In this document: one piece after another, positions 1 to 64,000 of the stretch
Layout of the letters: each line of letters starts with the position of its first letter
Position numbering within the stretch: position 1 is the first letter of the stretch
Origin: an uncultured archaeon
Lineage (GTDB): Archaea; Aenigmatarchaeota; Aenigmatarchaeia; Aenigmatarchaeales; DAIDAN01
Direction of reading: 5' to 3'
Length of the DNA: 64,000 nucleotides
NCBI GenBank assembly: GCA_964545795.1
Contig: CAZJGC010000001.1
Location: 6,585 to 70,584 of the forward strand
Position numbers and translations under genes: made by a program
Notes under the pieces: model-generated
Seen by the model: only the letters and a program-made list of their open reading frames with translations
Told to the model about the DNA's origin: nothing
Databases searched by the model: none

Positions 1-8
1 ACGGATTT

Positions 9-2729
9 GTGCAGAGGCAGACAATAGAGAGAAAGAAAGACGGCTCAATTGTGATATCATTTGCTAACTTAAAGAGGCTGCCTGTTTTTGTTTTGCTGAA
101 GCTTCTTGGTATGGAATCCGATAAAGATATAATAGAAGCCGTGTCTGCAAATGTTCCTGAAGATGTCAAAGATAAGTTCCTTAACGAAATTTATTCTAAT
201 TTGTATGCTCTGGATGTTGCAACAAAGAGTGATGCTTATGAGTTTGTTGGAAAACACATGAAAATTATTCAAAAAGAGTATGTGAAAGAAAGAGTTGATG
301 CTTTATTGGACAGATACTGCGTTCCGCATCTCGGGCAGGAACAGAAAAATAGAAAGGAAAAAGCAATATATTTGGCAACTGCCGTAAGAAAACTTATTCT
401 TTTTGCTCTTAATAAAATTCCAAAAGATGACCTTGACCATTATACCAACAAAAGGCTTAAGACTTCAGGAAAACTTCTGGAGCTTTTGTTCAGGTCTATG
501 TTGATTGGAAGATGGGGTTTGATTGCAAGAGTAAATTATAACTATCAGAAACTTGCGAAAAGAGGCAAACTGCCTTCAGTGCAGACTATTGTTGAATCAA
601 ATGTTATAACAAATCAGTTAATATCTTCTATGGGGACAGGTTCATGGGTGGGAGGAAGAAGCGGCGTAAGCCAGAGGCTTGGTCGCGAAAATTTTGTATC
701 AGCCCTTTCGCATATCAGAACAGTAAGTTCTCCATTAACCTCAAGTCAGGAGCATTTTGAAGCAAGAGAACTTCATACAACGCAGTTTGGAAGATTATGC
801 CCTGCTGAAACTCCAGAAGGTCCTACAATAGGTCTTAGGAAATATATGGCTGCTCTTGCCGAGATTACAAGCGATATTTCTGAACTTGAAAAGAAGAAAA
901 TAATTTCTGCTTTAAAGGTTGCTCCTCATGGCAAAAAGCCTTGCGCAGTATTTGTTGACGGCACTCCAATCGGAAGCGTTGAAGACGGCGAAAGCCTTGC
1001 AGTTGAACTAAGAAACAAGAGGCGTGCGGGGCTGTTAAGCAAACTTATGAATGTTGCTTATTATCCGCATCTTAATGAATTGAGAATTAATACTGATGCA
1101 GGCAGATTAAGAAGACCGCTTGTGATAATAGACGGAGAACCAAAGTTAAAGCAGGAGCACATTGATAAAATAAAGGAAGGCATAATGTCATGGAATGATC
1201 TTATTGAAGGAGGCATAATAGAGTATCTGGATGCTGAAGAAGAAGAAAATGCTCTTGTATGCATTTCTGAGGAGTATCTTAACAAAGAGAAATATACTCA
1301 TATGGAAATTTCTTCCATGTCGCCTCTTGGTTTGTCGGCATCGCTTGTTCCTTTCCCGGAATACAACAGAGGAGACCGCGTAAACTATGGAGCAAAAATG
1401 ATGAAACAGTCTGTTGGTTTGTATGCTTCTAATTATTATTTAAGGAGCGATACAAAATCAAATATTCTTAATTATCCGCAGGTTCCTATAGTTGAAACAG
1501 AAACAGTTAATGCCGCAGGCATAACAAAACATCCTGCAGGGCAGAACGTTGTTATAGCAATTGTAACTTATCACGGGTATAATATGGAAGACGCTATTGT
1601 TATGAATAAGGCGTCTATAGAACGCGGTTTATTCAGGTCAACATTTTTCCGTTTCTATTCAGGAGAAGAGAAAAGGTATTGGGGTGGACAGGAAGATTTA
1701 ATATCAATACCTGATAAAGATGTTCGGGGTTATAGAAGCGAAGAAGCGTATGCTCATCTTGGAGAAGATGGCATAGTTAATCCTGAGCATAAAATAAAGG
1801 GAGGAGATGTATTGGTAGGAAGGACTTCTCCTTTAAGATTTGTAAGCGCCGATTCTGAACTCATGGCTGGCATAATAAATAGACGCGAAACTTCAATATG
1901 CATAAAGCATGGAGAAGAAGGCATAGTAGACAGAGTGTTTATTACAGAGTCAAAGGATGGAAACAAGCTTGTTAAGATATGCGTGAGAGATGAGAGAATA
2001 CCCGAAATTGGAGATAAGTTTGCTTCAAGGCACGGGCAAAAGGGCGTGATAGGTTTAATAGCAAATGAAGAAGACATGCCTTTCACAGCGAATGGCATTG
2101 TTCCTGACATTCTTATTAATCCTCATAGTTTTCCTTCAAGGCAAACTGTTGGTCAACTTTTGGAAACTCTCGGAGGCAAGGCGGCAGCGGTTTCAGGAAG
2201 AAAAGTGAATGCATCTGCATTTATAGGCGCAAATGAAAATGAGTTAAGGGAAATTCTTAAGCAGGCTGGTTTCAGGAGTGATGGAAAGGAAATAATGTAT
2301 TCAGGAGTTACAGGAGAAAAATTTGAGGTTGAGATATTTGTTGGTGTAACATATTATCAGAAACTTTATCATATGGTGGCTGACAAAATACAGGCTCGGG
2401 CAAGAGGGCCTGTTACTTTGCTTACAAAACAGCCGACAGAAGGGCGTGCAAAGGAGGGAGGATTAAGGCTCGGGGAAATGGAAAAGGATTGTTTAATTGC
2501 TCATGGCGCTGTTCTGGCTTTGAAGGAGAGATTCAGTTCAGACAAGGTAGTAGTTCCTGTGTGCAAGGAGTGTGGGTTAGTGGCAATGAAAAATAAATTA
2601 AAAAACAAGCATGTTTGTCCTTTGTGCAAGTCCTCAGAAATCGTGCACGTTGAAGCCGCTTATGCATTTAAACTTTTGCTTGATGAACTCAGAACCATGC
2701 TGATATATCCAAAACTTAATGTTGAATAG
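9..2729 (+). CDS. rpoB: DNA-directed RNA polymerase subunit B (C-terminal part / B'); 5' end lies outside the window
   Basis: 906-aa ORF open at the window edge. It carries the conserved RpoB C-terminal region (GDKFASRHGQKG, the C-terminal Zn-binding CxxC...CxxC) and is followed directly by rpoA1 and rpoA2 in the canonical archaeal order. Confidence 0.9.
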   Translation: MQRQTIERKKDGSIVISFANLKRLPVFVLLKLLGMESDKDIIEAVSANVPEDVKDKFLNEIYSNLYALDVATKSDAYEFVGKHMKIIQKEYVKERVDALLDRYCVPHLGQEQKNRKEKAIYLATAVRKLILFALNKIPKDDLDHYTNKRLKTSGKLLELLFRSMLIGRWGLIARVNYNYQKLAKRGKLPSVQTIVESNVITNQLISSMGTGSWVGGRSGVSQRLGRENFVSALSHIRTVSSPLTSSQEHFEARELHTTQFGRLCPAETPEGPTIGLRKYMAALAEITSDISELEKKKIISALKVAPHGKKPCAVFVDGTPIGSVEDGESLAVELRNKRRAGLLSKLMNVAYYPHLNELRINTDAGRLRRPLVIIDGEPKLKQEHIDKIKEGIMSWNDLIEGGIIEYLDAEEEENALVCISEEYLNKEKYTHMEISSMSPLGLSASLVPFPEYNRGDRVNYGAKMMKQSVGLYASNYYLRSDTKSNILNYPQVPIVETETVNAAGITKHPAGQNVVIAIVTYHGYNMEDAIVMNKASIERGLFRSTFFRFYSGEEKRYWGGQEDLISIPDKDVRGYRSEEAYAHLGEDGIVNPEHKIKGGDVLVGRTSPLRFVSADSELMAGIINRRETSICIKHGEEGIVDRVFITESKDGNKLVKICVRDERIPEIGDKFASRHGQKGVIGLIANEEDMPFTANGIVPDILINPHSFPSRQTVGQLLETLGGKAAAVSGRKVNASAFIGANENELREILKQAGFRSDGKEIMYSGVTGEKFEVEIFVGVTYYQKLYHMVADKIQARARGPVTLLTKQPTEGRAKEGGLRLGEMEKDCLIAHGAVLALKERFSSDKVVVPVCKECGLVAMKNKLKNKHVCPLCKSSEIVHVEAAYAFKLLLDELRTMLIYPKLNVE

Positions 2730-2732
2730 TAA

Positions 2733-5225
2733 GTGATTGATATGATTAAGTCAATTGAATTTAAAATATTTTCGCCTGAAATGATAAAGAAGATGTCAGT
2801 TGTTGAAATAACAAGGCCTGAACTCTATGATAACGATGGTTTCCCCATAGAAAACGGAGTTATGGATCCAAAACTTGGAGTTATTGACCCGGGCATGAGA
2901 TGCAGAACATGCGGAAACACTGTTGGAGATTGTCTTGGGCATTTTGGGCACATAGAACTTGTGAAACCTATAACTCATGTTTTATATATAAAGACAATAT
3001 ACAAATTGCTTAAAATTACATGCAGGGAATGCGGCAGATTGCTTTCAAAGGAAAAGAAACCTGTCAAGAAATGCAGACATTGCGGGGCTGAGCAGGGCGA
3101 TATAAAACTTGAAAAGCCGACTACAATAATTGAAAACAAAAAAGTTCTTAATCAGATAAAAATAAGAGAGAGGTTGGAAAAAATACCTGATGAGGATTTG
3201 GAGGAAATAGGTTTTAGAGGAGGGAGGCCTGAATGGCTGATTCTAACTGTATTTCCTGTTCCTCCTGTGACAATGAGACCTTCTATAACGCTTGAAACAG
3301 GAAACAGAAGCGAAGATGACCTTACGCATAAGCTTGTTGACATAGTAAGAATAAATCAGTTGCTAAAGGAAAACATTATGATTGGCGCTCCTGATTTCAT
3401 TATTGATGACTTATGGGAGCTTCTCCAGTATCATGTATCCACATTCTTTGACAATGAAATAACAGGAGTTCCGCATGCAAGCCATAGGTCAGGAAGACCT
3501 TTGAGAACTCTTGCGCAGAGATTGAAGACAAAAGACGGAAGGTTCAGACAGAACTTGACAGGAAAAAGAGTTAATTTTTCATCAAGAACAGTTATCTCTC
3601 CTGACTGCAATATAAGCATTAATGAAGTTGGAGTTCCGCTTGTAGTGGCTAAAGTTGTTACAGTTCCTGTTGTTGTGAATAAGAACAATATAGAATATTT
3701 AAGGAAACTTGTTTCTAATGGCGAGACATGGCCTGGAGCAAGCTATGTAATAAGGCCTGATGGAAGAAAAAAGAAAATAACATCAGAAAATGCAAGCGAG
3801 ATAGCGTCAGAGATTGATGTCGGTTATGTTGTGGAAAGGCATTTGCAGGATGGAGACATAGTATTGTTCAACAGACAGCCATCGCTTCACAGAATGAGCA
3901 TTATGGCTCATCATGCGCGCATAACTCCTTGGCGGACATTTACATTGAATCTTTCTGTATGCGCTCCATATAATGCTGATTTTGATGGAGATGAAATGAA
4001 TTTGCATGTGCTTCAGACAGAAGAAGCGCGAGCGGAAGCAATAATGCTTATGGAGGTTCAGAGGCACATACGTTCTCCAAGGTTCGGAGGTCCTATAATT
4101 GGTTGTTCTCAAGACCATATTTCAGGAACATACATGCTTACAAGAAAGACTACAAAATTATCCCGTGAGGAAGTTTTCCAGATTATGTCAGAAATAGGAG
4201 CAGATGTTGAGGTTCCAGACAAAAAAACATTTACAGGAAAAGAAGTATTCAGCCTTATATTGCCTAAGGGGCTTAACATGGAGTTCAAGGCAAAGGCATG
4301 CAGGGGATGCAGGGCATGCAAGAAAACATCATGCGAATATGATGCGTATGTTTCAATAAAGAATGGACAGTTGAAAACAGGGTTAATAGATAAAAAAGCA
4401 ATAGGAGGAGAACATGGAAAAATTATTGATGTAATAGAAAAAACATATGGCACAGAAGTTGTTCACAGATTCATAGATAAAGTTGGTCTTCTTGGAATTA
4501 AGTATCTGTTGAAAACAGGATTTACCTTTGGATTAGATGATATTGATATATCTGAACATTCTGTAAATGAAATAAAGGAAAAGGTAAATGAATTAAAGAA
4601 GGATGTTTCAGTTGTGATATCTGATGCTGAGAAAGGAAAGGTTGAACTGATTCCGGGAAGAAATGCAAGAGAGAGTGTTGAGACGCATATAATGCGCATT
4701 CTTTCAAAGTCAATGGATGCTGCCGAGTCAGTGATATCCAAAGAACTGGTAGAAAACTGCGCAGTAGTTATGGCGCGTTCCGGAGCAAGAGGAGGAATTG
4801 CGCACCTTGTCCAGATGGCTGGTTTGGTTGGTCAGGAAAAGGTGCTTGGAGAAAGAATACATAGAGGATACTTTAACAGAACTCTTTCGCATTTCAGGCA
4901 GGATGAACTTTCTCCTGAGGCTCATGGATTTGTTACAAACTCTTATAAATCTGGTTTGAATGTTTTTGAGTTCTTCTTTAATTCAATGTCTGGTCGTGAG
5001 AACCTGATGGACAAGTCATTGAAGACAAAGCATTCTGGATACTTGGAGAGAAGGCTTATGAATGCATTGCAGGACTTGAGGGTTGAATATGATATGACAG
5101 TCAGAGATAACAGGGGAGTGATTATACAATTTAAGCCGGGAGAAGATGGAATAGACCCTGCAAAATCTGAGTGGGGAATGCTTGATGTAAGAACTATAAT
5201 TCAGAATATGATGAATAAGCAGTAG
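2733..5225 (+). CDS. rpoA1: DNA-directed RNA polymerase subunit A'
   Basis: 830 aa. N-terminal Zn-ribbon ([17 protein letters not shown]) and the catalytic [10 protein letters not shown] motif; sits between rpoB and rpoA2. Confidence 0.92.
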
Positions 5226-6376
5226 TGATTGTTATGAGTGAAGAAAATATTAAACAGGAAATTGAGTTGCCTCCAAAGATACTGAAAGATATTGAAAAGG
5301 TGTTTAGTGAATTAAAGCCAAGCGAGGCTCAGAAAAAGAAGATAATTGAGAGAGTAAAAGAAGTATATAAGAAGTCTTTATATGAACCGGGAGAAGCCAT
5401 AGGAATTGTAACAGCTCAAAGCATTTCAGAACCGGGCACTCAGATGACAATGAGGAGTTATCATCTTGCAGGCGCGGTTGAGATTAAAGTAACGCAGGGT
5501 TTGCCAAGGCTTATAGAAATTTTTGACGCCAGAAAAACTCCAACAACCCCTACAATGACAATCTACTTGAAGAAGGAGTATAATTCAATGAAAGATGCAA
5601 AACGCCTTGTGGCTAAAATACGCGAAACAAGATTGGGTGATATTCTTGAAAATTCTTCAATAGATATTGTAAATATGACAATAGAATTTGTTTTGTCTGA
5701 AAAGAAGATGAAGGATATTTCAATAACCAGAGAGCATCTTGTTGAGAAGCTTAAAGAAATAAAAAATATAAGTATATCTAACAGGGCAAAGTCCATAGTA
5801 GTAAAGCCGAAAACGGAAATGTCAATAAAAGAACTTCAGAAGTTGAAATTTAAAATAATGGAGACATATATAAAAGGAGTTAAAGGAATTGAACAGGGAA
5901 TTGTTCATGAGGAAGATAATGAATGGGTTATAAAAACTTTGGGAAGCAACCTGAAGGAGATAATCAAATTTAAGGAAGTTGACTGCAAGAGAATTGCGAC
6001 AAACAACATTTTTGAAATATTGGATGTTTTTGGAGTTGAAGCCGCGCGTTCCGCCATAGTGAATGAAACAATGAAGACATTGAAAGACCAGGGTCTTAAT
6101 GTTGACATAAGGCATATTTTGCTTCTGGCTGATTTAATGACAGTGGACGGCACAATTATGTCTATAGGAAGGTATGGATTGGCAGGGTCAAAAGGTTCTG
6201 TTCTTGCAAGGGCTAATTTTGAAGAGACAATAAAGCATCTTATAGGTGCATCTGTTGTCGGAGAAGTTGACAGGTTGAACAGTGTAGTTGAAAATGTAAT
6301 GATAAACCAGGTAGTGCCTATAGGCACAGGCATGTTTGACCTTATTTATCAGCCAAAGAAAAAGAAAAGAATTTAA
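5225..6376 (+). CDS. rpoA2: DNA-directed RNA polymerase subunit A''
   Basis: 383 aa. Overlaps the rpoA1 stop and continues the Rpb1 C-terminal homology (trigger-loop region [12 protein letters not shown]...). Confidence 0.88.
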
Positions 6377-6409
6377 ATATTGATTTTAATAAGAAATAAA
6401 GTGATTTTA

Positions 6410-6685
6410 ATGAATGCGAGCGATATATCTTCAGAAATAAAAACAGCTCTTGCTGAGAATAAGGCTGTTATAGGTGCAAATTCTGTAAAGAAGATGCTTA
6501 GAGCAGGCAGACTTAAGGTTGTTGTTCTTGCATCAAATTGCCCTGAAAATATTAAGGATGACATTATGCACTATTCTAAATTAGCGGCGGCAAAGGTAGA
6601 AAACTTTGAGTCCACAGGAAAAGAGCTTGGTATAATCTGCGGAAAACCCTTTTCAATAGCTGTTCTTGGAATAAGGCAGAGTTGA
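6410..6685 (+). CDS. rpl30e: 50S ribosomal protein L30e
   Basis: Typical L30e sequence (LRAGRLKVVVLASNCPENIKDDI). Placed after rpoA2 as in archaeal rpo operons. The longest ORF starts at 6380; the internal Met at 6410 fits family length better. Confidence 0.8.
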   Translation: MNASDISSEIKTALAENKAVIGANSVKKMLRAGRLKVVVLASNCPENIKDDIMHYSKLAAAKVENFESTGKELGIICGKPFSIAVLGIRQS

Positions 6686-6689
6686 TGAT

Positions 6690-7088
6690 ATGAGAATTTT
6701 TGACACAAATACAATAAAAGTTATATCTGCTTTTGAGAAATTAACTCGTTCTGAAGTAAGGGATTGCATAATTAATGAGAATTCAATTTATTTTCTTGTT
6801 AATAAAGGAAAAATGGGGCTTACTATAGGCAAGGGCGGAAAGACAATTAAGTCAGCGGAAAAATTATTTAAGAAGCAGATAAAAGTTTTTGAATATTCTC
6901 CTGATCAGGAGGAGTTTGTAAAAAATCTTATGCCTCAGGCAAGCAAAATAGAAATTAAAGGAAGCAAAGTTGTTGTGTCTGCTGGAAACAAACGCGGAAT
7001 ATTGATAGGCAAGAACGGTTTAAATATAAAATGCATAAAAATACTGTTGGAGCGCAATTCCGATATAAAAAAACTTGAAGTTAAATAG
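6690..7088 (+). CDS. nusA: NusA-like transcription termination/antitermination factor (two KH domains)
   Basis: 132 aa with two GxxG KH-type motifs (GKGGKTIK, GKNGLNIK). Archaeal NusA position after L30e. Confidence 0.8.
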   Translation: MRIFDTNTIKVISAFEKLTRSEVRDCIINENSIYFLVNKGKMGLTIGKGGKTIKSAEKLFKKQIKVFEYSPDQEEFVKNLMPQASKIEIKGSKVVVSAGNKRGILIGKNGLNIKCIKILLERNSDIKKLEVK

Positions 7089-7097
7089 ATAAGAAAA

Positions 7098-8303
7098 TTA
7101 CTTTTTAAGCTTTGAAAAGTTAAATTCCTTGATAAATTTGTCTATTTCTGATTCATTTACATAAGAAAGATTTTCCATTGCCGAATGTTCAAATTTTTTT
7201 GCAAATAATTCTGAAGGCAGCCATTGCCACATATCATATTTCCCTAATTTTAATGTGCATAAGTCAATCCAATATTCATTAGATGTATTAATTCCTTCTT
7301 TTTCACATATTTCCCTTGCTTGTTTATTTAATTTTTCATTCATGCCGGGAATGCTGTCTGCATACGAGTGTCCTGCTTCATGCGCTAATACTCTGATAAT
7401 GTTTTTAACATAGTTATTGTTGACGGGCTCAACCGTTTCTACATTTATAGCAACTATACCGTCTTTAAAGTATGCTCCACTAACTGGCAAGTATCTCAAT
7501 GAAAAATCTTTGGATTTTGCAAATATTGTTTTTGTATTATTTCGTATAAACTCGTAATCAGGCGGGCTGTATTTCTTTGCAAATTCAAAAGCCATGACAA
7601 TTTTTTCCTGAAAATACTCTGGGCCTTCTATTTTTATTCCATTATAGTTGATAGGTTCAGCGAATGTTTTTAGGAAATTTTCATCTCTTTTCGCTTGTCT
7701 GGATTTGACCTCTATTTCAGTTTCAGCAACGCTAATTTTGCCTTTGTCATCTTTCACATTAAGTATTATGTGATAAGTACGAAACCATGGAGCGTTTTTT
7801 AATACCGGAATTCTTTTCTTGAATATAGGACTTGTCGTAACCTCTGCTTCAGATTTTTTATTTAACTCGGGAATATACCAACTATATTCAACTATTTCTC
7901 CGTCAGGATCATAACTTTTGCTTGCATTAAACACAAATGTTTCTCCTTCAACCCAATCCAAAGGAGCATCTATCTTTATTTTAGCAACAGGTGGTTCGTT
8001 TGATAAATTTTGGTAAGTTAAGTTGTCTGTCTTCGCAGGAGTATTAGAAGTATTGTTTGATTTATAAATTTCATACATTTCATTAATTTTTGAAATATTG
8101 TTAGCAGTGATAGGAGGAGCAGTAGGGACCGACATCAAAATTTCAGATTTTGCATTTTCTATTTTATGGTCAACAGAATCTGCAAAATCTTTATTGTATT
8201 CATTAACCCCAATTGCCCCTGCATAAGCAGTTAATAAAGCAGCTGCGCTCAAATATGGATGTTTCTCTATCCAGTTAATTGCTTTGCCAAGAAGCCGGAA
8301 CAT
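7098..8303 (-). CDS. membrane-anchored PKD-domain protein with C-terminal HEXXH (zinc metallopeptidase-like) motif
   Basis: 401 aa. N-terminal hydrophobic anchor, a PKD-like segment (FNASKSYDPDGEIVEYSWYIPE) and LAHEAGHSY near the C-terminus. Paralogous to the adjacent gene. Confidence 0.65.
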   Translation of the reverse strand: MFRLLGKAINWIEKHPYLSAAALLTAYAGAIGVNEYNKDFADSVDHKIENAKSEILMSVPTAPPITANNISKINEMYEIYKSNNTSNTPAKTDNLTYQNLSNEPPVAKIKIDAPLDWVEGETFVFNASKSYDPDGEIVEYSWYIPELNKKSEAEVTTSPIFKKRIPVLKNAPWFRTYHIILNVKDDKGKISVAETEIEVKSRQAKRDENFLKTFAEPINYNGIKIEGPEYFQEKIVMAFEFAKKYSPPDYEFIRNNTKTIFAKSKDFSLRYLPVSGAYFKDGIVAINVETVEPVNNNYVKNIIRVLAHEAGHSYADSIPGMNEKLNKQAREICEKEGINTSNEYWIDLCTLKLGKYDMWQWLPSELFAKKFEHSAMENLSYVNESEIDKFIKEFNFSKLKK

Positions 8304-8315
8304 GACGTTTACCTC

Positions 8316-9857
8316 TTAGTTTTTGAATTTTGAGAAGTCAAACTCAAAAAGGAATTTGTTTATTTCTTCATCAGTTATATGCGAGAGATTTTCTCTTGCT
8401 GTTTTGGAAAATTTTTCGGCATATAATTCAGGAGGATACCAGTCCTTATAACTTGATTCGCCAAGTTTTTTTGTGCATAAATCTATCCAGTATGATTTAG
8501 ACAAATCTGTTCCATGACTTCTGCACATATCCTTTGCTTCGTTAATTAATTTTTTCTTTAACTCTGGGTTGTGTTCTATATAGGAGTGTCCTGCTTCATG
8601 GGCGAGTTTGTCCAAGAAAGTATTGAAAAGATGTCTTTCTCTCAATATAGCGTATTTTGAATTTATAGGAGTTATTGAGTTTTTGGCATAATCAGATATA
8701 TCAGTTATATGGCTTTTTATTTTGAATGTTCTTGGTTTTGCAACTATTATTTTTGTATTTTCATGAATAAACTTATAGTCGTCAGGATTGTATTTCTTTG
8801 TAAAGTCAAGGGTCATTACCACGCTTTCTTGAAATCTTTCAGGACCTTTTATAATTATTCCGTCATACTTGACAGCATCTGCAAATGTTCTTGAAAATTT
8901 TTCATCACTTTCTGAAAACACGGATTTTAGCTGAATTTCGGCTTTGTCAGTGCCTATGCTGTTATTTTCATCCTTTACTCTGAGTGTTATGCGGTAATTA
9001 TGAATTTTTGGAGAATTTCTTGTTGCAGGAAGTTCTTTTTCAAAGAAAGGTTTTTCTGTTATGACAGTTTCTTTATATAGTTTTCCGTCTGTAATGTTCC
9101 ATATATATTCCACTATTTTTCCATCAGGGTCATAACTTTCGTTTGCGCTGAATAGAAGCGGTTTTCCTTCAACCCATCCGTATGGAGCTTCTATCTTCAT
9201 TTTGGCGACAGGCGGTTTGTTTGACAGTTTTTTTGTTGTGTTGTCTGCTTCCGCATAACTAATATTGCGGGTTTTCCCTGTCTCGTTAACTTTTAAAGTA
9301 TTGTTATAAGCGGGTGTAGGAGAAGCAGTTGGGGTTGAGAGTAAAATCTCTGATTTTGCTTTTGCTATTCCATTATCAACAGCATTGTTTGCAGAATCTT
9401 TATTATTTAAGTATTGGTTGACTCCTATTGCTCCTGCATATGTTGCCAGCAAGGCACCAGCGCTTAAATACGGATGTTTTTCTATCCAGTTGATTACCCT
9501 GCCAAGAAATCCTTTTCCGCCGGTTTCATGCCCTGTTTCTGCTGTTTCAAAAAAACCAAGAACAGCATTTTCATCTTTTATGAAATTCTTTTTCCTGCCT
9601 GTTCTCTCAATCACAACTGAAACATAATTTTCTGTTTCCCTTAGCCATGCATCGTTTTTGTTGTTTAATAAAAATGAGATTGGGTCAAAACCAATCTTAT
9701 TGTAAACAGAATCAATGTCTACTCCATATTCTTTTGCCTTCTGCTCTATTCTTGTTAGAGAGTCAAGAACCTGATTCTCATCGCTGTTATATCTTGCCTC
9801 AAAGTCATCAATGCGCGGATATTCCGCGCCGCTCACATATTTGACCATAGCGCTCAC
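8316..9857 (-). CDS. membrane-anchored PKD-domain protein with HEXXH motif (longer paralog with ~130-aa cytoplasmic N-extension)
   Basis: 513 aa. Same architecture (FSANESYDPDGKIVEYIWNITDG ... LAHEAGHSY) as the downstream gene. Shared N-terminal anchor sequence INWIEKHPYLSA. Confidence 0.65.
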   Translation of the reverse strand: MSAMVKYVSGAEYPRIDDFEARYNSDENQVLDSLTRIEQKAKEYGVDIDSVYNKIGFDPISFLLNNKNDAWLRETENYVSVVIERTGRKKNFIKDENAVLGFFETAETGHETGGKGFLGRVINWIEKHPYLSAGALLATYAGAIGVNQYLNNKDSANNAVDNGIAKAKSEILLSTPTASPTPAYNNTLKVNETGKTRNISYAEADNTTKKLSNKPPVAKMKIEAPYGWVEGKPLLFSANESYDPDGKIVEYIWNITDGKLYKETVITEKPFFEKELPATRNSPKIHNYRITLRVKDENNSIGTDKAEIQLKSVFSESDEKFSRTFADAVKYDGIIIKGPERFQESVVMTLDFTKKYNPDDYKFIHENTKIIVAKPRTFKIKSHITDISDYAKNSITPINSKYAILRERHLFNTFLDKLAHEAGHSYIEHNPELKKKLINEAKDMCRSHGTDLSKSYWIDLCTKKLGESSYKDWYPPELYAEKFSKTARENLSHITDEEINKFLFEFDFSKFKN

Positions 9858-9899
9858 ATATTTGCTATGGTTAATAAATTTTAAATATTTTTATTAAAC

Positions 9900-10397
9900 T
9901 TAAATTAATCCGCGCCCTTTTTTGCCTGCGGAAGTTAACCCGCGGTGCGCGCGCCCTCTTTTATTTGCTATCCAATTAATTTTCTTGTCAGCCTTTATTA
10001 CAGGATGGCTTCTGTCAACAAGTATAATTTCATACCATTTATATTTTCCTGATTCTCCAACATAGTATGAGTTAAGAACTTCCATATTTGGATATTTTTT
10101 TGATGCCCTTTCTTCTGCAACTCTTTTCAAACTTTTTGCAGGCGTTATTCTTGTTTTTCCTGCTTTAAGCGGTTTTCTTCCGCCGGAGGGAGTTTCCCTT
10201 TTGCTTACTCCTTTGTTTATCCTATATCTTACAATTATATAACCCTGTTTTGCTTTGTAGCCAAGTGCTCTTGCCCTGTCCAAGCGCGTTGGTCTTTCCA
10301 CTCTTACGCAGACAGGTTCTTTTGCCCAATTTATTACATTGAGCCTTCTTTGTTGCTTGTCTTTCCATGTGATTTTCAATTGGCTGTATAAACCCAT
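9900..10397 (-). CDS. rpl15e: 50S ribosomal protein L15e
   Basis: 165 aa, highly basic, matches the L15e family pattern (MGLYSQL...[10 protein letters not shown]...). Confidence 0.85.
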
Positions 10398-10442
10398 AGT
10401 ATCATCCTAACATAAATTATCGGAAAAGTTTATAAAGTTTTT

Positions 10443-11399
10443 TCATTCCAATTTTTTCCATGCTCCAAGTTTCTTTGATAATAATTTAAGTATGAAATTC
10501 TTAACAACTTGGCGTTTTTTCTTTTTTCCGTTTGCACTTCCTGCAAGGGAATGACCGCCACCGTTGCCTTCAAGGAACTTTCCAACTTCTATAAATATTT
10601 CAGACAGGTTAATTCCCTTTTCAAGTATCCTTTTGTTTCCTCTTGAAGATATTCTGGTTTCATTTTTTCTTTCTGCAATTACAATTCCTATGTCTGAACC
10701 TATTTTTAAAAGCAGTCTTGCGCCTATTGCTTCATGCGAAACAATATCTGAAAACGCTACAATAATATCGCCGAACCTGTAAGCGTCAATTCTCTTGGCG
10801 CATTTTATTGATACTATCCTTTCTGACAGAGTTTCTTCTGTTGTTATTATGTCCAAAACTTCGGAAAACTGTATGATTTTTGTTAGTTTCGCTAAGTCAG
10901 AAAAAACATCATTGTCAGCAAGTTTCAAGTGCGCTGTGTCTGCAACTATTCCTGCGCACAGCAATTTTGCCATGTTTTCATCTATTTCGCAGCCAAGGTT
11001 TTTTACTACCTTGTAAACAAGTTGCGCAGTGGATTTTGAATTTTCATTTATTAAACATACCGCACCTTCGCAGAGTTTGCTTCTCTTGTGATGGTCTATA
11101 ACAGCGTCTGCTCTCAGGTTTTTTACAGACGACAACTGCTCCGGAACAGATGTGTCAACAAGAACAATAAAATCAAATTTTGAACAATCAGGGTCTATTA
11201 AAATATCAAAGGGTTCTGACAGTTTTTTTGCCGCTTTTGATACTGATTCAGCAACGCCTATTGATGCCTTTATGCCTATCTTTCCAAGCGATTCTGCAAG
11301 CACAATGGCTGAAGCCGTTGCGTCAATATCTGCGTTATGATGCGCGAGCACAAGCACTTTTCCCTTTTGCTGTTTCAGTAATTCAATAAGTTTTTTCAT
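10443..11399 (-). CDS. DHH-family phosphoesterase (NrnA/RecJ-like)
   Basis: 318 aa with DHH motifs (LAHHNADIDATAS, VIDHHK) and a DHHA1-like C-terminal GGGH. Confidence 0.8.
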   Translation of the reverse strand: MKKLIELLKQQKGKVLVLAHHNADIDATASAIVLAESLGKIGIKASIGVAESVSKAAKKLSEPFDILIDPDCSKFDFIVLVDTSVPEQLSSVKNLRADAVIDHHKRSKLCEGAVCLINENSKSTAQLVYKVVKNLGCEIDENMAKLLCAGIVADTAHLKLADNDVFSDLAKLTKIIQFSEVLDIITTEETLSERIVSIKCAKRIDAYRFGDIIVAFSDIVSHEAIGARLLLKIGSDIGIVIAERKNETRISSRGNKRILEKGINLSEIFIEVGKFLEGNGGGHSLAGSANGKKKKRQVVKNFILKLLSKKLGAWKKLE

Positions 11400-11434
11400 A
11401 ACAAAAGTTAGATTAATATAAATAAGAAGTTTTG

Positions 11435-11803
11435 CTATTTCAGTTTTTCATATAATTTGTCCACAGTTCTTTTGTCAATTCTTTTTCCAAAACATTTATG
11501 CGGCACAAGAGCCCCTGAGAAAGTTTTTGGTATATGCAAAAGTTCATGTATAAGGGTTTTGTCCTGCTGTTCTTTGTTAAATGAGTCAAATCTTTCTGAC
11601 AAAACTTCTATTATATAGTGGGGTTCTATGGAAAGGGCTTTCTGCCATATTTTTGGGAATGACCATATTCTTGCGTTTGCTTTGCTTTTTGAGTTGTAAG
11701 AACGAAAGCATATTATTTTGCCAGGGTCTATGTGTTTAAATTCAAGTTTTTGTATAATTTCTTCAATTCTTTTTTTAATATCTTCTGCCAACTCAAGTTT
11801 CAT
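11435..11803 (-). CDS. putative metal-dependent hydrolase (HEXXH; COG1451/SprT-like)
   Basis: The internal Met at 11803 avoids overlap with rpl15p. HELLH motif near the C-terminus. The longer 183-aa ORF overlaps the L15 start and is unlikely to be real. Confidence 0.5.
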   Translation of the reverse strand: MKLELAEDIKKRIEEIIQKLEFKHIDPGKIICFRSYNSKSKANARIWSFPKIWQKALSIEPHYIIEVLSERFDSFNKEQQDKTLIHELLHIPKTFSGALVPHKCFGKRIDKRTVDKLYEKLK

Positions 11804-11908
11804 GATATTAAATGGGTGTAAGAAAGATTTATAAACGTTGTTTCTAAATGATAGCAATAAAAGAATATAAATATAAAAATTCATTGAATCTAAAAACAGG
11901 TGAAAGAT

Positions 11909-12316
11909 ATGACGGCAAGATTCAGAAAGAAAACAAGCAGGCAGCGCGGCAGCAAAACTCATGGCTGGGGCGCTAAGAAAAAGCATCGCGGAGCAGGTTC
12001 CAGAGGAGGTCGCGGTCAGGCAGGGTTAATGAAGCATAAAAAATCATGGATGATTAAAAATGACCCAAATCATTTTGGAAGAATTGGATTCAAGAAACCT
12101 GAAAGGAAAAAACCTTGCAGCATAAATCTTATAGAACTTGACAGCATGGAAGGCAATGAATTTGATTTGAGAAAATTAGGTTATGACAAGCTTCTTTCAA
12201 GAGGCAATATAACGCGGCCAATTACAGTAACTGTAGAGAGCGCAACTCCCAAGGCAATAGAGAAAATAGAAAAGGCTGGAGGAAAGGTTGTAATTCTTGA
12301 CAGCGTTCAGGAATAA
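11909..12316 (+). CDS. rpl15: 50S ribosomal protein L15 (uL15)
   Basis: Basic Gly-rich N-terminus (GRGQAGLMKHKK). An AGGTGA RBS-like sequence lies upstream of the ATG at 11909. Followed by secY, the conserved spc-operon tail order. Confidence 0.85.
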   Translation: MTARFRKKTSRQRGSKTHGWGAKKKHRGAGSRGGRGQAGLMKHKKSWMIKNDPNHFGRIGFKKPERKKPCSINLIELDSMEGNEFDLRKLGYDKLLSRGNITRPITVTVESATPKAIEKIEKAGGKVVILDSVQE

Positions 12317-12326
12317 GGGATGATGT

Positions 12327-13835
12327 ATGTTTGATTTGACAAGTATTTCAGAAAAACTTCCGACAGTTGTAAAGCCTGTTTCTAAACTAACTTTTAGAGA
12401 CAAACTGAAATGGACATTTCTTATTCTTATATTTTATTTCATTCTTGGCTCAATTCTTGTTTATGGGGTAAATCCTGAAGCTGTGGCGCAGTTTGAGTTT
12501 ATGGAAATTGTGTTTGGTTCAAAATTCGGTTCGCTTCTGACTCTTGGTATTGGACCAATAGTTACTGCTTCCATTATTCTTCAGTTGCTTGTTGGAAGCA
12601 AAATAATTGATTGGGATATTCATGGAAAAGACAAAGCAAAGTTTGCAGGCACGCAGAAAATTCTTGCTGTCTTGTTTTGTTTTTTTGAGGCAATAGCATT
12701 TGTTGTTGCAGGCGCTGTTCCTCCATCAAGCCCTGCATTCGCGCTTCTTGTTATACTGCAACTTGCGGCAGGGGGAATAATAGTTATTTTCATGGATGAA
12801 GTCTGCAGCAAATGGGGGTTTGGTTCTGGAATATCTCTTTTTATAGCCGCAGGAGTTTCAAAGACAATATTCCTTAGGACATTTGCCATACCATTGGGCG
12901 CAGAAGGCAGCGGCGGTGTTATATCTACTTTCATATTGAATTTGGCAGGCGGGCAACCTTTGGCAGGTTTTGAAGCGCTTATGCCATTGATTGCAACAAT
13001 TTTTGTTTTTGTGATAGTTGTTTTCTCGCAGGCAATGAAGGTTGAAATACCAATGGCTTTTTCCGTGCCGTTTGGAAAGTTTGCATCAAGAAGGTGGCCT
13101 TTAAAATTCATATATGCAAGCAACATACCTGTAATACTTGTGGCTGCTGTTCTTGCCAATGTGCAAATTCTTGGAAGCGTTCTTGCGTCCCGCGGAATAA
13201 CGCTTCTTGGCGAGTTTGATGAAAACAAACATGCCATAAACGGCATTGCATATTTGTTAACTCCCCCGCATTCTCTTAGTTTGACAATTATGGTAATGTT
13301 TGCAGGCGTGTTTGCAGTTGCTTTTGTTTATATGGCTTCGCGGTTCTGGAGAAAATATGCATTGCGTTCTTCTGTTATTGGAGCAGCAATAGGAATAATG
13401 TTCGCATTGATTTTAATGAAAGCCGTAAACCTTCCTAATGTAACTCTGCCAACATCTTCTGACGGATTCAGGGCTTTGATCTATATGCTTGTTATGGTGT
13501 TTGGTTCAATTATATTTTCAATATTTTGGGTAAATACTGCAGGAATGGATGCGCACACAGTTGCGGAACAGTTTAAGTCTGCGAATCTAATGATACCGGG
13601 ATTCAGGCGCGACCCAAGAATAATAGAGTCTGTGCTTGGAAAATATATTCCGGCTTTGTCTGTATTGGGTGGCGCGTTTGTTGGTTTTCTGGCAGGTTTT
13701 GCGGATTTGACAGGCGCGTTGGGTTCAGGAACAGGTATATTGCTGGCTGTTATGATAATTTATCAGTTTTATGAAAATATTATGCGCGAGCATGGTCATG
13801 AAATGCCTGAATTCGTAAGAAGAATTGCCAAGTAA
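12327..13835 (+). CDS. secY: preprotein translocase subunit SecY
   Basis: 502 aa, 10-TM pattern, conserved SecY plug/TM2 region. Position between L15 and adk. Confidence 0.9.
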   Translation: MFDLTSISEKLPTVVKPVSKLTFRDKLKWTFLILIFYFILGSILVYGVNPEAVAQFEFMEIVFGSKFGSLLTLGIGPIVTASIILQLLVGSKIIDWDIHGKDKAKFAGTQKILAVLFCFFEAIAFVVAGAVPPSSPAFALLVILQLAAGGIIVIFMDEVCSKWGFGSGISLFIAAGVSKTIFLRTFAIPLGAEGSGGVISTFILNLAGGQPLAGFEALMPLIATIFVFVIVVFSQAMKVEIPMAFSVPFGKFASRRWPLKFIYASNIPVILVAAVLANVQILGSVLASRGITLLGEFDENKHAINGIAYLLTPPHSLSLTIMVMFAGVFAVAFVYMASRFWRKYALRSSVIGAAIGIMFALILMKAVNLPNVTLPTSSDGFRALIYMLVMVFGSIIFSIFWVNTAGMDAHTVAEQFKSANLMIPGFRRDPRIIESVLGKYIPALSVLGGAFVGFLAGFADLTGALGSGTGILLAVMIIYQFYENIMREHGHEMPEFVRRIAK

Positions 13836-13872
13836 AAGTAAACTTTATAAAAGTTGTAGTTAATTAATAATT

Positions 13873-14553
13873 ATGACAGTAAAAATAATATTTTTGGGTC
13901 CGCCCGGAGTTGGCAAAGGGACATGCGCTTCCAGAATATCCGAAAAATTAGGAATTCCGCATATTTCTGCAGGAGACATGCTCCGCGCAGAGGTTGCGGC
14001 TGAAACCGAAATTGGAAAAAAAGTAAAAGATATTTTAGACAAAGGAAACCTTGTTCCAGACGAACTTGTTTTGGATGTGGTAAAGAAAAGAATTTCAAAA
14101 CAGGATTGCGAAAATGGTTTTGTTTTGGATGGTTTTCCGCGCACAATAGGACAGGCAGAAGGTCTTGAAAAAATAACGAATATAGACATAGTAATAAATT
14201 TAACTCAGCCGGAAGATGTTCTTATTGAGCGCATACTTGCAAGAAGGACATGCAAAAACTGCGGAAACAGTTATAATATTGCCGATATACGAAGAGATGG
14301 CATTAACATGCCGCCTCTTTTGCCAAAGGTTGAAGGAATTTGCGATAAGTGCGGAGGCGAACTTGTCAAACGTTCTGACGAAACACCGGAAATCATTGCA
14401 AACAGGATGAAAGTTTATAGAGAGCAGACAGAACCTTTAATAGAGTTTTACAAGAATAAGAATATTCTGGTAGATGTGTTTGTTGATTCAGTTCCTTCAG
14501 AAATGGTTGAAAAGATATATAACATGTTAAAAGAGAAATCTCTTGTTGGTTGA
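13873..14553 (+). CDS. adk: adenylate kinase (zinc-lid type)
   Basis: P-loop GPPGVGKGT and the lid Zn motif CKNCGNSY...CDKCGG. Confidence 0.9.
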   Translation: MTVKIIFLGPPGVGKGTCASRISEKLGIPHISAGDMLRAEVAAETEIGKKVKDILDKGNLVPDELVLDVVKKRISKQDCENGFVLDGFPRTIGQAEGLEKITNIDIVINLTQPEDVLIERILARRTCKNCGNSYNIADIRRDGINMPPLLPKVEGICDKCGGELVKRSDETPEIIANRMKVYREQTEPLIEFYKNKNILVDVFVDSVPSEMVEKIYNMLKEKSLVG

Positions 14554-14558
14554 GTTGA

Positions 14559-15026
14559 ATGTTTGATTTTTATTTTGGTTTGCTCTCAACAGTGTTTGGT
14601 CCTTTAATATCTGTGCCTGCGGCAGGCATATTTGTATTGTCTGCATTGGTTTCTGTTGTTATAACGCTTTTTTACAGGTTTCTTGTAGACCAGAATTTGA
14701 TGAGGGAAATAAGGGAAGAGTTAAGACACATTCAGAAACAAATGAAAGAGGCGCAGAAAAATGATATAAATAAGGCAAATGAATTGTCAGGAAAAATGTT
14801 TAAATTAACAAATAAACAAATGATGTTGAATATGAAACCAATGATAGCGTCAATGATTTTGGTGTTTCCTTTATTGCCATGGATAGCCTCAGTGTTCACA
14901 GGTCCTGTTGTTTTGCTTCCTTTCAGACTTCCTTTCTTTGGCAATGATTTTGGCTGGCTAATGTGGTATATTGTTGCTTCAATGCCAATTACCATGTTTT
15001 CAAGAAAAGTTTTTGATATAGTATAA
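14559..15026 (+). CDS. DUF106-family membrane protein (archaeal YidC/Oxa1-like)
   Basis: 155 aa, 3 TM segments. Conserved position immediately downstream of adk in archaea. Confidence 0.6.
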   Translation: MFDFYFGLLSTVFGPLISVPAAGIFVLSALVSVVITLFYRFLVDQNLMREIREELRHIQKQMKEAQKNDINKANELSGKMFKLTNKQMMLNMKPMIASMILVFPLLPWIASVFTGPVVLLPFRLPFFGNDFGWLMWYIVASMPITMFSRKVFDIV

Positions 15027-15036
15027 TGCAAAATAG

Positions 15037-15243
15037 GTGTTGAATATGGACATCAGTAAATATAGTGAGAGAATTATTGAAAGAATACAAGATGAAATTA
15101 TAAAAATAAGCGATGCGAGGCATAATCCTGACGGGAGTTTAAAACCAGAATATGTAAGAGAATGCAGGGAGATGGAAAGAAAAATCGGTTATATAGACTG
15201 GCGCGAACTTATACATTCGGAATATAAAGGGAAATGTATATAA
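15037..15243 (+). CDS. hypothetical small protein (occupies the position where cmk usually sits)
   Basis: 68-aa ORF with no recognisable motif. Flanked by DUF106 and L34e. Confidence 0.3.
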   Translation: MLNMDISKYSERIIERIQDEIIKISDARHNPDGSLKPEYVRECREMERKIGYIDWRELIHSEYKGKCI

Positions 15244-15278
15244 ATGTTTGAAAACTATAAATTTGTTAGGGTGTTTTT

Positions 15279-15539
15279 GTGAGAAGGCAACTGCGTTCAA
15301 CAAGCATAAGTAAAATGAAGGTTAAAGTTCCTTCGGGAGTTGTGAAGATTCATTTTCGCAAAAGAAAACCTTCGTATAAGAAATGCGGCTCTTGCGGAGA
15401 TAAAATTGTAAGAAAACGGTTAAGACCTTCAGAAATTTCCAAACTGCCGAAAGTGCAGAGGAGACCTGAAAGACCGATGCCGCATTTATGTTCTAAGTGC
15501 ATGCGCGAGCAGATAAAGATGGAGATTAGAAATATGTAG
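15279..15539 (+). CDS. rpl34e: 50S ribosomal protein L34e
   Basis: 86 aa, basic, CxxC...CxxC zinc ribbon (CGSCGDK ... CSKCM). GTG start. Confidence 0.75.
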   Translation: MRRQLRSTSISKMKVKVPSGVVKIHFRKRKPSYKKCGSCGDKIVRKRLRPSEISKLPKVQRRPERPMPHLCSKCMREQIKMEIRNM

Positions 15540-15550
15540 CGTGGTTCTTT

Positions 15551-15796
15551 ATGTCAGAATCAATATTTATTCCGGGAAGGGTTTGCGTGAAAATTGCAGG
15601 TCGGGAGGCAGGCAGGCATTGCGCGGTTCTGGAAGTGGTAGATGATAATTTTGTTGTTGTTGAAGGACCAGAAGTGAGAAAAAGAAAGTGCAATGTGGCT
15701 CATCTTGAGCCCTTGAACGAGATTGTAGACAAGGAAAATGCTGTTAAGGAAATTTCAGAGAAATTTGGGATTGAAGTTCGCAAAAAAGAAAAATAA
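15551..15796 (+). CDS. rpl14e: 50S ribosomal protein L14e (KOW domain)
   Basis: 81 aa. KOW-like GRVCVKIAGREAG motif. Follows L34e as in archaea. Confidence 0.75.
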   Translation: MSESIFIPGRVCVKIAGREAGRHCAVLEVVDDNFVVVEGPEVRKRKCNVAHLEPLNEIVDKENAVKEISEKFGIEVRKKEK

Positions 15797-15991
15797 GAAA
15801 GATAAATAATTATTACCTATGCTGTTTGTTGAGCAAAATATTGTCATTTATCTCTTTTATGCTTTTAACTGTGAACAAGCATTATAATTTTGATGCATAA
15901 CAATGTTGCTAGAAATTTCTGTTTTATAAATATTTGTATCATAATAGTATGATACTCATATTGATATATGTTCTGTGCTAATTACTCACTT

Positions 15992-16996
15992 ATGAGAAGA
16001 AAAAACAGAGCTTTGGTTTATAGCATAATTGGTGTTGTGCTTTTGTCTGCAGTTGCAGGGTTAACAGGTTTTAACAAGTCTGTGCAACAGGACACGGCAA
16101 ATGTAAAGTTGATGATAGGTTTCCCACCATTGATTATATGGTCCCCTGTTTATACTGCAATTGAAAAAGGATACTATGCTGAAGAGGGCTTGGATATCAC
16201 TTTATCTTACAGTCAAGAAGGTTCAGTTGGTCCTATCAAGCAACTTGCAGCAGGCAAGGTTGATTTTGGATATGCCGGCGGAGACGCAGTAATCATGTCT
16301 GGTTCAAAAGCAAATGTTGTCATGGTTTATCAGATAGAACAGAGGCAACCTTTTGTTATTATGAGCAAAGATAAGGCAGGAATAAAAGAGCCTAAAGACC
16401 TATTAGGTAAAAAAGTTGCCACTCCAAGTTTTGGAAGTTCCGCATACCTGGTAGACAGGGTGATACTCAATAAAGCAGGCGTTGATTACAACAAAGTTGA
16501 ATTTGTAGCAACCGGCGCTTCAGGCAGGTTGCCAGCGTTTTTCAGCGGCAAAGTAGATGCGGCAGATGCGCATGTTATATTTTTGCCAATAGTCAAAAGC
16601 AAAAACATAAGCGCAAATGTCATATATGCAAGCGATTATACAGGACTTCCTGCCATAGGCATTGTTACAAGCAAGAGAATGATAAAAGAACATCCTGACA
16701 TAGTTAGAAAGTTTGTAAAAGCAACCAAAAAAGGTCTTGAATATGCTGTGGCGCATCCAGAGGAGGCAGCAGATATATTTGTCAAGTTCCAGCCAGAGGC
16801 TGCCAAAAGCAAGGGTTTGCAGATTGCAATGTGGAAGACCTATGCTAAGGAAATTTTATTAACAAAGGATGGAAAAATACCAAGCGGTAAGATGTCCTAT
16901 GAAGTCTGGAGCAAGGCTCAGGATGACTTATACAAGGCAGGAGTTGTAGACAAGAAGTTAGATGTAAGCAGATTTTACACCAATAAATTTATATAA
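15992..16996 (+). CDS. ABC transporter substrate-binding protein (NMT1/SsuA/TauA family)
   Basis: N-terminal signal anchor, then an NMT1-like periplasmic binding fold. Followed by a cognate permease and ATPase. Confidence 0.75.
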   Translation: MRRKNRALVYSIIGVVLLSAVAGLTGFNKSVQQDTANVKLMIGFPPLIIWSPVYTAIEKGYYAEEGLDITLSYSQEGSVGPIKQLAAGKVDFGYAGGDAVIMSGSKANVVMVYQIEQRQPFVIMSKDKAGIKEPKDLLGKKVATPSFGSSAYLVDRVILNKAGVDYNKVEFVATGASGRLPAFFSGKVDAADAHVIFLPIVKSKNISANVIYASDYTGLPAIGIVTSKRMIKEHPDIVRKFVKATKKGLEYAVAHPEEAADIFVKFQPEAAKSKGLQIAMWKTYAKEILLTKDGKIPSGKMSYEVWSKAQDDLYKAGVVDKKLDVSRFYTNKFI

Positions 16997-17016
16997 AAAT
17001 CTTTTTATTTTTTGTT

Positions 17017-17721
17017 ATGAAAATTTCATTTTCTGATATGGTTAATAGAAATAAGAAAATTATCTTCTATCAGATTTTTGTCTTTATTCTATTTATTCTT
17101 CTCTGGAAATTTGTGATTTTTATTTTTAATTTTTCTGATTTTATTCTTCCTCAGCCTGAAGTTGTTTTTATTAAGTGGTATGAACTGATTAAAGACGGTT
17201 TGCTTTTAAAACATACTTGGGTTACTCTATATGAAACCCTTGCAGGGTTCTTATTTGGAGTTTTGCTTGGGATAATACCTGCTTATTTCATTGCAAAGTC
17301 AAAGAAAATAGAGCAAACCATATCTCCTTACTTGATTGCGTTGCAGACAGCTCCAAAAATAGCGCTTGCTCCGTTAATAGTAATATGGTTTGGTTTTGGC
17401 GAGTTATCAAAAATTGTTATTGTTGCGTTAATTGTTTTCTTTCCAATTCTGGTAAATGCAATTGTTGGAATAAAAAGCGTTGACAAAAACTTGCTGGATT
17501 TAATGAAGATTTTAAAGGCAAGCAGATGGCAGGTTTTTTCAGAAGTGGAGTTGCCTTCTTCTCTGCCAGTGTTATTTGCATCCTTCAAAACAGGCATAAC
17601 TTTGGCGGTTATTGGAGCAGTAGTAGGAGAGTTTGTTGGTGCAAATTCCGGTTTGGGTTATTTAATAATTTATGCTGCTGGGTTGATGGACACTCCGCAG
17701 GTTTTTGTTGCAATCCTGTAA
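17017..17721 (+). CDS. ABC transporter permease (SsuC/TauC-like)
   Basis: 234 aa, 6 TM, EAA-like loop (ALQTAPKIALAPLIVIWFG). Confidence 0.75.
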   Translation: MKISFSDMVNRNKKIIFYQIFVFILFILLWKFVIFIFNFSDFILPQPEVVFIKWYELIKDGLLLKHTWVTLYETLAGFLFGVLLGIIPAYFIAKSKKIEQTISPYLIALQTAPKIALAPLIVIWFGFGELSKIVIVALIVFFPILVNAIVGIKSVDKNLLDLMKILKASRWQVFSEVELPSSLPVLFASFKTGITLAVIGAVVGEFVGANSGLGYLIIYAAGLMDTPQVFVAIL

Positions 17722-17809
17722 TTAACGCTTTTAGGAATTATTCTCTATCTAATTATTGATTTTTTGGAGAATTTAATAATTCCATGGCATAAGAAAAAAG
17801 GTGAAAAAG

Positions 17810-18541
17810 ATGTTATTAAAGCTTGAAGATATAGAAGTAGTTTATAAATCAAAAGAAAAGGAAGTGAAAGCCCTAAATAAAATTTCCTTTGAAGTTGAAA
17901 AGGGAGATTTCTTTTCGGTTGTCGGACCAAGCGGCTGCGGAAAAACAACAATACTGAAGGTTGTTTCAGGATTAATAGAGCCAACAAAAGGCAATATACT
18001 GAAGCCAGAAAATTTTGAAGTCGGATATGTTTTTCAGGACCCTACTTTACTGGAGTGGAGGAATGTTATTGATAATGTTGTTTTGCCTTTGGATGTCAAG
18101 GGAATTTCATGGGAGGAATCCTATGAAAAGGCAAAGAACCTTTTAAAATTACTTGAATTGGAAGAATTTGAAAATGTTTATCCTAAAGATTTAAGCGGTG
18201 GAATGAAGCAGAGGGTGGCTATTGCAAGAGCCCTGATTTACAAACCGAAAGTTTTGCTTATGGATGAACCTTTCGGCGCTCTTGATGAGCCGACAAGATT
18301 AAAACTTAATATGGAATTAAATAAAATATGGAGAGAGACAGGAAAAACAATAATTTTTGTCACGCATAATGTTCAGGAAGCTGTTTTTCTTTCCAACAAG
18401 GTTGCAGTATTGACAAAAAGACCAGGAAGTGTAAAGAAGATTGTGAATATTGATTTGCCTAAACAAAGGAATTTGAATCTTTTGGATTCTGAGAAGTTTA
18501 TAAAGTTGGTTGTGGAAATAAGGAAGATTCTGGATTCCTGA
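17810..18541 (+). CDS. ABC transporter ATP-binding protein
   Basis: Walker A GPSGCGKTT, signature LSGGMKQR, Walker B LLMDEPFGALD. GGTGA RBS lies upstream of the ATG at 17810. Confidence 0.85.
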   Translation: MLLKLEDIEVVYKSKEKEVKALNKISFEVEKGDFFSVVGPSGCGKTTILKVVSGLIEPTKGNILKPENFEVGYVFQDPTLLEWRNVIDNVVLPLDVKGISWEESYEKAKNLLKLLELEEFENVYPKDLSGGMKQRVAIARALIYKPKVLLMDEPFGALDEPTRLKLNMELNKIWRETGKTIIFVTHNVQEAVFLSNKVAVLTKRPGSVKKIVNIDLPKQRNLNLLDSEKFIKLVVEIRKILDS

Positions 18542-18546
18542 TTTTT

Positions 18547-18708
18547 TCTGATATATGTGGCAAGAAAGGGTATGTGAAAGAAGACATGAATCCTGACAAA
18601 TATTCTTTGGGTGAAATCAACGAGACTCAATGGAAAGAAACCATAGATACACTGTATGATATAGGAATGATACAGAAAAAAGTAGAAGTTAAAAATATTA
18701 TATACTAA
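18547..18708 (+). pseudogene. C-terminal remnant of a second NMT1-type substrate-binding protein
   Basis: The startless reading frame ...ETQWKETIDTLYDIGMIQKKVEVKNIIY* parallels the C-terminus of the 15992-16996 SBP (YEVWSKAQDDLYKAGVVDKKLDVSRFY). No upstream start. Confidence 0.4.
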
Positions 18709-18788
18709 CGGTTAAAATAAATATAATTTAATGTAAAAAATAAAAAAGTTTAGTGAAATCACTAAACTTTTAAAAAAATTGTTTTTAT

Positions 18789-19385
18789 TCAGTTTCTTAT
18801 ATACTTTCCTAGAATTGCTCCTGCGTTAGGGTTTATTTTCTTGTATGTTCCAAGCAATTCTAAGAAGTTTTCTTCTTTATTTGTCAATTGTTTATCTTCT
18901 TCTGAAATCCCCTGAGAGTCATAATAGTTTTTGTCGCGATTAAGCCAGTATTCATATGACTTTCTATATAGTCCTTCTGCAACATCTTGTATAATTTTTA
19001 ATATTTTTCCACCTTCTTCTGTCTCCGTGAGTTTGTCCATGGCTTCTTCTTCAAAATATACGCGGAAGCGATTGTCGCTGCGATTTATGCGTATTATTGC
19101 ATAATCTCTTGTGTCGGAAGGGAAAGATGCATAAAGATAGTCTTTACCTACTGTTATTCCTCCATTACCAATAGATTTTTCTAGGTCTCCGTCTCCTTTT
19201 AACTCTATCCCTTCTTCTTTTGCTTTTTGTCTTACTAATTCTTCAATAGTTTTTGTATATTTGCCCATGAAAGTGCCAGTTGCTATCCCCTTGTCATATC
19301 CCTCTCCAAGCAACTGATAGTCTTCTTCTGTTAAACCAAATTCCTCCTGTCCTTCAAAACCTTTTGGATAGGCAATTATACTCAT
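18789..19385 (-). CDS. hypothetical cytoplasmic protein
   Basis: 198-aa ORF of normal composition; no motif recognised. Confidence 0.45.
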   Translation of the reverse strand: MSIIAYPKGFEGQEEFGLTEEDYQLLGEGYDKGIATGTFMGKYTKTIEELVRQKAKEEGIELKGDGDLEKSIGNGGITVGKDYLYASFPSDTRDYAIIRINRSDNRFRVYFEEEAMDKLTETEEGGKILKIIQDVAEGLYRKSYEYWLNRDKNYYDSQGISEEDKQLTNKEENFLELLGTYKKINPNAGAILGKYIRN

Positions 19386-19517
19386 TTTTTATCACCTCGT
19401 ATTTTTTTGCATTTATTCTATTTACTATATAGTAGTTATTATGTATTAATATCTGTGTGGTTGCAAATAACACCATAAAAATAAAATAATTTAAATAAAG
19501 AAAAATAAGAAAAAAAT

Positions 19518-20258
19518 ATGAACATAGAAGCAATTCTTAAGAAGGTTGGGTTAACAGACAATGAAGTTAAGGTTTATAAACATCTTCTAATTCTGGGCGA
19601 AACTACTGCAAGCAAATTAGGAAAAGAGACAGGGATAGAAAGAAGAACAGTTTATGATATTGTTCAGAAACTGCTCAGAATGGGTTTGGTTTCTTTTATT
19701 GAAAAGGATAATAAAAAATATTATAAGCCAATAAATCCGTATAAGTTTGTTGATATTCTTGAAGAAAAAGAAGAACACTTAAGGAAAATTAGACATGAGT
19801 TTGAAAAAATGGTTCCGGAATTGGAAGAACTGATAAAATGAAATGATAGAAATGTTGATGCAAGAATTCTTTTTGGCAAGGAAGGAATAAAAACAATGTA
19901 TATGGATGAAATAAAGAAGGGCAAAGTGGTTTATGTAATCTGCACGGCAATTGATAAAACAGAAGAATTATTAAAGAACTTTCTTCCAATGTATACAAGA
20001 GAAAGAATTAAAAGAAAAGTAAAACTTAAGATTTTGTCTTCAAAAAAAGATATAGGACTTTTAAAACAGTACAAATTAGTTGAGATTCGCTCTTTGCCTG
20101 AAGAATATGTTTCTCCTGCAAGTTTGACAATTTACAGGGACAAATTAGGAATAACTTTATGGGCAGAAAATCCAATAACGGTTTTAATAAAAAATAAAGA
20201 AATAACAAGAAATTTTCTCAATTATTTTAAATTAATATGGAAGGCTGTTGGAAAATAA
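19518..20258 (+). pseudogene. TrmB-family transcriptional regulator interrupted by an in-frame TGA at 19839-19841
   Basis: N-terminal wHTH (ORF 19518-19841) and a C-terminal domain (ORF 19896-20258) share one frame. Read through, they give a ~246-aa TrmB-length protein. Confidence 0.5.
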
Positions 20259-20548
20259 AGCAGATATTAAATCTTTTTTATAGTAGCAACAGATAAATAT
20301 ATTGTATGAAGAGACGTTTTATTGTTTTTTCAGAAACGAAAAAAATGCACAGAAAAGCGATTATCTGAAAGTAGACGTACAGAACAAGAATAACAGATAT
20401 TATGATATGCTATTAGTTTATATAATCTGGATATCTTTTTGCACTTTTCTCATACTCTTCTATTGCTTTTTTATAATATAATTCCATCCTAACGCCCATT
20501 TTATTTTTTTAATTTTTTTCTGCAAGAATTTTTCAAATTTTTCACCTT

Positions 20549-20974
20549 TTATTTTTTCATAATATTTAAAAAATTTGGATTAGTGTGAGAAACAATATCT
20601 GCGAATTGAATAATACGAGCTTCAGGGCTCTTAGGAAATTCTAGCTTGTCATGCATTTCAATACAATAAAGGACTTTTTTAATTAATTTATCTTCAAAAC
20701 CATGCTTTTTCATTATTATTTTTGCTTCATTTAAACCACTGTTTACATGATTATTAGGATCAATAATATAACCAATATCATGAAGTATGGCAGATAAATG
20801 GACAACATCTCTATCAACATTTAAAATCTTAGCCAGCCTAAGTGCAAAATCTTTAACGATGCACAGATGATATTTGTAAAACCATTCAAACCCACAATAG
20901 TCCATATCAGCCTTATTGAATTTGTTTTCAACTTCTCTCTCAACACTTTTTATTTTTTCTATCACATATATCAA
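20549..20974 (-). CDS. HD-domain phosphohydrolase
   Basis: 141 aa with the H...HD...H...D pattern (LSAILHDIGY). Confidence 0.7.
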   Translation of the reverse strand: MIYVIEKIKSVEREVENKFNKADMDYCGFEWFYKYHLCIVKDFALRLAKILNVDRDVVHLSAILHDIGYIIDPNNHVNSGLNEAKIIMKKHGFEDKLIKKVLYCIEMHDKLEFPKSPEARIIQFADIVSHTNPNFLNIMKK

Positions 20975-21026
20975 CGCTTTGAATTTTTTTGAACATATTT
21001 TAATAATTTGTCATAATTTTCTAAAA

Positions 21027-21389
21027 ATGATTTTGATTCATTACTTATTAAATAAATTAAATTCTGATTTGATAAAAAATATCTATAGATTAAATAACGA
21101 ATTTGAGGACATGGATATCACACTATATGGTATTGACGTCATAAATACTGGAATTAAATCTAATTCTTTACTGGGTATTTTATTTCTAAATATTTTTGAA
21201 AATAGTAGGCTCCTTTATAAAACGAAAGATTTTAAATTATTTATACAGCAATTAAATGATATAGCTGAAAAGAATAGAGAATTTAATGAAAAATATAAAG
21301 AATTAGGAAGAAGCTATGCTATGATAAAAGATATTATGAATTTTATAAAGAAAAGTGTTTTATTAGAAAATTATAATATTGACGTATAA
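21027..21389 (+). CDS. hypothetical protein (low confidence; AT-rich ORF)
   Basis: Internal Met of the 20916-21389 ORF; the longer form overlaps the HD gene. No motifs. Confidence 0.2.
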   Translation: MILIHYLLNKLNSDLIKNIYRLNNEFEDMDITLYGIDVINTGIKSNSLLGILFLNIFENSRLLYKTKDFKLFIQQLNDIAEKNREFNEKYKELGRSYAMIKDIMNFIKKSVLLENYNIDV

Positions 21390-21551
21390 CTTTTATAATT
21401 AATAGAATGCTCAATGGCTTAAATTGTGGTTTTGTATGCGATAAAACAGAATTCCTATGTGTTAATGAGTTGATGCCCGTTTGAAATATGTATTAAAATA
21501 GAAAAATTAAATAATTAAATATATTTAACATATAACGGTTTTATGATATTT

Positions 21552-22523
21552 ATGGGAAGAGAGTTTTTAATAAAATCCGAAGAAGCATCTACTATAGGTA
21601 GTTATCCCGGAGCAAGAAGTATAGAGAAGTTGCTGCAGGCAGGTATTATTGTATTGGATAAACCATCAGGCCCCTCATGCCGCATTGTTGATTCTTATGT
21701 TAAAAAGATTCTAAATATTGAGAAATGTTCTCATGGAGGCACTCTTGACCCAAGAGTTACAGGAGTTCTTGTATTAGCTTTAGGAAATGCAACAAAATTA
21801 ATGCCGATATTGTTAAACAGCAGAAAAGAGTATATTGCGCTAATGCGGCTGCATAAAGATGTCCCCGAAGAAAAGGTAAGGAGCGTTTGCAATAAATTCG
21901 TAGGCAAAATAATGCAGAAACCTCCAAAAAAGTCGGCGGTTGCAAGAAAGGAAAGGGAGAGAGAAATATACTATCTTGAGATTCTTGAGATATCAGGCAG
22001 GGATGTTCTTATGAAAGTTGGTTGCGAGGCAGGCACATATATACGCAAGTTATGCTCTGATATTGGAGAGAATCTTGGCGGCGCGCATATGCAGGAGTTA
22101 AGGAGAGTTAGTTCTGGCTGTTTTGATGAGAGCAAGGCTGTTAAATTAGAAGATTTAAAGGATGCTTATGAGTTCTGGAAACAGGGAAATAAAGAATATA
22201 TTAAAAGCATGCTGTATCCAATGGAAAAAATTGCAGACAATATGAAAGTTGTTATTATAAAGGATTCTGCTGTTTCAAATATCGCAAACGGCGCACCTCT
22301 TGGCGTCAATGGAATATGCAGAATAGAGAGAGGAATAAAGAAAGGCGATGTTGTGGGAATGTTGACTTTGAACGGCGAATTTGTGGCTTTTGGAAATGCT
22401 GTTATAGATGTTGACAAGATAGACAGAAGGAAGAAACAAATAATTATAAAAACAGATAAAGTATTAATAGGAAAAGATTCAATTGATATCTACAAGGCTG
22501 TTTGCAATGAAAGGAAAAAATAA
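21552..22523 (+). CDS. cbf5: tRNA/rRNA pseudouridine synthase Cbf5 (H/ACA RNP catalytic subunit)
   Basis: TruB catalytic motif (HGGTLDPRVTGVL) and a C-terminal PUA domain. Confidence 0.85.
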   Translation: MGREFLIKSEEASTIGSYPGARSIEKLLQAGIIVLDKPSGPSCRIVDSYVKKILNIEKCSHGGTLDPRVTGVLVLALGNATKLMPILLNSRKEYIALMRLHKDVPEEKVRSVCNKFVGKIMQKPPKKSAVARKEREREIYYLEILEISGRDVLMKVGCEAGTYIRKLCSDIGENLGGAHMQELRRVSSGCFDESKAVKLEDLKDAYEFWKQGNKEYIKSMLYPMEKIADNMKVVIIKDSAVSNIANGAPLGVNGICRIERGIKKGDVVGMLTLNGEFVAFGNAVIDVDKIDRRKKQIIIKTDKVLIGKDSIDIYKAVCNERKK

Positions 22524-22537
22524 AAAAGGTTTTTGGT

Positions 22538-22708
22538 ATGGTCATATCAAAAGAACTTCTTGAAATTTTGGCATGTCCTAAATGCAAAGGCGATATTAGA
22601 TATGATAAAGGCAATGAGAAACTTATATGCGAAACATGCCGTCTTAAATTTTCTGTTATTGATAAAAGCATACCTAACATGTTAATAGATGAAGCGGAGA
22701 GTTATTGA
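22538..22708 (+). CDS. Trm112-like zinc-ribbon protein
   Basis: 56 aa, CPKCKG...CETC, ending ...KSIPNMLIDEA. Not in the ORF track (<60 aa). Confidence 0.5.
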   Translation: MVISKELLEILACPKCKGDIRYDKGNEKLICETCRLKFSVIDKSIPNMLIDEAESY

Positions 22709-22754
22709 CTGCAGAAGTCCAAATCTTTTTTAATCCCCCAGACCATCTATATTT

Positions 22755-23756
22755 ATGAAAGCAATCTCCGCAATAATAGTTGTTGTTCTCTTACTGCTAA
22801 TCTCAATTTCTCTAATCTCTGTTGTTTATGTATGGTCTTCTGCCCTTACAGGAACAGTGACATCAACAACAGAGGAGACAACATCAGAACTTACAAAGCA
22901 GTTGTCAGGCTGTTTGAAGATAGATGCAATATCCAAAAACCAGATATACTTAAGAAACTGCGGAAAAGGCGTTATCACAAACAACTCATTGTCAGTATTC
23001 ATAGATGACGTGAAGGTGGGACACTCTGTTGAAGAGATAGGAGAAGACCAGACAGGAACAGTGAACATATCAGGTTTGTGGCAGTTTTCCATGGACAGGC
23101 ATAACCTGAAATTAACAAACGGAGCCGCTTTTGTCCAAGCCCTTATAGAGTTGGAGCCTAATAAAGATGGTTTGGTTGGTTATTGGAGTTTTGATGAAGG
23201 TTCAGGCAATAAAGTTTATGACAAGTCAGGGAACGGGAATGACGGAAGTCTTTTGCCATCAGGTTCAGGACCAATATGGACAGCAGGAAAGTCTGGCTCT
23301 GCTTTGCAGTTTGACGGAACAGATGATTATGTTGATACCGGAGGCAACTTAAACATAGCAAATGATTTCACTATTGCAGTATGGGTATATCAAAGTTCTC
23401 CAGATCACGGGACATTAATTGACACCGACATGCAGTTTAAAGTAAGTACAAATGGTTTACTAATAGCTCAGTGGTATGATGGAGGCTGGCAGGTAAGAAC
23501 ATCTTCAAACAGCATAAATTACAATTCATGGAATTATGTTTTATTGACTTTTGACGGCACAAGAATTCATTTCTATATTAACGGAGAATTAGATACTAAC
23601 ACCTATACAGTTTCAGCCAACACGCGTTCAGGTTCTGATATAATTGGAAGAGATGGAGTATCTGGGAGTGAACTTTTTACAGGCATAATTGATAAGTTTA
23701 GCATTTATAACCGCGCATTGACGCCAGACCAGACAGTTGTTATGAAAATGGTTTGA
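22755..23756 (+). CDS. type IV pilin-like protein (class III signal peptide) with LamG/concanavalin-A-like lectin domain
   Basis: N-terminus MKAISAIIVVVLLLLISISL resembles an archaeal prepilin signal. C-terminal half has LamG_3-like motifs (GYWSFDEGSGNKVYD, LQFDGTDDYVD, FTIAVWVY). Confidence 0.6.
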   Translation: MKAISAIIVVVLLLLISISLISVVYVWSSALTGTVTSTTEETTSELTKQLSGCLKIDAISKNQIYLRNCGKGVITNNSLSVFIDDVKVGHSVEEIGEDQTGTVNISGLWQFSMDRHNLKLTNGAAFVQALIELEPNKDGLVGYWSFDEGSGNKVYDKSGNGNDGSLLPSGSGPIWTAGKSGSALQFDGTDDYVDTGGNLNIANDFTIAVWVYQSSPDHGTLIDTDMQFKVSTNGLLIAQWYDGGWQVRTSSNSINYNSWNYVLLTFDGTRIHFYINGELDTNTYTVSANTRSGSDIIGRDGVSGSELFTGIIDKFSIYNRALTPDQTVVMKMV

Positions 23757-23911
23757 GGAGTTTGTTCTGCAAATATTTAAATAGTATTGTTCCAATTAAA
23801 ATATTGGGAAGTTTTCGTGAGTTTGAATAACTCAACCTGTTAACTACGTGTTCTGTTAGATTTAAATATATTTAAATAATTAAAAGAACTATAAAACAAA
23901 GGGTTGATGAA

Positions 23912-24802
23912 ATGCCTGATATTAAAAGACCAAGAAGAGGAAGCATGGCTTATTATCCAAGAAAGAGAGCCAGGAGAATATATCCGCAAATAAAAGCCGT
24001 TTCTTCAGAAGCAAAGCCATTGGGATTTGCGGGATATAAAGCAGGCATGACGCATGTTGTATTATCAGGAAAAAAATTGCTTGCAAAGGCTGTTACTGTT
24101 ATTGAGTGTCCTGTGCTTACTGTATTTGGATTCAGATGCTATGCGAATGGTGAGCAAGGTTTAGTTACTTATGCTGACAGTTTTGCAAAACCTGCAAAAA
24201 ATCTTGAAAGAAAAGTAAAAATAAAGGAGAAAAAACCTGAAATTGATGTTTCAAAAGTTTCATGCGTGCGTTTGCTTTGCAGCACAAACCCTTTATTCAA
24301 GAAAAAACCGGATGTTTTTGAAGTGCCCTTGGGCGGAGATGTTTCCGGGCAAATTAAAATGGCAGAGGAACTTTTTGGAAAGGAAATAAAGATTACTGAT
24401 ATTTTTAAGCCTGGGGACTATATTGATGTTTCAGCTGTTACAAAGGGCAAGGGATTTCAGGGTCCTGTGAAAAGGTTTGGAATTAAAGTGCTTGACAGGC
24501 ATCATAAACAGATGCAAAGGCATGTCGGTTCTCTTGGTCCTGAAAATGTTGCAAGAATAAGACATACTGTGCCTTCTGCAGGTCAACTTGGTTTTCAGAC
24601 ACGAACAGAGTTAAATAAAAGAATTCTTAAAATATCCGAAACTCCAGATTTGGAGATAAAACATGTTAGAAAAATTAAAAGCAGTTATATATTTATAGAA
24701 GGTTCTGTGCCTGGACCAAAGAAGAGGCTTATTTTAATGAGACCCGCAGTAAGAAATAAAAAAGCGGCAACAGCCGAAATAAGTTATGTTTATAAAGGAT
24801 GA
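23912..24802 (+). CDS. rpl3: 50S ribosomal protein L3 (uL3)
   Basis: First gene of the conserved archaeal S10/spc cluster order L3-L4-L23-L2-S19-L22-S3-L29. Confidence 0.9.
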   Translation: MPDIKRPRRGSMAYYPRKRARRIYPQIKAVSSEAKPLGFAGYKAGMTHVVLSGKKLLAKAVTVIECPVLTVFGFRCYANGEQGLVTYADSFAKPAKNLERKVKIKEKKPEIDVSKVSCVRLLCSTNPLFKKKPDVFEVPLGGDVSGQIKMAEELFGKEIKITDIFKPGDYIDVSAVTKGKGFQGPVKRFGIKVLDRHHKQMQRHVGSLGPENVARIRHTVPSAGQLGFQTRTELNKRILKISETPDLEIKHVRKIKSSYIFIEGSVPGPKKRLILMRPAVRNKKAATAEISYVYKG

Positions 24803-24807
24803 TTTTT

Positions 24808-25593
24808 ATGGCAAAAGTTTATGATATATCAGGGGTTGAGAAAGGAGAAATAGAATTGCCTGATGTATTTAATACTCCTTACAGACCTGACATTATTAAG
24901 AAGGCTGTATTGGCATTGCAGGCAAACAGAAGGCAGGCGTACGGAGCCAATGAACTTGCAGGAAAAAGAACATCAGCGCATTATCATGGTCGCAGAGGCA
25001 TGAGAAACGGCATGATGAATAGAGAATTGTCAAGAATGCCTCGCATACACAATTCATCTCCAGGTCAGAATTTTAGGGCGGTTTTTGTTCCGCAGGCTGT
25101 TGGCGGAAGAAAGGCGCATCCTCCAAAGCCCGAAAAGAACTGGGAAATGAAAATCAACAAAAAAGAGAATATTCTTGCGTTAAAGTCTGCGATAGCAGCA
25201 ACAATATCAGAGAAGATTGTATCTGAGCGCGGGCATAAGTTTGAGTTGCCTCTTCCATTAGTTGTCTCTGATGATATTATGAATATAACAAAAACAAAGG
25301 AAGTAGTTACTCTTTTGAAGAATCTTAAGCTTGAAAAAGAACTTATGCGTGCGCAAGAAAAGAAGGTCAGAGCAGGAAAGGGCAAAATGCGAAGCAGGAA
25401 ATATAAAAAGAAAAAGTCATTGTTAATAGTTGTTCATGATAAAACTCTGAAAGCTGGCATGAGCGTTCCTGGCATTGATGTTTCAAGGGTTGAACATTTG
25501 AATGTTGAGATGCTTGCTCCGGGATGCATGCCTGGCAGGCTGGTTTTATGGACTGAAACAGCAATAAAAAAGTTAGGCGAAATATTTAAGTGA
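24808..25593 (+). CDS. rpl4: 50S ribosomal protein L4 (uL4)
   Basis: Position and family pattern. Confidence 0.85.
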   Translation: MAKVYDISGVEKGEIELPDVFNTPYRPDIIKKAVLALQANRRQAYGANELAGKRTSAHYHGRRGMRNGMMNRELSRMPRIHNSSPGQNFRAVFVPQAVGGRKAHPPKPEKNWEMKINKKENILALKSAIAATISEKIVSERGHKFELPLPLVVSDDIMNITKTKEVVTLLKNLKLEKELMRAQEKKVRAGKGKMRSRKYKKKKSLLIVVHDKTLKAGMSVPGIDVSRVEHLNVEMLAPGCMPGRLVLWTETAIKKLGEIFK

Positions 25594-25604
25594 GGAGCAT
25601 TTTT

Positions 25605-25952
25605 ATGGCTGAAAAGATAAAAAAAGAGGAGAAGGAAAAAGAAGCAGTGTCAGACAAAACTGAGAAGGCAGGAAAATCTAAGACTCCTGACATTAGGGTT
25701 TGGGATGTGCTTCAATATAACCTGCTTACAGAGAAGTCAATAAGTTTTGTAGAAAGCCAGAATAAACTTGTGTTTGTTGTCAGAAGGACGGCAAACAAGG
25801 CAAGCATAAAATGGGCAATTGAAAAAGCATTTGATGTTAAAGTTGATTCAGTGCGGACGTTAATAGACAGGAAAGGCATGAAAAAAGTTTTTGTTAAATT
25901 AAATAGGAACTTTAATGCAGGAGAAATTGCAACAAGATTAGGAATGTTGTAA
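25605..25952 (+). CDS. rpl23: 50S ribosomal protein L23 (uL23) with Lys/Glu-rich N-terminal extension
   Basis: Core L23 (VLQYNLLTEKS...) preceded by ~30 aa of KEEKEKEAV-type low-complexity sequence. Confidence 0.8.
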   Translation: MAEKIKKEEKEKEAVSDKTEKAGKSKTPDIRVWDVLQYNLLTEKSISFVESQNKLVFVVRRTANKASIKWAIEKAFDVKVDSVRTLIDRKGMKKVFVKLNRNFNAGEIATRLGML

Positions 25953-25967
25953 ATAAGCGTGATGTAA

Positions 25968-26663
25968 ATGGGAAAAAGAATAATTGCAAGGGCAAGAGGA
26001 AAAGGCGGACCAAGATATATATCGCCAGGTCATCGTTTTCAGGGAAAGGTAGAATATCCTGTTTTTAAGGATAAGGTTGTAGGAGTAGTGAATGATATAG
26101 TTCATGATTCAGGCAGAACAGCGCCTCTTGCAAGCGTTAATGTTGGAGGCAGAAATATTTTTGTTGTAGCCGCTGAAGGGGTGTCTGTAGGAGATAATAT
26201 AGTATTTGGAGCAACTGGAAACGGCAATATAGCACCTCTTAAGGATATAGAGGAAGGAACAACAATTTTTGGCATAGAGAACAGGCCTGGCTCCGGGCCG
26301 AAACTTTGCAGAACAAGCGGAACGTTTGCAACAGTCATGTCAAAAACAGAGGAAAAGGTATATGTGAAAATGCCATCAGGAAAATTCAGGTTTTTTAATT
26401 CAAACTGTCTTGCTGCAATAGGCAAGCCAGGCAGTGGCGGAAGAAAAGTAAAGCCTTTTGTTAAGGCAGGACAGAAGTTTTATATGGCTTCAGCAAGAAA
26501 CAAACTATGGCCAAGAACATCTGCAGTGGCTATGAATCCTGTGGACCATCCTTTCGGAGGCAAGACAAAGCCCGGCAGGTCAAAATCAGTTTCGCGACAT
26601 GCTCCTCCAGGAAGAAAAGTTGGTGACATAGCTTCAAAGAGAACAGGAAAGAAAAAGAGGTAG
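25968..26663 (+). CDS. rpl2: 50S ribosomal protein L2 (uL2)
   Basis: 231 aa; conserved L2 C-terminus (NPVDHPFGGK). Confidence 0.9.
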   Translation: MGKRIIARARGKGGPRYISPGHRFQGKVEYPVFKDKVVGVVNDIVHDSGRTAPLASVNVGGRNIFVVAAEGVSVGDNIVFGATGNGNIAPLKDIEEGTTIFGIENRPGSGPKLCRTSGTFATVMSKTEEKVYVKMPSGKFRFFNSNCLAAIGKPGSGGRKVKPFVKAGQKFYMASARNKLWPRTSAVAMNPVDHPFGGKTKPGRSKSVSRHAPPGRKVGDIASKRTGKKKR

Positions 26664-26669
26664 TGAATT

Positions 26670-27062
26670 ATGGCAAAAATATTTACTTATCGCGGATTTA
26701 CTTATCGCGGAAAAACGCTGGAAGAACTTCAGAAGATGACTCTTGAAGAGTTTGTAAAATTGCTTCCTGCCAGAGAAAGACGATGCCTTATGAGAGGTTT
26801 TACAGATGTTCAGAAAAAACTTTTCAAGAAAATCAAATCAGGAAAGTTCATTAAAACTCATTGCAGAGATATGGTAATTGTTCCTGAAATGGTTGGAGCG
26901 AAGATAGGAGTGTATAATGGAAAAGAATGGAAAACTGTGGAAATAAAACCGGAAATGATAGGGCATAGGCTTGGTGAATTTTCGCAAACAAGAAAGAATA
27001 TAACGCATTCATCGCCTGGCATTGGAGCAACAAGGTCAAGCAAGTTTGTGGCATTGAAGTAG
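26670..27062 (+). CDS. rps19: 30S ribosomal protein S19 (uS19)
   Basis: Family pattern and position. Confidence 0.9.
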
Positions 27063-27063
27063 G

Positions 27064-27576
27064 TTGGTTGAAATGAAAGGATATGTTCAGGCTAAAAATT
27101 CCGGAAATCAAGTGGTGGCATGCGCAAAGTCGCTTGAAGCCATCTCGCCTAAGTCAGCAGTAAAGGTTGCAAGGGCTATTAATGGCATGAATGTAAACAA
27201 GGCAAAGCAGTTTTTAAATTCACTGATGGAAGGAAGCGCTTCCATACATGGAAAGTTTTATACAAGTTCAGCAACCAGCCTGCTTAATGTGATAACTTCG
27301 GCAGAAATGAATGCAGGTGCAAAGGGTTTTGATATAGAAGATTTAAAATTAAACATTTCAGTTCATAAAGGTCCGAAAAGATTGAGAAGCAGGAGAAAGA
27401 GAAATTTCGGTTTGCAGTTAAAACTTGCGAATGTTCAGGTAATATTAACATCTTCAAAGAAGGTTGCAAAGGAAGAGATAAAAGCAGAAAATGCAGTGCC
27501 GGAAAAGACAGAAACAAACACTGAGATAAAAGAAAAAGATAATAAGAAAAATAAATCAGAGGAAAATAAGGAGTGA
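27064..27576 (+). CDS. rpl22: 50S ribosomal protein L22 (uL22) with Lys/Glu-rich C-terminal tail
   Basis: 170 aa; the last ~45 aa are KE-rich low complexity. Confidence 0.85.
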   Translation: MVEMKGYVQAKNSGNQVVACAKSLEAISPKSAVKVARAINGMNVNKAKQFLNSLMEGSASIHGKFYTSSATSLLNVITSAEMNAGAKGFDIEDLKLNISVHKGPKRLRSRRKRNFGLQLKLANVQVILTSSKKVAKEEIKAENAVPEKTETNTEIKEKDNKKNKSEENKE

Positions 27577-28232
27577 GTGAAATGGCTAAAGAGAGAGAGT
27601 TTGTGGATGAAGGAATAAAGAAAAACAAGATTGAAGAATTTTTGCTTGAGCAGTTTTCAGGAGCAGGTTATAGTCATAGCGTTATACATAACACTCCATT
27701 GAGCATGAGAATAACAGTTTATGCAAGAAAGCCTGGAATGGTAATAGGCAGAAGCGGAAGGAAAATTGACAATATGACAGAAGTATTAAGAAAGGAATTT
27801 GGAATAGAAAACCCTCAACTTGATGTTCGGGAAGTTGAAAAACCTGACCTTGATGCAAACATAGTTGCAAGAAGAATAGCGTCTTCAATAGAACGCGGTC
27901 TGAATTACAGGCGCGTTGCAAACCTATCATTGCAGAGGATAATGGAAGCAGGCGCTGCCGGAGCAATAATAAGAATTGGAGGGAAACTTGGAGGGGCTAT
28001 GGGAAGAGTTGACAAGTTTTCCGCAGGTTACTTAAAGTTTGCGGGAGAATATACAGAAACTCTTGTAAGAAAAGCATATGCTACTGCCAATGTTAAGTTG
28101 GGAACAATAGGCATACAGGTTAGCATACTTCCGGAACTTCCAAAAGATGTTGCTATTGCAAAAGGAATATATGAAGGGGATGATGTTGCTAAAAAAGAAG
28201 AAGGTGAAGTGAATGCAGAAGCAAATGAGTGA
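27573..28232 (+). CDS. rps3: 30S ribosomal protein S3 (uS3)
   Basis: KH domain (GMVIGRSGRKI); position. Confidence 0.9.
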   Translation: MSEMAKEREFVDEGIKKNKIEEFLLEQFSGAGYSHSVIHNTPLSMRITVYARKPGMVIGRSGRKIDNMTEVLRKEFGIENPQLDVREVEKPDLDANIVARRIASSIERGLNYRRVANLSLQRIMEAGAAGAIIRIGGKLGGAMGRVDKFSAGYLKFAGEYTETLVRKAYATANVKLGTIGIQVSILPELPKDVAIAKGIYEGDDVAKKEEGEVNAEANE

Positions 28233-28404
28233 TGCTGAAATGCTGGAAAAGATAAATGAACTTAAACTTGAATTAATGAAGGAAGAGGGGCAGGCTGTTG
28301 TTGGGGGTTCTGTTTCCAATCCAGGAAAAATAAGGCAGACAAGGAAGATGATTGCGAAAATGCTCACAACTTTAAACAAAAATAAAAAAACTGAGGGGGT
28401 TTGA
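28213..28404 (+). CDS. rpl29: 50S ribosomal protein L29 (uL29)
   Basis: 63 aa coiled-coil; position after S3. Confidence 0.8.
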   Translation: MQKQMSDAEMLEKINELKLELMKEEGQAVVGGSVSNPGKIRQTRKMIAKMLTTLNKNKKTEGV

Positions 28405-28709
28405 AACTGACTGATGTATGCAAAAATTGCGGGTTGCCAAAGGAACTTTGCGTATGCGGCGACATAGCAAAAGAATTTGCAAAAGTAAAAATATACACTG
28501 AAAGAAAAAGGTTTAAAAAATTCATGACAATAATAGAGGGTATAACAGAAGAAGTAAAACCAAAAGAACTCACAAAGAAGTTAAAGACAAAACTTGCATG
28601 CGGCGGAACATACAAAGATGGAAAAATAGAACTTCAAGGAAAGCATGTTGAGAAAGTAAAAAAAATATTGTTGGAGTCAGGATTCACAGAAGATCAAATA
28701 GAGGTATAA
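28401..28709 (+). CDS. sui1: translation initiation factor aSUI1 (eIF1 homolog)
   Basis: 102 aa. N-terminal CxxC...CxC, then the SUI1 fold (KVKIYTERKRFKKFMTIIEG). Confidence 0.8.
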   Translation: MKLTDVCKNCGLPKELCVCGDIAKEFAKVKIYTERKRFKKFMTIIEGITEEVKPKELTKKLKTKLACGGTYKDGKIELQGKHVEKVKKILLESGFTEDQIEV

Positions 28710-28710
28710 A

Positions 28711-28992
28711 ATGATAACTCCAAAAAATATTGTAAAACATGAACTCATAGGGCTTGAAGCAGAAGTTGTGGAGAGTTCAAACAAAAATTTGGTTGGGATT
28801 AGGGGAAAAGTGGTTGATGAAACAAGGAACATGCTTGTAATATTTGACAAAAGAAAAAATATGGAAAAACGCGTTGAAAAGAAAATTTCAAAATTCATGT
28901 TCATTGTTTCAGGGAAAAAAGTGATTGTCAATGGCGCCTTGCTTGTGGCAAGACCTGAGGACAGAATAAGAAAGAAACTGAAAAAATGGTAA
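28711..28992 (+). CDS. rnp1: RNase P protein component 1 (Rpp29/Pop4)
   Basis: 93 aa; conserved location between L29 and S17 in archaea; Rpp29-like sequence (LIGLEAEVVESSNKNLVGIRGKVVDETRN). Confidence 0.7.
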   Translation: MITPKNIVKHELIGLEAEVVESSNKNLVGIRGKVVDETRNMLVIFDKRKNMEKRVEKKISKFMFIVSGKKVIVNGALLVARPEDRIRKKLKKW

Positions 28993-29351
28993 AAAACAGG
29001 GTAGTTATAATGGCTAAAAAACATAGAAACATAGGAATACCGGTAAAACCGCCTGAAGGCATGTGCGAAGACCCTAAATGCCCATGGCATGGGAAATTGC
29101 CAGTGCGCGGTAGGATTTTCAAAGGCGTGGTAATTTCAAACAAAGCAACGAAAACAGCTGTTGTAAAATGGAATTTTAACAGGTTTTTGAAAAAATATGA
29201 GAGATATGAAAGAAGGAACACGCGCGTTGTTGCTTACAATCCTGAATGCATATCAGCTAAAAAAGGCGATATTGTAACAATATCAGAGTGTCGCCCGCTT
29301 TCAAAAACAAAGTCATTTGTAGTTATAGAAAAGCAGAGTGGTAAATTATGA
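28986..29351 (+). CDS. rps17: 30S ribosomal protein S17 (uS17)
   Basis: Position and family pattern (GKVVSDKMDKT-like OB-fold). Confidence 0.85.
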   Translation: MVKNRVVIMAKKHRNIGIPVKPPEGMCEDPKCPWHGKLPVRGRIFKGVVISNKATKTAVVKWNFNRFLKKYERYERRNTRVVAYNPECISAKKGDIVTISECRPLSKTKSFVVIEKQSGKL

Positions 29352-29746
29352 AAGCAATGACAGCATCAGTAACCAGAGGTTTGCAGATTGGCAGCCGCGT
29401 AAAATGCGTAGACAACAGCGGCGCTAAGATAGTTGAAATAATATCAATAAGGGGTTACAAAGGCGTAATGAGAAGGCATGGAGGAGGAGGTGTCGGAAGT
29501 GTTGTGATATGCGCTGTAAAGAAAGGAACCCCGAAAATGAAGCATGAAGTTGTAAAGGCTGTTATTGTCAGGCAGAAAAAGGAGTATCGCAGGCATTCAG
29601 GGTTAAGAGTTAAGTTTGAAGATAATGCTGTTGTCCTTGTTAATGATAAGTTTGAACCAAGAGGAACAACAATCAAGGGGGCAATTGCAAAGGAGGTTGT
29701 TGAAAGGTTTCCTGTCATAGGAAAAATAGCAAGCATAGTGGTTTAA
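29348..29746 (+). CDS. rpl14: 50S ribosomal protein L14 (uL14)
   Basis: 132 aa; conserved family pattern. Confidence 0.9.
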   Translation: MKAMTASVTRGLQIGSRVKCVDNSGAKIVEIISIRGYKGVMRRHGGGGVGSVVICAVKKGTPKMKHEVVKAVIVRQKKEYRRHSGLRVKFEDNAVVLVNDKFEPRGTTIKGAIAKEVVERFPVIGKIASIVV

Positions 29747-29757
29747 GGAGGATAAAA

Positions 29758-30156
29758 ATGATTAAGTCAAAAAACCCAAGCAAACAAAGGAAAGCTGTTT
29801 ACAATGCTCCTCTTCACAGGAGGCAGAAAATGATGGCTGTGCATCTGTCAAAGGATTTGAGAAGTCAGTTTAATTTCCGCTGCATTCCTGTCAGGAAAGG
29901 GGATGAAGTTGCGGTTGTAAGAGGAAAATTCAGGAAAAAAACAGGAAAGGTTGCAAAAGTTAGCCTTAAGAAGTTAAGGGTTTATATTGATGGAATAACA
30001 AGAAAGAAAGTGAATGGAACAGAGGTTCAGGTTCCTTTTCATCCTTCAAATCTTATGATTACAAATCTTGACTTGACAGATAAAAGGAGGCAGAAAATTG
30101 TTCAGAGAAAACAGCAACAAGAAACTAAAGTACAAGAAATCAAAAGTAAAGTGTGA
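29758..30156 (+). CDS. rpl24: 50S ribosomal protein L24 (uL24)
   Basis: KOW motif (KGDEVAVVRGKFRKKTGKV). Confidence 0.85.
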   Translation: MIKSKNPSKQRKAVYNAPLHRRQKMMAVHLSKDLRSQFNFRCIPVRKGDEVAVVRGKFRKKTGKVAKVSLKKLRVYIDGITRKKVNGTEVQVPFHPSNLMITNLDLTDKRRQKIVQRKQQQETKVQEIKSKV

Positions 30157-30842
30157 TATTAATGGCTAGAATAAAAAGAATAGCAGCAGCATTTGCAAAG
30201 GAAAGGAAAAGCAAAGGCAAATTTATTGTTGCGCCGGTTGGACCCTTTCCAAGAGACGAGTCTCTTCCACTGCTGGTTGTTATCCGCGATATTTTGAAAT
30301 TGGCAGAAACAGGAAGGGAAGCAAGGAAGATTATAAATTCGGGAGAAGTTTTGGTTGACGGAAGGAAATGCAAAAACAAAAGTTTTGGGCTTGGATTAAT
30401 GAATGTTATATCGCTTCCTTTGATACAAAAATATTACAGGGTTGTGCAGACAAGAAAGGGTCTGGATGTTGCAGAAATAGGGAAGAATGAATCAAATCTG
30501 AAGATTTGCAAAATAATAAACAAAACAGTTGTGAAATCCGGAAGGATACAATATAATTTTTACGGCGGAAATAATTTGTTGGGCGAGAATCTATACAAGG
30601 TAGGAGATGCTGTTTTGTTAAGAGTGCCTGACAATGTTGTTGAACAGCATTTGCCTATGGCTGAGAACACAAATGTCCTTATATTCAGAGGAAAAAACAA
30701 GGGATTGGTTTCTAAGGTAAAAAGAATTGAAAATAAGATGCTGGTTGTTGATAACAACGGAAGAGAGTTTGAGGTTCCAAAAGACTTTGTTATGGTTGTC
30801 GGAGAGAAGCCTGCAATAACTTTGGGTGTGAACAATGAATAA
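30153..30842 (+). CDS. rps4e: 30S ribosomal protein S4e
   Basis: 229 aa; position between L24 and L5. Confidence 0.85.
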   Translation: MILMARIKRIAAAFAKERKSKGKFIVAPVGPFPRDESLPLLVVIRDILKLAETGREARKIINSGEVLVDGRKCKNKSFGLGLMNVISLPLIQKYYRVVQTRKGLDVAEIGKNESNLKICKIINKTVVKSGRIQYNFYGGNNLLGENLYKVGDAVLLRVPDNVVEQHLPMAENTNVLIFRGKNKGLVSKVKRIENKMLVVDNNGREFEVPKDFVMVVGEKPAITLGVNNE

Positions 30843-31338
30843 AATGCGGGAAATAAGGCTGGAGAAAGTTACTGTTAATGTTGGATGCGGAGAAGGAGGC
30901 CAGAAGCTTGACAGAGCCAAAACAATGCTTGAGAGAATTACAGGAAAAAAAGTTGTTTTGACAAAGACAAAGAAAAGGACAACATTTGGAGTTCCGAAAA
31001 ACAGGCAGATAGGGTGCAAGGCAATACTTCGCGGAGCAGACGCAGAGAAATTTTTAAGAGATGCATTTGAAGCAGTTGAAAACAAAATCCCTTCAAAATC
31101 ATTTGACAAAAATGGAAATTTTTCATTTGGAATAAAAGAGCAAATAAGTTTGCCTGGAATAAAATATGATCCTGAAATAGGAATATATGGTTTTGATGTT
31201 TGCGTTACGTTAGAAAGACCCGGTTTTCATGTTAAGAGAAAGAGATTGGGGAGTAAAATAGGAAAAAAACATGTTATAAAACCTGAAGAATCAAGGGAAT
31301 GGGTGGCAAAAAAATTTAATGTTACTGTTATAGAGTGA
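30835..31338 (+). CDS. rpl5: 50S ribosomal protein L5 (uL5)
   Basis: Family pattern; position. Confidence 0.9.
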
Positions 31339-31343
31339 TATTT

Positions 31344-31493
31344 ATGAATAAGGAAAAAAAATATGGAAAAGGAACGCGCAAGTGCAGAAGATGCAACAGG
31401 TATGGAGGCATAATAAGGAAATATGGACTCTATTTTTGCAGGCAGTGCATGCGCGAGATTGCAAAAAAGATTGGATTTAAAAAATATAGTTAG
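31344..31493 (+). CDS. rps14: 30S ribosomal protein S14 type Z (uS14)
   Basis: 49 aa, CxxC...CxxC (CRRCNR...CRQCMRE). Not in the ORF track (<60 aa). Confidence 0.75.
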
Positions 31494-31504
31494 GTGAAAA
31501 TAAC

Positions 31505-31888
31505 ATGAGGCATGACTTGATTTCAGATGCACTTTCGTCAATATATAATTGCGAAAGATTTGGAAAAATGAAAGCTCTTGTTCCTGCTTCAAAACTTGTG
31601 AAGGAAGTTCTTTTAATAATGCAGAAGCACGGGCATATCGGAAGTTTTGAGTACACGGATGCCAGAAAATACAATTTTGAAGTTACTTTGATAGGAAATA
31701 TAAATAAATGCGGTTCAATAAGGCCAAGGTTTTCAGTAAAAAAAGACGAATATGAAAAATGGGAACAAAGATTTCTGCCTGCAGCAGACTTTGGCATACT
31801 CATAGTTTCCACGAACCAAGGGTTAATGACTCATATAGAAGCAAAAGAAAAGGGAATCGGCGGAAAGCTTATAGCTTATGTTTATTAG
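31505..31888 (+). CDS. rps8: 30S ribosomal protein S8 (uS8)
   Basis: Position and family pattern. Confidence 0.9.
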
Positions 31889-31897
31889 TGATGGCGT

Positions 31898-32422
31898 ATG
31901 CAGAAAGTTATTGAAATACCGGAAAACCTGAAAGTTGAAGTGTCAGACTCAAAGGTTTCGGTAACAGGGGAAAAAGGCAGTCTGGAGAAGGCGTTTAATC
32001 TTCATTCTTTTCCGGGTTTAAAGATAGAAAAGAAAGATAATAAAATTGTTATTTCATCAGACAGTGACAGAAGAAAAGTGAAGGCAATGGTAGGCACAAT
32101 ATATGCTCATATAAGAAATATGATGAACGGCGTTACCGATGGATATACGTATAAAATGAAAATAGTTTATGTTCATTTCCCAATGACTGTAAAGGTTTCA
32201 GGAAATAAAGTAATTATAGAAAACTTCCTTGGAGAAAATAAAAACAGGACGGCGGAAATATTGGACGGGGTTAATGTTGAAGTTAAAGGCGAAGATGTTA
32301 TAGTTACTGGCATAAACAAGGAAAGCGTCGGGCAGACATGCGCAAACATAGAGCGCGCAACAAAAGTTTCATACAGAGACAGAAGAACATTTCAGGATGG
32401 CATATTTTTGGTAAGCAAGTGA
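31898..32422 (+). CDS. rpl6: 50S ribosomal protein L6 (uL6)
   Basis: Position and family pattern. Confidence 0.85.
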   Translation: MQKVIEIPENLKVEVSDSKVSVTGEKGSLEKAFNLHSFPGLKIEKKDNKIVISSDSDRRKVKAMVGTIYAHIRNMMNGVTDGYTYKMKIVYVHFPMTVKVSGNKVIIENFLGENKNRTAEILDGVNVEVKGEDVIVTGINKESVGQTCANIERATKVSYRDRRTFQDGIFLVSK

Positions 32423-32427
32423 TTTTT

Positions 32428-32814
32428 ATGAATCTGCTTAAATTAAGATTTCAAAAAAAGAGAAAAAAGCCGAATTTTTTAAGGCAGAATTGGTTTAGAT
32501 TAAAGAAGCTTGGCAAAAAATGGCGTGCTCCTAAAGGCAAGCAAAATAAGTTGAGAAGGCATTTTTTTGGAAAAGGGCATATTCCTTCCATAGGATATTC
32601 AAGCCCTTTGGCAGTGAGGGGTTTGCATCCGTCAGGACTTAAAGAAGTTTTGGTTTCAAATGTTTCAGATATTGAATCAATTGACAGTAAGACAGAATGC
32701 GTGAGGATATCATCTACTGTTGGGAGAAAAAAGAGGATTCAGATAGTTGAGGCTGCAAAAAGCAAAGGAATACGCGTGCTTAATGCTATAACTGTTGATA
32801 ATAAAAAAAGGTGA
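32428..32814 (+). CDS. rpl32e: 50S ribosomal protein L32e
   Basis: Internal Met start of the 32338 ORF (avoids overlap with L6). Basic, L32e-like. Confidence 0.8.
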   Translation: MNLLKLRFQKKRKKPNFLRQNWFRLKKLGKKWRAPKGKQNKLRRHFFGKGHIPSIGYSSPLAVRGLHPSGLKEVLVSNVSDIESIDSKTECVRISSTVGRKKRIQIVEAAKSKGIRVLNAITVDNKKR

Positions 32815-32825
32815 ATACAGTGTTT

Positions 32826-32981
32826 ATGATGATAGGCGGCAGAAGATGCCCTACCTGCGGCGTTGAGGGAGAGACATGGAGAAAAAATCCTGATGTTTTC
32901 CTTTGTCACAGATGCAATACAATTTACAATGAATTTGGAGTTGTTTTGCAGGGCAATAAAAGGGAAGATGTTTATATGTAA
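32826..32981 (+). CDS. hypothetical 51-aa zinc-ribbon protein
   Basis: CPTC...CHRC, between L32e and L19e. Not in the ORF track. Confidence 0.4.
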   Translation: MMIGGRRCPTCGVEGETWRKNPDVFLCHRCNTIYNEFGVVLQGNKREDVYM

Positions 32982-32993
32982 ATGGGGATTAGC

Positions 32994-33557
32994 ATGAATT
33001 TAAGGTCTCAAAGAAGATTGGCGTCAAAAGTATTGAAGTGCGGAATATCAAAGATATGGATAGATTCCAAAAGACTTGATAAAGTGAAGCAGGCAATAAC
33101 AAAAAAGGATATTCGCGGACTTATTAAAGACAAAATCATAAAAAAATTGCCTGATAAGAAGCCTGCAAAGTTGTCAACAAGGAGAAATCTTTTACAGAAG
33201 CTTAAAGGCAGGCAGAAAGGCGCAGGAAGCAGGAAAGGCGCGCATGGCGCCCGCGCAGGAAAAAAGGAGCGATGGCTGAAAATTGTCAGACCGCAAAGAG
33301 AACTGCTGCGTCAATTAAAGAAAGAAGGAAAAATAACAAGCCTGAATTACAGGAAAGTTTACAGATTAATAAAAGGAAATATGTTCAGAAGCAAACATCA
33401 CCTTGTTTTATATCTTAATGAGCATAATTTAGCTGATGTTGACATAAAAGAATTTGAAGCAAAAAGGAAAGAAGCAAAGCAGAAAGTGCGCGAGAAAAGG
33501 AGAGAAGAAATAAGGAAAATAAAGAAGAAATTGACAAAAAACAATAAAAAAATATAA
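32994..33557 (+). CDS. rpl19e: 50S ribosomal protein L19e
   Basis: Family pattern; lysine-rich C-terminus. Confidence 0.85.
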   Translation: MNLRSQRRLASKVLKCGISKIWIDSKRLDKVKQAITKKDIRGLIKDKIIKKLPDKKPAKLSTRRNLLQKLKGRQKGAGSRKGAHGARAGKKERWLKIVRPQRELLRQLKKEGKITSLNYRKVYRLIKGNMFRSKHHLVLYLNEHNLADVDIKEFEAKRKEAKQKVREKRREEIRKIKKKLTKNNKKI

Positions 33558-33590
33558 AGATTAGCAAGATAATTAAAAAGGGATGCAAAA

Positions 33591-34061
33591 ATGAAAATGA
33601 AACATAAGAGAAGAAGAAAGCAAAAAACGGATTACAGACTTAGGTTAAGGCTTTTGAAATCAGGAAAGCCAAGGCTTGTAATAAGAAAAAGCCTTGACAA
33701 TATCAGAGTCCAGTTTATAAATTTTAACATTGATGGAGACAGAACCGAAGCCTCCGCCTTTTCGCCTGAGTTAAAGAAATTGGGCTGGACTCATGGAACA
33801 GGAAATATTCCTGCTGCATATTTGACAGGGTTTATTGCAGGTTCACGCACAAAAATAAAGGAGGCTGTTCTTGATATAGGAATGCAGATGAGCACAAAAG
33901 GTTCAAGAATTTATGCTGCGCTTAAAGGGGTAATTGATGCAGGCGTCAAAGTTCCGCACTCTGAGGAAATCCTTCCGTCCATGGACAGAATCATGGGCAA
34001 GCATATAAGCCCGGAAATTGAAAAATCAGTTAGCATGATTATTGAAAAAATTAAGAAGTGA
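33591..34061 (+). CDS. rpl18: 50S ribosomal protein L18 (uL18)
   Basis: Family pattern and position. Confidence 0.85.
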   Translation: MKMKHKRRRKQKTDYRLRLRLLKSGKPRLVIRKSLDNIRVQFINFNIDGDRTEASAFSPELKKLGWTHGTGNIPAAYLTGFIAGSRTKIKEAVLDIGMQMSTKGSRIYAALKGVIDAGVKVPHSEEILPSMDRIMGKHISPEIEKSVSMIIEKIKK

Positions 34062-34069
34062 TGGTTTTT

Positions 34070-34864
34070 ATGGCAAAAAAAGGCGAAAAAACAGAAGAAG
34101 CAAAGCAGGATGAAGCAATGGAAGAGTTGGTTGAATCTGAAGACATAGTTGATGATGCATCCGAAATGAATCATGCAGTGTATGATTTTGAATGGAAGCC
34201 AAAGACAGAGATTGGCAGAAAAGTTGCGTCAGGGGAAATAACAGACATTGATGTTTTGTTCAGGAAAGGTATAAAAATTCCTGAGCCTGAAATAGTTGAT
34301 ATTCTTTTGCCTAATCTTGAAAGCGAAACAATTTTTATTGGGGGAAGCACAGGAAAAGGCGGCGGTATAAGAAGAACTGTAACAAGAAGAACTACGCGCA
34401 TGCATAAGAGTGGAAGAAGATATACTGCCTCTGCTATGGTTGTTATTGGCAACAAGGACGGATATGTTGGAATGGGATTTTCGCAGGGTCCTCCCGGCAG
34501 GCAGCAGGAGCTAATGAACAAGGCTTTAAGAAAAGCAAAGCTTAATATAATACCTGTCAGAAGAGGATGTGGTTCATGGGAGTGCAGATGTGATGGCGCG
34601 CACTCAATTCCAATGACAGTTGTTGGAAAAGCAGGTTCAGCAATAGTTGAACTAAAACCTGCACCAAAAGGCATAGGCCTTTGCGTAAGCGATGAGCTTA
34701 AAAAAGTTTTATTGCTTGCAGGAATAAAGGACGTATGGTCAAAAACCCGTGGCCAGACGCAGACAAGAATAAATTTGATTAGAGCAGTGTTTGATGCTTT
34801 ATCTATTCTTAATAGGTTTAAGATTAGCAGTGAGAGAAACATAATTACAGGGAGAAGTGTTTAA
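34070..34864 (+). CDS. rps5: 30S ribosomal protein S5 (uS5) with acidic N-terminal extension
   Basis: Core S5 domains, preceded by ~50 aa rich in E/D. Confidence 0.85.
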   Translation: MAKKGEKTEEAKQDEAMEELVESEDIVDDASEMNHAVYDFEWKPKTEIGRKVASGEITDIDVLFRKGIKIPEPEIVDILLPNLESETIFIGGSTGKGGGIRRTVTRRTTRMHKSGRRYTASAMVVIGNKDGYVGMGFSQGPPGRQQELMNKALRKAKLNIIPVRRGCGSWECRCDGAHSIPMTVVGKAGSAIVELKPAPKGIGLCVSDELKKVLLLAGIKDVWSKTRGQTQTRINLIRAVFDALSILNRFKISSERNIITGRSV

Positions 34865-34865
34865 T

Positions 34866-35285
34866 ATGTTTGCTGTGATAAGATTGAGAAGCGGTATAGG
34901 CATGAAGAAAGAAATAGAAGATACTTTGAAAATGTTGCGTCTGCACAGGAAGCATCACTGCGTTCTTTTAAAGAATTCTCCTTCTATTCTTGGCATGCTT
35001 CAGAAGGTAAAAGACTATGTTACATGGGGGGAGATTTCAGATGAAATGCTTGCAAAACTTGTTGAGAAGCGCGGCAGAAAGCCGGGGAACGTAAGATTGA
35101 CCAAAGAAGAGGCAGAAACTGCAGTTAATGAAATAAAAACTTCTGGAAAACCTTCTTCAATAAAACCTGTTTTCAGGTTGTCTCCTCCAAGCAAAGGCTT
35201 CAAATCAATAAAACAGCATTATCCAAAAGGAGATTTGGGATATAGAAAGGACAAAATAAATGATTTGCTGAAAAGAATGATATAG
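34866..35285 (+). CDS. rpl30: 50S ribosomal protein L30 (uL30)
   Basis: MFAVIRLRSG start. Normally followed by L15-secY, which here lie 23 kb upstream. Confidence 0.85.
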   Translation: MFAVIRLRSGIGMKKEIEDTLKMLRLHRKHHCVLLKNSPSILGMLQKVKDYVTWGEISDEMLAKLVEKRGRKPGNVRLTKEEAETAVNEIKTSGKPSSIKPVFRLSPPSKGFKSIKQHYPKGDLGYRKDKINDLLKRMI

Positions 35286-35660
35286 AGATTTTTATATTTT
35301 GTGCAATAATATTGATAAGCAATGCAACAAAAATTATTGCTCTTATTTCCGCTTCTTGTAATAATATAAATTATAAACAAGTAAACAGGACTGTTTAATA
35401 ATAAGCTCGAGTTGAGCATTAAAAACATTCTTGAATACGACTATAATGCCAAGCACGCAACCAGCAGCCACTAAAGAACACTTTTATTACTTCATCCATA
35501 TATATTTGGGTTTCTTTATTTATAGGTCTTAATTTACAGACGAAATGATAGACGTTAATTAAAACAAACTCTGGGACGGCGGGAACCGGCGAAATTCTTA
35601 ATAAAATAAGGAGGGGTTGCTTTTAATAATATCCTGCGAAGCAGACAATGTGTCCGAAGG

Positions 35661-35676
35661 ACTAAGGGCGGGCGTC
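35661..35676. repeat. left terminal inverted repeat of R-M cassette (CTAAGGGCGGGCGTCC)
   Basis: GC-rich 16-mer. Its reverse complement matches 37635-37650 at 13/16 ungapped or 15/16 with one gap. A related GGGACGGCGGGAACC copy lies at 35574-35588. Confidence 0.4.
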
Positions 35677-35741
35677 CGATAAATAAAAAACGAAAGCTTT
35701 ATAATAAAGCTTACATATACTTATTTAAGGAGGTTGTAAAA

Positions 35742-35978
35742 ATGTATCCTGATATAAAAAAACAGAAACATACCTCACTAATTATAGAAGTCCTAAAAGA
35801 AAATTCAAAAATTAGGAGAGGGGACTTGTATAAAGAAGTTATGAAAAAGCAAAAACAGAAATATGGAAAAACGACTACCTACCAAGTGATAAGCAGAGAT
35901 ATTGAGAGGCTTTTAAAGAAAAAAATAATAAAGGTTATTAGTGGGGGTCCTCGTTCGCAGATATTGAGTTTAAGATAA
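35742..35978 (+). CDS. small winged-helix DNA-binding protein (possible R-M controller)
   Basis: 78 aa, basic; wHTH-like. Confidence 0.5.
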   Translation: MYPDIKKQKHTSLIIEVLKENSKIRRGDLYKEVMKKQKQKYGKTTTYQVISRDIERLLKKKIIKVISGGPRSQILSLR

Positions 35979-35990
35979 GTAGATGATAAA

Positions 35991-36182
35991 ATGAGCCAAG
36001 AAGATGTGTTAAATATTTTGAAAGATTTAAAAGGGGAAGCCACTAGTAAGCAGATAAGAGAGATTGCAAAAAAGAGATTCCCTTATAGAACTCTTTATCT
36101 CTATGTTAATAATCGCTTAAAGAAATTGGAGAAAAATAAAAAAGTTAAAAAGGAAGGAGAAAAATGGAAGATAATACAATAA
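35991..36182 (+). CDS. small winged-helix DNA-binding protein (paralog of the upstream gene)
   Basis: 63 aa; overlaps the MTase start. Confidence 0.5.
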   Translation: MSQEDVLNILKDLKGEATSKQIREIAKKRFPYRTLYLYVNNRLKKLEKNKKVKKEGEKWKIIQ

Positions 36183-36946
36183 AAAATCTGTTAGAAAAAT
36201 ATCATATTAAAGATATGGGTAGTTGGGAAAATGTTAATGCAGATTTAATTATTACTGATCCACCATTTGGAATAGAATTTAGTGGTAAAAATGGAAACTA
36301 TCACAGAAATGGAGATAATGTAGTTGATGGATATGTTGAATGGAAAGTTGAAGAATACGCAGATAAAATAAGGCAATTATTAGAAACTATTAAAAAGAAT
36401 CTAAAAGAAAATGGACAATCTTTAATCTTCTCTGGTTGGAACAATAGCAATATCATTCATAATGAAATTTTAAAATTTAAAGGATTAACATTAAGGGGCA
36501 AAATGTATTGGGCTTATAATTTTGCTCCTGCGTGTAAATTAAGACCTGCTCATAATGTTTATGAAATCTTTTGGGTAACAAAAGGGGAAAAATGGCATTA
36601 TCATAAAAGATGCTCCACGATACACTGCGATAAAGGAGAACCAAATTTAACAACACTGATATTTAAAAGAGATTATAAAATGAATATGCCAAAATATCCT
36701 ACGAGATTACCATTTAAGCTGCTTCAATGTCTTTTAGAACATTTTTCAAACGAAAAAGATTTGATATTTGACCCTCTTGCTGGGAGTGGAATGTTGGGCG
36801 TTGTCGCTTATATGCTTAAGAGAAACTTTTTATTAGGGGATTTAAATAAAAATGGTAAAATTGTTTTTAAAGCATTATTAGATTATTATTTAAATAAAAA
36901 TGGTCTTGCTCAAGATCAAAAATTAATGACTTGGTGGAAAAAATGA
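36164..36946 (+). CDS. DNA methyltransferase, beta-class amino-MTase (N4-C or N6-A)
   Basis: Motif IV DPPF (IITDPPFG) precedes motif I (FDPLAGSGM). This permuted order is typical of beta-class MTases. Confidence 0.8.
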   Translation: MEDNTIKNLLEKYHIKDMGSWENVNADLIITDPPFGIEFSGKNGNYHRNGDNVVDGYVEWKVEEYADKIRQLLETIKKNLKENGQSLIFSGWNNSNIIHNEILKFKGLTLRGKMYWAYNFAPACKLRPAHNVYEIFWVTKGEKWHYHKRCSTIHCDKGEPNLTTLIFKRDYKMNMPKYPTRLPFKLLQCLLEHFSNEKDLIFDPLAGSGMLGVVAYMLKRNFLLGDLNKNGKIVFKALLDYYLNKNGLAQDQKLMTWWKK

Positions 36947-37632
36947 AGAAAGAAGAATTTTTGAAAATTGCAAAAGAAATTGCAGAAGGATTTAAAGATA
37001 TTCCTACATTATGGGACGGAAGAAAATCTATTTTAGAAATGAAAGAAGCAGGGTTTCCTCATTGGAGGCAAATGGAATGGATTGGTTGGTATTTTCAATT
37101 TTTGTGTGAAAAATTATTAAAAGATAAATTAGAAATACCAGGACCCAAATATGGTAATGTTGAATTTGATGGATTTAAAGTAATTCCTTGGGATTTTAAA
37201 GCTCATGCAATAAATACAAGCAGTCATAAAATCATTGTTAATGATAGTGAAGCAACATCAAAAGGTATTAAAGAATTTGGAAGTGTTGGACTAATCTTGG
37301 CCATGGGAGAAGTAAAATATAATGATGATGAGAGGACTTTTCAAAAATGGCATGAAGAATTAAAAGGCGGTAAATCTAAATATGAACTAGAAAGAATTAA
37401 AAGAGGAGCTTGGTCTAGATTAAGAAAAGTTGAATTTAAATTAGAGCAGATTTCTTTTATAAAAATAGATGATTCTGTTTTAGTTAAATGTGGCTCATTT
37501 CAAAGAGATTTTAGAAACTCTAATGGAACTCCAAGACGAGAAAAAGTTTTATTAGATTTAGAAAAATTAGATGAAGAAATTGTGTTTTTCTTAGATTTTA
37601 AACCAAAATCAAACCAGAAGAAGTTAAAATAA
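36931..37632 (+). CDS. putative restriction endonuclease partner of the MTase (hypothetical)
   Basis: 233 aa; overlaps the MTase stop by 16 nt (operonic). Possible PD-(D/E)xK-like D...DFK residues, not confirmed. Confidence 0.4.
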   Translation: MVEKMKKEEFLKIAKEIAEGFKDIPTLWDGRKSILEMKEAGFPHWRQMEWIGWYFQFLCEKLLKDKLEIPGPKYGNVEFDGFKVIPWDFKAHAINTSSHKIIVNDSEATSKGIKEFGSVGLILAMGEVKYNDDERTFQKWHEELKGGKSKYELERIKRGAWSRLRKVEFKLEQISFIKIDDSVLVKCGSFQRDFRNSNGTPRREKVLLDLEKLDEEIVFFLDFKPKSNQKKLK

Positions 37633-37634
37633 AA

Positions 37635-37650
37635 GGACGCCGCCCGTTAG
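37635..37650. repeat. right terminal inverted repeat of R-M cassette (GGACGCCGCCCGTTAG)
   Basis: Inverted copy of 35661-35676, 2 nt after the nuclease stop. Confidence 0.4.
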
Positions 37651-37946
37651 AAAAATCTTTGGGTAAGCATTGTGAACCGCTTAACCAATGTTAGATAAAG
37701 TTGCGAAGCAATTTTATTTTTTCTCTTTTGTTTTGTTGAGGTTAAGCGAAGGATTTTTCTTTTGATAAAGCAACCCCTCAATTTAGGGGTGGGTGGTGGG
37801 GGTTTTAGAGTTCGTTCTAACTTCTCCGTTCGTTCCACTCACTACGACCCTTTGAGATGCGCCAAAACTCCTTTTAAGGCATAAGATAGAAAAAATATTT
37901 ATAAAATTCTACTGAATATTTATCATTAAGAGAGGTTGAAATATAG

Positions 37947-38810
37947 ATGATAGACAAAAAGATTGAAAAAAACAAATCACAAATAAAAGAAACTATAATT
38001 TGTTTAATTTGTGTTATAATTTTCTTTGTTTTAATATATTATTTATATATTTTACTGTGTCCATTAATATTGTTTTCTTCTGTTACTGTTTCATTTCTTG
38101 TAATTATGTTTTATGAATTAATAAGAAACAAACTATATAAAAAACAATATCATAATGCTAACATTATTTTTTCATATCTGTTTCTGTTATCTTCTTTAAT
38201 ATTATTTGTTTCAATCTTATTTTTGTCTTTTCCAAATCAACCAGAAGGAAGAAATCTTACTCATCAGAATGTAAGTTTTGATATTTATATTATAAACCAT
38301 ATTTTCACAAAAGAGGATGTATTTAATTATATAAAAGAAGCAAACAAAATTTGGAATAAATATAATATTTCAATTTTGGCAGATGACATTTATTTTAAAG
38401 ATATTAATCTTTCTCGCGAGGAGATACAATACTTGTTTACAAAAGTAAATAATTCTAAGGAAGAGAATGAAGAATGTATAGAATATTTGCATATTCTTTC
38501 TAAATTTGTTAATAACGATAAAAAACTAAAAATTATTTTTTTAGATAATTTAGGAAGTAATATAAGGGGAAGGGGTTGTCTTTGTGGTTGTAGTTTTGCA
38601 ATAGTTGCTCCAGATAAATTATTTACTGATTTTACAGGGTGGGATCTTGCACACGAAATAGGGCATATATTGAATCTATATGATATTAATGAAAATATTA
38701 AAATGAATCTGATGAACAATCGACATAAACCTTTGTTTTTAAAATCAGATTATTTGTCGCAAGAGCAAGTTAACAACGTAACTAAAAAGGCTATAAGTTT
38801 GAACACATGA
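37947..38810 (+). CDS. membrane-anchored putative zinc metallopeptidase (HEXXH)
   Basis: Two N-terminal TM helices and a DLAHEIGHIL motif. Confidence 0.55.
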   Translation: MIDKKIEKNKSQIKETIICLICVIIFFVLIYYLYILLCPLILFSSVTVSFLVIMFYELIRNKLYKKQYHNANIIFSYLFLLSSLILFVSILFLSFPNQPEGRNLTHQNVSFDIYIINHIFTKEDVFNYIKEANKIWNKYNISILADDIYFKDINLSREEIQYLFTKVNNSKEENEECIEYLHILSKFVNNDKKLKIIFLDNLGSNIRGRGCLCGCSFAIVAPDKLFTDFTGWDLAHEIGHILNLYDINENIKMNLMNNRHKPLFLKSDYLSQEQVNNVTKKAISLNT

Positions 38811-38857
38811 AGTACTATTTTTGATATTTTATATAATAATTGTGGAAAGTGTTTAAA

Positions 38858-39271
38858 ATGCCAAATGAAATTTTTATAAGTTTGAAGCCGAAATTTGCAG
38901 AACTTATCAGGCAAAGAAAAAAGACGCATGAATTCAGGTCATACAAGCCGCGATATAAAATTAACAGGTTCTGGATTTATGTGACGCAACCGATAGCATT
39001 GCTAAAATATGTTGCGGAAGTTGGAGAACCAGCAGAGTATCCGGAAAAAATTCCTGAAACAGGCATAGGAAACAGGGAATTTAATAAAGGTTTGAAGACT
39101 TCTAATTATGCTTTTCCAATATTGCATTTATATGAATTAAAACAGCCTATATCTTTGCAAAAACTAAAAGAGAAATTTGGTTTTGCACCGCCTCAAAGTT
39201 TTGCTTACATCAATAGATATAAATCTCTTGCAGAATGCGTGAGAGCCTCTGGCTTAAGAAGGATATTCTGA
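38858..39271 (+). CDS. ASCH-domain protein
   Basis: GxKxxExR-like motif (RKKTHEFR) near the N-terminus; ~137 aa. Confidence 0.5.
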   Translation: MPNEIFISLKPKFAELIRQRKKTHEFRSYKPRYKINRFWIYVTQPIALLKYVAEVGEPAEYPEKIPETGIGNREFNKGLKTSNYAFPILHLYELKQPISLQKLKEKFGFAPPQSFAYINRYKSLAECVRASGLRRIF

Positions 39272-39615
39272 ATTAATTTATATTCTCCTTATATTCTCCA
39301 GCATATAGATTTAATATTCAATTATACTATAAAATGGCACTAAACAAGTATTCTGGCAAATATATTTTCTTTTGTAAAAATGCTTTTTATCCCTGAAATT
39401 AAAAAGGAAATATGAGAGAGAAAAGGGGCAGGTGTCTGCAAAAAAGCGATTTTGACGAGCATGGAAATTTGATATGGAAAGGCGACTTATGCATTGATGT
39501 GGAAGCAGTAAAGAAATTTAACAGAAAAAACAAATTATGAAAACTCTCTTTTACAGCAGTATATGCTTCTGATGCGACCAAAAGATTTATAAGTTGTTTT
39601 TCTTATAAGATAGTC

Positions 39616-41823
39616 ATGAATTTTGTAAAACTTCCAAAGCATCTGAGCAAAGACAGCGTCAAAGAAGTTGGCGGAAAATCAGCGAATCTTGCAGAATTAA
39701 TAAACAACGGATTTCCTGTTCCCGAGTGTTTTTTTGTGACTGTTAACGCTTATAGGGAGTTTTTGAAAGAAGCGGGGCTTGAAAATAAAATATTGGAAAT
39801 GGTTGATTCAATTGATTTTGAGAATGTGTCATCTCTTCAGGAGACTTCGCAGAATATAAAGGCTCTTATAACTAATGCAAAAATGCCTGAGAAAATAGAA
39901 CAGGAAATAAAATCAATATATAAAGCGCTTGTATCAGCAGTAGGTTCTTCTCTTGTTGCTGTGCGCTCTTCTGCAGTAACAGAAGATGTGAAAGGAGCTT
40001 CTTCCGCAGGTCAGCAGGAAACTTTCTTGAATGTGTCTGGCGGAGACGAAGTTGTCAATTCCGTAAAAAAATGCTGGGCTTCTTTGTTTAATGCAAGGGC
40101 AATATATTACAGGCATAAGCACAATCAGGAAAAAAATCCGGGCATAAGCGTTATTGTTCAGAGAATGATTGAAAGCAAGAAAAGCGGAATTATGTTTACA
40201 GTAAACCCCTCAAACCCTGAAAACAAGGATATAACAATAGAAGCATGCTGGGGACTTGGAGAAACTATTGTGCAGGGTGAAGTTATACCTGACAGGTATG
40301 TAGTTGATAAAAATACAGGAAGAATTATTGAAATTAATATAGGAAAGAAAGGCATACAAAGAGTGCTTGAATCAGACAAGACAGTAAAACAAAAAGTCAG
40401 TGAAGACATGGTTGAGAAGCAGGTTTTAACAACCAATGAAATTGTAACTCTGGCAGAATATGGAAAAAGAATAGAAGAGCATTATGGAGTGCCGCAGGAT
40501 ATTGAATATGGGATTGATGATAAAATATACATACTTCAGTCAAGGGCAATTACGTTTTTAGAATCTAAAGAAAAAAGCGATGTTGAGAATGAGGGAGAAG
40601 TTCTTGTGAAAGGACTTACCGCGTCTCCGGGCATTGCAACAGGCCCTGTAAAGATTATAACAAAACTTTCCGAGGCAGGAAAAGTCAATAAAGGCGATAT
40701 TCTTGTTACAGAAATGACATCTCCTGATTTTGTGCCTGTAATGGAGAAGTCGGCAGCCATTGTAACTGACAAAGGAGGTTCTACATGCCATGCTGCCATT
40801 GTTTCAAGGGAATTGGGAATACCATGCATAGTTGGAACAACAAACGCAACGCAGGTATTGAAAGAAGGAGAAATTGTTACTGTTGATGCAGACAAAGGCG
40901 TAGTATTCAAAGGAGTTGTAAAAGTTCATGAACAAAAGACAGACGCCTCAAATGAAAAAACAAAAACAAAAATAAAACTTAATATTGCATTTGCTTCAAC
41001 TGCCAAGCAGGAATTTGCCGAGAAGTCTGATGGAGTTGGACTTGTGAGAATTGAGCATATGCTGACAGAAGAAGGGATTCATCCGATGGAATATATAAGA
41101 ATGGGAAGAAGCCAAGAACTTACAGACATTCTGGTCAGAGAAATAGGAAAAATAGCGGAAGTTTTCAAAAACAAGCCTGTATGGGTGCGGACCCTTGATG
41201 CAAGAACTGATGAATATAGGCATATGAAAGGCGGTGAAAATGAGCCTAAGGAAGACAACCCCATGCTTGGATGGCATGGAATAAGAAGAAGCCTTGATGA
41301 GCCGGAAACAATAAAATGCGTTTTTTCTGCTGTAAAGAAGCTTCATGAGCAGGGATTAAAAAATATTGCTTTAATGTTGCCATTTGTTATAAGCGCATCT
41401 GAAGTCAGAAAAACTAAAGAACTTGCAAGAGAATTTGGTTTGCCTGACTCAGTCAAGTTCGGAGTTATGGTGGAAACACCTGCCGCTGCATTGACTATAG
41501 AAGATATATGCAAAGAAGGAATTGATTTTATTTCTTTCGGTTCAAATGACTTGTCCCAGCTTGTGCTTGGCGTGGACAGAAATAATGAGAAATTATCAAA
41601 GCTTTTTAATGAAATGCATCCCGCCATGTTGAAATTATTTGAAATGGTAATTAAAACATGCAAAAAATACAATGTTGAAACAAGCATCTGCGGAGAGGCA
41701 GGTTCAAATCCTGAAATGGTAAAGAAACTTATTGAGTTTGGCATTGATTCAGTTTCCTGCAATATTGATGCTATTGATAAAATACGGCATGCTGCGGCAG
41801 AAGCAGAACATAACTTGATGTAA
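39616..41823 (+). CDS. ppsA: phosphoenolpyruvate synthase (pyruvate, water dikinase)
   Basis: N-terminal ATP-grasp PPDK domain, phosphohistidine domain (GGSTCHAAIVSRELGIPCIVG), C-terminal PEP-utilizing TIM barrel. Confidence 0.8.
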   Translation: MNFVKLPKHLSKDSVKEVGGKSANLAELINNGFPVPECFFVTVNAYREFLKEAGLENKILEMVDSIDFENVSSLQETSQNIKALITNAKMPEKIEQEIKSIYKALVSAVGSSLVAVRSSAVTEDVKGASSAGQQETFLNVSGGDEVVNSVKKCWASLFNARAIYYRHKHNQEKNPGISVIVQRMIESKKSGIMFTVNPSNPENKDITIEACWGLGETIVQGEVIPDRYVVDKNTGRIIEINIGKKGIQRVLESDKTVKQKVSEDMVEKQVLTTNEIVTLAEYGKRIEEHYGVPQDIEYGIDDKIYILQSRAITFLESKEKSDVENEGEVLVKGLTASPGIATGPVKIITKLSEAGKVNKGDILVTEMTSPDFVPVMEKSAAIVTDKGGSTCHAAIVSRELGIPCIVGTTNATQVLKEGEIVTVDADKGVVFKGVVKVHEQKTDASNEKTKTKIKLNIAFASTAKQEFAEKSDGVGLVRIEHMLTEEGIHPMEYIRMGRSQELTDILVREIGKIAEVFKNKPVWVRTLDARTDEYRHMKGGENEPKEDNPMLGWHGIRRSLDEPETIKCVFSAVKKLHEQGLKNIALMLPFVISASEVRKTKELAREFGLPDSVKFGVMVETPAAALTIEDICKEGIDFISFGSNDLSQLVLGVDRNNEKLSKLFNEMHPAMLKLFEMVIKTCKKYNVETSICGEAGSNPEMVKKLIEFGIDSVSCNIDAIDKIRHAAAEAEHNLM

Positions 41824-41854
41824 AGTATTTTAATTAAATACTTCAATTAGTGTT

Positions 41855-42616
41855 ATGTTCGGAAAAAATGAATGCTCTGTGCAGGATTCTGCAAAATTAA
41901 CGCATCTGCTAATATCAATATGCGTTGCAGTCTTCTTTGTTGAGGTTCTTGTGCAATTTTTCTATGGTGAAAAATATCTCAGTTATTTCATAAATGAGTT
42001 TGGCTTTTCCTTAGCCAATGTTATGAACATGAATTTTATTACATTTTTCACATCAATATTTATTCACGCAGGACCAGAACATCTATTATTCAATATAATA
42101 GCGCTATATTTCTTCGGCAGAGTTGTTGAAGAACAACTTGGCTGGAAAAAATATTTGGCAATATTTTTTATAAGCGCAATTGCAGGAGATTTTGCAATTA
42201 TTTTTATGTCTTTGGTTGGTCTTTACTCTGCAACTGTTCCGACAGTCGGGGCTTCTGCTGCAATATTCGGACTGCTTGGCGTTTCTATATTTCTGAAGCC
42301 GTTTGACATGGTTATATATCCTTATGTTGTTCCTGTGCCGCTTATGCTGATAGCCACTTTATATATATTATATAATGTCATGGATTTTGCTTTGGTTATT
42401 GTCAGCGGAAAAGTTTCTGAAATTTCCTATGCCGCGCACATAGGCGGATTTATTGCAGGGCTCTTAATAGGATTAAAGATTGAAGGCAAGAAAAAAGGAT
42501 TTATGCTTATTTTGCTGTTTCTTATAATCGCCATCTCATTTTTGTTTCTTTGGAAATACCTGATTATTTTTGAAAAATTAAATTACATGTCCATATTTTC
42601 GCATGCAGTTAAGTAG
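41855..42616 (+). CDS. rhomboid-family intramembrane serine protease
   Basis: GASAAIFG (GxSG) and the downstream AHIGGFIAG catalytic His; 6-7 TM. Confidence 0.75.
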   Translation: MFGKNECSVQDSAKLTHLLISICVAVFFVEVLVQFFYGEKYLSYFINEFGFSLANVMNMNFITFFTSIFIHAGPEHLLFNIIALYFFGRVVEEQLGWKKYLAIFFISAIAGDFAIIFMSLVGLYSATVPTVGASAAIFGLLGVSIFLKPFDMVIYPYVVPVPLMLIATLYILYNVMDFALVIVSGKVSEISYAAHIGGFIAGLLIGLKIEGKKKGFMLILLFLIIAISFLFLWKYLIIFEKLNYMSIFSHAVK

Positions 42617-42648
42617 GTTATTTATACTTTCTTTTTCTATTTTAGTTT

Positions 42649-43491
42649 ATGAGAATATTTTTGCAGGTTCCTGAAGGATTGAAGACAGAAGTTTTGAAAA
42701 TGGCGGCAAAAATTGAAAAACAGGGCAATGAAGTTATTATAAGCTGCGAGCCGTGTTATGGCGCATGCGATATAAGAACAGACGAAGCAAAAAGGCTTGG
42801 GTGCGGCAAAATAATGCATTACGGGCACAGCAAATTTATGGATTCGGAATTTCCTGTAGAATATTTTCCTGCAGAACATGATGATATAGAAATCCCTGAG
42901 TTTGAAATGCAGCATGAAAATATAGGGCTTGTTACAACAATTCAACACCTTAAGTGCATGGAGAAAATAAAACAGATTCTGGAAAAGAAAGGCAAAAACG
43001 TTTTTATTGGCGGTCAGATTCTTGGCTGCGATTTGTCAAACGCAAAGGCAATAGAAAATAAGGTTGATTGTTTCCTTTTTTTCGGTTCAGGAAGGTTTCA
43101 TGCAATAGGATTGGCTTTGTCAACAAGCAAGCCTGTCTTTGTTTTGGACATTGAGAAGCGCATTCTGAAGAAAACAGATGCAGACATTTTCATAAGGCAG
43201 AAAATTGCAGCGCAGGAACTTGCAAGAGGCAGTAAAAAAATAGGAATTCTTGTTTCAACAAAACCTGGGCAATGCAAAATTGAATCAGCCGCAAACATAA
43301 GAAATATCCTTAAGGAAAAAGGCATTGAATCTTTTATTTTAAGCATGGATGAAATCAAACCAGAAAAACTTGAGGGTTTTGAGCTGGACGCCTACATAAA
43401 TACAGCATGCCCGCGAATAGCAATAGAAAACAGGACGGAATTTAAAAAACCTATTCTAAATACAGATGAAGCAATGGAAATCTTTAAATAA
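42649..43491 (+). CDS. dph2: diphthamide biosynthesis enzyme Dph2 (2-(3-amino-3-carboxypropyl)histidine synthase)
   Basis: QVPEGL...CEPCYGACD signature with three conserved Cys domains. Confidence 0.7.
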   Translation: MRIFLQVPEGLKTEVLKMAAKIEKQGNEVIISCEPCYGACDIRTDEAKRLGCGKIMHYGHSKFMDSEFPVEYFPAEHDDIEIPEFEMQHENIGLVTTIQHLKCMEKIKQILEKKGKNVFIGGQILGCDLSNAKAIENKVDCFLFFGSGRFHAIGLALSTSKPVFVLDIEKRILKKTDADIFIRQKIAAQELARGSKKIGILVSTKPGQCKIESAANIRNILKEKGIESFILSMDEIKPEKLEGFELDAYINTACPRIAIENRTEFKKPILNTDEAMEIFK

Positions 43492-43512
43492 GTTCATTGA
43501 CATGAAATGTTT

Positions 43513-43770
43513 ATGAAATTGAATGTTCTTAAAAATGAAAAAAACAGGCTGGAAATAGAGCTGGAGGGAGAAAACCAGACATTGACTCAATTGATAGCAA
43601 AAAATGCTCAGAAATTCGGAGACAGCGCCGCTGTTCAGGAGCACCCTTTCATGACAAGCCCTAAAATAGTTGTTGCCGGTTCTGACCCGAAAAAGATACT
43701 TAAAAAAGCAATAACAGAAACAAAAAACCAGCTTGAAGAGTTTAAAAAAGAATTTTTGCGGCAGTTTTGA
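43513..43770 (+). CDS. rpoL: DNA-directed RNA polymerase subunit L (Rpb11 homolog)
   Basis: RpoL motif (EGENQTLTQLIAKNAQKFGDSAAVQEHPF). Confidence 0.7.
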   Translation: MKLNVLKNEKNRLEIELEGENQTLTQLIAKNAQKFGDSAAVQEHPFMTSPKIVVAGSDPKKILKKAITETKNQLEEFKKEFLRQF

Positions 43771-44372
43771 TTTTTTTGTTATTTTTAGTGGTGCTAATGG
43801 ATTATAGAAAATTATGGAATAAATATACAGAAGGATGGTTTGGGAATATTGTTTATATTTTCTTAGGGCTTGCAATAGCATATTCCATTAATTTTGGACT
43901 TGCTATTGCGCTAAATACGCAAACGCCTGTTGTTTCAGTGGTTTCAGAAAGCATGGAGCATGTTCCGGTTAACAATATTTTATGCGGAAAAGTTATAGAA
44001 AAATATAATGAGAATTCCTATTGGGCAATATGCGGTCCATGGTATGAATCCAGAAATATTAAAAAATCCGATTTTGATAAATTTCCGTTTTCAAACGGAT
44101 TCAACAAAGGAGATGTTCTATTTGTTATGAACGCGACAGATTACAAGGTAGGGGATGTGATTGTATTTAATATACCCGGAGTCAGGTATCCAATAATACA
44201 CAGAATAGTTTCTATTGACAAGGATAATAATATAGAAACGAAAGGGGACCATAATCCTGTGCAGGACAATTGGAAGATAAGAATAAAGGATATTAACGGA
44301 AAAGCTGTTTTTATTGTGCCTTATGTTGGCTGGCTAAAAGTAGGTTTTATGCAAATTCTTGGCATTATATAA
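43767..44372 (+). CDS. signal peptidase I (archaeal Sec11/S26B type)
   Basis: N-terminal TM, catalytic SESMEH box and TKGDHN box. Confidence 0.65.
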   Translation: MIFLLFLVVLMDYRKLWNKYTEGWFGNIVYIFLGLAIAYSINFGLAIALNTQTPVVSVVSESMEHVPVNNILCGKVIEKYNENSYWAICGPWYESRNIKKSDFDKFPFSNGFNKGDVLFVMNATDYKVGDVIVFNIPGVRYPIIHRIVSIDKDNNIETKGDHNPVQDNWKIRIKDINGKAVFIVPYVGWLKVGFMQILGII

Positions 44373-44414
44373 ACTTTAAATATTTGTTTGTTCAAAAAAT
44401 ATGAACTGTTGTGA

Positions 44415-44759
44415 GTGGTGATTTTTTTGAATTTATGCGATAAGTGTGGAGGGCTTTTGATACCAAAGAAATCCAAGAAAACAACAATTCTTGAATGCAG
44501 AAGGTGCGGCAAGAAAAAGTTAGTCAAGACAGCAAAAGATTTTAAGATATCTTCCAGTGCAGAAGGAAAAGAAACAGAAACAATAGTTGTTGAGAAGAAA
44601 TCAAATTTTGAGGTTTTGCCAAAAACAACTATGCAGTGCCCGAAGTGCGAACATAATGAAGCATTTTGGTGGATGCAGCAGATTCGCGCCATAGACGAAC
44701 CTGCGACCAGATTCTACAAGTGCACAAAATGCAAGCATATCTGGAGAGAATATGAGTAA
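44415..44759 (+). CDS. tfs: transcription factor S (TFIIS/RpoM-like)
   Basis: N-terminal Zn ribbon (CDKCGG...CRRCG) and a C-terminal TFIIS-type ribbon (QCPKCEHNEAFWWMQQIRAIDEPATRFYKCTKCKHIW). GTG start in the track; the start is uncertain. Confidence 0.75.
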   Translation: MVIFLNLCDKCGGLLIPKKSKKTTILECRRCGKKKLVKTAKDFKISSSAEGKETETIVVEKKSNFEVLPKTTMQCPKCEHNEAFWWMQQIRAIDEPATRFYKCTKCKHIWREYE

Positions 44760-44811
44760 TTCTTTTATTTTTAGACAAATGTTTTATATGCCATAAATCA
44801 AATTATAGTTT

Positions 44812-47298
44812 ATGAAGGGGCTGACAACAAAAGCCGCAAAGGAAAGATTAGAAAAATATGGCGAGAACACCATTAAAAGAGAAGAAAAGACGTCAGCATT
44901 TAGATTGCTATTGTCTCAGTTCCTTTCTCCTATAATTATTTTGTTAATTTTTGCATCACTCATTTCCTTTGCAGTGAACTTTGTAAAACATGAAGACTTT
45001 TTTGATTCTATTTTGATTTTGTTTATTGTCTTTGCTGCAGGAATTGCAGGATTTATTCAGGATTACAAAGCAGAAAGAGCTGTAGAGGCATTGCAGAAAA
45101 TGGCAACGCCGAATGCAAAGGTAATAAGAGACGGGAGAGAAATAAAAATAAAAGCAACAGAAGTTGTTCCAGGAGACTTGATTGTTATAGAAGGCGGTGA
45201 CGTCATACCTGCTGACGCAAAAATCATTGATGGCAGACTGGAAGTTGATGAATCGCCCTTAACAGGCGAATCAAAAGCAGTGAAGAAGAAGCCTGGTGAT
45301 AAAATTTTTTCAGGCTGCGGAGTTTATGCAGGCAGGGTTATTGCAAAAGTTTTTGCAACAGGAATGAATACTGAAGTTGGAAAAATTGCAGGGAAAATGC
45401 AAGAAATTAAGACAGAAGATACGCCTTTTCAGCTTCATATGAAGAAATTTACAGGCAAACTGGTTCTTATAACAGGATTGATAATTGTTATAACCTTTAT
45501 TGCAGGATTTGATAAATATGGTCCTCTAATGGCAGGACTGGTTGCTGTTTCTCTGGCTGTCGCCGCAATACCTGAAGATTTGCCTGCTGTTGTCACAATT
45601 GCGCTCTCGCTTGGAGCAAGAGACATGGTTAAAAGAAATGCGCTGGTTCGCAGGTTGGCAATAACAGAATCTATGGGTTCTGTTGATGTTATCTGCACAG
45701 ACAAAACAGGCACATTAACAAAAGGCGAAATGGAGGTTAGCGAACTGTGGTTTTTAAAAGAAAGCAGTGCAGCGCGCGATATGGCAATAGACTGCTGCTA
45801 CTATTGCAATGATTCAAAAGCTATTTTTGAAAGCAGGGAAAAAAGATGGGTTGGCGACGAGACGGATGTAGCACTAAAACGGTTCTCAAAGAAAAAAGTA
45901 AAACATCTTGGAGGACGCATAGATGAAATTCCATTCACAAGCGAAAGAAAGATGATGAGCGTAATATGTGAAATGGAAAATGAAAAAATCATTTTTTCCA
46001 AAGGTGCGCCTGAAGTTATTATAGGCAAATGCAGCAAGGCTGCGAATGGCGAAAAAATAACAAAGTTGGACAGAAAACTAAAAAACAGAATTCTGAACAA
46101 GAACAGGGAACTGGCATCAAAAGGTTACAGGGTTCTGGCCCTGGCATACAAAAAATATGAAAAACCGGTAGAGAAGAACTTGACTTTTGTTGCTCTGGTT
46201 GCTCTCTCAGACCCTCCAAGGCCTGAAGTAAAAAAGGCTATAAAAGACTGCTACTCAGCAGGCATAAGAATAATGATGATTACAGGAGACAATCCGCTTA
46301 CAGCAAAGGCAATCGCAGACGAGATTGGAATAAAAACAGCGTCTGTGGTTTCGGGCAATGACATAGATAAAATGAGCGAGGCTGAATTAAGAGAAACTCT
46401 GGACAAAGGCATCAATATTTTTGCAAGAACAAGCCCATTTCATAAATTGAGGATTCTGGAAGTTTTGCAGAAAAAAAAGCATGTTGTTGCCATGACAGGA
46501 GACGGCGTTAATGATGCGCTGGCGCTAAAAAAGGCGGATGTTGGAATTTCAATGGGAGTAAAAGGGACAGAAGTTGCAAAAGAGGCAAGCGATATTGTGC
46601 TGTTAGATGACAATTTTGCAACAATAAGAGATGCCATTAAAGAAGGAAGAAGAATATTTGACAATATAAGAAAATTTGTGGACTATTTACTAACCTGCAA
46701 TGTTGCAGAAGTTTCTGTTGTTTTTCTAACAACCTTATTTTTAACATTAAAATATCCAATACTTCTGCCTGTCCAGATTTTATGGATAAACTTGATAACT
46801 GATGGTTTGCCTGCCCTTGCTTTGTCTATTGACCCTGCAAGACCTGATGTTATGAAAAGGAAGCCAAGAAAGAGAGCGGAAGGCATTATAAATAAAAAAC
46901 TGGCTTTGCTCATCGGGGGTATTGGAATTAAAAAATCAATAGTTATTCTTGGCACATTTTTTATATCGCTTGCTTTAACTAATAACATAGATATAGCAAG
47001 AACAACTTTGTTCACAGGTTTTATAATGTATGAGTTTGTCAGAATTGGCGTTATAAGATATAATGAAAAGCTGGCAAGTTTGAAGGATTGGCTTGCAAAC
47101 AAATTTTTGTTTTATTCTATGCTTTTATCCCTAATTTTGCAACTCATATTAATTTATACGCCTGTTTCAAGATATTTCAATGTTATTCCTCTTGGCTTAG
47201 TGGAATGGAGCATTCTTATTGGCGGAACAATAATCGGGTTTGCGCTTGGAATTCTGATTGCCTGCGGAGTTGATAGGGCAACAAGGGAAGAGTATTAA
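44812..47298 (+). CDS. cation-transporting P-type ATPase (type II, Ca2+/Mg2+-like)
   Basis: DKTGTLT phosphorylation site, PEDLPAVV, TGDN, GDGVNDA. Confidence 0.85.
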   Translation: MKGLTTKAAKERLEKYGENTIKREEKTSAFRLLLSQFLSPIIILLIFASLISFAVNFVKHEDFFDSILILFIVFAAGIAGFIQDYKAERAVEALQKMATPNAKVIRDGREIKIKATEVVPGDLIVIEGGDVIPADAKIIDGRLEVDESPLTGESKAVKKKPGDKIFSGCGVYAGRVIAKVFATGMNTEVGKIAGKMQEIKTEDTPFQLHMKKFTGKLVLITGLIIVITFIAGFDKYGPLMAGLVAVSLAVAAIPEDLPAVVTIALSLGARDMVKRNALVRRLAITESMGSVDVICTDKTGTLTKGEMEVSELWFLKESSAARDMAIDCCYYCNDSKAIFESREKRWVGDETDVALKRFSKKKVKHLGGRIDEIPFTSERKMMSVICEMENEKIIFSKGAPEVIIGKCSKAANGEKITKLDRKLKNRILNKNRELASKGYRVLALAYKKYEKPVEKNLTFVALVALSDPPRPEVKKAIKDCYSAGIRIMMITGDNPLTAKAIADEIGIKTASVVSGNDIDKMSEAELRETLDKGINIFARTSPFHKLRILEVLQKKKHVVAMTGDGVNDALALKKADVGISMGVKGTEVAKEASDIVLLDDNFATIRDAIKEGRRIFDNIRKFVDYLLTCNVAEVSVVFLTTLFLTLKYPILLPVQILWINLITDGLPALALSIDPARPDVMKRKPRKRAEGIINKKLALLIGGIGIKKSIVILGTFFISLALTNNIDIARTTLFTGFIMYEFVRIGVIRYNEKLASLKDWLANKFLFYSMLLSLILQLILIYTPVSRYFNVIPLGLVEWSILIGGTIIGFALGILIACGVDRATREEY

Positions 47299-47300
47299 CA

Positions 47301-48689
47301 TTATTCTATTGCAGATATGCATTCCTTTGGCACAGGAGTTGGATATTTTCCTGTAATGCATGCAAAGCAATAATTGTCAGTGTCTGCAAATATTTTCTTC
47401 ATATCTTTCATTGTTAAATATCTTACAGAGTCAGCTCCTATTTTTCTGGCTATGTCTTCTTCTGTTTTGCATATATATGTTACAAGTTCTTTTTTGACGC
47501 TGTGGTCAAGACCGTAAATGCAGCCAAATTCAATTTTTGGAAATGCTATTCTCCAATGCACATTTTTGGCTCCTGCAGCCTTAAGGGATTCTGTTATTGC
47601 AGAAGAAGTGTCTGAACGGACTATGGAGTCATCTGTCAGATAAACATTCTTGCCTTTAACAAGAGAAGGAATAACAACATGTTTGAGTTTTGCTTTTTCT
47701 TTTCTTGTCAGTTTTATTCTTTGAGGGTCTCTTAAACTTGGGTCCATATAAACTCTTTCGCCTTTGTTTTTCATTATTGCCTCAACCAGAGGCATTCCAG
47801 TCTTATCAGAAAAACCTTCTGCATAATATTTTCCGGAATCAAGCACAGGCACAACAATTCCATCACTTGCTTTTTCTTCATTTTCTCCCAGCACCCTGCC
47901 TATTTCATATCTTATATCCTGCACAAGCCTGCCTTTGTGGCTGCTTCCGGGTTTCATAAAGTAGAATGGTTCAAAAGCGCATTCCGCCCTTTTTTCAGAT
48001 TTAAAAATTGTTGTTTTTCTGCCTTGTTCAGATATTTGTATCATCTCGCCTGGTTCCAGCTCTCTGGTTTTATAACAACCTAAAGAAAACAAAGCAGAAT
48101 CTTCTGAAGCAAAATAAATTTCCCCGTTTTCGCCAAAACCTTCCCACAGAGGATGAAAACCCAAAGGGTCCCTTAATACAGTTAAAGTGTTGCTTTCATC
48201 AATTATGCTGAGGTTGTAAGAGCCTATGCAGTTCTTAACAATGTCTTTAATTCCGCTGCTAATGCTGTCAGCATCTGACAAATAACGTGCAATAACATCT
48301 GTATCAGTTGAATCTTTTGCGCTGTCAATGCCGAATTCTTCTGCAAACTCCTTTGAATTGGAAACAGTGCCGTTATGCCCAATTATTATTTCATGCTTCT
48401 TCTTAACTCTAATCGGCTGCGCATACTGGCTTACAGACAAGCCCCTTGTTGAATATCTTGTCTGCGCAATCCCTCTTGTTACATCTCTTTCTCCAACCAA
48501 TTCCGCTAAATGCTTATATGCTGATGAAATGCCTCCTTCATTTTTCATTCTTTTTACCACAATGCGTTCATCGCCTGCGCAAACTGCAAAACCCGCAGAT
48601 TCGTCGCCTCTATTTTGCCCAGAACTTGCGAGAAAGAACAAGTCTTTAAGAGCATTATCGTCATTATAGACAGCCGATAATGAGCACAT
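47301..48689 (-). CDS. purF: amidophosphoribosyltransferase-like (class II glutamine amidotransferase + PRTase)
   Basis: N-terminal MC (Ntn-hydrolase Cys1) and a PRTase motif (VYLTDDSIVRSDTS). Confidence 0.65.
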   Translation of the reverse strand: MCSLSAVYNDDNALKDLFFLASSGQNRGDESAGFAVCAGDERIVVKRMKNEGGISSAYKHLAELVGERDVTRGIAQTRYSTRGLSVSQYAQPIRVKKKHEIIIGHNGTVSNSKEFAEEFGIDSAKDSTDTDVIARYLSDADSISSGIKDIVKNCIGSYNLSIIDESNTLTVLRDPLGFHPLWEGFGENGEIYFASEDSALFSLGCYKTRELEPGEMIQISEQGRKTTIFKSEKRAECAFEPFYFMKPGSSHKGRLVQDIRYEIGRVLGENEEKASDGIVVPVLDSGKYYAEGFSDKTGMPLVEAIMKNKGERVYMDPSLRDPQRIKLTRKEKAKLKHVVIPSLVKGKNVYLTDDSIVRSDTSSAITESLKAAGAKNVHWRIAFPKIEFGCIYGLDHSVKKELVTYICKTEEDIARKIGADSVRYLTMKDMKKIFADTDNYCFACITGKYPTPVPKECISAIE

Positions 48690-48725
48690 AATTTATTAAT
48701 AAGCGAGAAAGTATTTATGTTTTGT

Positions 48726-49466
48726 ATGTTTGATATTGTTGGAAACAGAAATAAAGCGGTTGCAATTATAGAAGGGGACAAAAAGCAGGCTGTTGAAATT
48801 CTGGAAAAATATAAAAATGTCAAATCTGTCTTAAAAAAGATTTCAGGCAGGGAAGGAATTTATAGAATATACAGGATGCGACTGCTTGCAGGCGAGAAAA
48901 ACACAGAAGTTGTGCATAAAGAATATGGCTATTTACTAAAATTAGACCCAAGAAAAGTTTATTTCTCTCCAAGAGAAGCTGAAGAGCGGCAGAGAATTGC
49001 AAAAAAAGTTAGAAACGGCGAAAGAATTCTTGTAATGTTTTCAGGCGTTGCGCCATATGCAATAGCCATTGCTGTCAAGAAATCCTGCGAAATAGTGTGC
49101 GTGGAAATAAATAAAAAAGCGGTTGAATATGCCAATGAAAACGTTATTATTAATAGGCTGAAAGGCGAAGTTGAAAATATATGCGCAGATATAAGGCAAG
49201 TGAAAGATAAAATCGGAAAATTTGACAGAATAATAATGCCCTTGCCTGAAACGGCTTATGAATTCCTGCCTGAAGCATTTGCTGTTGCAAAAAAAGGAGC
49301 AGTAATTCATTTGTATGCGATTTCCAGCGAAAAGACAATGTTTAAAGATATAGAAGATAAGATTTCTGAACAGGTAAATCTCAGATATAAAGTTATTGAC
49401 AAACAAAGAGTGTTGCCTTTTGGAGTCAGATTGTGGAAAGTCAGAATTGATATTAAAGTTTTATGA
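48726..49466 (+). CDS. Trm5/Tyw2-family SAM-dependent tRNA methyltransferase
   Basis: Met-10+ like motif (ILVMFSGVAPYAI). Confidence 0.6.
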   Translation: MFDIVGNRNKAVAIIEGDKKQAVEILEKYKNVKSVLKKISGREGIYRIYRMRLLAGEKNTEVVHKEYGYLLKLDPRKVYFSPREAEERQRIAKKVRNGERILVMFSGVAPYAIAIAVKKSCEIVCVEINKKAVEYANENVIINRLKGEVENICADIRQVKDKIGKFDRIIMPLPETAYEFLPEAFAVAKKGAVIHLYAISSEKTMFKDIEDKISEQVNLRYKVIDKQRVLPFGVRLWKVRIDIKVL

Positions 49467-49509
49467 TTGACTTCAAAGTTTTATATTTGATTGTCCCATA
49501 TACTTTACT

Positions 49510-50025
49510 ATGAAAGTTGGAATATCAACAAAAAACCCATTGAAAATTGAAACAGTCAGAGAGTGTTTTGAGCAGGTTTTTGGCAAGATAGAAGTTTTTC
49601 CAATAGATGTCAAATCAGGAGTTCCCGACCAGCCGAAAGGAGATGAAATAATAAGAGGTGCAAAAAACCGGGCTTTGGCGGCTTTAAAGGAAAACGACTT
49701 TGGAGTAGGCATAGAGGCAGGCATAATAAACATGTTTGGCAGATGGTTTGACACAGCCTATTGCGTAATTATTGACAAAAACGGTAAATGCTCAATAGGT
49801 TCTCAACCAATTTTTGAGCTTCCTGAAATTTTTCATGAAAAACTGCTTTCTGGGATTGAACTTGGAAAAGTTGCAGGGGAATATTTCAATCAAGAGAATT
49901 TAAAACATAATGCAGGCGCTGTGGGGGCATTGTCCAAAGGGTTTATAACAAGAAAGGATTTAATAAAATCTGCGGTAAAAACAGCGCTTATACCTTGGAT
50001 AAGCAGAGAACTCTATAACAAGTGA
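49510..50025 (+). CDS. inosine/xanthosine triphosphatase (YjjX/DUF84 NTPase)
   Basis: MKVGISTKNPLK...VKSGVPDQPKG...GAKNRA pattern. Confidence 0.6.
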   Translation: MKVGISTKNPLKIETVRECFEQVFGKIEVFPIDVKSGVPDQPKGDEIIRGAKNRALAALKENDFGVGIEAGIINMFGRWFDTAYCVIIDKNGKCSIGSQPIFELPEIFHEKLLSGIELGKVAGEYFNQENLKHNAGAVGALSKGFITRKDLIKSAVKTALIPWISRELYNK

Positions 50026-50029
50026 TGTC

Positions 50030-52438
50030 ATGGCAGATAACATGAATCAATCTAAAAGGTATGAACCAGGAGAAGTTGAGCCAAGAATACAAAAATTCTG
50101 GGAAGATAATGAATTGTTTAAATTTGACCGATGCAGCAACAAGCCTGTTTTCTCAATAGACACGCCGCCTCCTACAATTTCCGGACTAATTCATATGGGT
50201 CATACAATGAGTTATAATCAGGCTGAGTTTGTTGCCAGATTCTGGAGAATGATGGGTTATAATGTTTTCTATCCCATGGGTTTTGATGACAACGGCCTTC
50301 CAAGCGAACGTTATGTAGAAAAGAAACTTAATATAACAGCGAATAAAATGCCAAGGCATGAGTTTGTGAAACTATGTTTAGAAGAAACAAAAAAAGGTGC
50401 AGAACAATTTAAAAATGTCTGGAGAGAGCTCGGTATATCTGTTGACTGGTCATTGTCTTACAGCACAATAAACAAGTTGAGCCAAAGGATATCGCAAAAG
50501 TCATTTCTTGATTTATATAACAAAAATAGAGTTTACAGGGCTGAAGCTCCTGTAACTTGGTGCCCAACCTGCCAGACTGCTGTTGCGCAGGCAGAACTTG
50601 AAGATAATGAAAGAGAGTCATTCTTTAATTACATAAAATTTGATGTAGACAACGGAGAAACAATAACAATTGCTACAACAAGACCGGAATTAATGCCTGC
50701 GTGCGTTGCTGTGTTTGTCCACCCTGATGATGAAAGATATAAGAAATTCGTAGGAAGAAAAGTGAAACTGCCTTTCTTTGGAAGAGAAGTTCAGATTTAT
50801 GCAAATGAGTCTGTTGACATGGAATTTGGCACAGGCGCTGTTTATCACTGCACTTTTGGAGACATGGACGATATACACTGGGTGAAAAAGTACAACCTGC
50901 CTATAATAAAAATTATGAACAAGGATGGAACTCTTAATGAAAATGCGGGAAAATACAAAGGCATGAAATCTGAACAGGCAAGAAAGCAAATTTTGGAAGA
51001 CTTAAAAGCTGAAGGCAGGGTTGAGAAGCAGGAAAAAATCAGGCAGGTTGTTAATGTTCATGAGCGTTGCGGAACTCCTGTTGAATTTATTATGTCTGTT
51101 CAGTGGTTCATAAAAATTCTTGACATGAAGGAAAAATTGCTTGAACTTGGAAATCAGATAACATGGCACCCCGCTCACATGAAAATAAGATATGAACAAT
51201 GGGTGCAGGGATTGAATGCAGATTGGCTCATATCAAGGCAGAGATTTTTCGGAGTGCCTTTCCCTGTATGGTACTGCAAAAAGTGCGGCAGCATAATTCT
51301 TGCAGAGGAAAGCGAGCTTCCTGTTGACCCTGCTTATTCAAAACCAGATAGAAATTGTTCATGCGGTTCCTCTGATTTTGAACCGGAAAGAGACGTGATG
51401 GATACATGGGCAACATCATCTGTAACACCGCTCATAAACGGGAAATGGAAGGAAGAAGATTCAATGTTAGATAAAATATATCCTATGTCTCTGAGACCTC
51501 AGGCGCATGACATAATCAGGACATGGGCATTCTACACAATAGCAAAGTGTTATATGAATACAAATCAGATACCATGGAAGACTATTATGATTTCAGGACA
51601 TGGACTTGACCCTCATGGAAAGAAAATGTCAAAGTCAAAGGGAAATATTGTAGAACCTTTGCCTGTAAAAGAAAAATACTCCGCCGATGCGCTAAGGTTC
51701 TGGTCAGCTTCGGCAAACCTTGGCGAAAATCTTCCTTATCAGGAAAAAGATGTTGCCACGGGACAGAAACTGCTTACAAAACTATGGAATGCTTCAAGGC
51801 TTGCCGGAAAATACTTGGACAACAAAAAACCTGATGATTTGAAAATTATAGACAAGTGGTTGCTTAGCAAACTAATGAAGCTTGTAAGGTTTTCAACTGA
51901 ACGTTTTAAAGTTTGCGAATATGGCAGGGCAAAACTGGAAACAGAAATATTTTTCTGGCATGAGTTTGCTGACAATTATCTTGAGATGGTAAAATATAGA
52001 TTGTATGAAGGCAGTGACCAGTCGGCAAAATACACTCTTTACATAAGTCTGTTGACATTGTTAAAGCTGTTTGCCCCAATTATTCCGCACATAACTGAAG
52101 AAATTTATCAAATTTATTTTAGAAACAGGGAAAAAGAGATTTCCATACATATTTCAAAATGGCCTGAAGTTGATGAACAATTGATAAATGAAGAAGCAGA
52201 AGAGATTGGAGAAATGGCAAAAGAAATAATTTCTGCGTTGCGACAGTATAAAAGTTCGCGAAAACTTGCTTTAAACACAGAGTTGAAGAAAATTACTATT
52301 GAATGCGATGAAGAAGCAAAAAGAAAAATTCAGCAAGTTGCGCCTGATATAAAAGGCACAATGAAAGTCAAGGAAATAGAATTTGGAAAGGCAGATGAAA
52401 TTGAAGTTGGAAAAATAAGGATTAACGTAGAAAGATAG
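50030..52438 (+). CDS. valS: valine--tRNA ligase
   Basis: Class I motifs (PPPTISGLIHMGH, KMSKSKGN). The 802-aa length fits archaeal ValRS better than IleRS or LeuRS. Confidence 0.7.
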   Translation: MADNMNQSKRYEPGEVEPRIQKFWEDNELFKFDRCSNKPVFSIDTPPPTISGLIHMGHTMSYNQAEFVARFWRMMGYNVFYPMGFDDNGLPSERYVEKKLNITANKMPRHEFVKLCLEETKKGAEQFKNVWRELGISVDWSLSYSTINKLSQRISQKSFLDLYNKNRVYRAEAPVTWCPTCQTAVAQAELEDNERESFFNYIKFDVDNGETITIATTRPELMPACVAVFVHPDDERYKKFVGRKVKLPFFGREVQIYANESVDMEFGTGAVYHCTFGDMDDIHWVKKYNLPIIKIMNKDGTLNENAGKYKGMKSEQARKQILEDLKAEGRVEKQEKIRQVVNVHERCGTPVEFIMSVQWFIKILDMKEKLLELGNQITWHPAHMKIRYEQWVQGLNADWLISRQRFFGVPFPVWYCKKCGSIILAEESELPVDPAYSKPDRNCSCGSSDFEPERDVMDTWATSSVTPLINGKWKEEDSMLDKIYPMSLRPQAHDIIRTWAFYTIAKCYMNTNQIPWKTIMISGHGLDPHGKKMSKSKGNIVEPLPVKEKYSADALRFWSASANLGENLPYQEKDVATGQKLLTKLWNASRLAGKYLDNKKPDDLKIIDKWLLSKLMKLVRFSTERFKVCEYGRAKLETEIFFWHEFADNYLEMVKYRLYEGSDQSAKYTLYISLLTLLKLFAPIIPHITEEIYQIYFRNREKEISIHISKWPEVDEQLINEEAEEIGEMAKEIISALRQYKSSRKLALNTELKKITIECDEEAKRKIQQVAPDIKGTMKVKEIEFGKADEIEVGKIRINVER

Positions 52439-52443
52439 TTTAA

Positions 52444-52452
52444 TTTTAAATA
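52444..52452 (+). promoter_or_regulatory. TATA-box-like element (TTTTAAATA) ~25 nt upstream of the SRP RNA 5' end
   Basis: AT-rich octamer at the expected archaeal distance from the first paired base of the RNA. Confidence 0.3.
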
Positions 52453-52474
52453 CTTCCAATATTAAAATATTTTT

Positions 52475-52752
52475 AGCAGGAGAATAGACCGGGTTGTTCG
52501 GCGTAACCTGTAACCCGAAATCGTCGTTATGCGGGGGTCGAAGTCTGGGAGCGCTTGCAGAAGTCTGTGAAGGCCTGCAATTCAACTGAGAAGCTTCGTC
52601 TTCTGGAGCTGTGGCTATAGTGAACCGACCCAGGTCCGGAAGGAAGCAAGTCTAATCTATAGTTACGGCGTTCAGAAGGTTGCGGAGTGGAGGCGAGTTG
52701 CAGGACTACCTTCGCAGGTTTTTGCCGGCAATCTCAGATGCTTCTCCTGCTA
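52475..52752 (+). ncRNA. ffs: signal recognition particle RNA (7S/SRP RNA)
   Basis: ORF-free, GC-rich ~280-nt island. It contains the universally conserved domain-IV motif CCAGGUCCGGAAGGAAGCA. A terminal helix closes it (5' GCAGGAGAA pairs with 3' UUCUCCUGC). Confidence 0.7.
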
Positions 52753-52864
52753 CTATTAAAAATAGAATTTGCTTCTTCTTAAAGGAATTGCCTCTCCTTG
52801 AAAATTTGAAATCATTGCTTTCGCTATTTCCGCCTATCAGAAGTCATTGAGGCAATAGTTAAAA

Positions 52865-53203
52865 TTGCTGTCTAAACTTTTTAAAGTTTGTTTTGCAAAT
52901 AGAAATATGGTAATTGAGTATATCACTCCGCAAGTCGCATTAATTTTTATAGCATTTATCATAACTGTGTTTATTCTTTACAAACTGTTTAAAATTGCAA
53001 TCAGGACATTCATGGTCGGTGTTATAGCGTTTTCATTTCCATGGATTGTTTCTATTCTGAAACTGCCGCTGCCTGTAACAGCCGATGTTCAGACAGGCGT
53101 ATATTTCGCTGTAGCAGGAGTGATACTTTATTTGATATATGAATTTTTCCATATAGTAATTCATATAGCAAAATTGATTCTCTCTCCTTTTAGAAGAAGA
53201 TGA
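52865..53203 (+). CDS. hypothetical small membrane protein
   Basis: 112 aa, 3 predicted TM helices. Confidence 0.4.
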   Translation: MLSKLFKVCFANRNMVIEYITPQVALIFIAFIITVFILYKLFKIAIRTFMVGVIAFSFPWIVSILKLPLPVTADVQTGVYFAVAGVILYLIYEFFHIVIHIAKLILSPFRRR

Positions 53204-53205
53204 AT

Positions 53206-53871
53206 TTACTCAATATTAACATTCAGGTTGCCTGAAACAGAAATTTTGTTAATCCTGCCTGAAACCTTTATTGAGTCCCCGAGTTTAATATCTCCTGAAA
53301 AACTGTCAATCACAGAAGTTGTTCCATCCATTTTTAAAATAACATCTTTGCCATTTACTTTCAAAGAACCGCTGTTTGCTTTCAACACAATATGATTTGC
53401 ATTCTCAATATTCTCAACGCTTGCAATATTATAGTTTGCATAACCTTTTATTGGAATAGAACTGTTTGGCTGAGGCAGAATAGACGTTCCGTTAATTAGT
53501 ATTGTGCTGACTGTTCCATCCAGAAAAATTGTTTTATTGCCTGTTTTAATATTTGAATCCCCCACAAACCCCACTAAACTAAGGTCAGAGGAAAGAAGGC
53601 TGAACTTTTCATTTCCTATTACAATGTTTGAAGATAGTATGTTTGTCAACTTCAAAAACTTGGCATTCCTGAAATTTATTTCAGCATTGCCATGAATTTC
53701 TGAATTTAACAAAATGTTTTTTTCTGCACTTTTGCCAGACCCTAAAATTTTGTGCGTGAAATCCTTTAAGCCTGTATTAGCAAAGTTTGGCACTTGTATA
53801 TTGCTTCCAAGAAAACTTGTTATAATAATCACAGCGCCTACAATCAAAGCAGATAAAACCTTCCAATCCAT
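53206..53871 (-). CDS. hypothetical membrane-anchored protein with beta-rich repeats (bactofilin/adhesin-like)
   Basis: N-terminal TM, then repetitive short beta-strand segments rich in G/N/S/I/V. Confidence 0.45.
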   Translation of the reverse strand: MDWKVLSALIVGAVIIITSFLGSNIQVPNFANTGLKDFTHKILGSGKSAEKNILLNSEIHGNAEINFRNAKFLKLTNILSSNIVIGNEKFSLLSSDLSLVGFVGDSNIKTGNKTIFLDGTVSTILINGTSILPQPNSSIPIKGYANYNIASVENIENANHIVLKANSGSLKVNGKDVILKMDGTTSVIDSFSGDIKLGDSIKVSGRINKISVSGNLNVNIE

Positions 53872-53922
53872 AGATATACATTAAAGAAGGTATTATATAA
53901 ATCTTATAATGCCAATTTAATT

Positions 53923-54921
53923 ATGGAGAAGCATCTATCTGTTGTAAAGGGCAGTGAAAGAAAGAAAAACATACAAGATGCTCTAAATCTGATAAAAAAC
54001 GAAATAAACGAAAGCATAAAGAAAAAAGGAGAAAATAAACTGCTTATAAAAGTAAATGCTCTTGATTCCACCATACCAGAAGCCTGCACAAATATTGATT
54101 CTCTTGAAACAGTTATTGATTATTTTTATAACAAATTTGAAAAAATAATTGTAGGCGATAATTCCTCCTGCTTTGCAAACGGACCAAACATTTATGAACC
54201 ATTAAAAAAGAAGTTTGAGAACATTGAATTTTCTAATTTCGCTGAATTCAAAACAAAGGAAATTGAATTTGAAATGATTAAAGAGACAGCAAAAGCAAGA
54301 ATTGCTGTTCCTGATGCTTATGTAATATCTCTTGCATTGCCTAAATCTCATGATGCTTTCGTTTTTACAGGTTGTTCAAAAAACATGGTTGGTCTTATTG
54401 TTGAAAACAGGACATCTATACACGCACTAAAAGCGCACGAAAGGCTTTTCCTGAATAATATAGTAAGGTCCAATAAAATAGCAATAAAAAATCTTGTTAA
54501 AGTAATAGAAACCGCAAAACCTGACCTTGCTATTTTGGACGGGTTTACGGGGATGGAAGGCGATGGTCCTGCTCTTGGCAAGGTTGTCAAATTGAATATT
54601 GCACTTGCTTCTTTGGATTGCATAGCTCTTGACATCTTAGCAGGAAAAATATGCGGTTTTGAACATATTCCGTATCTTGATGAATGCGTTGCAAAAGGCA
54701 TTGGATATCCTAATGCAGTTATGTTTAAAAAGGGTTTTTCTGAAATCAGCGAAATCTCCAGAAAATTTGAACAGCATCCTTTATTAAAATATCAAACTAT
54801 GGACGAATTAAATTCTGTTTTTCCAAAAGTTAACATGAACCTTGTTAAAGCTGTTATTAGGCATCCTCATCCGCATAGAATGGCTGCAAGAGTTCTGAGA
54901 ATTTTGATGAGTAAGAAGTAA
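53923..54921 (+). CDS. DUF362-domain protein
   Basis: 332 aa. ILDGFTGMEGDGP motif as remembered for DUF362; recalled from memory, unverified. Confidence 0.45.
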   Translation: MEKHLSVVKGSERKKNIQDALNLIKNEINESIKKKGENKLLIKVNALDSTIPEACTNIDSLETVIDYFYNKFEKIIVGDNSSCFANGPNIYEPLKKKFENIEFSNFAEFKTKEIEFEMIKETAKARIAVPDAYVISLALPKSHDAFVFTGCSKNMVGLIVENRTSIHALKAHERLFLNNIVRSNKIAIKNLVKVIETAKPDLAILDGFTGMEGDGPALGKVVKLNIALASLDCIALDILAGKICGFEHIPYLDECVAKGIGYPNAVMFKKGFSEISEISRKFEQHPLLKYQTMDELNSVFPKVNMNLVKAVIRHPHPHRMAARVLRILMSKK

Positions 54922-54983
54922 AATTGGTGCTCCCGATGGGACTTTCAAAACAGGAAAAAACGGAATCCATGCTCTTCCTTAAG

Positions 54984-55013
54984 GATAAGGGGTTGCATGT
55001 TCTGGACAGCCCC
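54984..55013. repeat. hairpin repeat unit GATAAGGGGTTGCATGTTCTGGACAGCCCC (copy 1, inside the tRNA-Glu intron)
   Basis: 30-mer with a GGGG...CCCC stem; second copy 56 nt downstream. Confidence 0.6.
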
Positions 55014-55039
55014 GCTTTTCATGCTCTTCAATGGGGGTT

Positions 55040-55069
55040 GATAAGGGGTTGCATGTTCTGAACAGCCCC
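55040..55069. repeat. hairpin repeat unit copy 2 (GATAAGGGGTTGCATGTTCTGAACAGCCCC)
   Basis: 29/30 identical to copy 1. Confidence 0.6.
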
Positions 55070-55087
55070 TTATTTTGAACCCATGTC

Positions 55088-55408
55088 TCAAGCTCGAGAG
55101 GCTTGAATCCTTGACCGGACTAGACGACGGGAGCGTTTTTTTGTTGTTAAAACAGATTCCATGGTTTTTGTTATTGACCTCTGAGAGATTTTTATCATAA
55201 TAAATGCTATAACAACAACTATAAATGTTATAATTGTTGCAGCAATGAATTTATATATAACGCCTTCACCTGAAGGCACAAGACTATTTATAAATGCCTG
55301 CATTGCATCTCTCCAGCTAAGCGCCACCAAAAAACCAAGAGCAGTTATAATTGAACCTATTATAATATTTTTGAGATTCATTCTTTCTACATCTTCCTGA
55401 AATGTCAT
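55088..55408 (-). CDS. hypothetical membrane protein; C-terminal 47 nt overlap the tRNA-Glu 5' exon
   Basis: 106 aa, 2-3 TM. The basic tail KKRSRRLVRSRIQASRA is encoded by tRNA sequence, so the true stop/extent is doubtful. Confidence 0.35.
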   Translation of the reverse strand: MTFQEDVERMNLKNIIIGSIITALGFLVALSWRDAMQAFINSLVPSGEGVIYKFIAATIITFIVVVIAFIMIKISQRSITKTMESVLTTKKRSRRLVRSRIQASRA

Positions 55409-55416
55409 GACAACAC

Positions 55417-55556
55417 CTTATTAAAATGGTGAGCCCGGAGGGATTCTCATAACCCTTAATTTGAACCCCCGACTTACTGGTCCGAAGCTTCGACTTAAAT
55501 AATCAGTCGCTTTAGACCAAAAATGCTTTTGTCTGTCCAGGCTGAGCCACGGGCCC
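55417..55556 (-). tRNA. tRNA (isotype unresolved) with a 16-nt insertion in the T-loop and a 15-nt insertion in the anticodon arm; CCA encoded
   Basis: Minus strand: acceptor GGGCCCG/CGGGCUC (one G-U). D-loop AGCCUGG... T-stem GGGGG/CCCUC, with UUCAAAU then UAAGGGUUAUGAGAAU before the 3' stem. A + CCA + T-run. The anticodon region CGACU-GAUUAUUUA-AGUCG plus the GUCGAAGCUUCGGAC hairpin did not resolve into a canonical 7-nt loop by eye. Confidence 0.5.
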
Positions 55557-55614
55557 ACTTTTCACTATTTTTATTAACATTTATTTTATAAGTAACTTAT
55601 GCTATGTTATATTT

Positions 55615-56007
55615 ATGGGCAAAACAAATAAAAAACCCGTTCTTCCAAGGCAGAAACTTAGTTTCGGGCAAAAAGCCGCGGATGAAGTAACAAAGTTTGT
55701 AGGAAGCTGGACATTTATATTTATTTTTCTTTTATATCTTTTTCTCTGGGTAATACTGAATGTTACAGCAATTGTGCAGAATTGGGACCCTTACCCGTTT
55801 ATTTTGCTAAATCTTACGCTTTCATGCATTGCGGCAATTCAGGCGCCTTTGATTCTGATGAGCCAGAACAGAACAGCTGAAAGAGACAGGATAAAGGCTG
55901 AAAGAGACTATATGGTTAACAGAAAAGCCGAGAAAGAAGTTGAAAACATGCAAAAAGACTTGGATGAAATAAAAGAAATGATAAGAAACCTTGAAAGAAA
56001 ATTATAG
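55615..56007 (+). CDS. DUF1003-family membrane protein
   Basis: Conserved core (WDPYPFILLNLTLS...QAPLILMSQNR) plus a coiled-coil tail. Confidence 0.55.
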   Translation: MGKTNKKPVLPRQKLSFGQKAADEVTKFVGSWTFIFIFLLYLFLWVILNVTAIVQNWDPYPFILLNLTLSCIAAIQAPLILMSQNRTAERDRIKAERDYMVNRKAEKEVENMQKDLDEIKEMIRNLERKL

Positions 56008-57360
56008 ATGCTTGCTCATATAATATTTTCCAAGTTTATATCCAAGAGTTCTGTAATATTCCCTGACTCCCACTCCCGAGATAACAGAAATTTTCTTAAA
56101 CCCATTTTCCATTGCAATTGCTTCAGCTTCTTGCATTAATTTCTTTCCCAAACCTTTATGCTGAATTATTCCCTTTTTATTAAGTCCTGCCTGCCTTCCG
56201 AATACATGGAGTTCTCTTACTATTGCCGAGTTCTCCAGCTCCTTTACGAATGTTCTTTCCTGCAGCCTTAATCTGAGAATTCCAAGCACTGTTTTATGCC
56301 TGTCTTCATATGATAAAAATATTTCCCTGCCTCCGGAAGCTCTATAATCTATTCTTTTAACTTTCAAAGAATCATAATCAATGTTTCTTCCATCCCTTAA
56401 AACATAACCTGCTTCCCTGCATCTTATGCATTTGCATTTCCTGCCGCGTGATTTTATTTCATCTCTAAGATGAGAATAAACACACTCTGATAATATATAC
56501 TCTGCAGGTATGTCGCGCATTACTCTCATAATTCTTACATATTCAGGAATATTCTTCTTTATTTCAATTATTGTTTCTATTATCTGCTGCGTAGTATAAG
56601 GTTTGTATTTTCCAGAATTGTAAAGATTCTCCAGTTCCGTTCCTTTTATAACAAGAGTTGGATATATCTTTATCTGGTCAGGCTGAAAACGTTCATCTGA
56701 GAAAAGCATCTCAAAAGTTTTAATGTCTTTTTCAGGAGAAGAACCTGGAAGCCCTATCATCATATGATAACCTACTTTGAAACCCGCCTGCTTTAATAGT
56801 TCTGTAGAAGAAACAACATCTTCTACTGTGTGTCCGCGTTTTATTTTTTTATAAATCCCATTATCAAGAGTTTGGACTCCAATTTCTACTCTTGTGCAGC
56901 CAAAATTAAGAAATCTTATTATTTCCTTTTCATCTAATTCCGGTCTTGTTTCAAGACACAGGGCAACGCATCTGTGTTTTGCTGTTTCATTTATCGCCTT
57001 CGCCTGTTCAAGGTTTTCCGATTCCTTTTCGTTTAGTCCGTCAAAACATGCCTTTACAAATGATTCCTGATAATTTTCAGGATAATTTGAAAAAGTTCCA
57101 CCCATTATTATAAGCTCAACTTTGTCTGTTTCATGCCCCAATATTTTCAATACCTTTAACCTTCCCTGCACCTGTCTTTTTCCATCCCATTTGCTTCTTA
57201 CAGCCCTGAGAACAACAGGACTTTTTGATGTGTAACTCTTTGGTATTCCAGGCTCAGAGGGGCAATATATGCAACTATTTGAACATGGAAAAGGCTTGAG
57301 CATAACAGCCACAGGAACAATCCCTGATATGGAACGCGTTGATTTTCTCGGTTTATGCAT
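56002..57360 (-). CDS. elp3: tRNA uridine(34) acetyltransferase Elp3 homolog (radical SAM + GNAT)
   Basis: CSNSCIYC radical-SAM cluster motif and a C-terminal GNAT acetyltransferase domain. Confidence 0.8.
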   Translation of the reverse strand: MHKPRKSTRSISGIVPVAVMLKPFPCSNSCIYCPSEPGIPKSYTSKSPVVLRAVRSKWDGKRQVQGRLKVLKILGHETDKVELIIMGGTFSNYPENYQESFVKACFDGLNEKESENLEQAKAINETAKHRCVALCLETRPELDEKEIIRFLNFGCTRVEIGVQTLDNGIYKKIKRGHTVEDVVSSTELLKQAGFKVGYHMMIGLPGSSPEKDIKTFEMLFSDERFQPDQIKIYPTLVIKGTELENLYNSGKYKPYTTQQIIETIIEIKKNIPEYVRIMRVMRDIPAEYILSECVYSHLRDEIKSRGRKCKCIRCREAGYVLRDGRNIDYDSLKVKRIDYRASGGREIFLSYEDRHKTVLGILRLRLQERTFVKELENSAIVRELHVFGRQAGLNKKGIIQHKGLGKKLMQEAEAIAMENGFKKISVISGVGVREYYRTLGYKLGKYYMSKHL

Positions 57361-57394
57361 AAATCTTTTAATAGATTAAAAATTATTTAAAGTA

Positions 57395-57425
57395 GGGGAC
57401 TGCGCAATAAATGCAATCCCCTACA
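57395..57425. repeat. hairpin repeat unit GGGGACTGCGCAATAAATGCAATCCCCTACA (copy 1)
   Basis: 31-mer with a GGGGA...TCCCC stem; second copy at 57494. Confidence 0.55.
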
Positions 57426-57430
57426 ACCCC

Positions 57431-57480
57431 AATAAGGGAAAGTGCAGAGCATGAATTTCCTTAACAACCCTTAGTAAAGG
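57431..57480. repeat. ectopic copy of the tRNA-Leu T-loop intron sequence (47/50 identical to 57666-57715)
   Basis: AATAAGGGAAAGTGCAGAGCATGAATTTCCTTAACAACCCTTAGTAAAGG lies 57 nt upstream of the tRNA-Leu 5' end, outside any tRNA exon context. Confidence 0.6.
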
Positions 57481-57493
57481 AGTATGCAAAAAC

Positions 57494-57524
57494 GGGGACT
57501 GCGCAATAAATGCAATCCCCTACA
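57494..57524. repeat. hairpin repeat unit copy 2
   Basis: Identical 31-mer except the last bases; ends 13 nt before the tRNA-Leu 5' end. Confidence 0.55.
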
Positions 57525-57536
57525 TTGCAGAAACAT

Positions 57537-57735
57537 GCGGGGGTCGCCAAACAGTCTTTCTCTAAATGAGAAGGGCTGGACAAAGCCAGGTCAAAGGTGC
57601 TAGGTTGAGGGCCTAGTTGGTAAAGTTTACAAAAAACTTCAACAATAGTCCATTCGTGAGTTCAAAATAAGGGAAGGTGCAGAGCATGAATTTCCTTAAC
57701 AAGCCTTAGTAAAGAAAGTCTCACCCCCCGCACCA
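57537..57735 (+). tRNA. tRNA-Leu(GAG) with insertions in the D-loop, variable region and T-loop; CCA encoded
   Basis: Acceptor GCGGGGG/CCCCCGC. UC, then GCC D-stem, a ~34-nt insertion, then AGCCAGGUCAAA-GGU. Anticodon arm CUAGG-UUGAGGG-CCUAG (G37). Oversized variable region. T-stem GUGAG/CUCAC, with UUCAAAA then a 52-nt insertion before the 3' stem. Discriminator A + CCA + T-run. Confidence 0.65.
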
Positions 57736-57743
57736 TATTTGAG

Positions 57744-58019
57744 TTATTTTTTATATATTTCCTCAATTACTTCTTTGCCAGAATCAGTCAGTTTAAGATA
57801 TACTGGTTTCCCGGAAGGATTAATTTGCTTAACATATTTTTCTTCAATTAATAAGTCAATATGTTTCTTTATAGCAACATGAGTTAAATTGAGTTTCTTA
57901 GATATAACATTCAAAAAACAAGGATTATTCTTTTTTTCACATTCATATAAAAATTTTATAATTTTTCTTCTAGTATCGGCTCCTTTGCTCCAGTAGAAAA
58001 GTATTGATTTTGATAGCAT
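57744..58019 (-). CDS. winged-helix transcriptional regulator
   Basis: 91 aa; wHTH pattern (FLNVISKKLNLTHVAIKKHIDLLIEEKYV). Confidence 0.55.
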   Translation of the reverse strand: MLSKSILFYWSKGADTRRKIIKFLYECEKKNNPCFLNVISKKLNLTHVAIKKHIDLLIEEKYVKQINPSGKPVYLKLTDSGKEVIEEIYKK

Positions 58020-58026
58020 AACATAA

Positions 58027-58335
58027 TTACCCCATCTTCTCTCTTATCTTCTTCATAGAGGTAAAGAGTCCATATATTGCATAAGCAAACAATACAGACC
58101 CAATAATAACACTAATTTGCTGTATCACGAATCTGACATTATCTGTGATAATATGCAAGTCCCATGGAATCATTGCCCATTGATGTATTGCTAAGAATGT
58201 TGCTGATATAACCAACGCCAGCCAATATTTTTCGTTCTTTGTTTCTTTGGATAATTTAAATGCATAATATACAACAACAAGAAACCCTAATGACCCTAAA
58301 AGGATTAGAACCTGAAAAAATAGACTTATGTCCAT
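58027..58335 (-). CDS. hypothetical membrane protein
   Basis: 102 aa, 3 TM. Confidence 0.45.
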   Translation of the reverse strand: MDISLFFQVLILLGSLGFLVVVYYAFKLSKETKNEKYWLALVISATFLAIHQWAMIPWDLHIITDNVRFVIQQISVIIGSVLFAYAIYGLFTSMKKIREKMG

Positions 58336-58444
58336 TATAACACCTTCTATATATTTATTTTATGTATTTTTCTTATTTATATTAAGGTTACATTATAGTA
58401 ACATTTATAAATGTGTAATGTTTATTGAATATGTGGTGTTAAAA

Positions 58445-58870
58445 ATGGAAAAAGAAGATGCAGTTAAATTGATTTTAGTTCTGGCGGCAACTGTAGTTCT
58501 TGGGTTTGGCTTACTAAAAATATATAATTCATTTTACTCTTCTGATACCTCTGCAACACTTCAAACTCAGGCAAATGAAATTGCTTCTGGAGAAATTAAA
58601 GAAATTGTAATTAAAGGCAATGAATACAGTTTCACTCCGTCTGTCATTAAACTGAATAAAGGCGACAGAGTTAGAATTATATTTCAAAACACAGGCTCAA
58701 TAGCACATAACTTTGTTATAAACCAATTAGGTATTATATCAAGAACTATTGGTCCGGGACAGAGTGAAACAATAGAATTTATAGCAGACAAGACAGGGAA
58801 CTTTGAGTTTGAATGTTCTCTTCCAGGACATGCTTCCGCCGGAATGACAGGCAGAGTAACTATAGAATAG
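58445..58870 (+). CDS. membrane-anchored cupredoxin (plastocyanin/halocyanin-like blue copper protein)
   Basis: Internal ATG at 58445 with a TM anchor. Type-1 Cu ligand pattern H (AHNF) ... C-x2-PGH-x4-M (ECSLPGHASAGM). Confidence 0.65.
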   Translation: MEKEDAVKLILVLAATVVLGFGLLKIYNSFYSSDTSATLQTQANEIASGEIKEIVIKGNEYSFTPSVIKLNKGDRVRIIFQNTGSIAHNFVINQLGIISRTIGPGQSETIEFIADKTGNFEFECSLPGHASAGMTGRVTIE

Positions 58871-58878
58871 GTGAAAAA

Positions 58879-59541
58879 ATGAAAAATAAAAGCAACAAAC
58901 TATACAGCTATTTAATAATAATATTTGCAGCATATATTTTATTTACTTCGCAGCTTAATTTATCAGTTGCCGGATTAGGCATAAATATTATAGCTGGAAA
59001 CTCTGTTGATTCGCCAACAGGTATAGCTTCTCTGCCTGCAGGCGCTTCTGAAAGCGATGTTGTTTCTGCGATTCTCCCGCAGGATAAAGACATTAATAGG
59101 CCGTATTCATGGAAGGGTAAAACTGTAACATTAACTGCTTATCAACCTGGAAATGGCTATGATATGCTTGTGGACATGGAAAGATCAATATCAGTGAATT
59201 CTTTGGCTGCTGATCAAAAATCCAGATATAATAATTTAATTATGAAAATTTATCATCCTTGCTGCAATGCTCCTGTGGGCGCATGCGGATGCAAGCATGC
59301 TGTTGCTGTAAGAGGTTTAATTAAAAAGTTGTTGCAGGAAGGCTGGACAGATAAACAGATACTAAATGAAGTATTCTTGTGGTTGAGGTTCTGGTGGCCA
59401 AAGCACTATGCAATTATGGCTACTTATCTTGTTTCGCAGGGTGCAGACCCAAGCGAAGTAAGCTTAGAGGAATGGGTAGGAGAGAAGATGTCAACACTTA
59501 GAGCAGGAAGAGCCGCAGCAGCTCAATTAGGAATATCATGA
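58879..59541 (+). CDS. hypothetical membrane-anchored protein with Cys cluster (HPCCNAPVGACGCKH)
   Basis: ATG at 58879 after a GGTGA RBS. Single TM, then a domain with a C-C-x6-C-x-C-x-H cluster suggesting metal binding. Confidence 0.45.
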   Translation: MKNKSNKLYSYLIIIFAAYILFTSQLNLSVAGLGINIIAGNSVDSPTGIASLPAGASESDVVSAILPQDKDINRPYSWKGKTVTLTAYQPGNGYDMLVDMERSISVNSLAADQKSRYNNLIMKIYHPCCNAPVGACGCKHAVAVRGLIKKLLQEGWTDKQILNEVFLWLRFWWPKHYAIMATYLVSQGADPSEVSLEEWVGEKMSTLRAGRAAAAQLGIS

Positions 59542-59570
59542 TTATAAAAATATATGGAGGGGGATAAAAA

Positions 59571-59789
59571 ATGGAAAAAAACAATATGATATTGTTAGGC
59601 GTGCTGGCACTAATGATAGTAATATCTGCAGCGCAAGCCCTTCAATTCAATGCGCTATCAAACAGCCTAAATGACTTGAAAGTCAGCGGGGCTGTGTCAA
59701 CTGTACCACTAGCATCATCTGGACCAAGCAATAGCGCAAGCGTATCAAGCGTATTGTCAAACCTGCCAACACAAGTGGGCGGTTGCTAA
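59571..59789 (+). CDS. small secreted/anchored peptide ending in GGC
   Basis: 72 aa. N-terminal hydrophobic helix, a Ser/Ala/Asn-rich low-complexity body, C-terminal VGGC. Preceded by a GGAGGGGGA RBS. Confidence 0.35.
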   Translation: MEKNNMILLGVLALMIVISAAQALQFNALSNSLNDLKVSGAVSTVPLASSGPSNSASVSSVLSNLPTQVGGC

Positions 59790-59825
59790 TAAATAAAGGG
59801 AAAGAAGAAAGGAAAGGTTGATATT

Positions 59826-61310
59826 ATGAAAAAAGAACAGACTGCTCAAAGAAAATGTACAAAAAAGGAAAGAACTAAACATAAAACCAATCAAGAAAAT
59901 AAATGGACTTACAGGCTTTTAGCAGTTTTGGGAACTGTAATTCTATTTACCTTCCTTTCTTCTATGAATTTTTATGCTGCATTCACAGGAAAAGTTATAG
60001 AAATTAAACAGGAACTTGAGCCAGCTGAAATTGAAATAACAAAAATATCTCTCTCAAATTGCGATGACTGTTTTAATATAAGTTCTATAATAAGCAATAT
60101 AAAACAGCAGAACGTTAAAATAAAAAACGAAAAAACACTTGATTTTTCTTTGCAAGAAGCTAAAAATCTAATAGAAAGATACGGGATTAAGAAACTTCCC
60201 GCAATTATTGTTACAGGTGAAGTTAATAAATCTGCGGTTTATGGGTTTTTTAATTCAATCGGAGAAATAAGAGACAGCGCGTTTATTTTAACCAGCCAGG
60301 AACCTCCGTTCTACGACATTCAAGAAAAAAGGGTTATCGGAAGGGTTGAAATCATAAAACTGATTGATAACTCATGCTTAAATTGCTTTGATATGGAAAC
60401 TGTAGTTTCTCTTTTCAAACGAGCAGGGGTCACGATATCAGATGAAAAGAATGTAATGTATGACTCTGTGGAAGGCAGAAACCTAATTCAGAAATATGGA
60501 ATAAAAGAAATACCTGCCTTGATAGTATCAAAGGATATAACACAGTATAATTCTTTGCAACAAATATGGTCCCGCTTAAATGCTGCTGAAAAAAATGGCT
60601 TCTACGTGCTTCATGCTTTGCGACCTCCTTTCAGGGATTTGTTGCAAAATAAAATAGTTGGTCTAGTAGATTTAGTAATGCTGGAAGATAAAGCCTGTTT
60701 GCAATGCTACAATGTCTCTATTAACAAACAAATTTTAGCAAGATTTGGAATTTTCCCAATTACCGAAGAAACTTATGATATAAACTCAACTAAAGGGAAG
60801 GAATTAATCTCAAAATATAATATAGAAAAAGTTCCGATAATCCTACTGTCTCCGGAAGCCAAAGTTTATAATTCATTTGCGCAAGTCTGGAAACAGGTTG
60901 GCGATGTTGAAGATGATGGATGGTTTGTAATGAGAAATCCGGAATTATTAGGAGTTGTTAAAAACTTAACAACAGGAGAATTAATTGACTTGCGTTCTCA
61001 GCCGCAGCAAACCCAGCAGCAACCTCAACAAGAAAGCAAACAAGAAGTAAGAGAAATAAAGATTGACCTTTCAAATTATAAGTTTGAGCCGTCTTCTATC
61101 ACTGTAAAAAAAGGTGAAAAAATAAAGTTAATTCTGACAAGCAAAGATATTTATCATACATTCACTGTCGATGAACTGGGCATTAACATAGAGGTATTCC
61201 CAGGCCAGACTGTAACAAAAGAAATAGTGCCAAACAAGAGCGGAACATTTAAGTTGTACTGCGTTCCTCATGAAAGTCTTGGCATGGTCGGAGAGTTTAG
61301 CGTAGAATGA
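59826..61310 (+). CDS. membrane-anchored protein with three tandem thioredoxin-like CxxC modules and a C-terminal cupredoxin domain
   Basis: TM anchor. Three ~95-aa repeats, each with a CxxC (CDDC, CLNC, CLQC) and a YGI-K/E-x-PA-IV thioredoxin-fold signature. C-terminal type-1 Cu pattern (H...YCVPHESLGM). Confidence 0.6.
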   Translation: MKKEQTAQRKCTKKERTKHKTNQENKWTYRLLAVLGTVILFTFLSSMNFYAAFTGKVIEIKQELEPAEIEITKISLSNCDDCFNISSIISNIKQQNVKIKNEKTLDFSLQEAKNLIERYGIKKLPAIIVTGEVNKSAVYGFFNSIGEIRDSAFILTSQEPPFYDIQEKRVIGRVEIIKLIDNSCLNCFDMETVVSLFKRAGVTISDEKNVMYDSVEGRNLIQKYGIKEIPALIVSKDITQYNSLQQIWSRLNAAEKNGFYVLHALRPPFRDLLQNKIVGLVDLVMLEDKACLQCYNVSINKQILARFGIFPITEETYDINSTKGKELISKYNIEKVPIILLSPEAKVYNSFAQVWKQVGDVEDDGWFVMRNPELLGVVKNLTTGELIDLRSQPQQTQQQPQQESKQEVREIKIDLSNYKFEPSSITVKKGEKIKLILTSKDIYHTFTVDELGINIEVFPGQTVTKEIVPNKSGTFKLYCVPHESLGMVGEFSVE

Positions 61311-61876
61311 ATAAGAGGCTTGATAAGATGGAAAGAATTGTCTGCAAACACTGTGGCAAGAAATTCAGGTCTGAGGATTCTTTGCATCAACATAAGCAAG
61401 CCAGACATCAAGAAGAACTAAAAGGGATTTTTCATTTAAGTTCAGAAGGAAAAATAAAGATAAAAAGAACTGGAGTCTATTTAGGAGTTTTAGTTTTAAT
61501 TGCCTATGGCGTCTATCTTGGAATTGTCAACATAAAAACATATCCGCCAACTTCTCCGCAGGGTCATGTTGAGTCCTATCCGCCTTATAGAATAATGAAC
61601 GAACCAATACCAGAACCCATTCAAAAACATATATTGGAACATGTCTCTTCAGCTTCCGGAAACAGACCAGGAGTTTTAGTCCAATACAATTGCGAAAAAT
61701 TTAAATGCGAACAGGGCCTGATAGATAAGCTGGAAAGTATAGTGAAGAAATACGACTATGTTTATCTTGCTCCTTATCCCCAAATGGATGCTAAAATTGC
61801 TTTAACAAAAGCTGGAAAATTAGAAATTCTGGACAAATTCAACGAAGAAAGAATTATTAGATTTATTGGAGGTTGA
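61307..61876 (+). CDS. membrane-tethered protein with cytoplasmic C2H2 zinc finger and extracytoplasmic domain
   Basis: CKHCGKKFRSEDSLHQHKQARH (C-x2-C-x12-H-x3-H), one TM helix, and a ~110-aa C-terminal domain with CxxxxC. Confidence 0.5.
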   Translation: MNKRLDKMERIVCKHCGKKFRSEDSLHQHKQARHQEELKGIFHLSSEGKIKIKRTGVYLGVLVLIAYGVYLGIVNIKTYPPTSPQGHVESYPPYRIMNEPIPEPIQKHILEHVSSASGNRPGVLVQYNCEKFKCEQGLIDKLESIVKKYDYVYLAPYPQMDAKIALTKAGKLEILDKFNEERIIRFIGG

Positions 61877-62336
61877 TAGCATGAACATAAATAAAACACC
61901 AAGTTTCATAAAAAATATAAACATGTTGGCATCTTTATTAAAAAATCAACTTAATCTGCTTTTACTTCTTGCAATTATCATAAGCTTGGAGTTATTTCTT
62001 ATTTATGGGAAGATGATTAAATCTGCTTTAGATTATTTCCTTTTTGGCACTATTTCAACTCTTGCCGGGCTAATAATAGTAATTTCAGTGCATAAAGTAA
62101 GAACAAGCAGGTCATGCAGCATAAAAGAAGTTGGAAGCGGTTCTGCCGGGCTGTTTTTGGGAATTTTTGCTCAAATGCCGGTTTGCTGCGCTCCTATAAC
62201 CCTTGCTATGTTTGGGCTAACAGGAGCTTCTGTCTTTCTGGCTCAATACGGCGGCTGGCTAATTTATCTGAGCATAGCTATATTGAGCTTTGCGCTTGTG
62301 CAGTCAATAAAAACTTTAGAGAGGATAAGAGTATGA
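61866..62336 (+). CDS. hypothetical polytopic membrane protein (PVCCAP motif)
   Basis: 156 aa, 4 TM; overlaps the downstream ccdA start by 4 nt. Confidence 0.4.
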   Translation: MEVDSMNINKTPSFIKNINMLASLLKNQLNLLLLLAIIISLELFLIYGKMIKSALDYFLFGTISTLAGLIIVISVHKVRTSRSCSIKEVGSGSAGLFLGIFAQMPVCCAPITLAMFGLTGASVFLAQYGGWLIYLSIAILSFALVQSIKTLERIRV

Positions 62337-63292
62337 AAACAAGAAGGATAGGAATTATGCTTATGAGTCTTTCATTGCTATTGTTTATACTGCCCTCAGC
62401 TGTTTCAGCCACAAACCATCAAGTCTTTGGAAATATACAGCAGGCACAGCAACAATATATGCAACTTATCCAAAATGTTTCGTTGTTAGTAGCGTTTCTT
62501 GGAGGCATGCTATCTTTCTTAACACCTTGTGTAATTGGCATATTGCCTGCATATTTTGCATATGTTTTTCAGGAAAAGAAAGAACTAGTAAAAATGACTC
62601 TGTTTTTCTTCTTAGGGCTTATGGTTATTTTTATTCCAATTGGCCTTACAGCCTCATTCATAGGAAACCTGCTTATAATTTATAGAGAATCGCTGGCAAT
62701 TGCCGCAGGCGTATTGCTGTTTATTCTCGGCATTTTAATGATTCTTGGAAAAGGATTTTCATTCATTCCAATAAAAATGAAATCCCAAAGAAGTTCTCTT
62801 GGCATCTTTTTGTTTGGCATACTATTTGGAATTGGTTTTACTCCATGCAATGGGCCAATTCTTCTTGCTATTACCACATTAGCAGCGACTCAAACAATCT
62901 TTTATTCCGTAGCAATGTTTATACTTTATGGACTAGGAATGGCAATACCTTTGCTTGTCCTCTCATTTTTCTTTGATAGATTCAAAGTAATAGAAAAATT
63001 AGCTAAAGGGCATATGAAATTTACTTTCTTAGGAAAGGAGTTCAAAACCCATTGGACAGGCATTGTTTCCGGAGTGCTCTTCATAACCATTGGGCTTGTT
63101 TTTGTTGTTTTCAGAAACACAACCATATTCACTATTAAACTTGCCCAGCTTGGCTACCCATTAAGATGGGCTTACTCACTGCAAGAACAGATGATTAGAA
63201 GCCCTGTATTAGCAAATGCTCTTGCAGTAATCGGAATTGTTGTATTAGCACTCTTACTTTACTTCGCATATAAAACTTACAAAAGAAAGTAA
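62333..63292 (+). CDS. ccdA: CcdA/DsbD-family thiol:disulfide transmembrane electron transporter
   Basis: Internal ATG at 62333 with a signal sequence. DsbD-core signature (LSFLTPCVIGILPAYF) and a second conserved Cys (FTPCNGPIL). Confidence 0.7.
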   Translation: MKTRRIGIMLMSLSLLLFILPSAVSATNHQVFGNIQQAQQQYMQLIQNVSLLVAFLGGMLSFLTPCVIGILPAYFAYVFQEKKELVKMTLFFFLGLMVIFIPIGLTASFIGNLLIIYRESLAIAAGVLLFILGILMILGKGFSFIPIKMKSQRSSLGIFLFGILFGIGFTPCNGPILLAITTLAATQTIFYSVAMFILYGLGMAIPLLVLSFFFDRFKVIEKLAKGHMKFTFLGKEFKTHWTGIVSGVLFITIGLVFVVFRNTTIFTIKLAQLGYPLRWAYSLQEQMIRSPVLANALAVIGIVVLALLLYFAYKTYKRK

Positions 63293-63296
63293 TCAT

Positions 63297-63647
63297 ATGA
63301 AAAAATGGAACACATTGCCAATATCTTTTGCTTTGGGTATGTTAATTTTAGTATTTATAATAAACTTTACTAGTCAAAAGCAACAGGATAATTCAGATTT
63401 TGGTGAATCTTGCTTTGATAGAAGCACAGACAATTACCTTAGAGATATATGCGAAAAAATAAAAAATAGCAAAGAAAGAGATAGATGTTATTATGAAAAG
63501 GCTATCTTAGAGGGTTATACTAGAATTTGCCACTTGATTGAAAACAGAACAATGAAGCAAAAATGCGTAAGAAGTGTTAATATAATTCTTTCAAATAACG
63601 AAACACTGAAGCAAAGAGCGGAACAGTTTAATCCTTGTAAGATTTAA
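63297..63647 (+). CDS. small secreted Cys-rich protein
   Basis: 116 aa, signal anchor, 7 Cys. Confidence 0.45.
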   Translation: MKKWNTLPISFALGMLILVFIINFTSQKQQDNSDFGESCFDRSTDNYLRDICEKIKNSKERDRCYYEKAILEGYTRICHLIENRTMKQKCVRSVNIILSNNETLKQRAEQFNPCKI

Positions 63648-63657
63648 GGTGAGTGTT

Positions 63658-64000
63658 ATGAGAACAAAAATAAGATATTTAATGATAGGTATTTTTTCAA
63701 GCATGATTTTTCTACTGTTATTTGGCATAGTGACAGACTTAATTCCTAATCCTTGGTTCATTAGAATGGTTGGAAAAACATCGCTTGATTATTTCTTCTT
63801 AATTACTAGCTCTGTATTATTGGGCAGCTACATAGCAGTCCACCTTTATAAAAAGGACACCGCTGAAAAATGCAAAATTGCAACATATTCAGGCGGTGCT
63901 GGAAGTTTTCTGGCATTTGGCTGCCCGATTTGCAATAAATTGTTAGTTCTCTTGTTTAGTGCGACAACACTAATGACTTATTTTGAACCATACAGGCCAG
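63658..64000 (+). CDS. hypothetical membrane protein with CPxC motif; 3' end outside the window
   Basis: ATG at 63658 and open to the window end. TM helices and GCPICNKL. Confidence 0.4.
   Translation, partial: MRTKIRYLMIGIFSSMIFLLLFGIVTDLIPNPWFIRMVGKTSLDYFFLITSSVLLGSYIAVHLYKKDTAEKCKIATYSGGAGSFLAFGCPICNKLLVLLFSATTLMTYFEPYRP

Follow-up and report, generated by a model that had tools for sequence, protein, structure and literature searches.

Does the 199-nt locus at 57537-57735 (+ strand) of a 64,000-nt stretch of DNA from an uncultured archaeon (hereafter the window) encode a functional tRNA-Leu(GAG) from which three introns are spliced, or does it preserve the remains of a tRNA gene broken up by insertions? 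The locus starts with GCGGGGG and ends with CCCCCGC-A-CCA. A preliminary description had placed a 199-nt gene with insertions in the D-loop, the variable region and the T-loop at exactly this span, and both the span and all three insertions proved to be real and sited as claimed. The acceptor stem (GCGGGGG/CCCCCGC), A73, the encoded CCA and the anticodon arm (CTAGG-TTGAGGG-CCTAG) are intact. ARAGORN reported zero tRNAs in the unspliced 64-kb window, and Rfam found no tRNA there even at permissive thresholds (E ≤ 10); the sole Rfam match in the window was an archaeal SRP RNA at 52477-52749. When positions 57551-57584, 57622-57645 and 57667-57718 were removed in silico, ARAGORN called an 89-nt tRNA-Leu(GAG), and it made no tRNA-Leu call when none, one or two of the three insertions were removed. 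The spliced molecule is a class II tRNA with 23 of 23 stem positions paired and a mature T-loop that reads UUCAAAU.

Insertion boundaries were set independently by gap-free colinearity with intron-less orthologs, and all the features that follow lie on the plus strand. Exon 1 (57537-57550), delimited by this colinearity, comprises the 5′ strand of the acceptor, U8, C9, the 5′ strand of the D-stem (GCC), A13 and A14; owing to flanking A runs, the boundary of the D-loop insertion is ambiguous by up to 2 nt, and exon 1 possibly ends 1-2 nt further left. Intron 1 (57551-57584) is 34 nt long, interrupts the D-loop between positions 14 and 15 (14/15) and contains an 11-bp hairpin at 57552-57578. Exon 2 (57585-57621) holds the remaining D-arm, the anticodon arm (anticodon GAG, G37) and the start of the variable arm (UUGGU), and includes a 22-mer, GGTGCTAGGTTGAGGGCCTAGT, that is common to the window and the orthologs. 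Intron 2 (57622-57645), of 24 nt, lies in the loop of the long variable arm (UGGU^...^UAGUCCA, where ^ marks a splice site). Exon 3 (57646-57666) carries the rest of the variable arm, the 5′ strand of the T-stem (GUGAG) and UUCAAA of the T-loop. Intron 3 (57667-57718), of 52 nt, interrupts the T-loop at 59/60, and its body is a repeat, R2b, with an 8+4-bp hairpin. Exon 4 (57719-57735) supplies U60, the 3′ strand of the T-stem (CUCAC), the 3′ strand of the acceptor, A73 and CCA, and a run of six T residues at 57747-57752, 12 nt past the CCA end, is a plausible archaeal oligo-T terminator. The D-loop insertion of about 34 nt and the oversized variable segment of the preliminary description thus measured 34 nt and 24 nt, and its figure of 52 nt for the T-loop insertion held as well, but that insertion follows UUCAAA at 59/60 rather than UUCAAAA. 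The gene has no intron at the canonical 37/38 site.

We used the flanking Elp3 gene, which adjoins tRNA-Leu divergently, to place the host and to locate orthologs. Exact-sequence look-ups of the window's Elp3 and of a 91-aa ORF returned nothing on record, and the closest Elp3 proteins among species-representative genomes (57-61% identity) belonged to DPANN MAGs labelled Aenigmatarchaeota, Nanoarchaeota, Woesearchaeota and Pacearchaeota. The window has a GC content of ~36% and encodes split archaeal RNA polymerase subunits (A′/A″), SecY, Cbf5, Trm5, ValRS and Elp3. The SRP RNA and the split polymerase genes, together with the DPANN relatives, indicate that the host is a DPANN-type archaeon. Uninterrupted 89-nt tRNA-Leu(GAG) genes occupy the equivalent divergent position beside Elp3 in loci L001 and L002; Elp3 relatives P0002, P0005, P0006 and P0011 showed no synteny on the tRNA side. 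A metagenome scan with the 22-nt exon pattern recovered further intron-less orthologs (L084, L085, L087 and L088), and two more Leu(GAG) genes free of introns, those of L093 and L095, came from other Elp3 loci. The spliced window tRNA aligned to these eight intron-less orthologs without gaps and was identical at 71-82 of 89 positions. Six of its nine differences from L001 form three compensatory pairs (48:58, 63:77 and 65:75), and the remaining three are one change of G.U to G-C and two substitutions in loops. Stem differences between the tRNA-Leu orthologs were overwhelmingly compensatory, and the exons have thus been kept by selection, unlike those of a pseudogene.

A protein search uncovered two closer Elp3 relatives, L090 and L091, whose tRNA-Leu genes are also interrupted. 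In L090 (GCA_964461015.1), whose Elp3 is 74% identical to that of the window and whose gene order is syntenic (Elp3-DUF1003-DUF5654-DUF362), the tRNA-Leu(GAG) gene is 216 nt long and has three insertions. One, of 17 nt, sits at the window's exact variable-arm site (CGGU^...^UAGUCCG) and is unrelated to the window's intron in sequence. Another, of 78 nt, occupies the exact T-loop site (UUCAAA^...AAAGAAAG^UCUCAC), and its ends and first hairpin are homologous to intron 3 of the window. The third, of 32 nt, lies at 21/22, its counterpart in the window being at 14/15. The spliced L090 tRNA matched that of the window at 85 of 89 positions with no gaps, the four differences forming two double-compensatory pairs. 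L091 has a partial Elp3 that is 83% identical to the window's and an insertion after GCCAA, the D-loop site of the window, inside which its contig ends. Judged from these two related interrupted genes, of which L091 is truncated, the variable-arm and T-loop introns are older than the split from L090, and the D-loop intron is common only to the window and its closest relative, L091. In an unrelated metagenome lineage of higher GC content (L083/L086), the Leu(GAG) gene has two insertions, at 21/22 and 59/60, and L084 has the same tRNA save for one exon base and no insertions. Given the 23 of 23 paired stem positions and an identity to orthologs of 71-85 of 89, we conclude that the tRNA-Leu gene is not a chance match.

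These comparisons bear directly on whether the locus is a decayed pseudogene, that is, a former tRNA-Leu gene that was inactivated by three unrelated insertions and from which no tRNA is made. Such a history would fit the failure of ARAGORN and Rfam to recognize the unspliced locus, the imperfect D-loop and T-loop motifs, and the repeat copies nearby, which hint at insertional activity. Against it, the exons are flawless and differ from orthologs by compensatory changes, and the interrupted state has persisted as far back as L090, with the exons remaining nearly unchanged while the intron sequences diverged. In addition, splicing rebuilds the variable-arm loop exactly: UUAGU, which is regenerated only by the removal of intron 2, is invariant in 10 of 10 orthologs. 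We consider a pseudogene very improbable, and, as described below, the splice motifs and the neighbouring tRNA genes weigh further against it.

The archaeal bulge-helix-bulge motif contains, on each strand, a 4-nt strand of the central helix and a 3-nt bulge that is cut after its second nucleotide, flanked by an outer and an inner helix. At each intron we scored every choice of junction that yields an identical mature sequence and assessed significance against 5000 shuffles of the intron. A strict motif scan of the whole gene gave many chance matches and is informative only at junctions defined by homology. As an in-genome validation, we scored the three introns of a tRNA-Arg gene and the T-loop intron of a tRNA-Glu gene in the window, using junctions defined by tRNA homology alone, and all had 4/4 central helices and correct bulges.

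The preliminary description had suggested looking for bulge-helix-bulge folds at the three junction pairs, and the outcome differed among them. Intron 2 has a strict core, with a central helix of 4/4 Watson-Crick pairs, 3-nt bulges (GU^A and AA^U) and a 6-bp inner helix, and none of 5000 shuffles reached its score; despite this core it has no outer helix and therefore falls in the relaxed HBh′ class. Its central helix employs G43 of the anticodon stem. The unrelated 17-nt variable-arm intron of L090 presents the same motif core in its minimum-energy fold, and the central helix covaries between the two genes, an exon U-to-C change being matched by an A-to-G change in the intron. At intron 3 the T-stem serves as the outer helix (5/5), the 3′ bulge is AG^U and the central helix UUCA/AGAA pairs at 3/4; the inner helix is set apart from the central helix, which puts this motif in the relaxed hBH/BHL class. 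By itself the intron 3 motif was not significant (797 of 5000 shuffles scored equally), since the T-stem provides an outer helix whatever the intron sequence. However, the junction UUCAAA^...GA(A/G)A(G/A)^U recurs at 59/60 in all three of the window's Leu, Arg and Glu genes as well as in L090 Leu, each time with the T-stem as outer helix and a central pairing of 3-4/4, and the 59/60 intron of L083 Leu (UUCGAA^...GGAA^U) has an hBH motif with 4/4 central pairing. Intron 1 gave the weakest fold. Its 11-bp hairpin, which begins 1 nt past the 5′ site and stops 6 nt short of the 3′ site, provides an inner helix (8/8) whose register is exactly right for each cut. Of the central helix, however, only 2/4 positions pair (C.A, G-C, C.A, C-G), and the motif did only modestly better than shuffled introns, 81 of 5000 scoring equally.

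The same evidence speaks to the idea that the insertions are retained in the mature molecule as expansion segments, or that the tRNA is split or permuted and assembled from separate transcripts. Nothing specific favours either arrangement, apart from an upstream copy of intron sequence (R2a, see below) that superficially recalls the scattered tRNA fragments described elsewhere (PMC3293823). The four exons are colinear in cis, and the block upstream of the gene holds no exon sequence. Every tRNA requires contacts between its D- and T-loops, and insertions retained in these loops would break them; retention would also cost the variable-arm loop that is invariant among orthologs. We regard retained or split forms as extremely improbable.

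A custom scan of the window for acceptor complementarity, a T-arm and an encoded CCA identified two further tRNA genes, both on the minus strand and ~2 kb from tRNA-Leu; the preliminary description had noted neither these genes nor the repeat of the T-loop intron body upstream of tRNA-Leu. The tRNA-Arg(UCG) gene (55427-55556, - strand) has three introns, a 21-nt one within the region of the D-stem, one of 15 nt at 30/31 and one of 16 nt in the T-loop at 59/60, and all three have a 4/4 central helix and 3-nt bulges. A position of 31/32 for the second of these was rejected, as 30/31 gives a perfect anticodon stem, a 4/4 motif and conservation in L090. The tRNA-Glu(CUC) gene (54925-55134, - strand) has one 132-nt intron at T-loop position 59/60 that encloses two copies of a hairpin module; its central helix (UUCA/UGAA) pairs at 4/4, and its outer helix is the T-stem. 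ARAGORN called both genes only after in silico splicing. A complementary custom scan for genes of the 53/54 type and the permissive Rfam search added no further tRNAs in the window, so that 3 of 3 tRNA genes found there are disrupted and each has a 59/60 intron. The L090 orthologs of Arg and Glu are disrupted as well, with T-arm introns at 53/54 that both end in CAUGAA^UUCAAAU. L090 Arg keeps the 30/31 intron with its motif and is interrupted in the D-stem region too, there without a supported motif, and L090 Glu carries at 53/54 an insertion different from the module found at 59/60 in the window's Glu gene. From these comparisons, intron content turns over fast while the tRNA genes themselves remain intact.

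Because all three tRNA genes found in the window are disrupted and the introns of the Arg gene display strict motifs, the organism must splice introns of this type. That every tRNA gene in the window is interrupted, and that CUU, which this tRNA would read, is the top Leu codon, again argue against decay of the Leu gene; with intact exons, compensatory changes, an interruption conserved in relatives and motifs of bulge-helix-bulge type, the pseudogene raised in the preliminary description as the alternative was not borne out.

The module in the Leu and Glu introns led to a wider family of repeats around the tRNA-Leu gene. Immediately 5′ of the gene lie, in order, R1a (57395-57425, + strand), R2a (57431-57479, + strand) and R1b (57494-57524, + strand). 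R2a, which is 235 nt upstream of R2b (57666-57714, + strand; the body of Leu intron 3), is an extragenic copy of the T-loop intron body, identical to R2b at 47 of 49 positions (96%). R2 is predicted to form the 8+4-bp hairpin, which begins 1 nt past the 5′ splice site, and both differences between R2a and R2b fall at unpaired positions. R1a and R1b, the latter directly upstream of the gene, are identical 31-nt hairpins that lie 68 nt apart, R1a being 5 nt upstream of R2a. None of the R1 and R2 repeats is expected by chance. The T-loop introns of Leu and Glu have in common a 39-nt hairpin module, with two related hairpins inside the Glu intron and two inside the L090 Leu intron. A covariance model trained on five intron copies only scored the Leu intron at 47.5 bits, the Glu intron at 55.0 and 48.5 bits and R2a at 41.7 bits (E ~8e-11). 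It also recovered the two R1 copies as diverged family members, over their entire length, free of gaps and with the stem retained, at 21.1 bits for R1a and 18.0 bits for R1b and with E-values that are rough (~4e-4 to 7e-4 and ~4e-3 to 8e-3, respectively). In total the model found eight copies, all linked to tRNA genes: one in the Leu intron, two in the Glu intron, two in the L090 Leu intron and three in tandem upstream of the gene. Nothing more scored above chance in 138 kb, bar an antisense reading of one palindromic copy. The stem of the module covaries, with 85% of stem cells paired and 4 of 8 pairs changed on both sides across nine rows that were aligned by fitting to the model, one row being the antisense match.

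Comparison with the nearest relatives suggests when and in which direction these copies arose. R1a and R2a are absent from L090, which has an intergenic region of 39 nt, and from L091, where the intergenic region is 96 nt and contains one degenerate R1-like stretch; this absence indicates that the R1a-R2a block is recent. As the T-loop intron of L090 is homologous to R2, copying ran from the intron to the flank. An origin of the upstream block by tandem duplication of promoter plus gene followed by deletion was discarded, since the junction sequences misfit a simple tandem model. The loop of R1b contains AATAAAT (57505-57511), at -32 to -26 from the mature 5′ end, the usual place of a TATA box. 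Its spacing matches that of TTTAAG upstream of the L001 ortholog, and both are then followed by GCAATCC...TTGCAGAA. This shared position and spacing suggest that R1b may provide the TATA box of tRNA-Leu. We dropped the reading of R1 as a duplicated promoter only, given that a model trained on introns detects both R1 copies; R1 may be both a module copy and a TATA source.

These observations raise the question of whether the T-loop insertion is a mobile or duplicating, MITE-like hairpin DNA element rather than an ancient, diverged intron. Such an element would be compatible with splicing: it would land in parts of the tRNA unit that are discarded (59/60 and the 5′ flank) and be tolerated as the endonuclease removes it. 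Its appeal lies in the confinement of all eight model copies, with their covarying stem, to tRNA genes, with no other in 138 kb; in the presence of the module at 59/60 in the window's Glu gene versus another insertion at 53/54 in L090 Glu, which points to a recent gain; and in the absence from L090 and L091 of R1a and of R2a, the latter so close in sequence to the gene's own intron. Intron families common to several tRNA genes are also described in Thermoproteales (Fujishima 2010, as summarised in PMC4090602). On the other side, a scan of 30 window proteins turned up no transposase, integrase or reverse transcriptase, neither target-site duplications nor terminal inverted repeats were seen, metagenome and viral collections lacked the R2 core, and the matches to R1 are weak (18-21 bits). 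Moreover, the view is confined to 64 kb of the genome, and local duplication or gene conversion could give an equal pattern. In the collection searches, an R2 21-mer had no metagenome match and R1 had none in the viral collection; two viral matches to an R2 17-mer were judged to be chance, being embedded in unrelated sequence with no extension. We think a MITE-like origin of the T-loop insertion somewhat unlikely. The bolder proposal, that the ~39-nt hairpin module propagates itself as DNA, giving rise to tRNA introns or lengthening them in the host's DPANN lineage, and is confined to disposable parts (59/60 of Leu and Glu, and the Leu 5′ flank, where one variant may supply the TATA box), is one we advance only tentatively and would not expect to hold. 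If true, it would supply a concrete vehicle for the 'transposition' of archaeal tRNA introns, class II tRNAs included.

Alternatively, R1a, R2a and R1b could form a unit separate from the tRNA gene, either a small RNA gene in which R1a is the promoter and R2a the transcript, or a CRISPR-like array in miniature, with a 'spacer' that resembles the intron. The R1 copies are, after all, identical 31-nt hairpin repeats, the AATAAAT of R1a is placed relative to R2a as that of R1b is to the tRNA, and R2a and R2b differ only at unpaired positions. A CRISPR array has at least three regularly spaced repeats with unique spacers of 25-50 nt and is usually accompanied by cas genes. There are only two R1 copies, with 68 nt between them, no cas genes occur among the 30 proteins scanned, and R1 itself scores as a member of the intron-module family; we therefore rejected a CRISPR array. 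Guide RNAs are marked by C/D boxes (RUGAUGA/CUGA) or, alternatively, by an H/ACA pocket. R2 has no such boxes by eye and no Rfam match at E ≤ 10, and its assignment as a box C/D or H/ACA guide was likewise rejected. Between R2a and the tRNA there is no T-run and thus no obvious transcript end, and the absence of the block from the nearest relatives speaks against its having a conserved role. A separate unit of either kind is improbable.

The gene anatomy, the colinearity with orthologs, the conserved intron sites, the compensatory evolution of the exons and the geometry of the motifs were all observed here, and we take them to mean that the locus is, with high probability, a functional tRNA-Leu(GAG) gene whose three introns would be removed by the archaeal endonuclease/ligase pathway. 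We infer from the DNA that splicing occurs, by which enzymes and in what order the introns would be removed, and where transcription would start. The primary transcript would start upstream, directed by the TATA-like AATAAAT in R1b or by an older, shared promoter beside Elp3, and would end at the T-run past the encoded CCA. Each intron would fold in the precursor so as to place both of its cut sites in short bulges next to a helix, in a bulge-helix-bulge or a relaxed form of it. The archaeal tRNA splicing endonuclease would cut both sites of each intron and an RtcB-type ligase would join the exons, giving an 89-nt class II tRNA that reads CUU and CUC. No endonuclease (EndA) or ligase (RtcB) gene was found among the 30 window proteins scanned. 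CUU is the commonest Leu codon in the long ORFs of the window (389 of 1223 Leu codons, with 44 for CUC), and the genome may have a second, uninterrupted Leu(GAG) gene beyond the 64-kb window. Archaeal LeuRS recognizes the variable-arm loop, so aminoacylation of the product would depend on exact splicing. The family of T-loop introns built on the 39-nt module has spread to position 59/60 in more than one tRNA gene and also into the sequence 5′ of tRNA-Leu.

That ARAGORN and the Rfam tRNA model report zero tRNAs in a window with three has a practical consequence. Genomes of the host lineage will seem short of tRNAs unless they are annotated with intron-aware tools and curated by hand, as anticipated for DPANN by Kaneta et al. 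2018. The orthologs also form a natural series for the gain, movement and loss of introns, from intron-less genes to two- and three-intron forms, which includes shifts of intron sites (53/54 versus 59/60 and 14/15 versus 21/22) and a fresh extragenic intron copy. The variable-arm intron and a module family with fresh copies outside tRNA genes offer a handle on how archaeal tRNA introns spread.

A three-intron tRNA gene is of an already known kind. Archaeal tRNA genes can hold as many as three introns, chiefly in Thermoproteales (PMC3239211, PMC8450103, PMC4390854), and three-intron examples include tRNA-Glu(UUC) of Pyrobaculum calidifontis and tRNA-Pro(UGG) of P. islandicum (PMC4390854, PMC8450103). 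Three is thus the known maximum. The remark in the preliminary description that multi-intron tRNAs are known from only a few archaeal clades was broadly right, but DPANN had already been flagged, its lineages having been linked to increased tRNA disruption (PMC5829648, PMC3239211). Endonucleases with specific loop insertions cut the relaxed motifs (hBH, HBh′ and BHL), and DPANN that possess such endonucleases show more tRNA disruption and were predicted to hold undetected disrupted genes (PMC5829648). Specialists would expect such genes in DPANN. New within the window are the disruption of Arg(UCG) and Glu(CUC) and the interruption of all three tRNA genes at 59/60. Against the literature compared, the siting of an intron within the long variable arm of a class II tRNA appears to be new, and so are an intron family that includes a class II tRNA and the presence of family members outside any tRNA, in the gene's own 5′ flank.

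The tRNA-Leu gene resembles the multi-intron genes of Thermoproteales in having three introns, non-canonical sites that include the D-arm and T-loop, a mixture of strict and relaxed motifs, and related intron sequences in different tRNA genes. It differs in that the host is a low-GC (~36%) DPANN archaeon, kin of MAGs labelled Aenigmatarchaeota or Nanoarchaeota and not a crenarchaeon, and in that it is a class II Leu gene with a variable-arm intron, no 37/38 intron and module copies outside the gene. A closer parallel in host is ARMAN-2 (Candidatus Micrarchaeum), in which pre-tRNA-Cys(GCA) has a 59/60 intron and tRNA-Pro(GGG) has introns at 53/54 and 59/60, and whose 59/60 hBH intron is cleaved in vitro by its own endonuclease (PMC3239211). 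Both hosts are DPANN, both have a relaxed hBH intron at 59/60 with the T-stem as outer helix, and the 53/54 site reappears in L090 Arg and Glu; the ARMAN-2 intron is 13 nt long, whereas the T-loop introns here are 16-132 nt, those of Leu and Glu being built on the 39-nt module.

Homologous introns in different tRNA genes of Thermoproteales have been termed 'intron transposition', by a mechanism that is not known (PMC4090602), and translocatable introns, with intron transposition on a large scale, were described in that order by Fujishima et al. 2010 (summaries in PMC4090602 and PMC4390854). As in those summaries, homologous sequence occurs here at the same relative site in tRNAs of different specificity (Leu-GAG and Glu-CUC). 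According to Kanai, writing in 2015, translocatable introns were not known from class II tRNAs (PMC4390854); contrary to that statement, a shared-family intron interrupts the class II tRNA-Leu of the window. Three members of the family also lie in the 5′ flank, outside any tRNA, a placement with no description in the literature compared. The tRNA-Thr locus of Caldiarchaeum subterraneum likewise combines intron gain with duplicated locus sequence upstream over a short evolutionary time (PMC3293823). At that locus the duplicate is a piece of tRNA exon, and a 1.8-kb element that encodes a recombinase sets it apart (PMC3293823), whereas the duplicate here consists of intron sequence and a promoter-region hairpin, has no coding element and spans 85-99 nt.

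Intron 2 of the tRNA-Leu falls within the variable-arm loop UUAGU (positions 51-55 of the spliced molecule, window 57621 and 57646-57649), which it interrupts after the first U, and the loop was unchanged in all ten orthologs compared. Because archaeal LeuRS recognises the tip of the variable arm, charging of this tRNA would depend on exact splicing.

Two further tRNA genes, both on the minus strand of the window, are also disrupted. The tRNA-Arg(UCG) gene (55427-55556), which neither ARAGORN nor Rfam detected, is interrupted by a 21-nt intron in its D-stem region, a 15-nt intron at 30/31 and a 16-nt intron in the T-loop at 59/60, and all three have a strict 4/4 bulge-helix-bulge core. The sole intron of the tRNA-Glu(CUC) gene (54925-55134) lies in the T-loop at 59/60 and is 132 nt long, with two copies of the 39-nt hairpin module in tandem. 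In the syntenic relative L090, the orthologs of both genes (Arg at about 3600-3730, Glu at about 4040-4125, each on the plus strand) are likewise disrupted; each has a T-arm intron at 53/54 with CATGAA|TTCAAAT at its 3' junction. The Arg 30/31 intron is common to the window and L090, as is an insertion in the D-stem region of that gene. The first 47 nt of tRNA-Glu(CUC) overlap the 3' end of a mechanical ORF (55088-55408) that, judging by synteny with L090, would be a DUF5654-like gene; the basic C-terminal tail of this ORF probably results from reading on into the tRNA gene.

The hairpin-module family (consensus about AaaAGGGgcuGUcCAGAACAUGCaacCCCUuAuCAaacc) was confined to T-loop introns and the tRNA-Leu 5' flank, with sites at window 57392-57529, 54979-55073 and 57667-57705 and at L090 1569-1646. 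An AT-rich stretch of 34-39 nt, AAATCTTTTAATAGATTAAAAATTATTTAAAGTA, adjoins the start codon of the divergent Elp3 gene and is kept in the window (57361-57394), in L090 and in the closer relative L091. Since this stretch constitutes the whole Elp3-tRNA intergenic region of L090, it probably harbours a bidirectional promoter. Were transcription in the window to start from it, the tRNA-Leu would have a leader of 142 nt with three hairpin modules in it.

Elsewhere in the window, an archaeal SRP RNA (52477-52749, plus strand, 171.6 bits) immediately follows the ValRS gene; a mechanical ORF that overlaps it in antisense (52271-52585) is probably spurious. GC content is low at 36001-40000 and 20001-22000, at 0.28-0.30 against a value of about 0.36 in the rest. 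At 36-38 kb, an N6/N4 DNA methylase gene (36164-36943) is followed by ORFs without a Pfam match, and this stretch may be a foreign or restriction-modification island. Among core genes, 11435-11983 (minus strand) encodes a protein of 182 aa that matches the Pfam domain 'putative phage metallopeptidase' (E 1.4e-23).

Two tRNA-Leu(GAG) genes from freshwater-sediment metagenomes, L083 1734-1898 (the same as L086) and L084, differ by one exon base, yet the former has two introns (21/22 and 59/60) whereas the latter has none, a case of very recent gain or loss of introns in a different, higher-GC lineage.

Follow-up and report, generated by a model that had tools for sequence, protein, structure and literature searches.

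Nine tightly packed genes near the end of an archaeal contig stretch form one operon, with a conserved palindrome and a TATA box in front of it. We put at about 50% the probability that this operon encodes a CcdA/thioredoxin-maintained cysteine relay that binds Cu(I) and passes it on at the cell surface. The operon most likely handles copper there because relatives of its Cys-motif proteins sit in copper-efflux operons of ultra-small bacteria. Nine same-strand genes had been listed in the preliminary description, and all nine ORFs were found in this place on the + strand: they run from 58445 to approximately 64062, the last one past the end of the window (the whole 64,000-nucleotide stretch that was analysed), with intergenic gaps of -4 to +36 nt. 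The features are as follows.

up91, 57744..58019, - strand: 91-aa winged-helix protein, divergent to the operon
up102, 58027..58335, - strand: 102-aa membrane protein with three predicted TM helices and zero Cys
promoter/operator candidate, 58387..58411, + strand: palindrome, then a TATA-like box
g1, 58445..58870, + strand: membrane-anchored type-1 cupredoxin, 141 aa, one N-terminal TM helix
g2, 58879..59541, + strand: 220 aa, TM-anchored extracytoplasmic Cys-cluster domain with a CcmH-like helical core
g3, 59571..59789, + strand: 72 aa, N-terminal TM helix, Ser/Gly/Ala-rich linker, C-terminus LP.QVGGC-COOH
g4, 59826..61310, + strand: 494 aa, TM anchor, three thioredoxin-like repeats, C-terminal type-1 cupredoxin
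g5, 61307..61876, + strand: 189 aa, N-terminal CX2CX12HX4H, TM helix, extracytoplasmic DUF3105 domain with a predicted thioredoxin-like fold
g6, 61881..62336, + strand: 151 aa, four TM helices, vicinal Cys PVCCAP within TM3
g7, 62333..63292, + strand: CcdA-type transmembrane thiol-disulfide electron transporter, 319 aa
g8, 63297..63647, + strand: ORF of 116 aa, N-terminal hydrophobic segment (signal or TM), six Cys
g9, 63658..64000 (full end ~64062), + strand: MerT-like small membrane protein, GCPICN in a TM helix

The perfect palindrome GTTACATTATAGTAAC (58387-58402) occurs once in the window, with 0.01 chance matches expected, and is followed at 58404-58411 by the TATA-like TTTATAAA, 34-41 nt 5' of the g1 ATG. 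The block AAGGTTACATT..TAA.ATTTATAAA is kept in the intergenic regions of the archaeal loci L009 and L010, and the palindrome may serve as an operator. In both loci the up91-up102 pair also lies directly upstream of g2 (64-68% identity). up91, which has weak Pfam winged-helix matches (HTH_45 and HTH_34, E ~2e-3), is a candidate regulator of the operon; a Pfam search with up102 gave no significant family. At the other end g9 is the last gene of the cluster, and NreA and class I LysRS come after it. The preliminary description did not include the divergent upstream pair, the CcmH-like g2, the MerT-like g6 and g9 or the DUF3105/thioredoxin-like g5.

Both g1 (Pfam Cupredoxin_1, 5.7e-15; Copper-bind, 7.1e-10) and g7 (DsbD_TM, 8.1e-09; DsbD_2, 5.3e-07) exceed the gathering scores of the families that they match. 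The ligand set of g1, H..C-x4-H-x4-M, aligns with relatives, and the only two Cys of g7, C66 and C172, each lie within a TM segment. The g4 cupredoxin domain has the ligand set H..C-x2-H-x4-M and matches Cupredoxin_1 (Pfam, 9.1e-13), and the best PDB match of g4 is the cupredoxin 4hcf (1.2e-08). Its repeats carry CDDC, CLNC and CLQC, each with a cis-Pro position; C..C and P are invariant in the repeat alignment, and the Pfam Thioredoxin score is 23.8 bits against a cut-off of 23.5. The two type-1 cupredoxin domains, three CxxC thioredoxin-like repeats and CcdA of the preliminary description are thereby confirmed. The motifs are genuine: their columns are invariant across family alignments, which rules out low-complexity artefacts. 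The cupredoxin fold is the sole direct copper marker within the operon.

g5 had been read as a C2H2-zinc-finger protein. Its zinc-finger-like motif is on the cytoplasmic side, sub-threshold in Pfam and missing from the bacterial homologues; the conserved part of the protein is instead its extracytoplasmic DUF3105 domain (24.5 bits against a Pfam cut-off of 25; PF11303 is carried by 9/13 g5 homologues). This outer domain contains QYNCxxFxC and has H87, E89, H108, E111 and H112 invariant (alignment A4). As judged from the AF2 model (pLDDT 86), it is thioredoxin-like in fold, the top Foldseek matches being thioredoxins (prob 0.6-0.84, E ~0.1). Homologues of g5 are present in clusters L004, L019 and L020, and in L026 a g9-g5 homologue pair adjoins COX1 and a cupredoxin.

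No Pfam or NCBIfam family was found for g2, g3, g6, g8 or g9, and no literature description of the operon was found, in agreement with the earlier remark that it is not a described one. The motifs of g2 are YHPCC-x6-CGCKH and FLWxRFWWPKHY, and H126, P127, C128, C129, G137, K139 and H140 are invariant in its family alignment (A1). A vicinal CC with C-x-H is typical of soft-metal sites (MerT, MerA tail) and untypical of CxxC redox pairs. CcmH (2hl7) is the sole meaningful Foldseek match in the PDB to the AF2 model of g2 (pLDDT 85.6; prob 0.99, TM 0.63, E 0.33) and the top weak match in sequence searches (Pfam, 13 bits against a cut-off of 25), a similarity that is statistically weak (E 0.06-0.7). 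The Cys loop of g2 occupies the place of LRCxxC in CcmH. The small g3 is a genuine gene whose product always ends in QVGGC: a homologue lies directly downstream of the g2 homologue at all loci with DNA beyond g2 (15/15), and the final residues ..P[STQ]QVGGC are invariant among homologues. Most proteins of the g2 superfamily themselves end in a Cys tail of the g3 type.

Synteny of the core g2–g3–CcdA–Trx(–cupredoxin) extends to other archaea and to CPR bacteria, with CcdA and Trx modules downstream of g2-g3 in 12 of the 13 non-truncated loci. The genes are therefore not scattered in relatives, the arrangement that the preliminary description had named as speaking against it. Close loci additionally contain cupredoxins, HMA-DsbD_2-cupredoxin-like proteins, YHS and CopA. 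A sister subfamily of g2, with the motif RPCC..DCNH and the tail GG[GS]CG[AV] (79/82 proteins), was found at no fewer than 584 metagenome loci (at least 584). The recurrent order in 35 loci of at least 9 kb is CsoR, DUF1573, g2-like, CcdA, (HMA), P1B ATPase; YN(x)4P is present in all 34 full-length ATPases found in sister-subfamily loci, and MxxSS in 29 of them. The Y position is His in each full-length CsoR of these loci, giving C-H-C or C-H-H, the fingerprint of a Cu(I) sensor (PMC8643695), and by this residue pattern these regulators are of the Cu(I) type, not persulfide-type CstR. The copper link made in the preliminary description is thus strengthened, by the placement of the g2 superfamily within CsoR/CopA copper-efflux operons and by cupredoxin-CcdA-Trx fusions beside g2-g3 in CPR bacteria.

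Judged by sequence, g6 and g9 are paralogous, weakly MerT-like membrane proteins (35% identity, 1e-8 by BLASTP; the g9-family HMM finds g6 at 4e-7). g9 had been called a CPxC membrane protein; GCPICN does lie in a TM helix. The copy in the window is incomplete, and the full protein, known from L003, has 134 aa. Its 69 homologues are for the most part from DPANN archaea. Neither protein reaches the Pfam MerT or MerC cut-offs: g6 has a weak NCBIfam MerTP match (0.077), and weak matches to Pfam MerT were obtained for 12/26 g9-family members (0.04 for g9, 2e-06 at best). The g9-family HMM also picks up the N-terminal TM domain of proteins with a C-terminal g2-like domain. Four of these have a Cys tail as a third part after the g9-like TM domain and the g2-like domain (P0034, P0078, P0114, L020:5864-7345), and two end without it (P0055, P0072). 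In a further fusion, P0025 joins MerC (Pfam 8.8e-08, exceeding the cut-off) to a g2 domain. These MerT matches and the MerC fusion would fit mer-type uptake of mercury, or of soft metal in general, with g3/g2 in the part of MerP and g6/g9 in that of MerT/MerC, Hg(II) being passed inward and then reduced or sequestered. So would a true MerA (GGTCVNVGCVPSK and C-terminal CC) beside g2-g3-CcdA/Trx in L007, L012 and L016 (3/16 close loci). MerA, MerR and MerP were not found in the operon or among the scanned window ORFs, however, and the broad subfamily is tied to CsoR/CopA operons and has MerA-like genes at no more than 3/80 of its loci; the copy inspected, in L050, is without the CxxxxC site and C-terminal CC pair. 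We know of no role of cupredoxins in mercury handling, and judge this reading quite unlikely.

g8 is lineage-specific and the least certain gene: no homologue was found in the 107 loci compared, the same genome excepted, and its membership in the system is suggested by operon position only.

For the copper relay, the analysis shows the domain identities, the conserved residues, the synteny, the gene fusions and the cop-operon setting of the superfamily; that a metal is bound, which metal it is, how electrons and metal are handed on and which way transport runs we infer from these, as follows. A relay of cysteine thiolates at the surface, with its own reductant supply, would capture and pass on a thiophilic metal, for which Cu(I) is the likeliest candidate. 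g7 would carry reducing equivalents of cytoplasmic thioredoxin across the membrane, and the three CxxC modules of g4, perhaps with the DUF3105 domain of g5, would spread the electrons and keep outward-facing cysteines reduced. The P-C-C..C-x-H cluster in the CcmH-like helical domain of g2 would bind the metal and pass it onward together with g3, a membrane-tethered flexible arm whose single terminal Cys would make it the partner of g2 in the handover; the two may be the split form of one protein found in bacterial copper-efflux operons. Within the membrane, the relay would run over the TM-helix Cys pairs of the MerT-like g6 and g9. The type-1 cupredoxins of g1 and of the g4 C-terminus may be copper clients receiving the metal or, alternatively, one-electron partners switching Cu(I)/Cu(II) state. 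Copper as the substrate is suggested by gene neighbourhood only, and as mercury genes and rhodaneses co-occur with the system, the substrate may be another. Several points count against a copper relay: the 64-kb window contains no CopA, CsoR, CopZ or HMA genes, MerA occurs in close loci, rhodanese neighbours are frequent, g6, g9 and P0025 resemble mercury transporters, the GGC tail resembles the SoxY arm, and the likeness of g2 to CcmH and of g9 to MerT has weak statistics. The host, moreover, is probably a fermentative DPANN archaeon, for which the benefit is not obvious.

The same redox modules could instead be a fixed line of electron export, from cytoplasmic thioredoxin through CcdA and the Trx modules to a type-1 copper centre. 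In organisms that lack quinones and cytochromes, such a line would supply electrons one at a time to an acceptor outside or to a copper enzyme, and the Cys-cluster proteins would have an accessory part. A single protein of ~710 aa combines CcdA with two Trx modules and a cupredoxin in L004, L008, L014 and L015; its catalytic Cys and H-C-H-M ligands are all retained, and it has no other Cys. Three Trx modules are likewise joined to a cupredoxin in g4, and free extra cupredoxins are found in L004, L016 and L026. According to a CPR genomics paper, CPR cupredoxins must receive electrons "by an unknown means" (PMC5581439), which also favours electron export. We know of no described case, however, in which a thiol pair passes electrons to type-1 copper. 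The most conserved partners are nevertheless g2 and g3 and not the cupredoxin, which is absent from L007, L011, L012, the L016 fusion protein and most cop-operon loci, and the window operon has no NirK, oxidase or other acceptor enzyme. We regard electron export as unlikely.

Sox depends on a CcdA homologue (SoxV) and thioredoxins (SoxW/SoxS). By analogy, g3 could be a swinging arm whose terminal Cys holds sulfane sulfur in persulfide form; its loading, unloading or reactivation would fall to the g2 domain and to CcdA/Trx. In SoxY a single Cys in the Gly-rich extreme C-terminus, GGCGG, is such a carrier arm (PMC6067878), which the tails ..VGGC (g3) and GG[GS]CG[AV] (sister subfamily) resemble. 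Rhodanese domains adjoin, or are fused to, g2-like/DUF1573 proteins at 28/80 loci and also occur in L007, L011 and L012, and g7 matches the rhodanese/DsbD fusion TsoB (NCBIfam, 9e-12, far below the cut-off). The window operon contains no rhodanese or sox gene, however, g3 is without a SoxY-like globular domain, the neighbouring regulators are Cu(I)-type CsoR and not CstR, and the cupredoxin, HMA and CopA partners are left unexplained, so that we give a sulfur carrier a slim chance.

Reduction in the cell envelope ordinarily runs through CcdA together with Trx-like proteins. The operon could accordingly serve general extracytoplasmic thiol-disulfide maintenance or oxidative folding, its Trx modules and CcdA reducing or isomerising disulfides of surface proteins and copper being the cofactor of an unrelated passenger domain. 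DsbA-like genes close by in L004, L016 and several cop-operon loci agree with this, but no DsbB, VKOR or other oxidant-generating component is found in the operon, and the strict g2-g3 pairing, the MerT/MerC fusions and the CsoR/CopA operon placement are left unexplained. We consider this very improbable, and found no specific support for the oxidative protein maturation offered in the preliminary description.

The copper relay can be compared with several known systems. In system I cytochrome c maturation, reductant passes from DsbD/CcdA through CcmG and CcmH to the apocytochrome. The g2 core matches the CcmH periplasmic domain and likewise lies downstream of a CcdA-plus-Trx reductant pathway, whereas its motif is HPCC-x6/7-C-x-H rather than LRCxxC, it has extra N- and C-terminal elements (WWPKHY helices), and the operon is without ccm genes or cytochrome c. 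As in Mer systems, small membrane proteins with a TM-helix Cys pair are predicted here to work with an outward Cys-motif metal-binding module, and the fusions of a MerC or g9-like TM domain, g2 domain and Cys tail mirror MerTP; unlike in Mer, g6 and g9 fall below the Pfam cut-offs, the outer module is not of the HMA/MerP fold, MerA and MerR are absent from the window, and the partners are cupredoxins, joined in relatives by CopA and CsoR. Compared with Sox, there is no SoxY/Z fold and no SoxAX/B/CD, g3 consists of TM helix, linker and tail only, and regulators and neighbours indicate copper rather than thiosulfate. Operons of the CsoR-CopZ-CopA kind known from Gram-positive bacteria are the setting of the g2 sister subfamily in CPR, together with HMA chaperones and P1B ATPases, whereas the archaeal window operon is without CsoR, CopZ and CopA; we know of no described cop operon with DUF1573, g2-like or CcdA genes, and a literature search likewise found none.

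In Salmonella Scs copper tolerance ScsB is DsbD-like and ScsC/ScsD are thioredoxin-like, and the pathway from CcdA/DsbD through TlpA to ScoI/CoxB serves cuproenzyme assembly. The link between ScsB and copper is discussed in PMC7785015. The operon differs in having no Sco, PCuAC or ScsA (its likeness to ScsB/C/D is compared at the level of shared superfamilies) and in its clients, which are undescribed families (a CcmH-like CC..C.H domain, a terminal-Cys arm and MerT-like proteins). In Scs and TlpA a DsbD/CcdA conduit feeds external thioredoxin-fold proteins, for copper tolerance or copper-site assembly, and the operon is predicted to do likewise; its Trx modules, however, follow one another in tandem and share a polypeptide with a type-1 cupredoxin, to which CPR relatives add CcdA.

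All nine genes of the operon (g1-g9) are present, consecutively on the plus strand from position 58445 to the end of the window, as the preliminary description had stated. Their spacing ranges from -4 to +36 nucleotides (nt), and no competing open reading frame (ORF) of more than 68 amino acids (aa) is found on the opposite strand across g1-g9. g9 is cut at position 64000; another assembly covering this locus has the complete protein, 134 aa in length, whose gene is followed there by NreA and then a class I lysyl-tRNA synthetase, and g9 is therefore the last gene of the cluster. Of the two divergent genes upstream of g1, one encodes a membrane protein of 102 aa and the other a winged-helix protein of 91 aa. 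The divergent intergenic region is 110 nt in length and contains a perfect palindrome (GTTACATTATAGTAAC, 58387-58402) that occurs only once in the window (0.01 matches expected by chance). A TATA-like sequence (TTTATAAA) located 34-41 nt upstream of the g1 ATG abuts this palindrome, and the block formed by the two elements is kept in two related archaeal loci.

A tRNA scan and an Rfam search identified no RNA feature within the operon, and no tRNA gene was found across the entire 64 kb. An archaeal SRP RNA is located at 52477-52749 on the plus strand (Rfam RF01857, 171.6 bits). The G+C content is low (0.28-0.30) at 20001-22000 and 36001-40000, compared with 0.34-0.40 elsewhere in the window, and the cumulative GC skew climbs almost monotonically over the window. 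The nearest relatives of the operon genes are found in metagenome-assembled genomes labelled Woesearchaeota, DPANN, Nanoarchaeia or 'Methanosarcinales'. The SRP RNA, these relatives and the diphthamide synthase and Elp3 genes all mark the host as archaeal. Genes for CopA, CsoR and HMA proteins are lacking from the 64-kb window, which counts against a pure copper reading; the cation ATPase that is present is not a copper pump of the P1B type.

Other genes in the window
39616-41823: PEP-utilising enzyme, housekeeping neighbour
41855-42616: rhomboid, housekeeping neighbour
42649-43491: diphthamide synthase, housekeeping neighbour
44812-47298, + strand: cation ATPase of the P2 type (Cation_ATPase_N/C, E1-E2_ATPase), distinct from the P1B copper pumps
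50030-52438: class I tRNA synthetase, housekeeping neighbour
56002-57360, - strand: Elp3-like radical SAM, housekeeping neighbour

The cupredoxin, CcdA and thioredoxin (Trx)-like assignments of the preliminary description are borne out by scores at or above the Pfam cut-offs, for Trx in the first module of g4. Cupredoxin_1 is matched by g1 with 55.7 bits and by the C-terminus of g4 with 48.6 bits (cut-off 27), and the closest solved relative of the operon cupredoxins in the PDB is the cupredoxin 4hcf (1.2e-08). Both type-1 ligand sets are complete (H..C-x4-H-x4-M in g1, H..C-x2-H-x4-M in g4) and align with those of the fusion proteins of CPR bacteria; by score and ligand pattern, g1 and the g4 C-terminus are predicted type-1 cupredoxins. 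g4 additionally contains three homologous modules of approximately 105 aa, each with a CxxC motif and a cis-Pro position; in the internal repeat alignment, C..C and the (K/E)(L/I/V)P position are invariant. Repeat 1 narrowly passes the Pfam Thioredoxin cut-off (23.8 vs 23.5), the Thioredoxin_8 and Thioredoxin_3 scores fall slightly under theirs, and repeats 2 and 3 are assigned solely by internal similarity (32% and 23% identity). g7 matches DsbD_TM (35.5 bits, cut-off 27.1) and has nine predicted hydrophobic segments. Its only cysteines, C66 (..LTPCVIG..) and C172 (..FTPCNGP..), both lie within such segments, and g7 is predicted to be a CcdA with just the two canonical transmembrane (TM) cysteines.

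The Cys-cluster protein g2 falls outside every family in Pfam and NCBIfam. Its close family comprises 23 clusters from archaea and Patescibacteria/CPR bacteria (45-85% identity), in which YHPCC, G-K-H and FLWxRFWWPKHY are invariant. PCYCGC (PF13798) and CopG/DUF411 were rejected as assignments, there being no Pfam match to either at E-values of up to 1. Three independent weak signals, from Pfam, a PDB profile search and a fold search, all point to CcmH. The Pfam CcmH score of g2 is below the cut-off (13.1 bits vs 25, E = 0.058), and its relatives score 17-19 bits (E = 1e-3 to 3e-3); the top two matches of the g2 profile to PDB sequences are both CcmH (E of approximately 0.7-0.9). The AF2 model of g2 (pLDDT 85.6) has CcmH 2hl7 as its top Foldseek match, with a probability of 0.99, a target TM score of 0.63 and an rmsd of 2.5 Å over 64 columns but an E-value of 0.33; every other match has a probability of 0.06 or less. 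By this comparison the model has the three-helix-bundle periplasmic fold of CcmH. The CcmH motif LRCxxC is absent, with YHPCC and then CGCKH at the aligned position, and the operon and 16 related loci contain neither ccm genes nor c-type cytochromes. Because motif, score and context all differ from those of CcmH, g2 is described as CcmH-like in predicted fold only.

By established chemistry, a vicinal CC combined with a C-x-H motif is more in keeping with metal ligands than with a catalytic disulfide, and the CC and C-x-H of g2 would accordingly favour a metal site. Generic maintenance of envelope thiols as the function of the whole operon is considered very improbable.

The short protein g3 is judged to be the product of a real gene: wherever sequence beyond the g2 homologue is available (15 loci), a g3 homologue lies immediately 3' of it, and in every case a TM helix at the N-terminus leads through a low-complexity linker to the invariant extreme C-terminus ..P[STQ]QVGGC. 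The tails of g3 (..QVGGC) and of a sister subfamily of g2-like RPCC..DCNH proteins in CPR bacteria (GG[GS]CG[AV]) are similar to the sulfur-binding C-terminal GGCGG arm of SoxY (PMC6067878), a likeness that counts against a pure copper reading, as does the frequency of rhodaneses among the neighbours of g2-like genes. g3 lacks a globular domain, and no sox genes were found in the operon or the related loci; a SoxY-like sulfur carrier is thought decidedly improbable.

g5 falls just short of the Pfam DUF3105 cut-off (24.5 vs 25 bits), and PF11303 (DUF3105) is annotated in 9/13 of its homologues. The C2H2 zinc finger proposed in the preliminary description holds as a pattern: the CX2CX12HX4H N-terminus is kept in six archaeal homologues. 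It is sub-threshold in Pfam (zf-C2H2, 18.9 vs 25.2) and absent from the bacterial homologues, and the conserved part of g5 would be the outward-facing DUF3105 domain rather than the zinc-finger-like N-terminus. PDB matches to the AF2 model of g5 (pLDDT 86) are almost exclusively thioredoxins (probability 0.6-0.84, E of approximately 0.1), with QYNCxxFxC of g5 occupying the position of their CxxC.

The membrane proteins g6 and g9 are paralogues whose Cys pairs (C102-C103 in g6, C89/C92 in g9) are invariant and lie inside predicted TM segments. The g9 family has 69 homologues, mainly from DPANN archaea plus one haloarchaeon. It is the only operon family to match Pfam MerT repeatedly, though weakly: g9 itself is below the cut-off (14.4 vs 32.9 bits), and weak matches are seen in 12/26 members (best 2e-06). 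The only g9 homologue flagged as PF02411 MerT is found in the related locus L026, where this gene and a g5/DUF3105 homologue lie directly 3' of heme-copper oxidase subunit I (COX1) and DUF1264 (5272-8537); the contig also encodes another DUF3105 protein and a cupredoxin. No homologue of the six-Cys protein g8 from outside its own genome was found in any of the fetched related loci. In the Woesearchaeota relative L011, the place of g5 and g8, between the g9-like gene and CcdA, is taken by a protein of 432 aa (10775-12073) that has two rhodanese domains and, at its N-terminus, a region with weak likeness to HMA. A further family of membrane proteins (approximately 145 aa, four TM helices, no Pfam match), which is only distantly similar to g6, has the invariant motif ..(M/I)(V/A)CCAHH..D.LP.LG.. 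and recurs in cop-type operons (18/80 loci); its members include L007:7009-7467, L018:6705-7154, L020:1896-2345 and L038:8783-9220, with approximately 20 further loci.

The core gene order is conserved: in 12 of the 13 related loci of full extent, g2-g3 is followed by CcdA and Trx modules. Homologues of g5 are found in L004, L019 and L020; L004, L011, L017, L018 and L020 have g9-like or g6-like genes. For the g2 C-terminal domain, at least 384 representative clusters (50% identity) were recovered by an exhaustive HMM search, and the best-scoring 150 representatives were examined. In ten of these 150, a g9-like TM domain (g9 HMM, down to 6.6e-09) precedes a g2-like domain, and in 79 the C-terminus is a Gly-rich tail whose Cys is the last or nearly the last residue (LPxMVGGC or GG[GS]CG[AV]). 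One representative, P0025, combines MerC with the g2 domain and is the sole protein to pass the Pfam MerC cut-off (33.1 vs 27.6). Because these parts are found as one polypeptide elsewhere, there is strong evidence that the g9-like, g2-like and g3-like parts function together, and that g2 and g3 of the window represent a split version of one protein.

In four CPR loci, CcdA, two Trx modules and a cupredoxin form a single protein of approximately 710 aa, whose cysteines are confined to the two of CcdA, those of two CxxC motifs and the one that ligates copper. Fusion of the entire chain lends appeal to a conduit that would export electrons and end in a blue-copper centre, and a study of CPR bacteria leaves the electron source of their cupredoxins open, with electrons arriving by 'unknown means' (PMC5581439). 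We regard this conduit as the explanation of the operon as quite unlikely.

A copper context is seen for the sister subfamily, which is the most abundant (at least 584 loci in a metagenome scan, of which 80 were fetched). ORFs of these loci were annotated with seed sequences and HMMs, and gene order was read in 35 loci of at least 9 kb. The recurrent order is CsoR, DUF1573, g2-like protein, CcdA, (HMA protein) and P1B ATPase. An HMA/DsbD_2/cupredoxin-like protein is a frequent addition, and roughly one locus in three has a rhodanese. YN(x)4P is present in 34/34 full-length P1B ATPases and MxxSS in 29/34. In every CsoR copy of full length, the Y position is occupied by His (C-H-C or C-H-H), a fingerprint of Cu(I) sensors as opposed to the persulfide sensor CstR (PMC8643695), and assignment to CstR was rejected for this reason. 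Close-family loci also carry cupredoxins, HMA-DsbD_2-cupredoxin-like proteins, YHS, CsoR and CopA, and the g9 and g5 homologue pair of L026 adjoins COX1 and a cupredoxin.

DUF1573 Ig-like proteins with a conserved T-S-C-x-C-T, often fused to rhodanese, are encoded directly 5' of the g2-like gene in most CPR cop operons (55/80 loci, e.g. L037:6489-6992, L021:390-887, L050:7845-8618); no functional literature on DUF1573 proteins was found. In five CPR loci, the g2-g3-CcdA cluster is flanked by genes for a BlaI-like repressor and a BlaR1-like membrane protease of the M56 family, which suggests that a protease-coupled sensor controls bacterial versions of the cluster. These regulators were rejected as CopY, as they lack the C-terminal CxCx4CxC and are paired with M56 BlaR1-like proteases.

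BlaI/BlaR1-like pairs in CPR loci
L004:11253-12648
L008:1669-3046
L014:1111-2470
L015:4660-6030
L016:5669-7020

True MerA adjoins g2-g3 in 3 of the 16 close loci, and this too counts against a pure copper reading. These three proteins carry GGTCVNVGCVPSK at the active site, have a CC pair at the C-terminus and are devoid of an N-terminal HMA domain. The 'MerA-like' label from the seed search covers heterogeneous proteins; the one in L050, in which CxxxxC and the CC pair at the C-terminus are both missing, was rejected as MerA.

Core MerA genes in CPR loci, beside g2-g3-CcdA/Trx
L007:59-1501
L012:5996-7399
L016:4129-5541

Neither merA nor merR is present in the window operon, and a mercury module of the mer type is deemed improbable. 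The metal island of L007 also encodes a Cys-rich 197-aa protein with QYDCCIANPCNYC..CACR..HPCGEC (10068-10661) and a YHS protein with the C-terminus SGCGGCC (7715-7933).

We favour, with a probability of roughly 0.5, a cysteine relay that would bind Cu(I) and pass it on at the cell surface; confidence in each single step is lower than in this general statement. CcdA (g7) would export reducing power, and the Trx modules of g4, possibly with the Trx-like domain of g5, would hold the outer cysteines reduced. The Cys3His cluster of g2 and the terminal-Cys arm of g3 may then bind Cu(I) and transfer it, with g6 and g9 as the putative membrane station of the relay, whichever way transfer runs. The cupredoxin domains could be clients or one-electron partners. 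Copper handling, as suggested in the preliminary description, is thus supported by the comparative evidence, short of proof; the oxidative protein maturation suggested alongside it gained no specific support.

A broader, joint reading is held to be unlikely: that g2 and the g3-type tail form a new extracytoplasmic metal carrier linked with a CcdA-thioredoxin-cupredoxin conduit. In the carrier, a terminal Cys on a flexible Gly-rich arm would shuttle Cu(I) or other thiophilic cargo between the CcmH-like Cys3His station and the MerT-like membrane proteins; common to DPANN archaea and CPR bacteria, it would do for metals what the SoxY arm does for sulfur. The conduit would be a quinone- and cytochrome-independent route from cytoplasmic reducing power to an external blue-copper centre, and could be the 'unknown means' by which the external copper proteins of ultra-small fermenters receive electrons.

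DPANN archaea and CPR bacteria, which are abundant and have not been cultivated, live attached to surfaces and have minimal redox machinery. In the operon, a reductant exporter is linked with several families of cysteine-motif proteins that are undescribed, widespread (at least 384 clusters, and at least 584 loci for one subfamily) and, in bacteria, built into CsoR/CopA copper-efflux operons. The relay, if true, would constitute a new extracytoplasmic layer of copper homeostasis in monoderm-like cells and an analogue of SoxY whose swinging arm carries metal; the conduit, if true, would be a new way to move electrons across the membrane to a metal centre. DUF3105, DUF1573 and three families currently without a model gain testable functions.

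No curated models exist for the g2, g3 and g6/g9 families, and no literature description of these families or of the operon was found, in agreement with the initial view that it is not a described operon. It belongs to none of the Scs/CcdA-TlpA-Sco, Ccm, Mer or SoxY systems. Scs and CcdA-TlpA-Sco are reductant pathways serving copper, to which the operon is likened by architecture only (CcdA, Trx fold, copper protein). The order from CcdA to Trx to CcmH in Ccm resembles the logic of the operon, as do the Cys-pair transporters and outer binding module of Mer and the terminal-Cys arm of SoxY.
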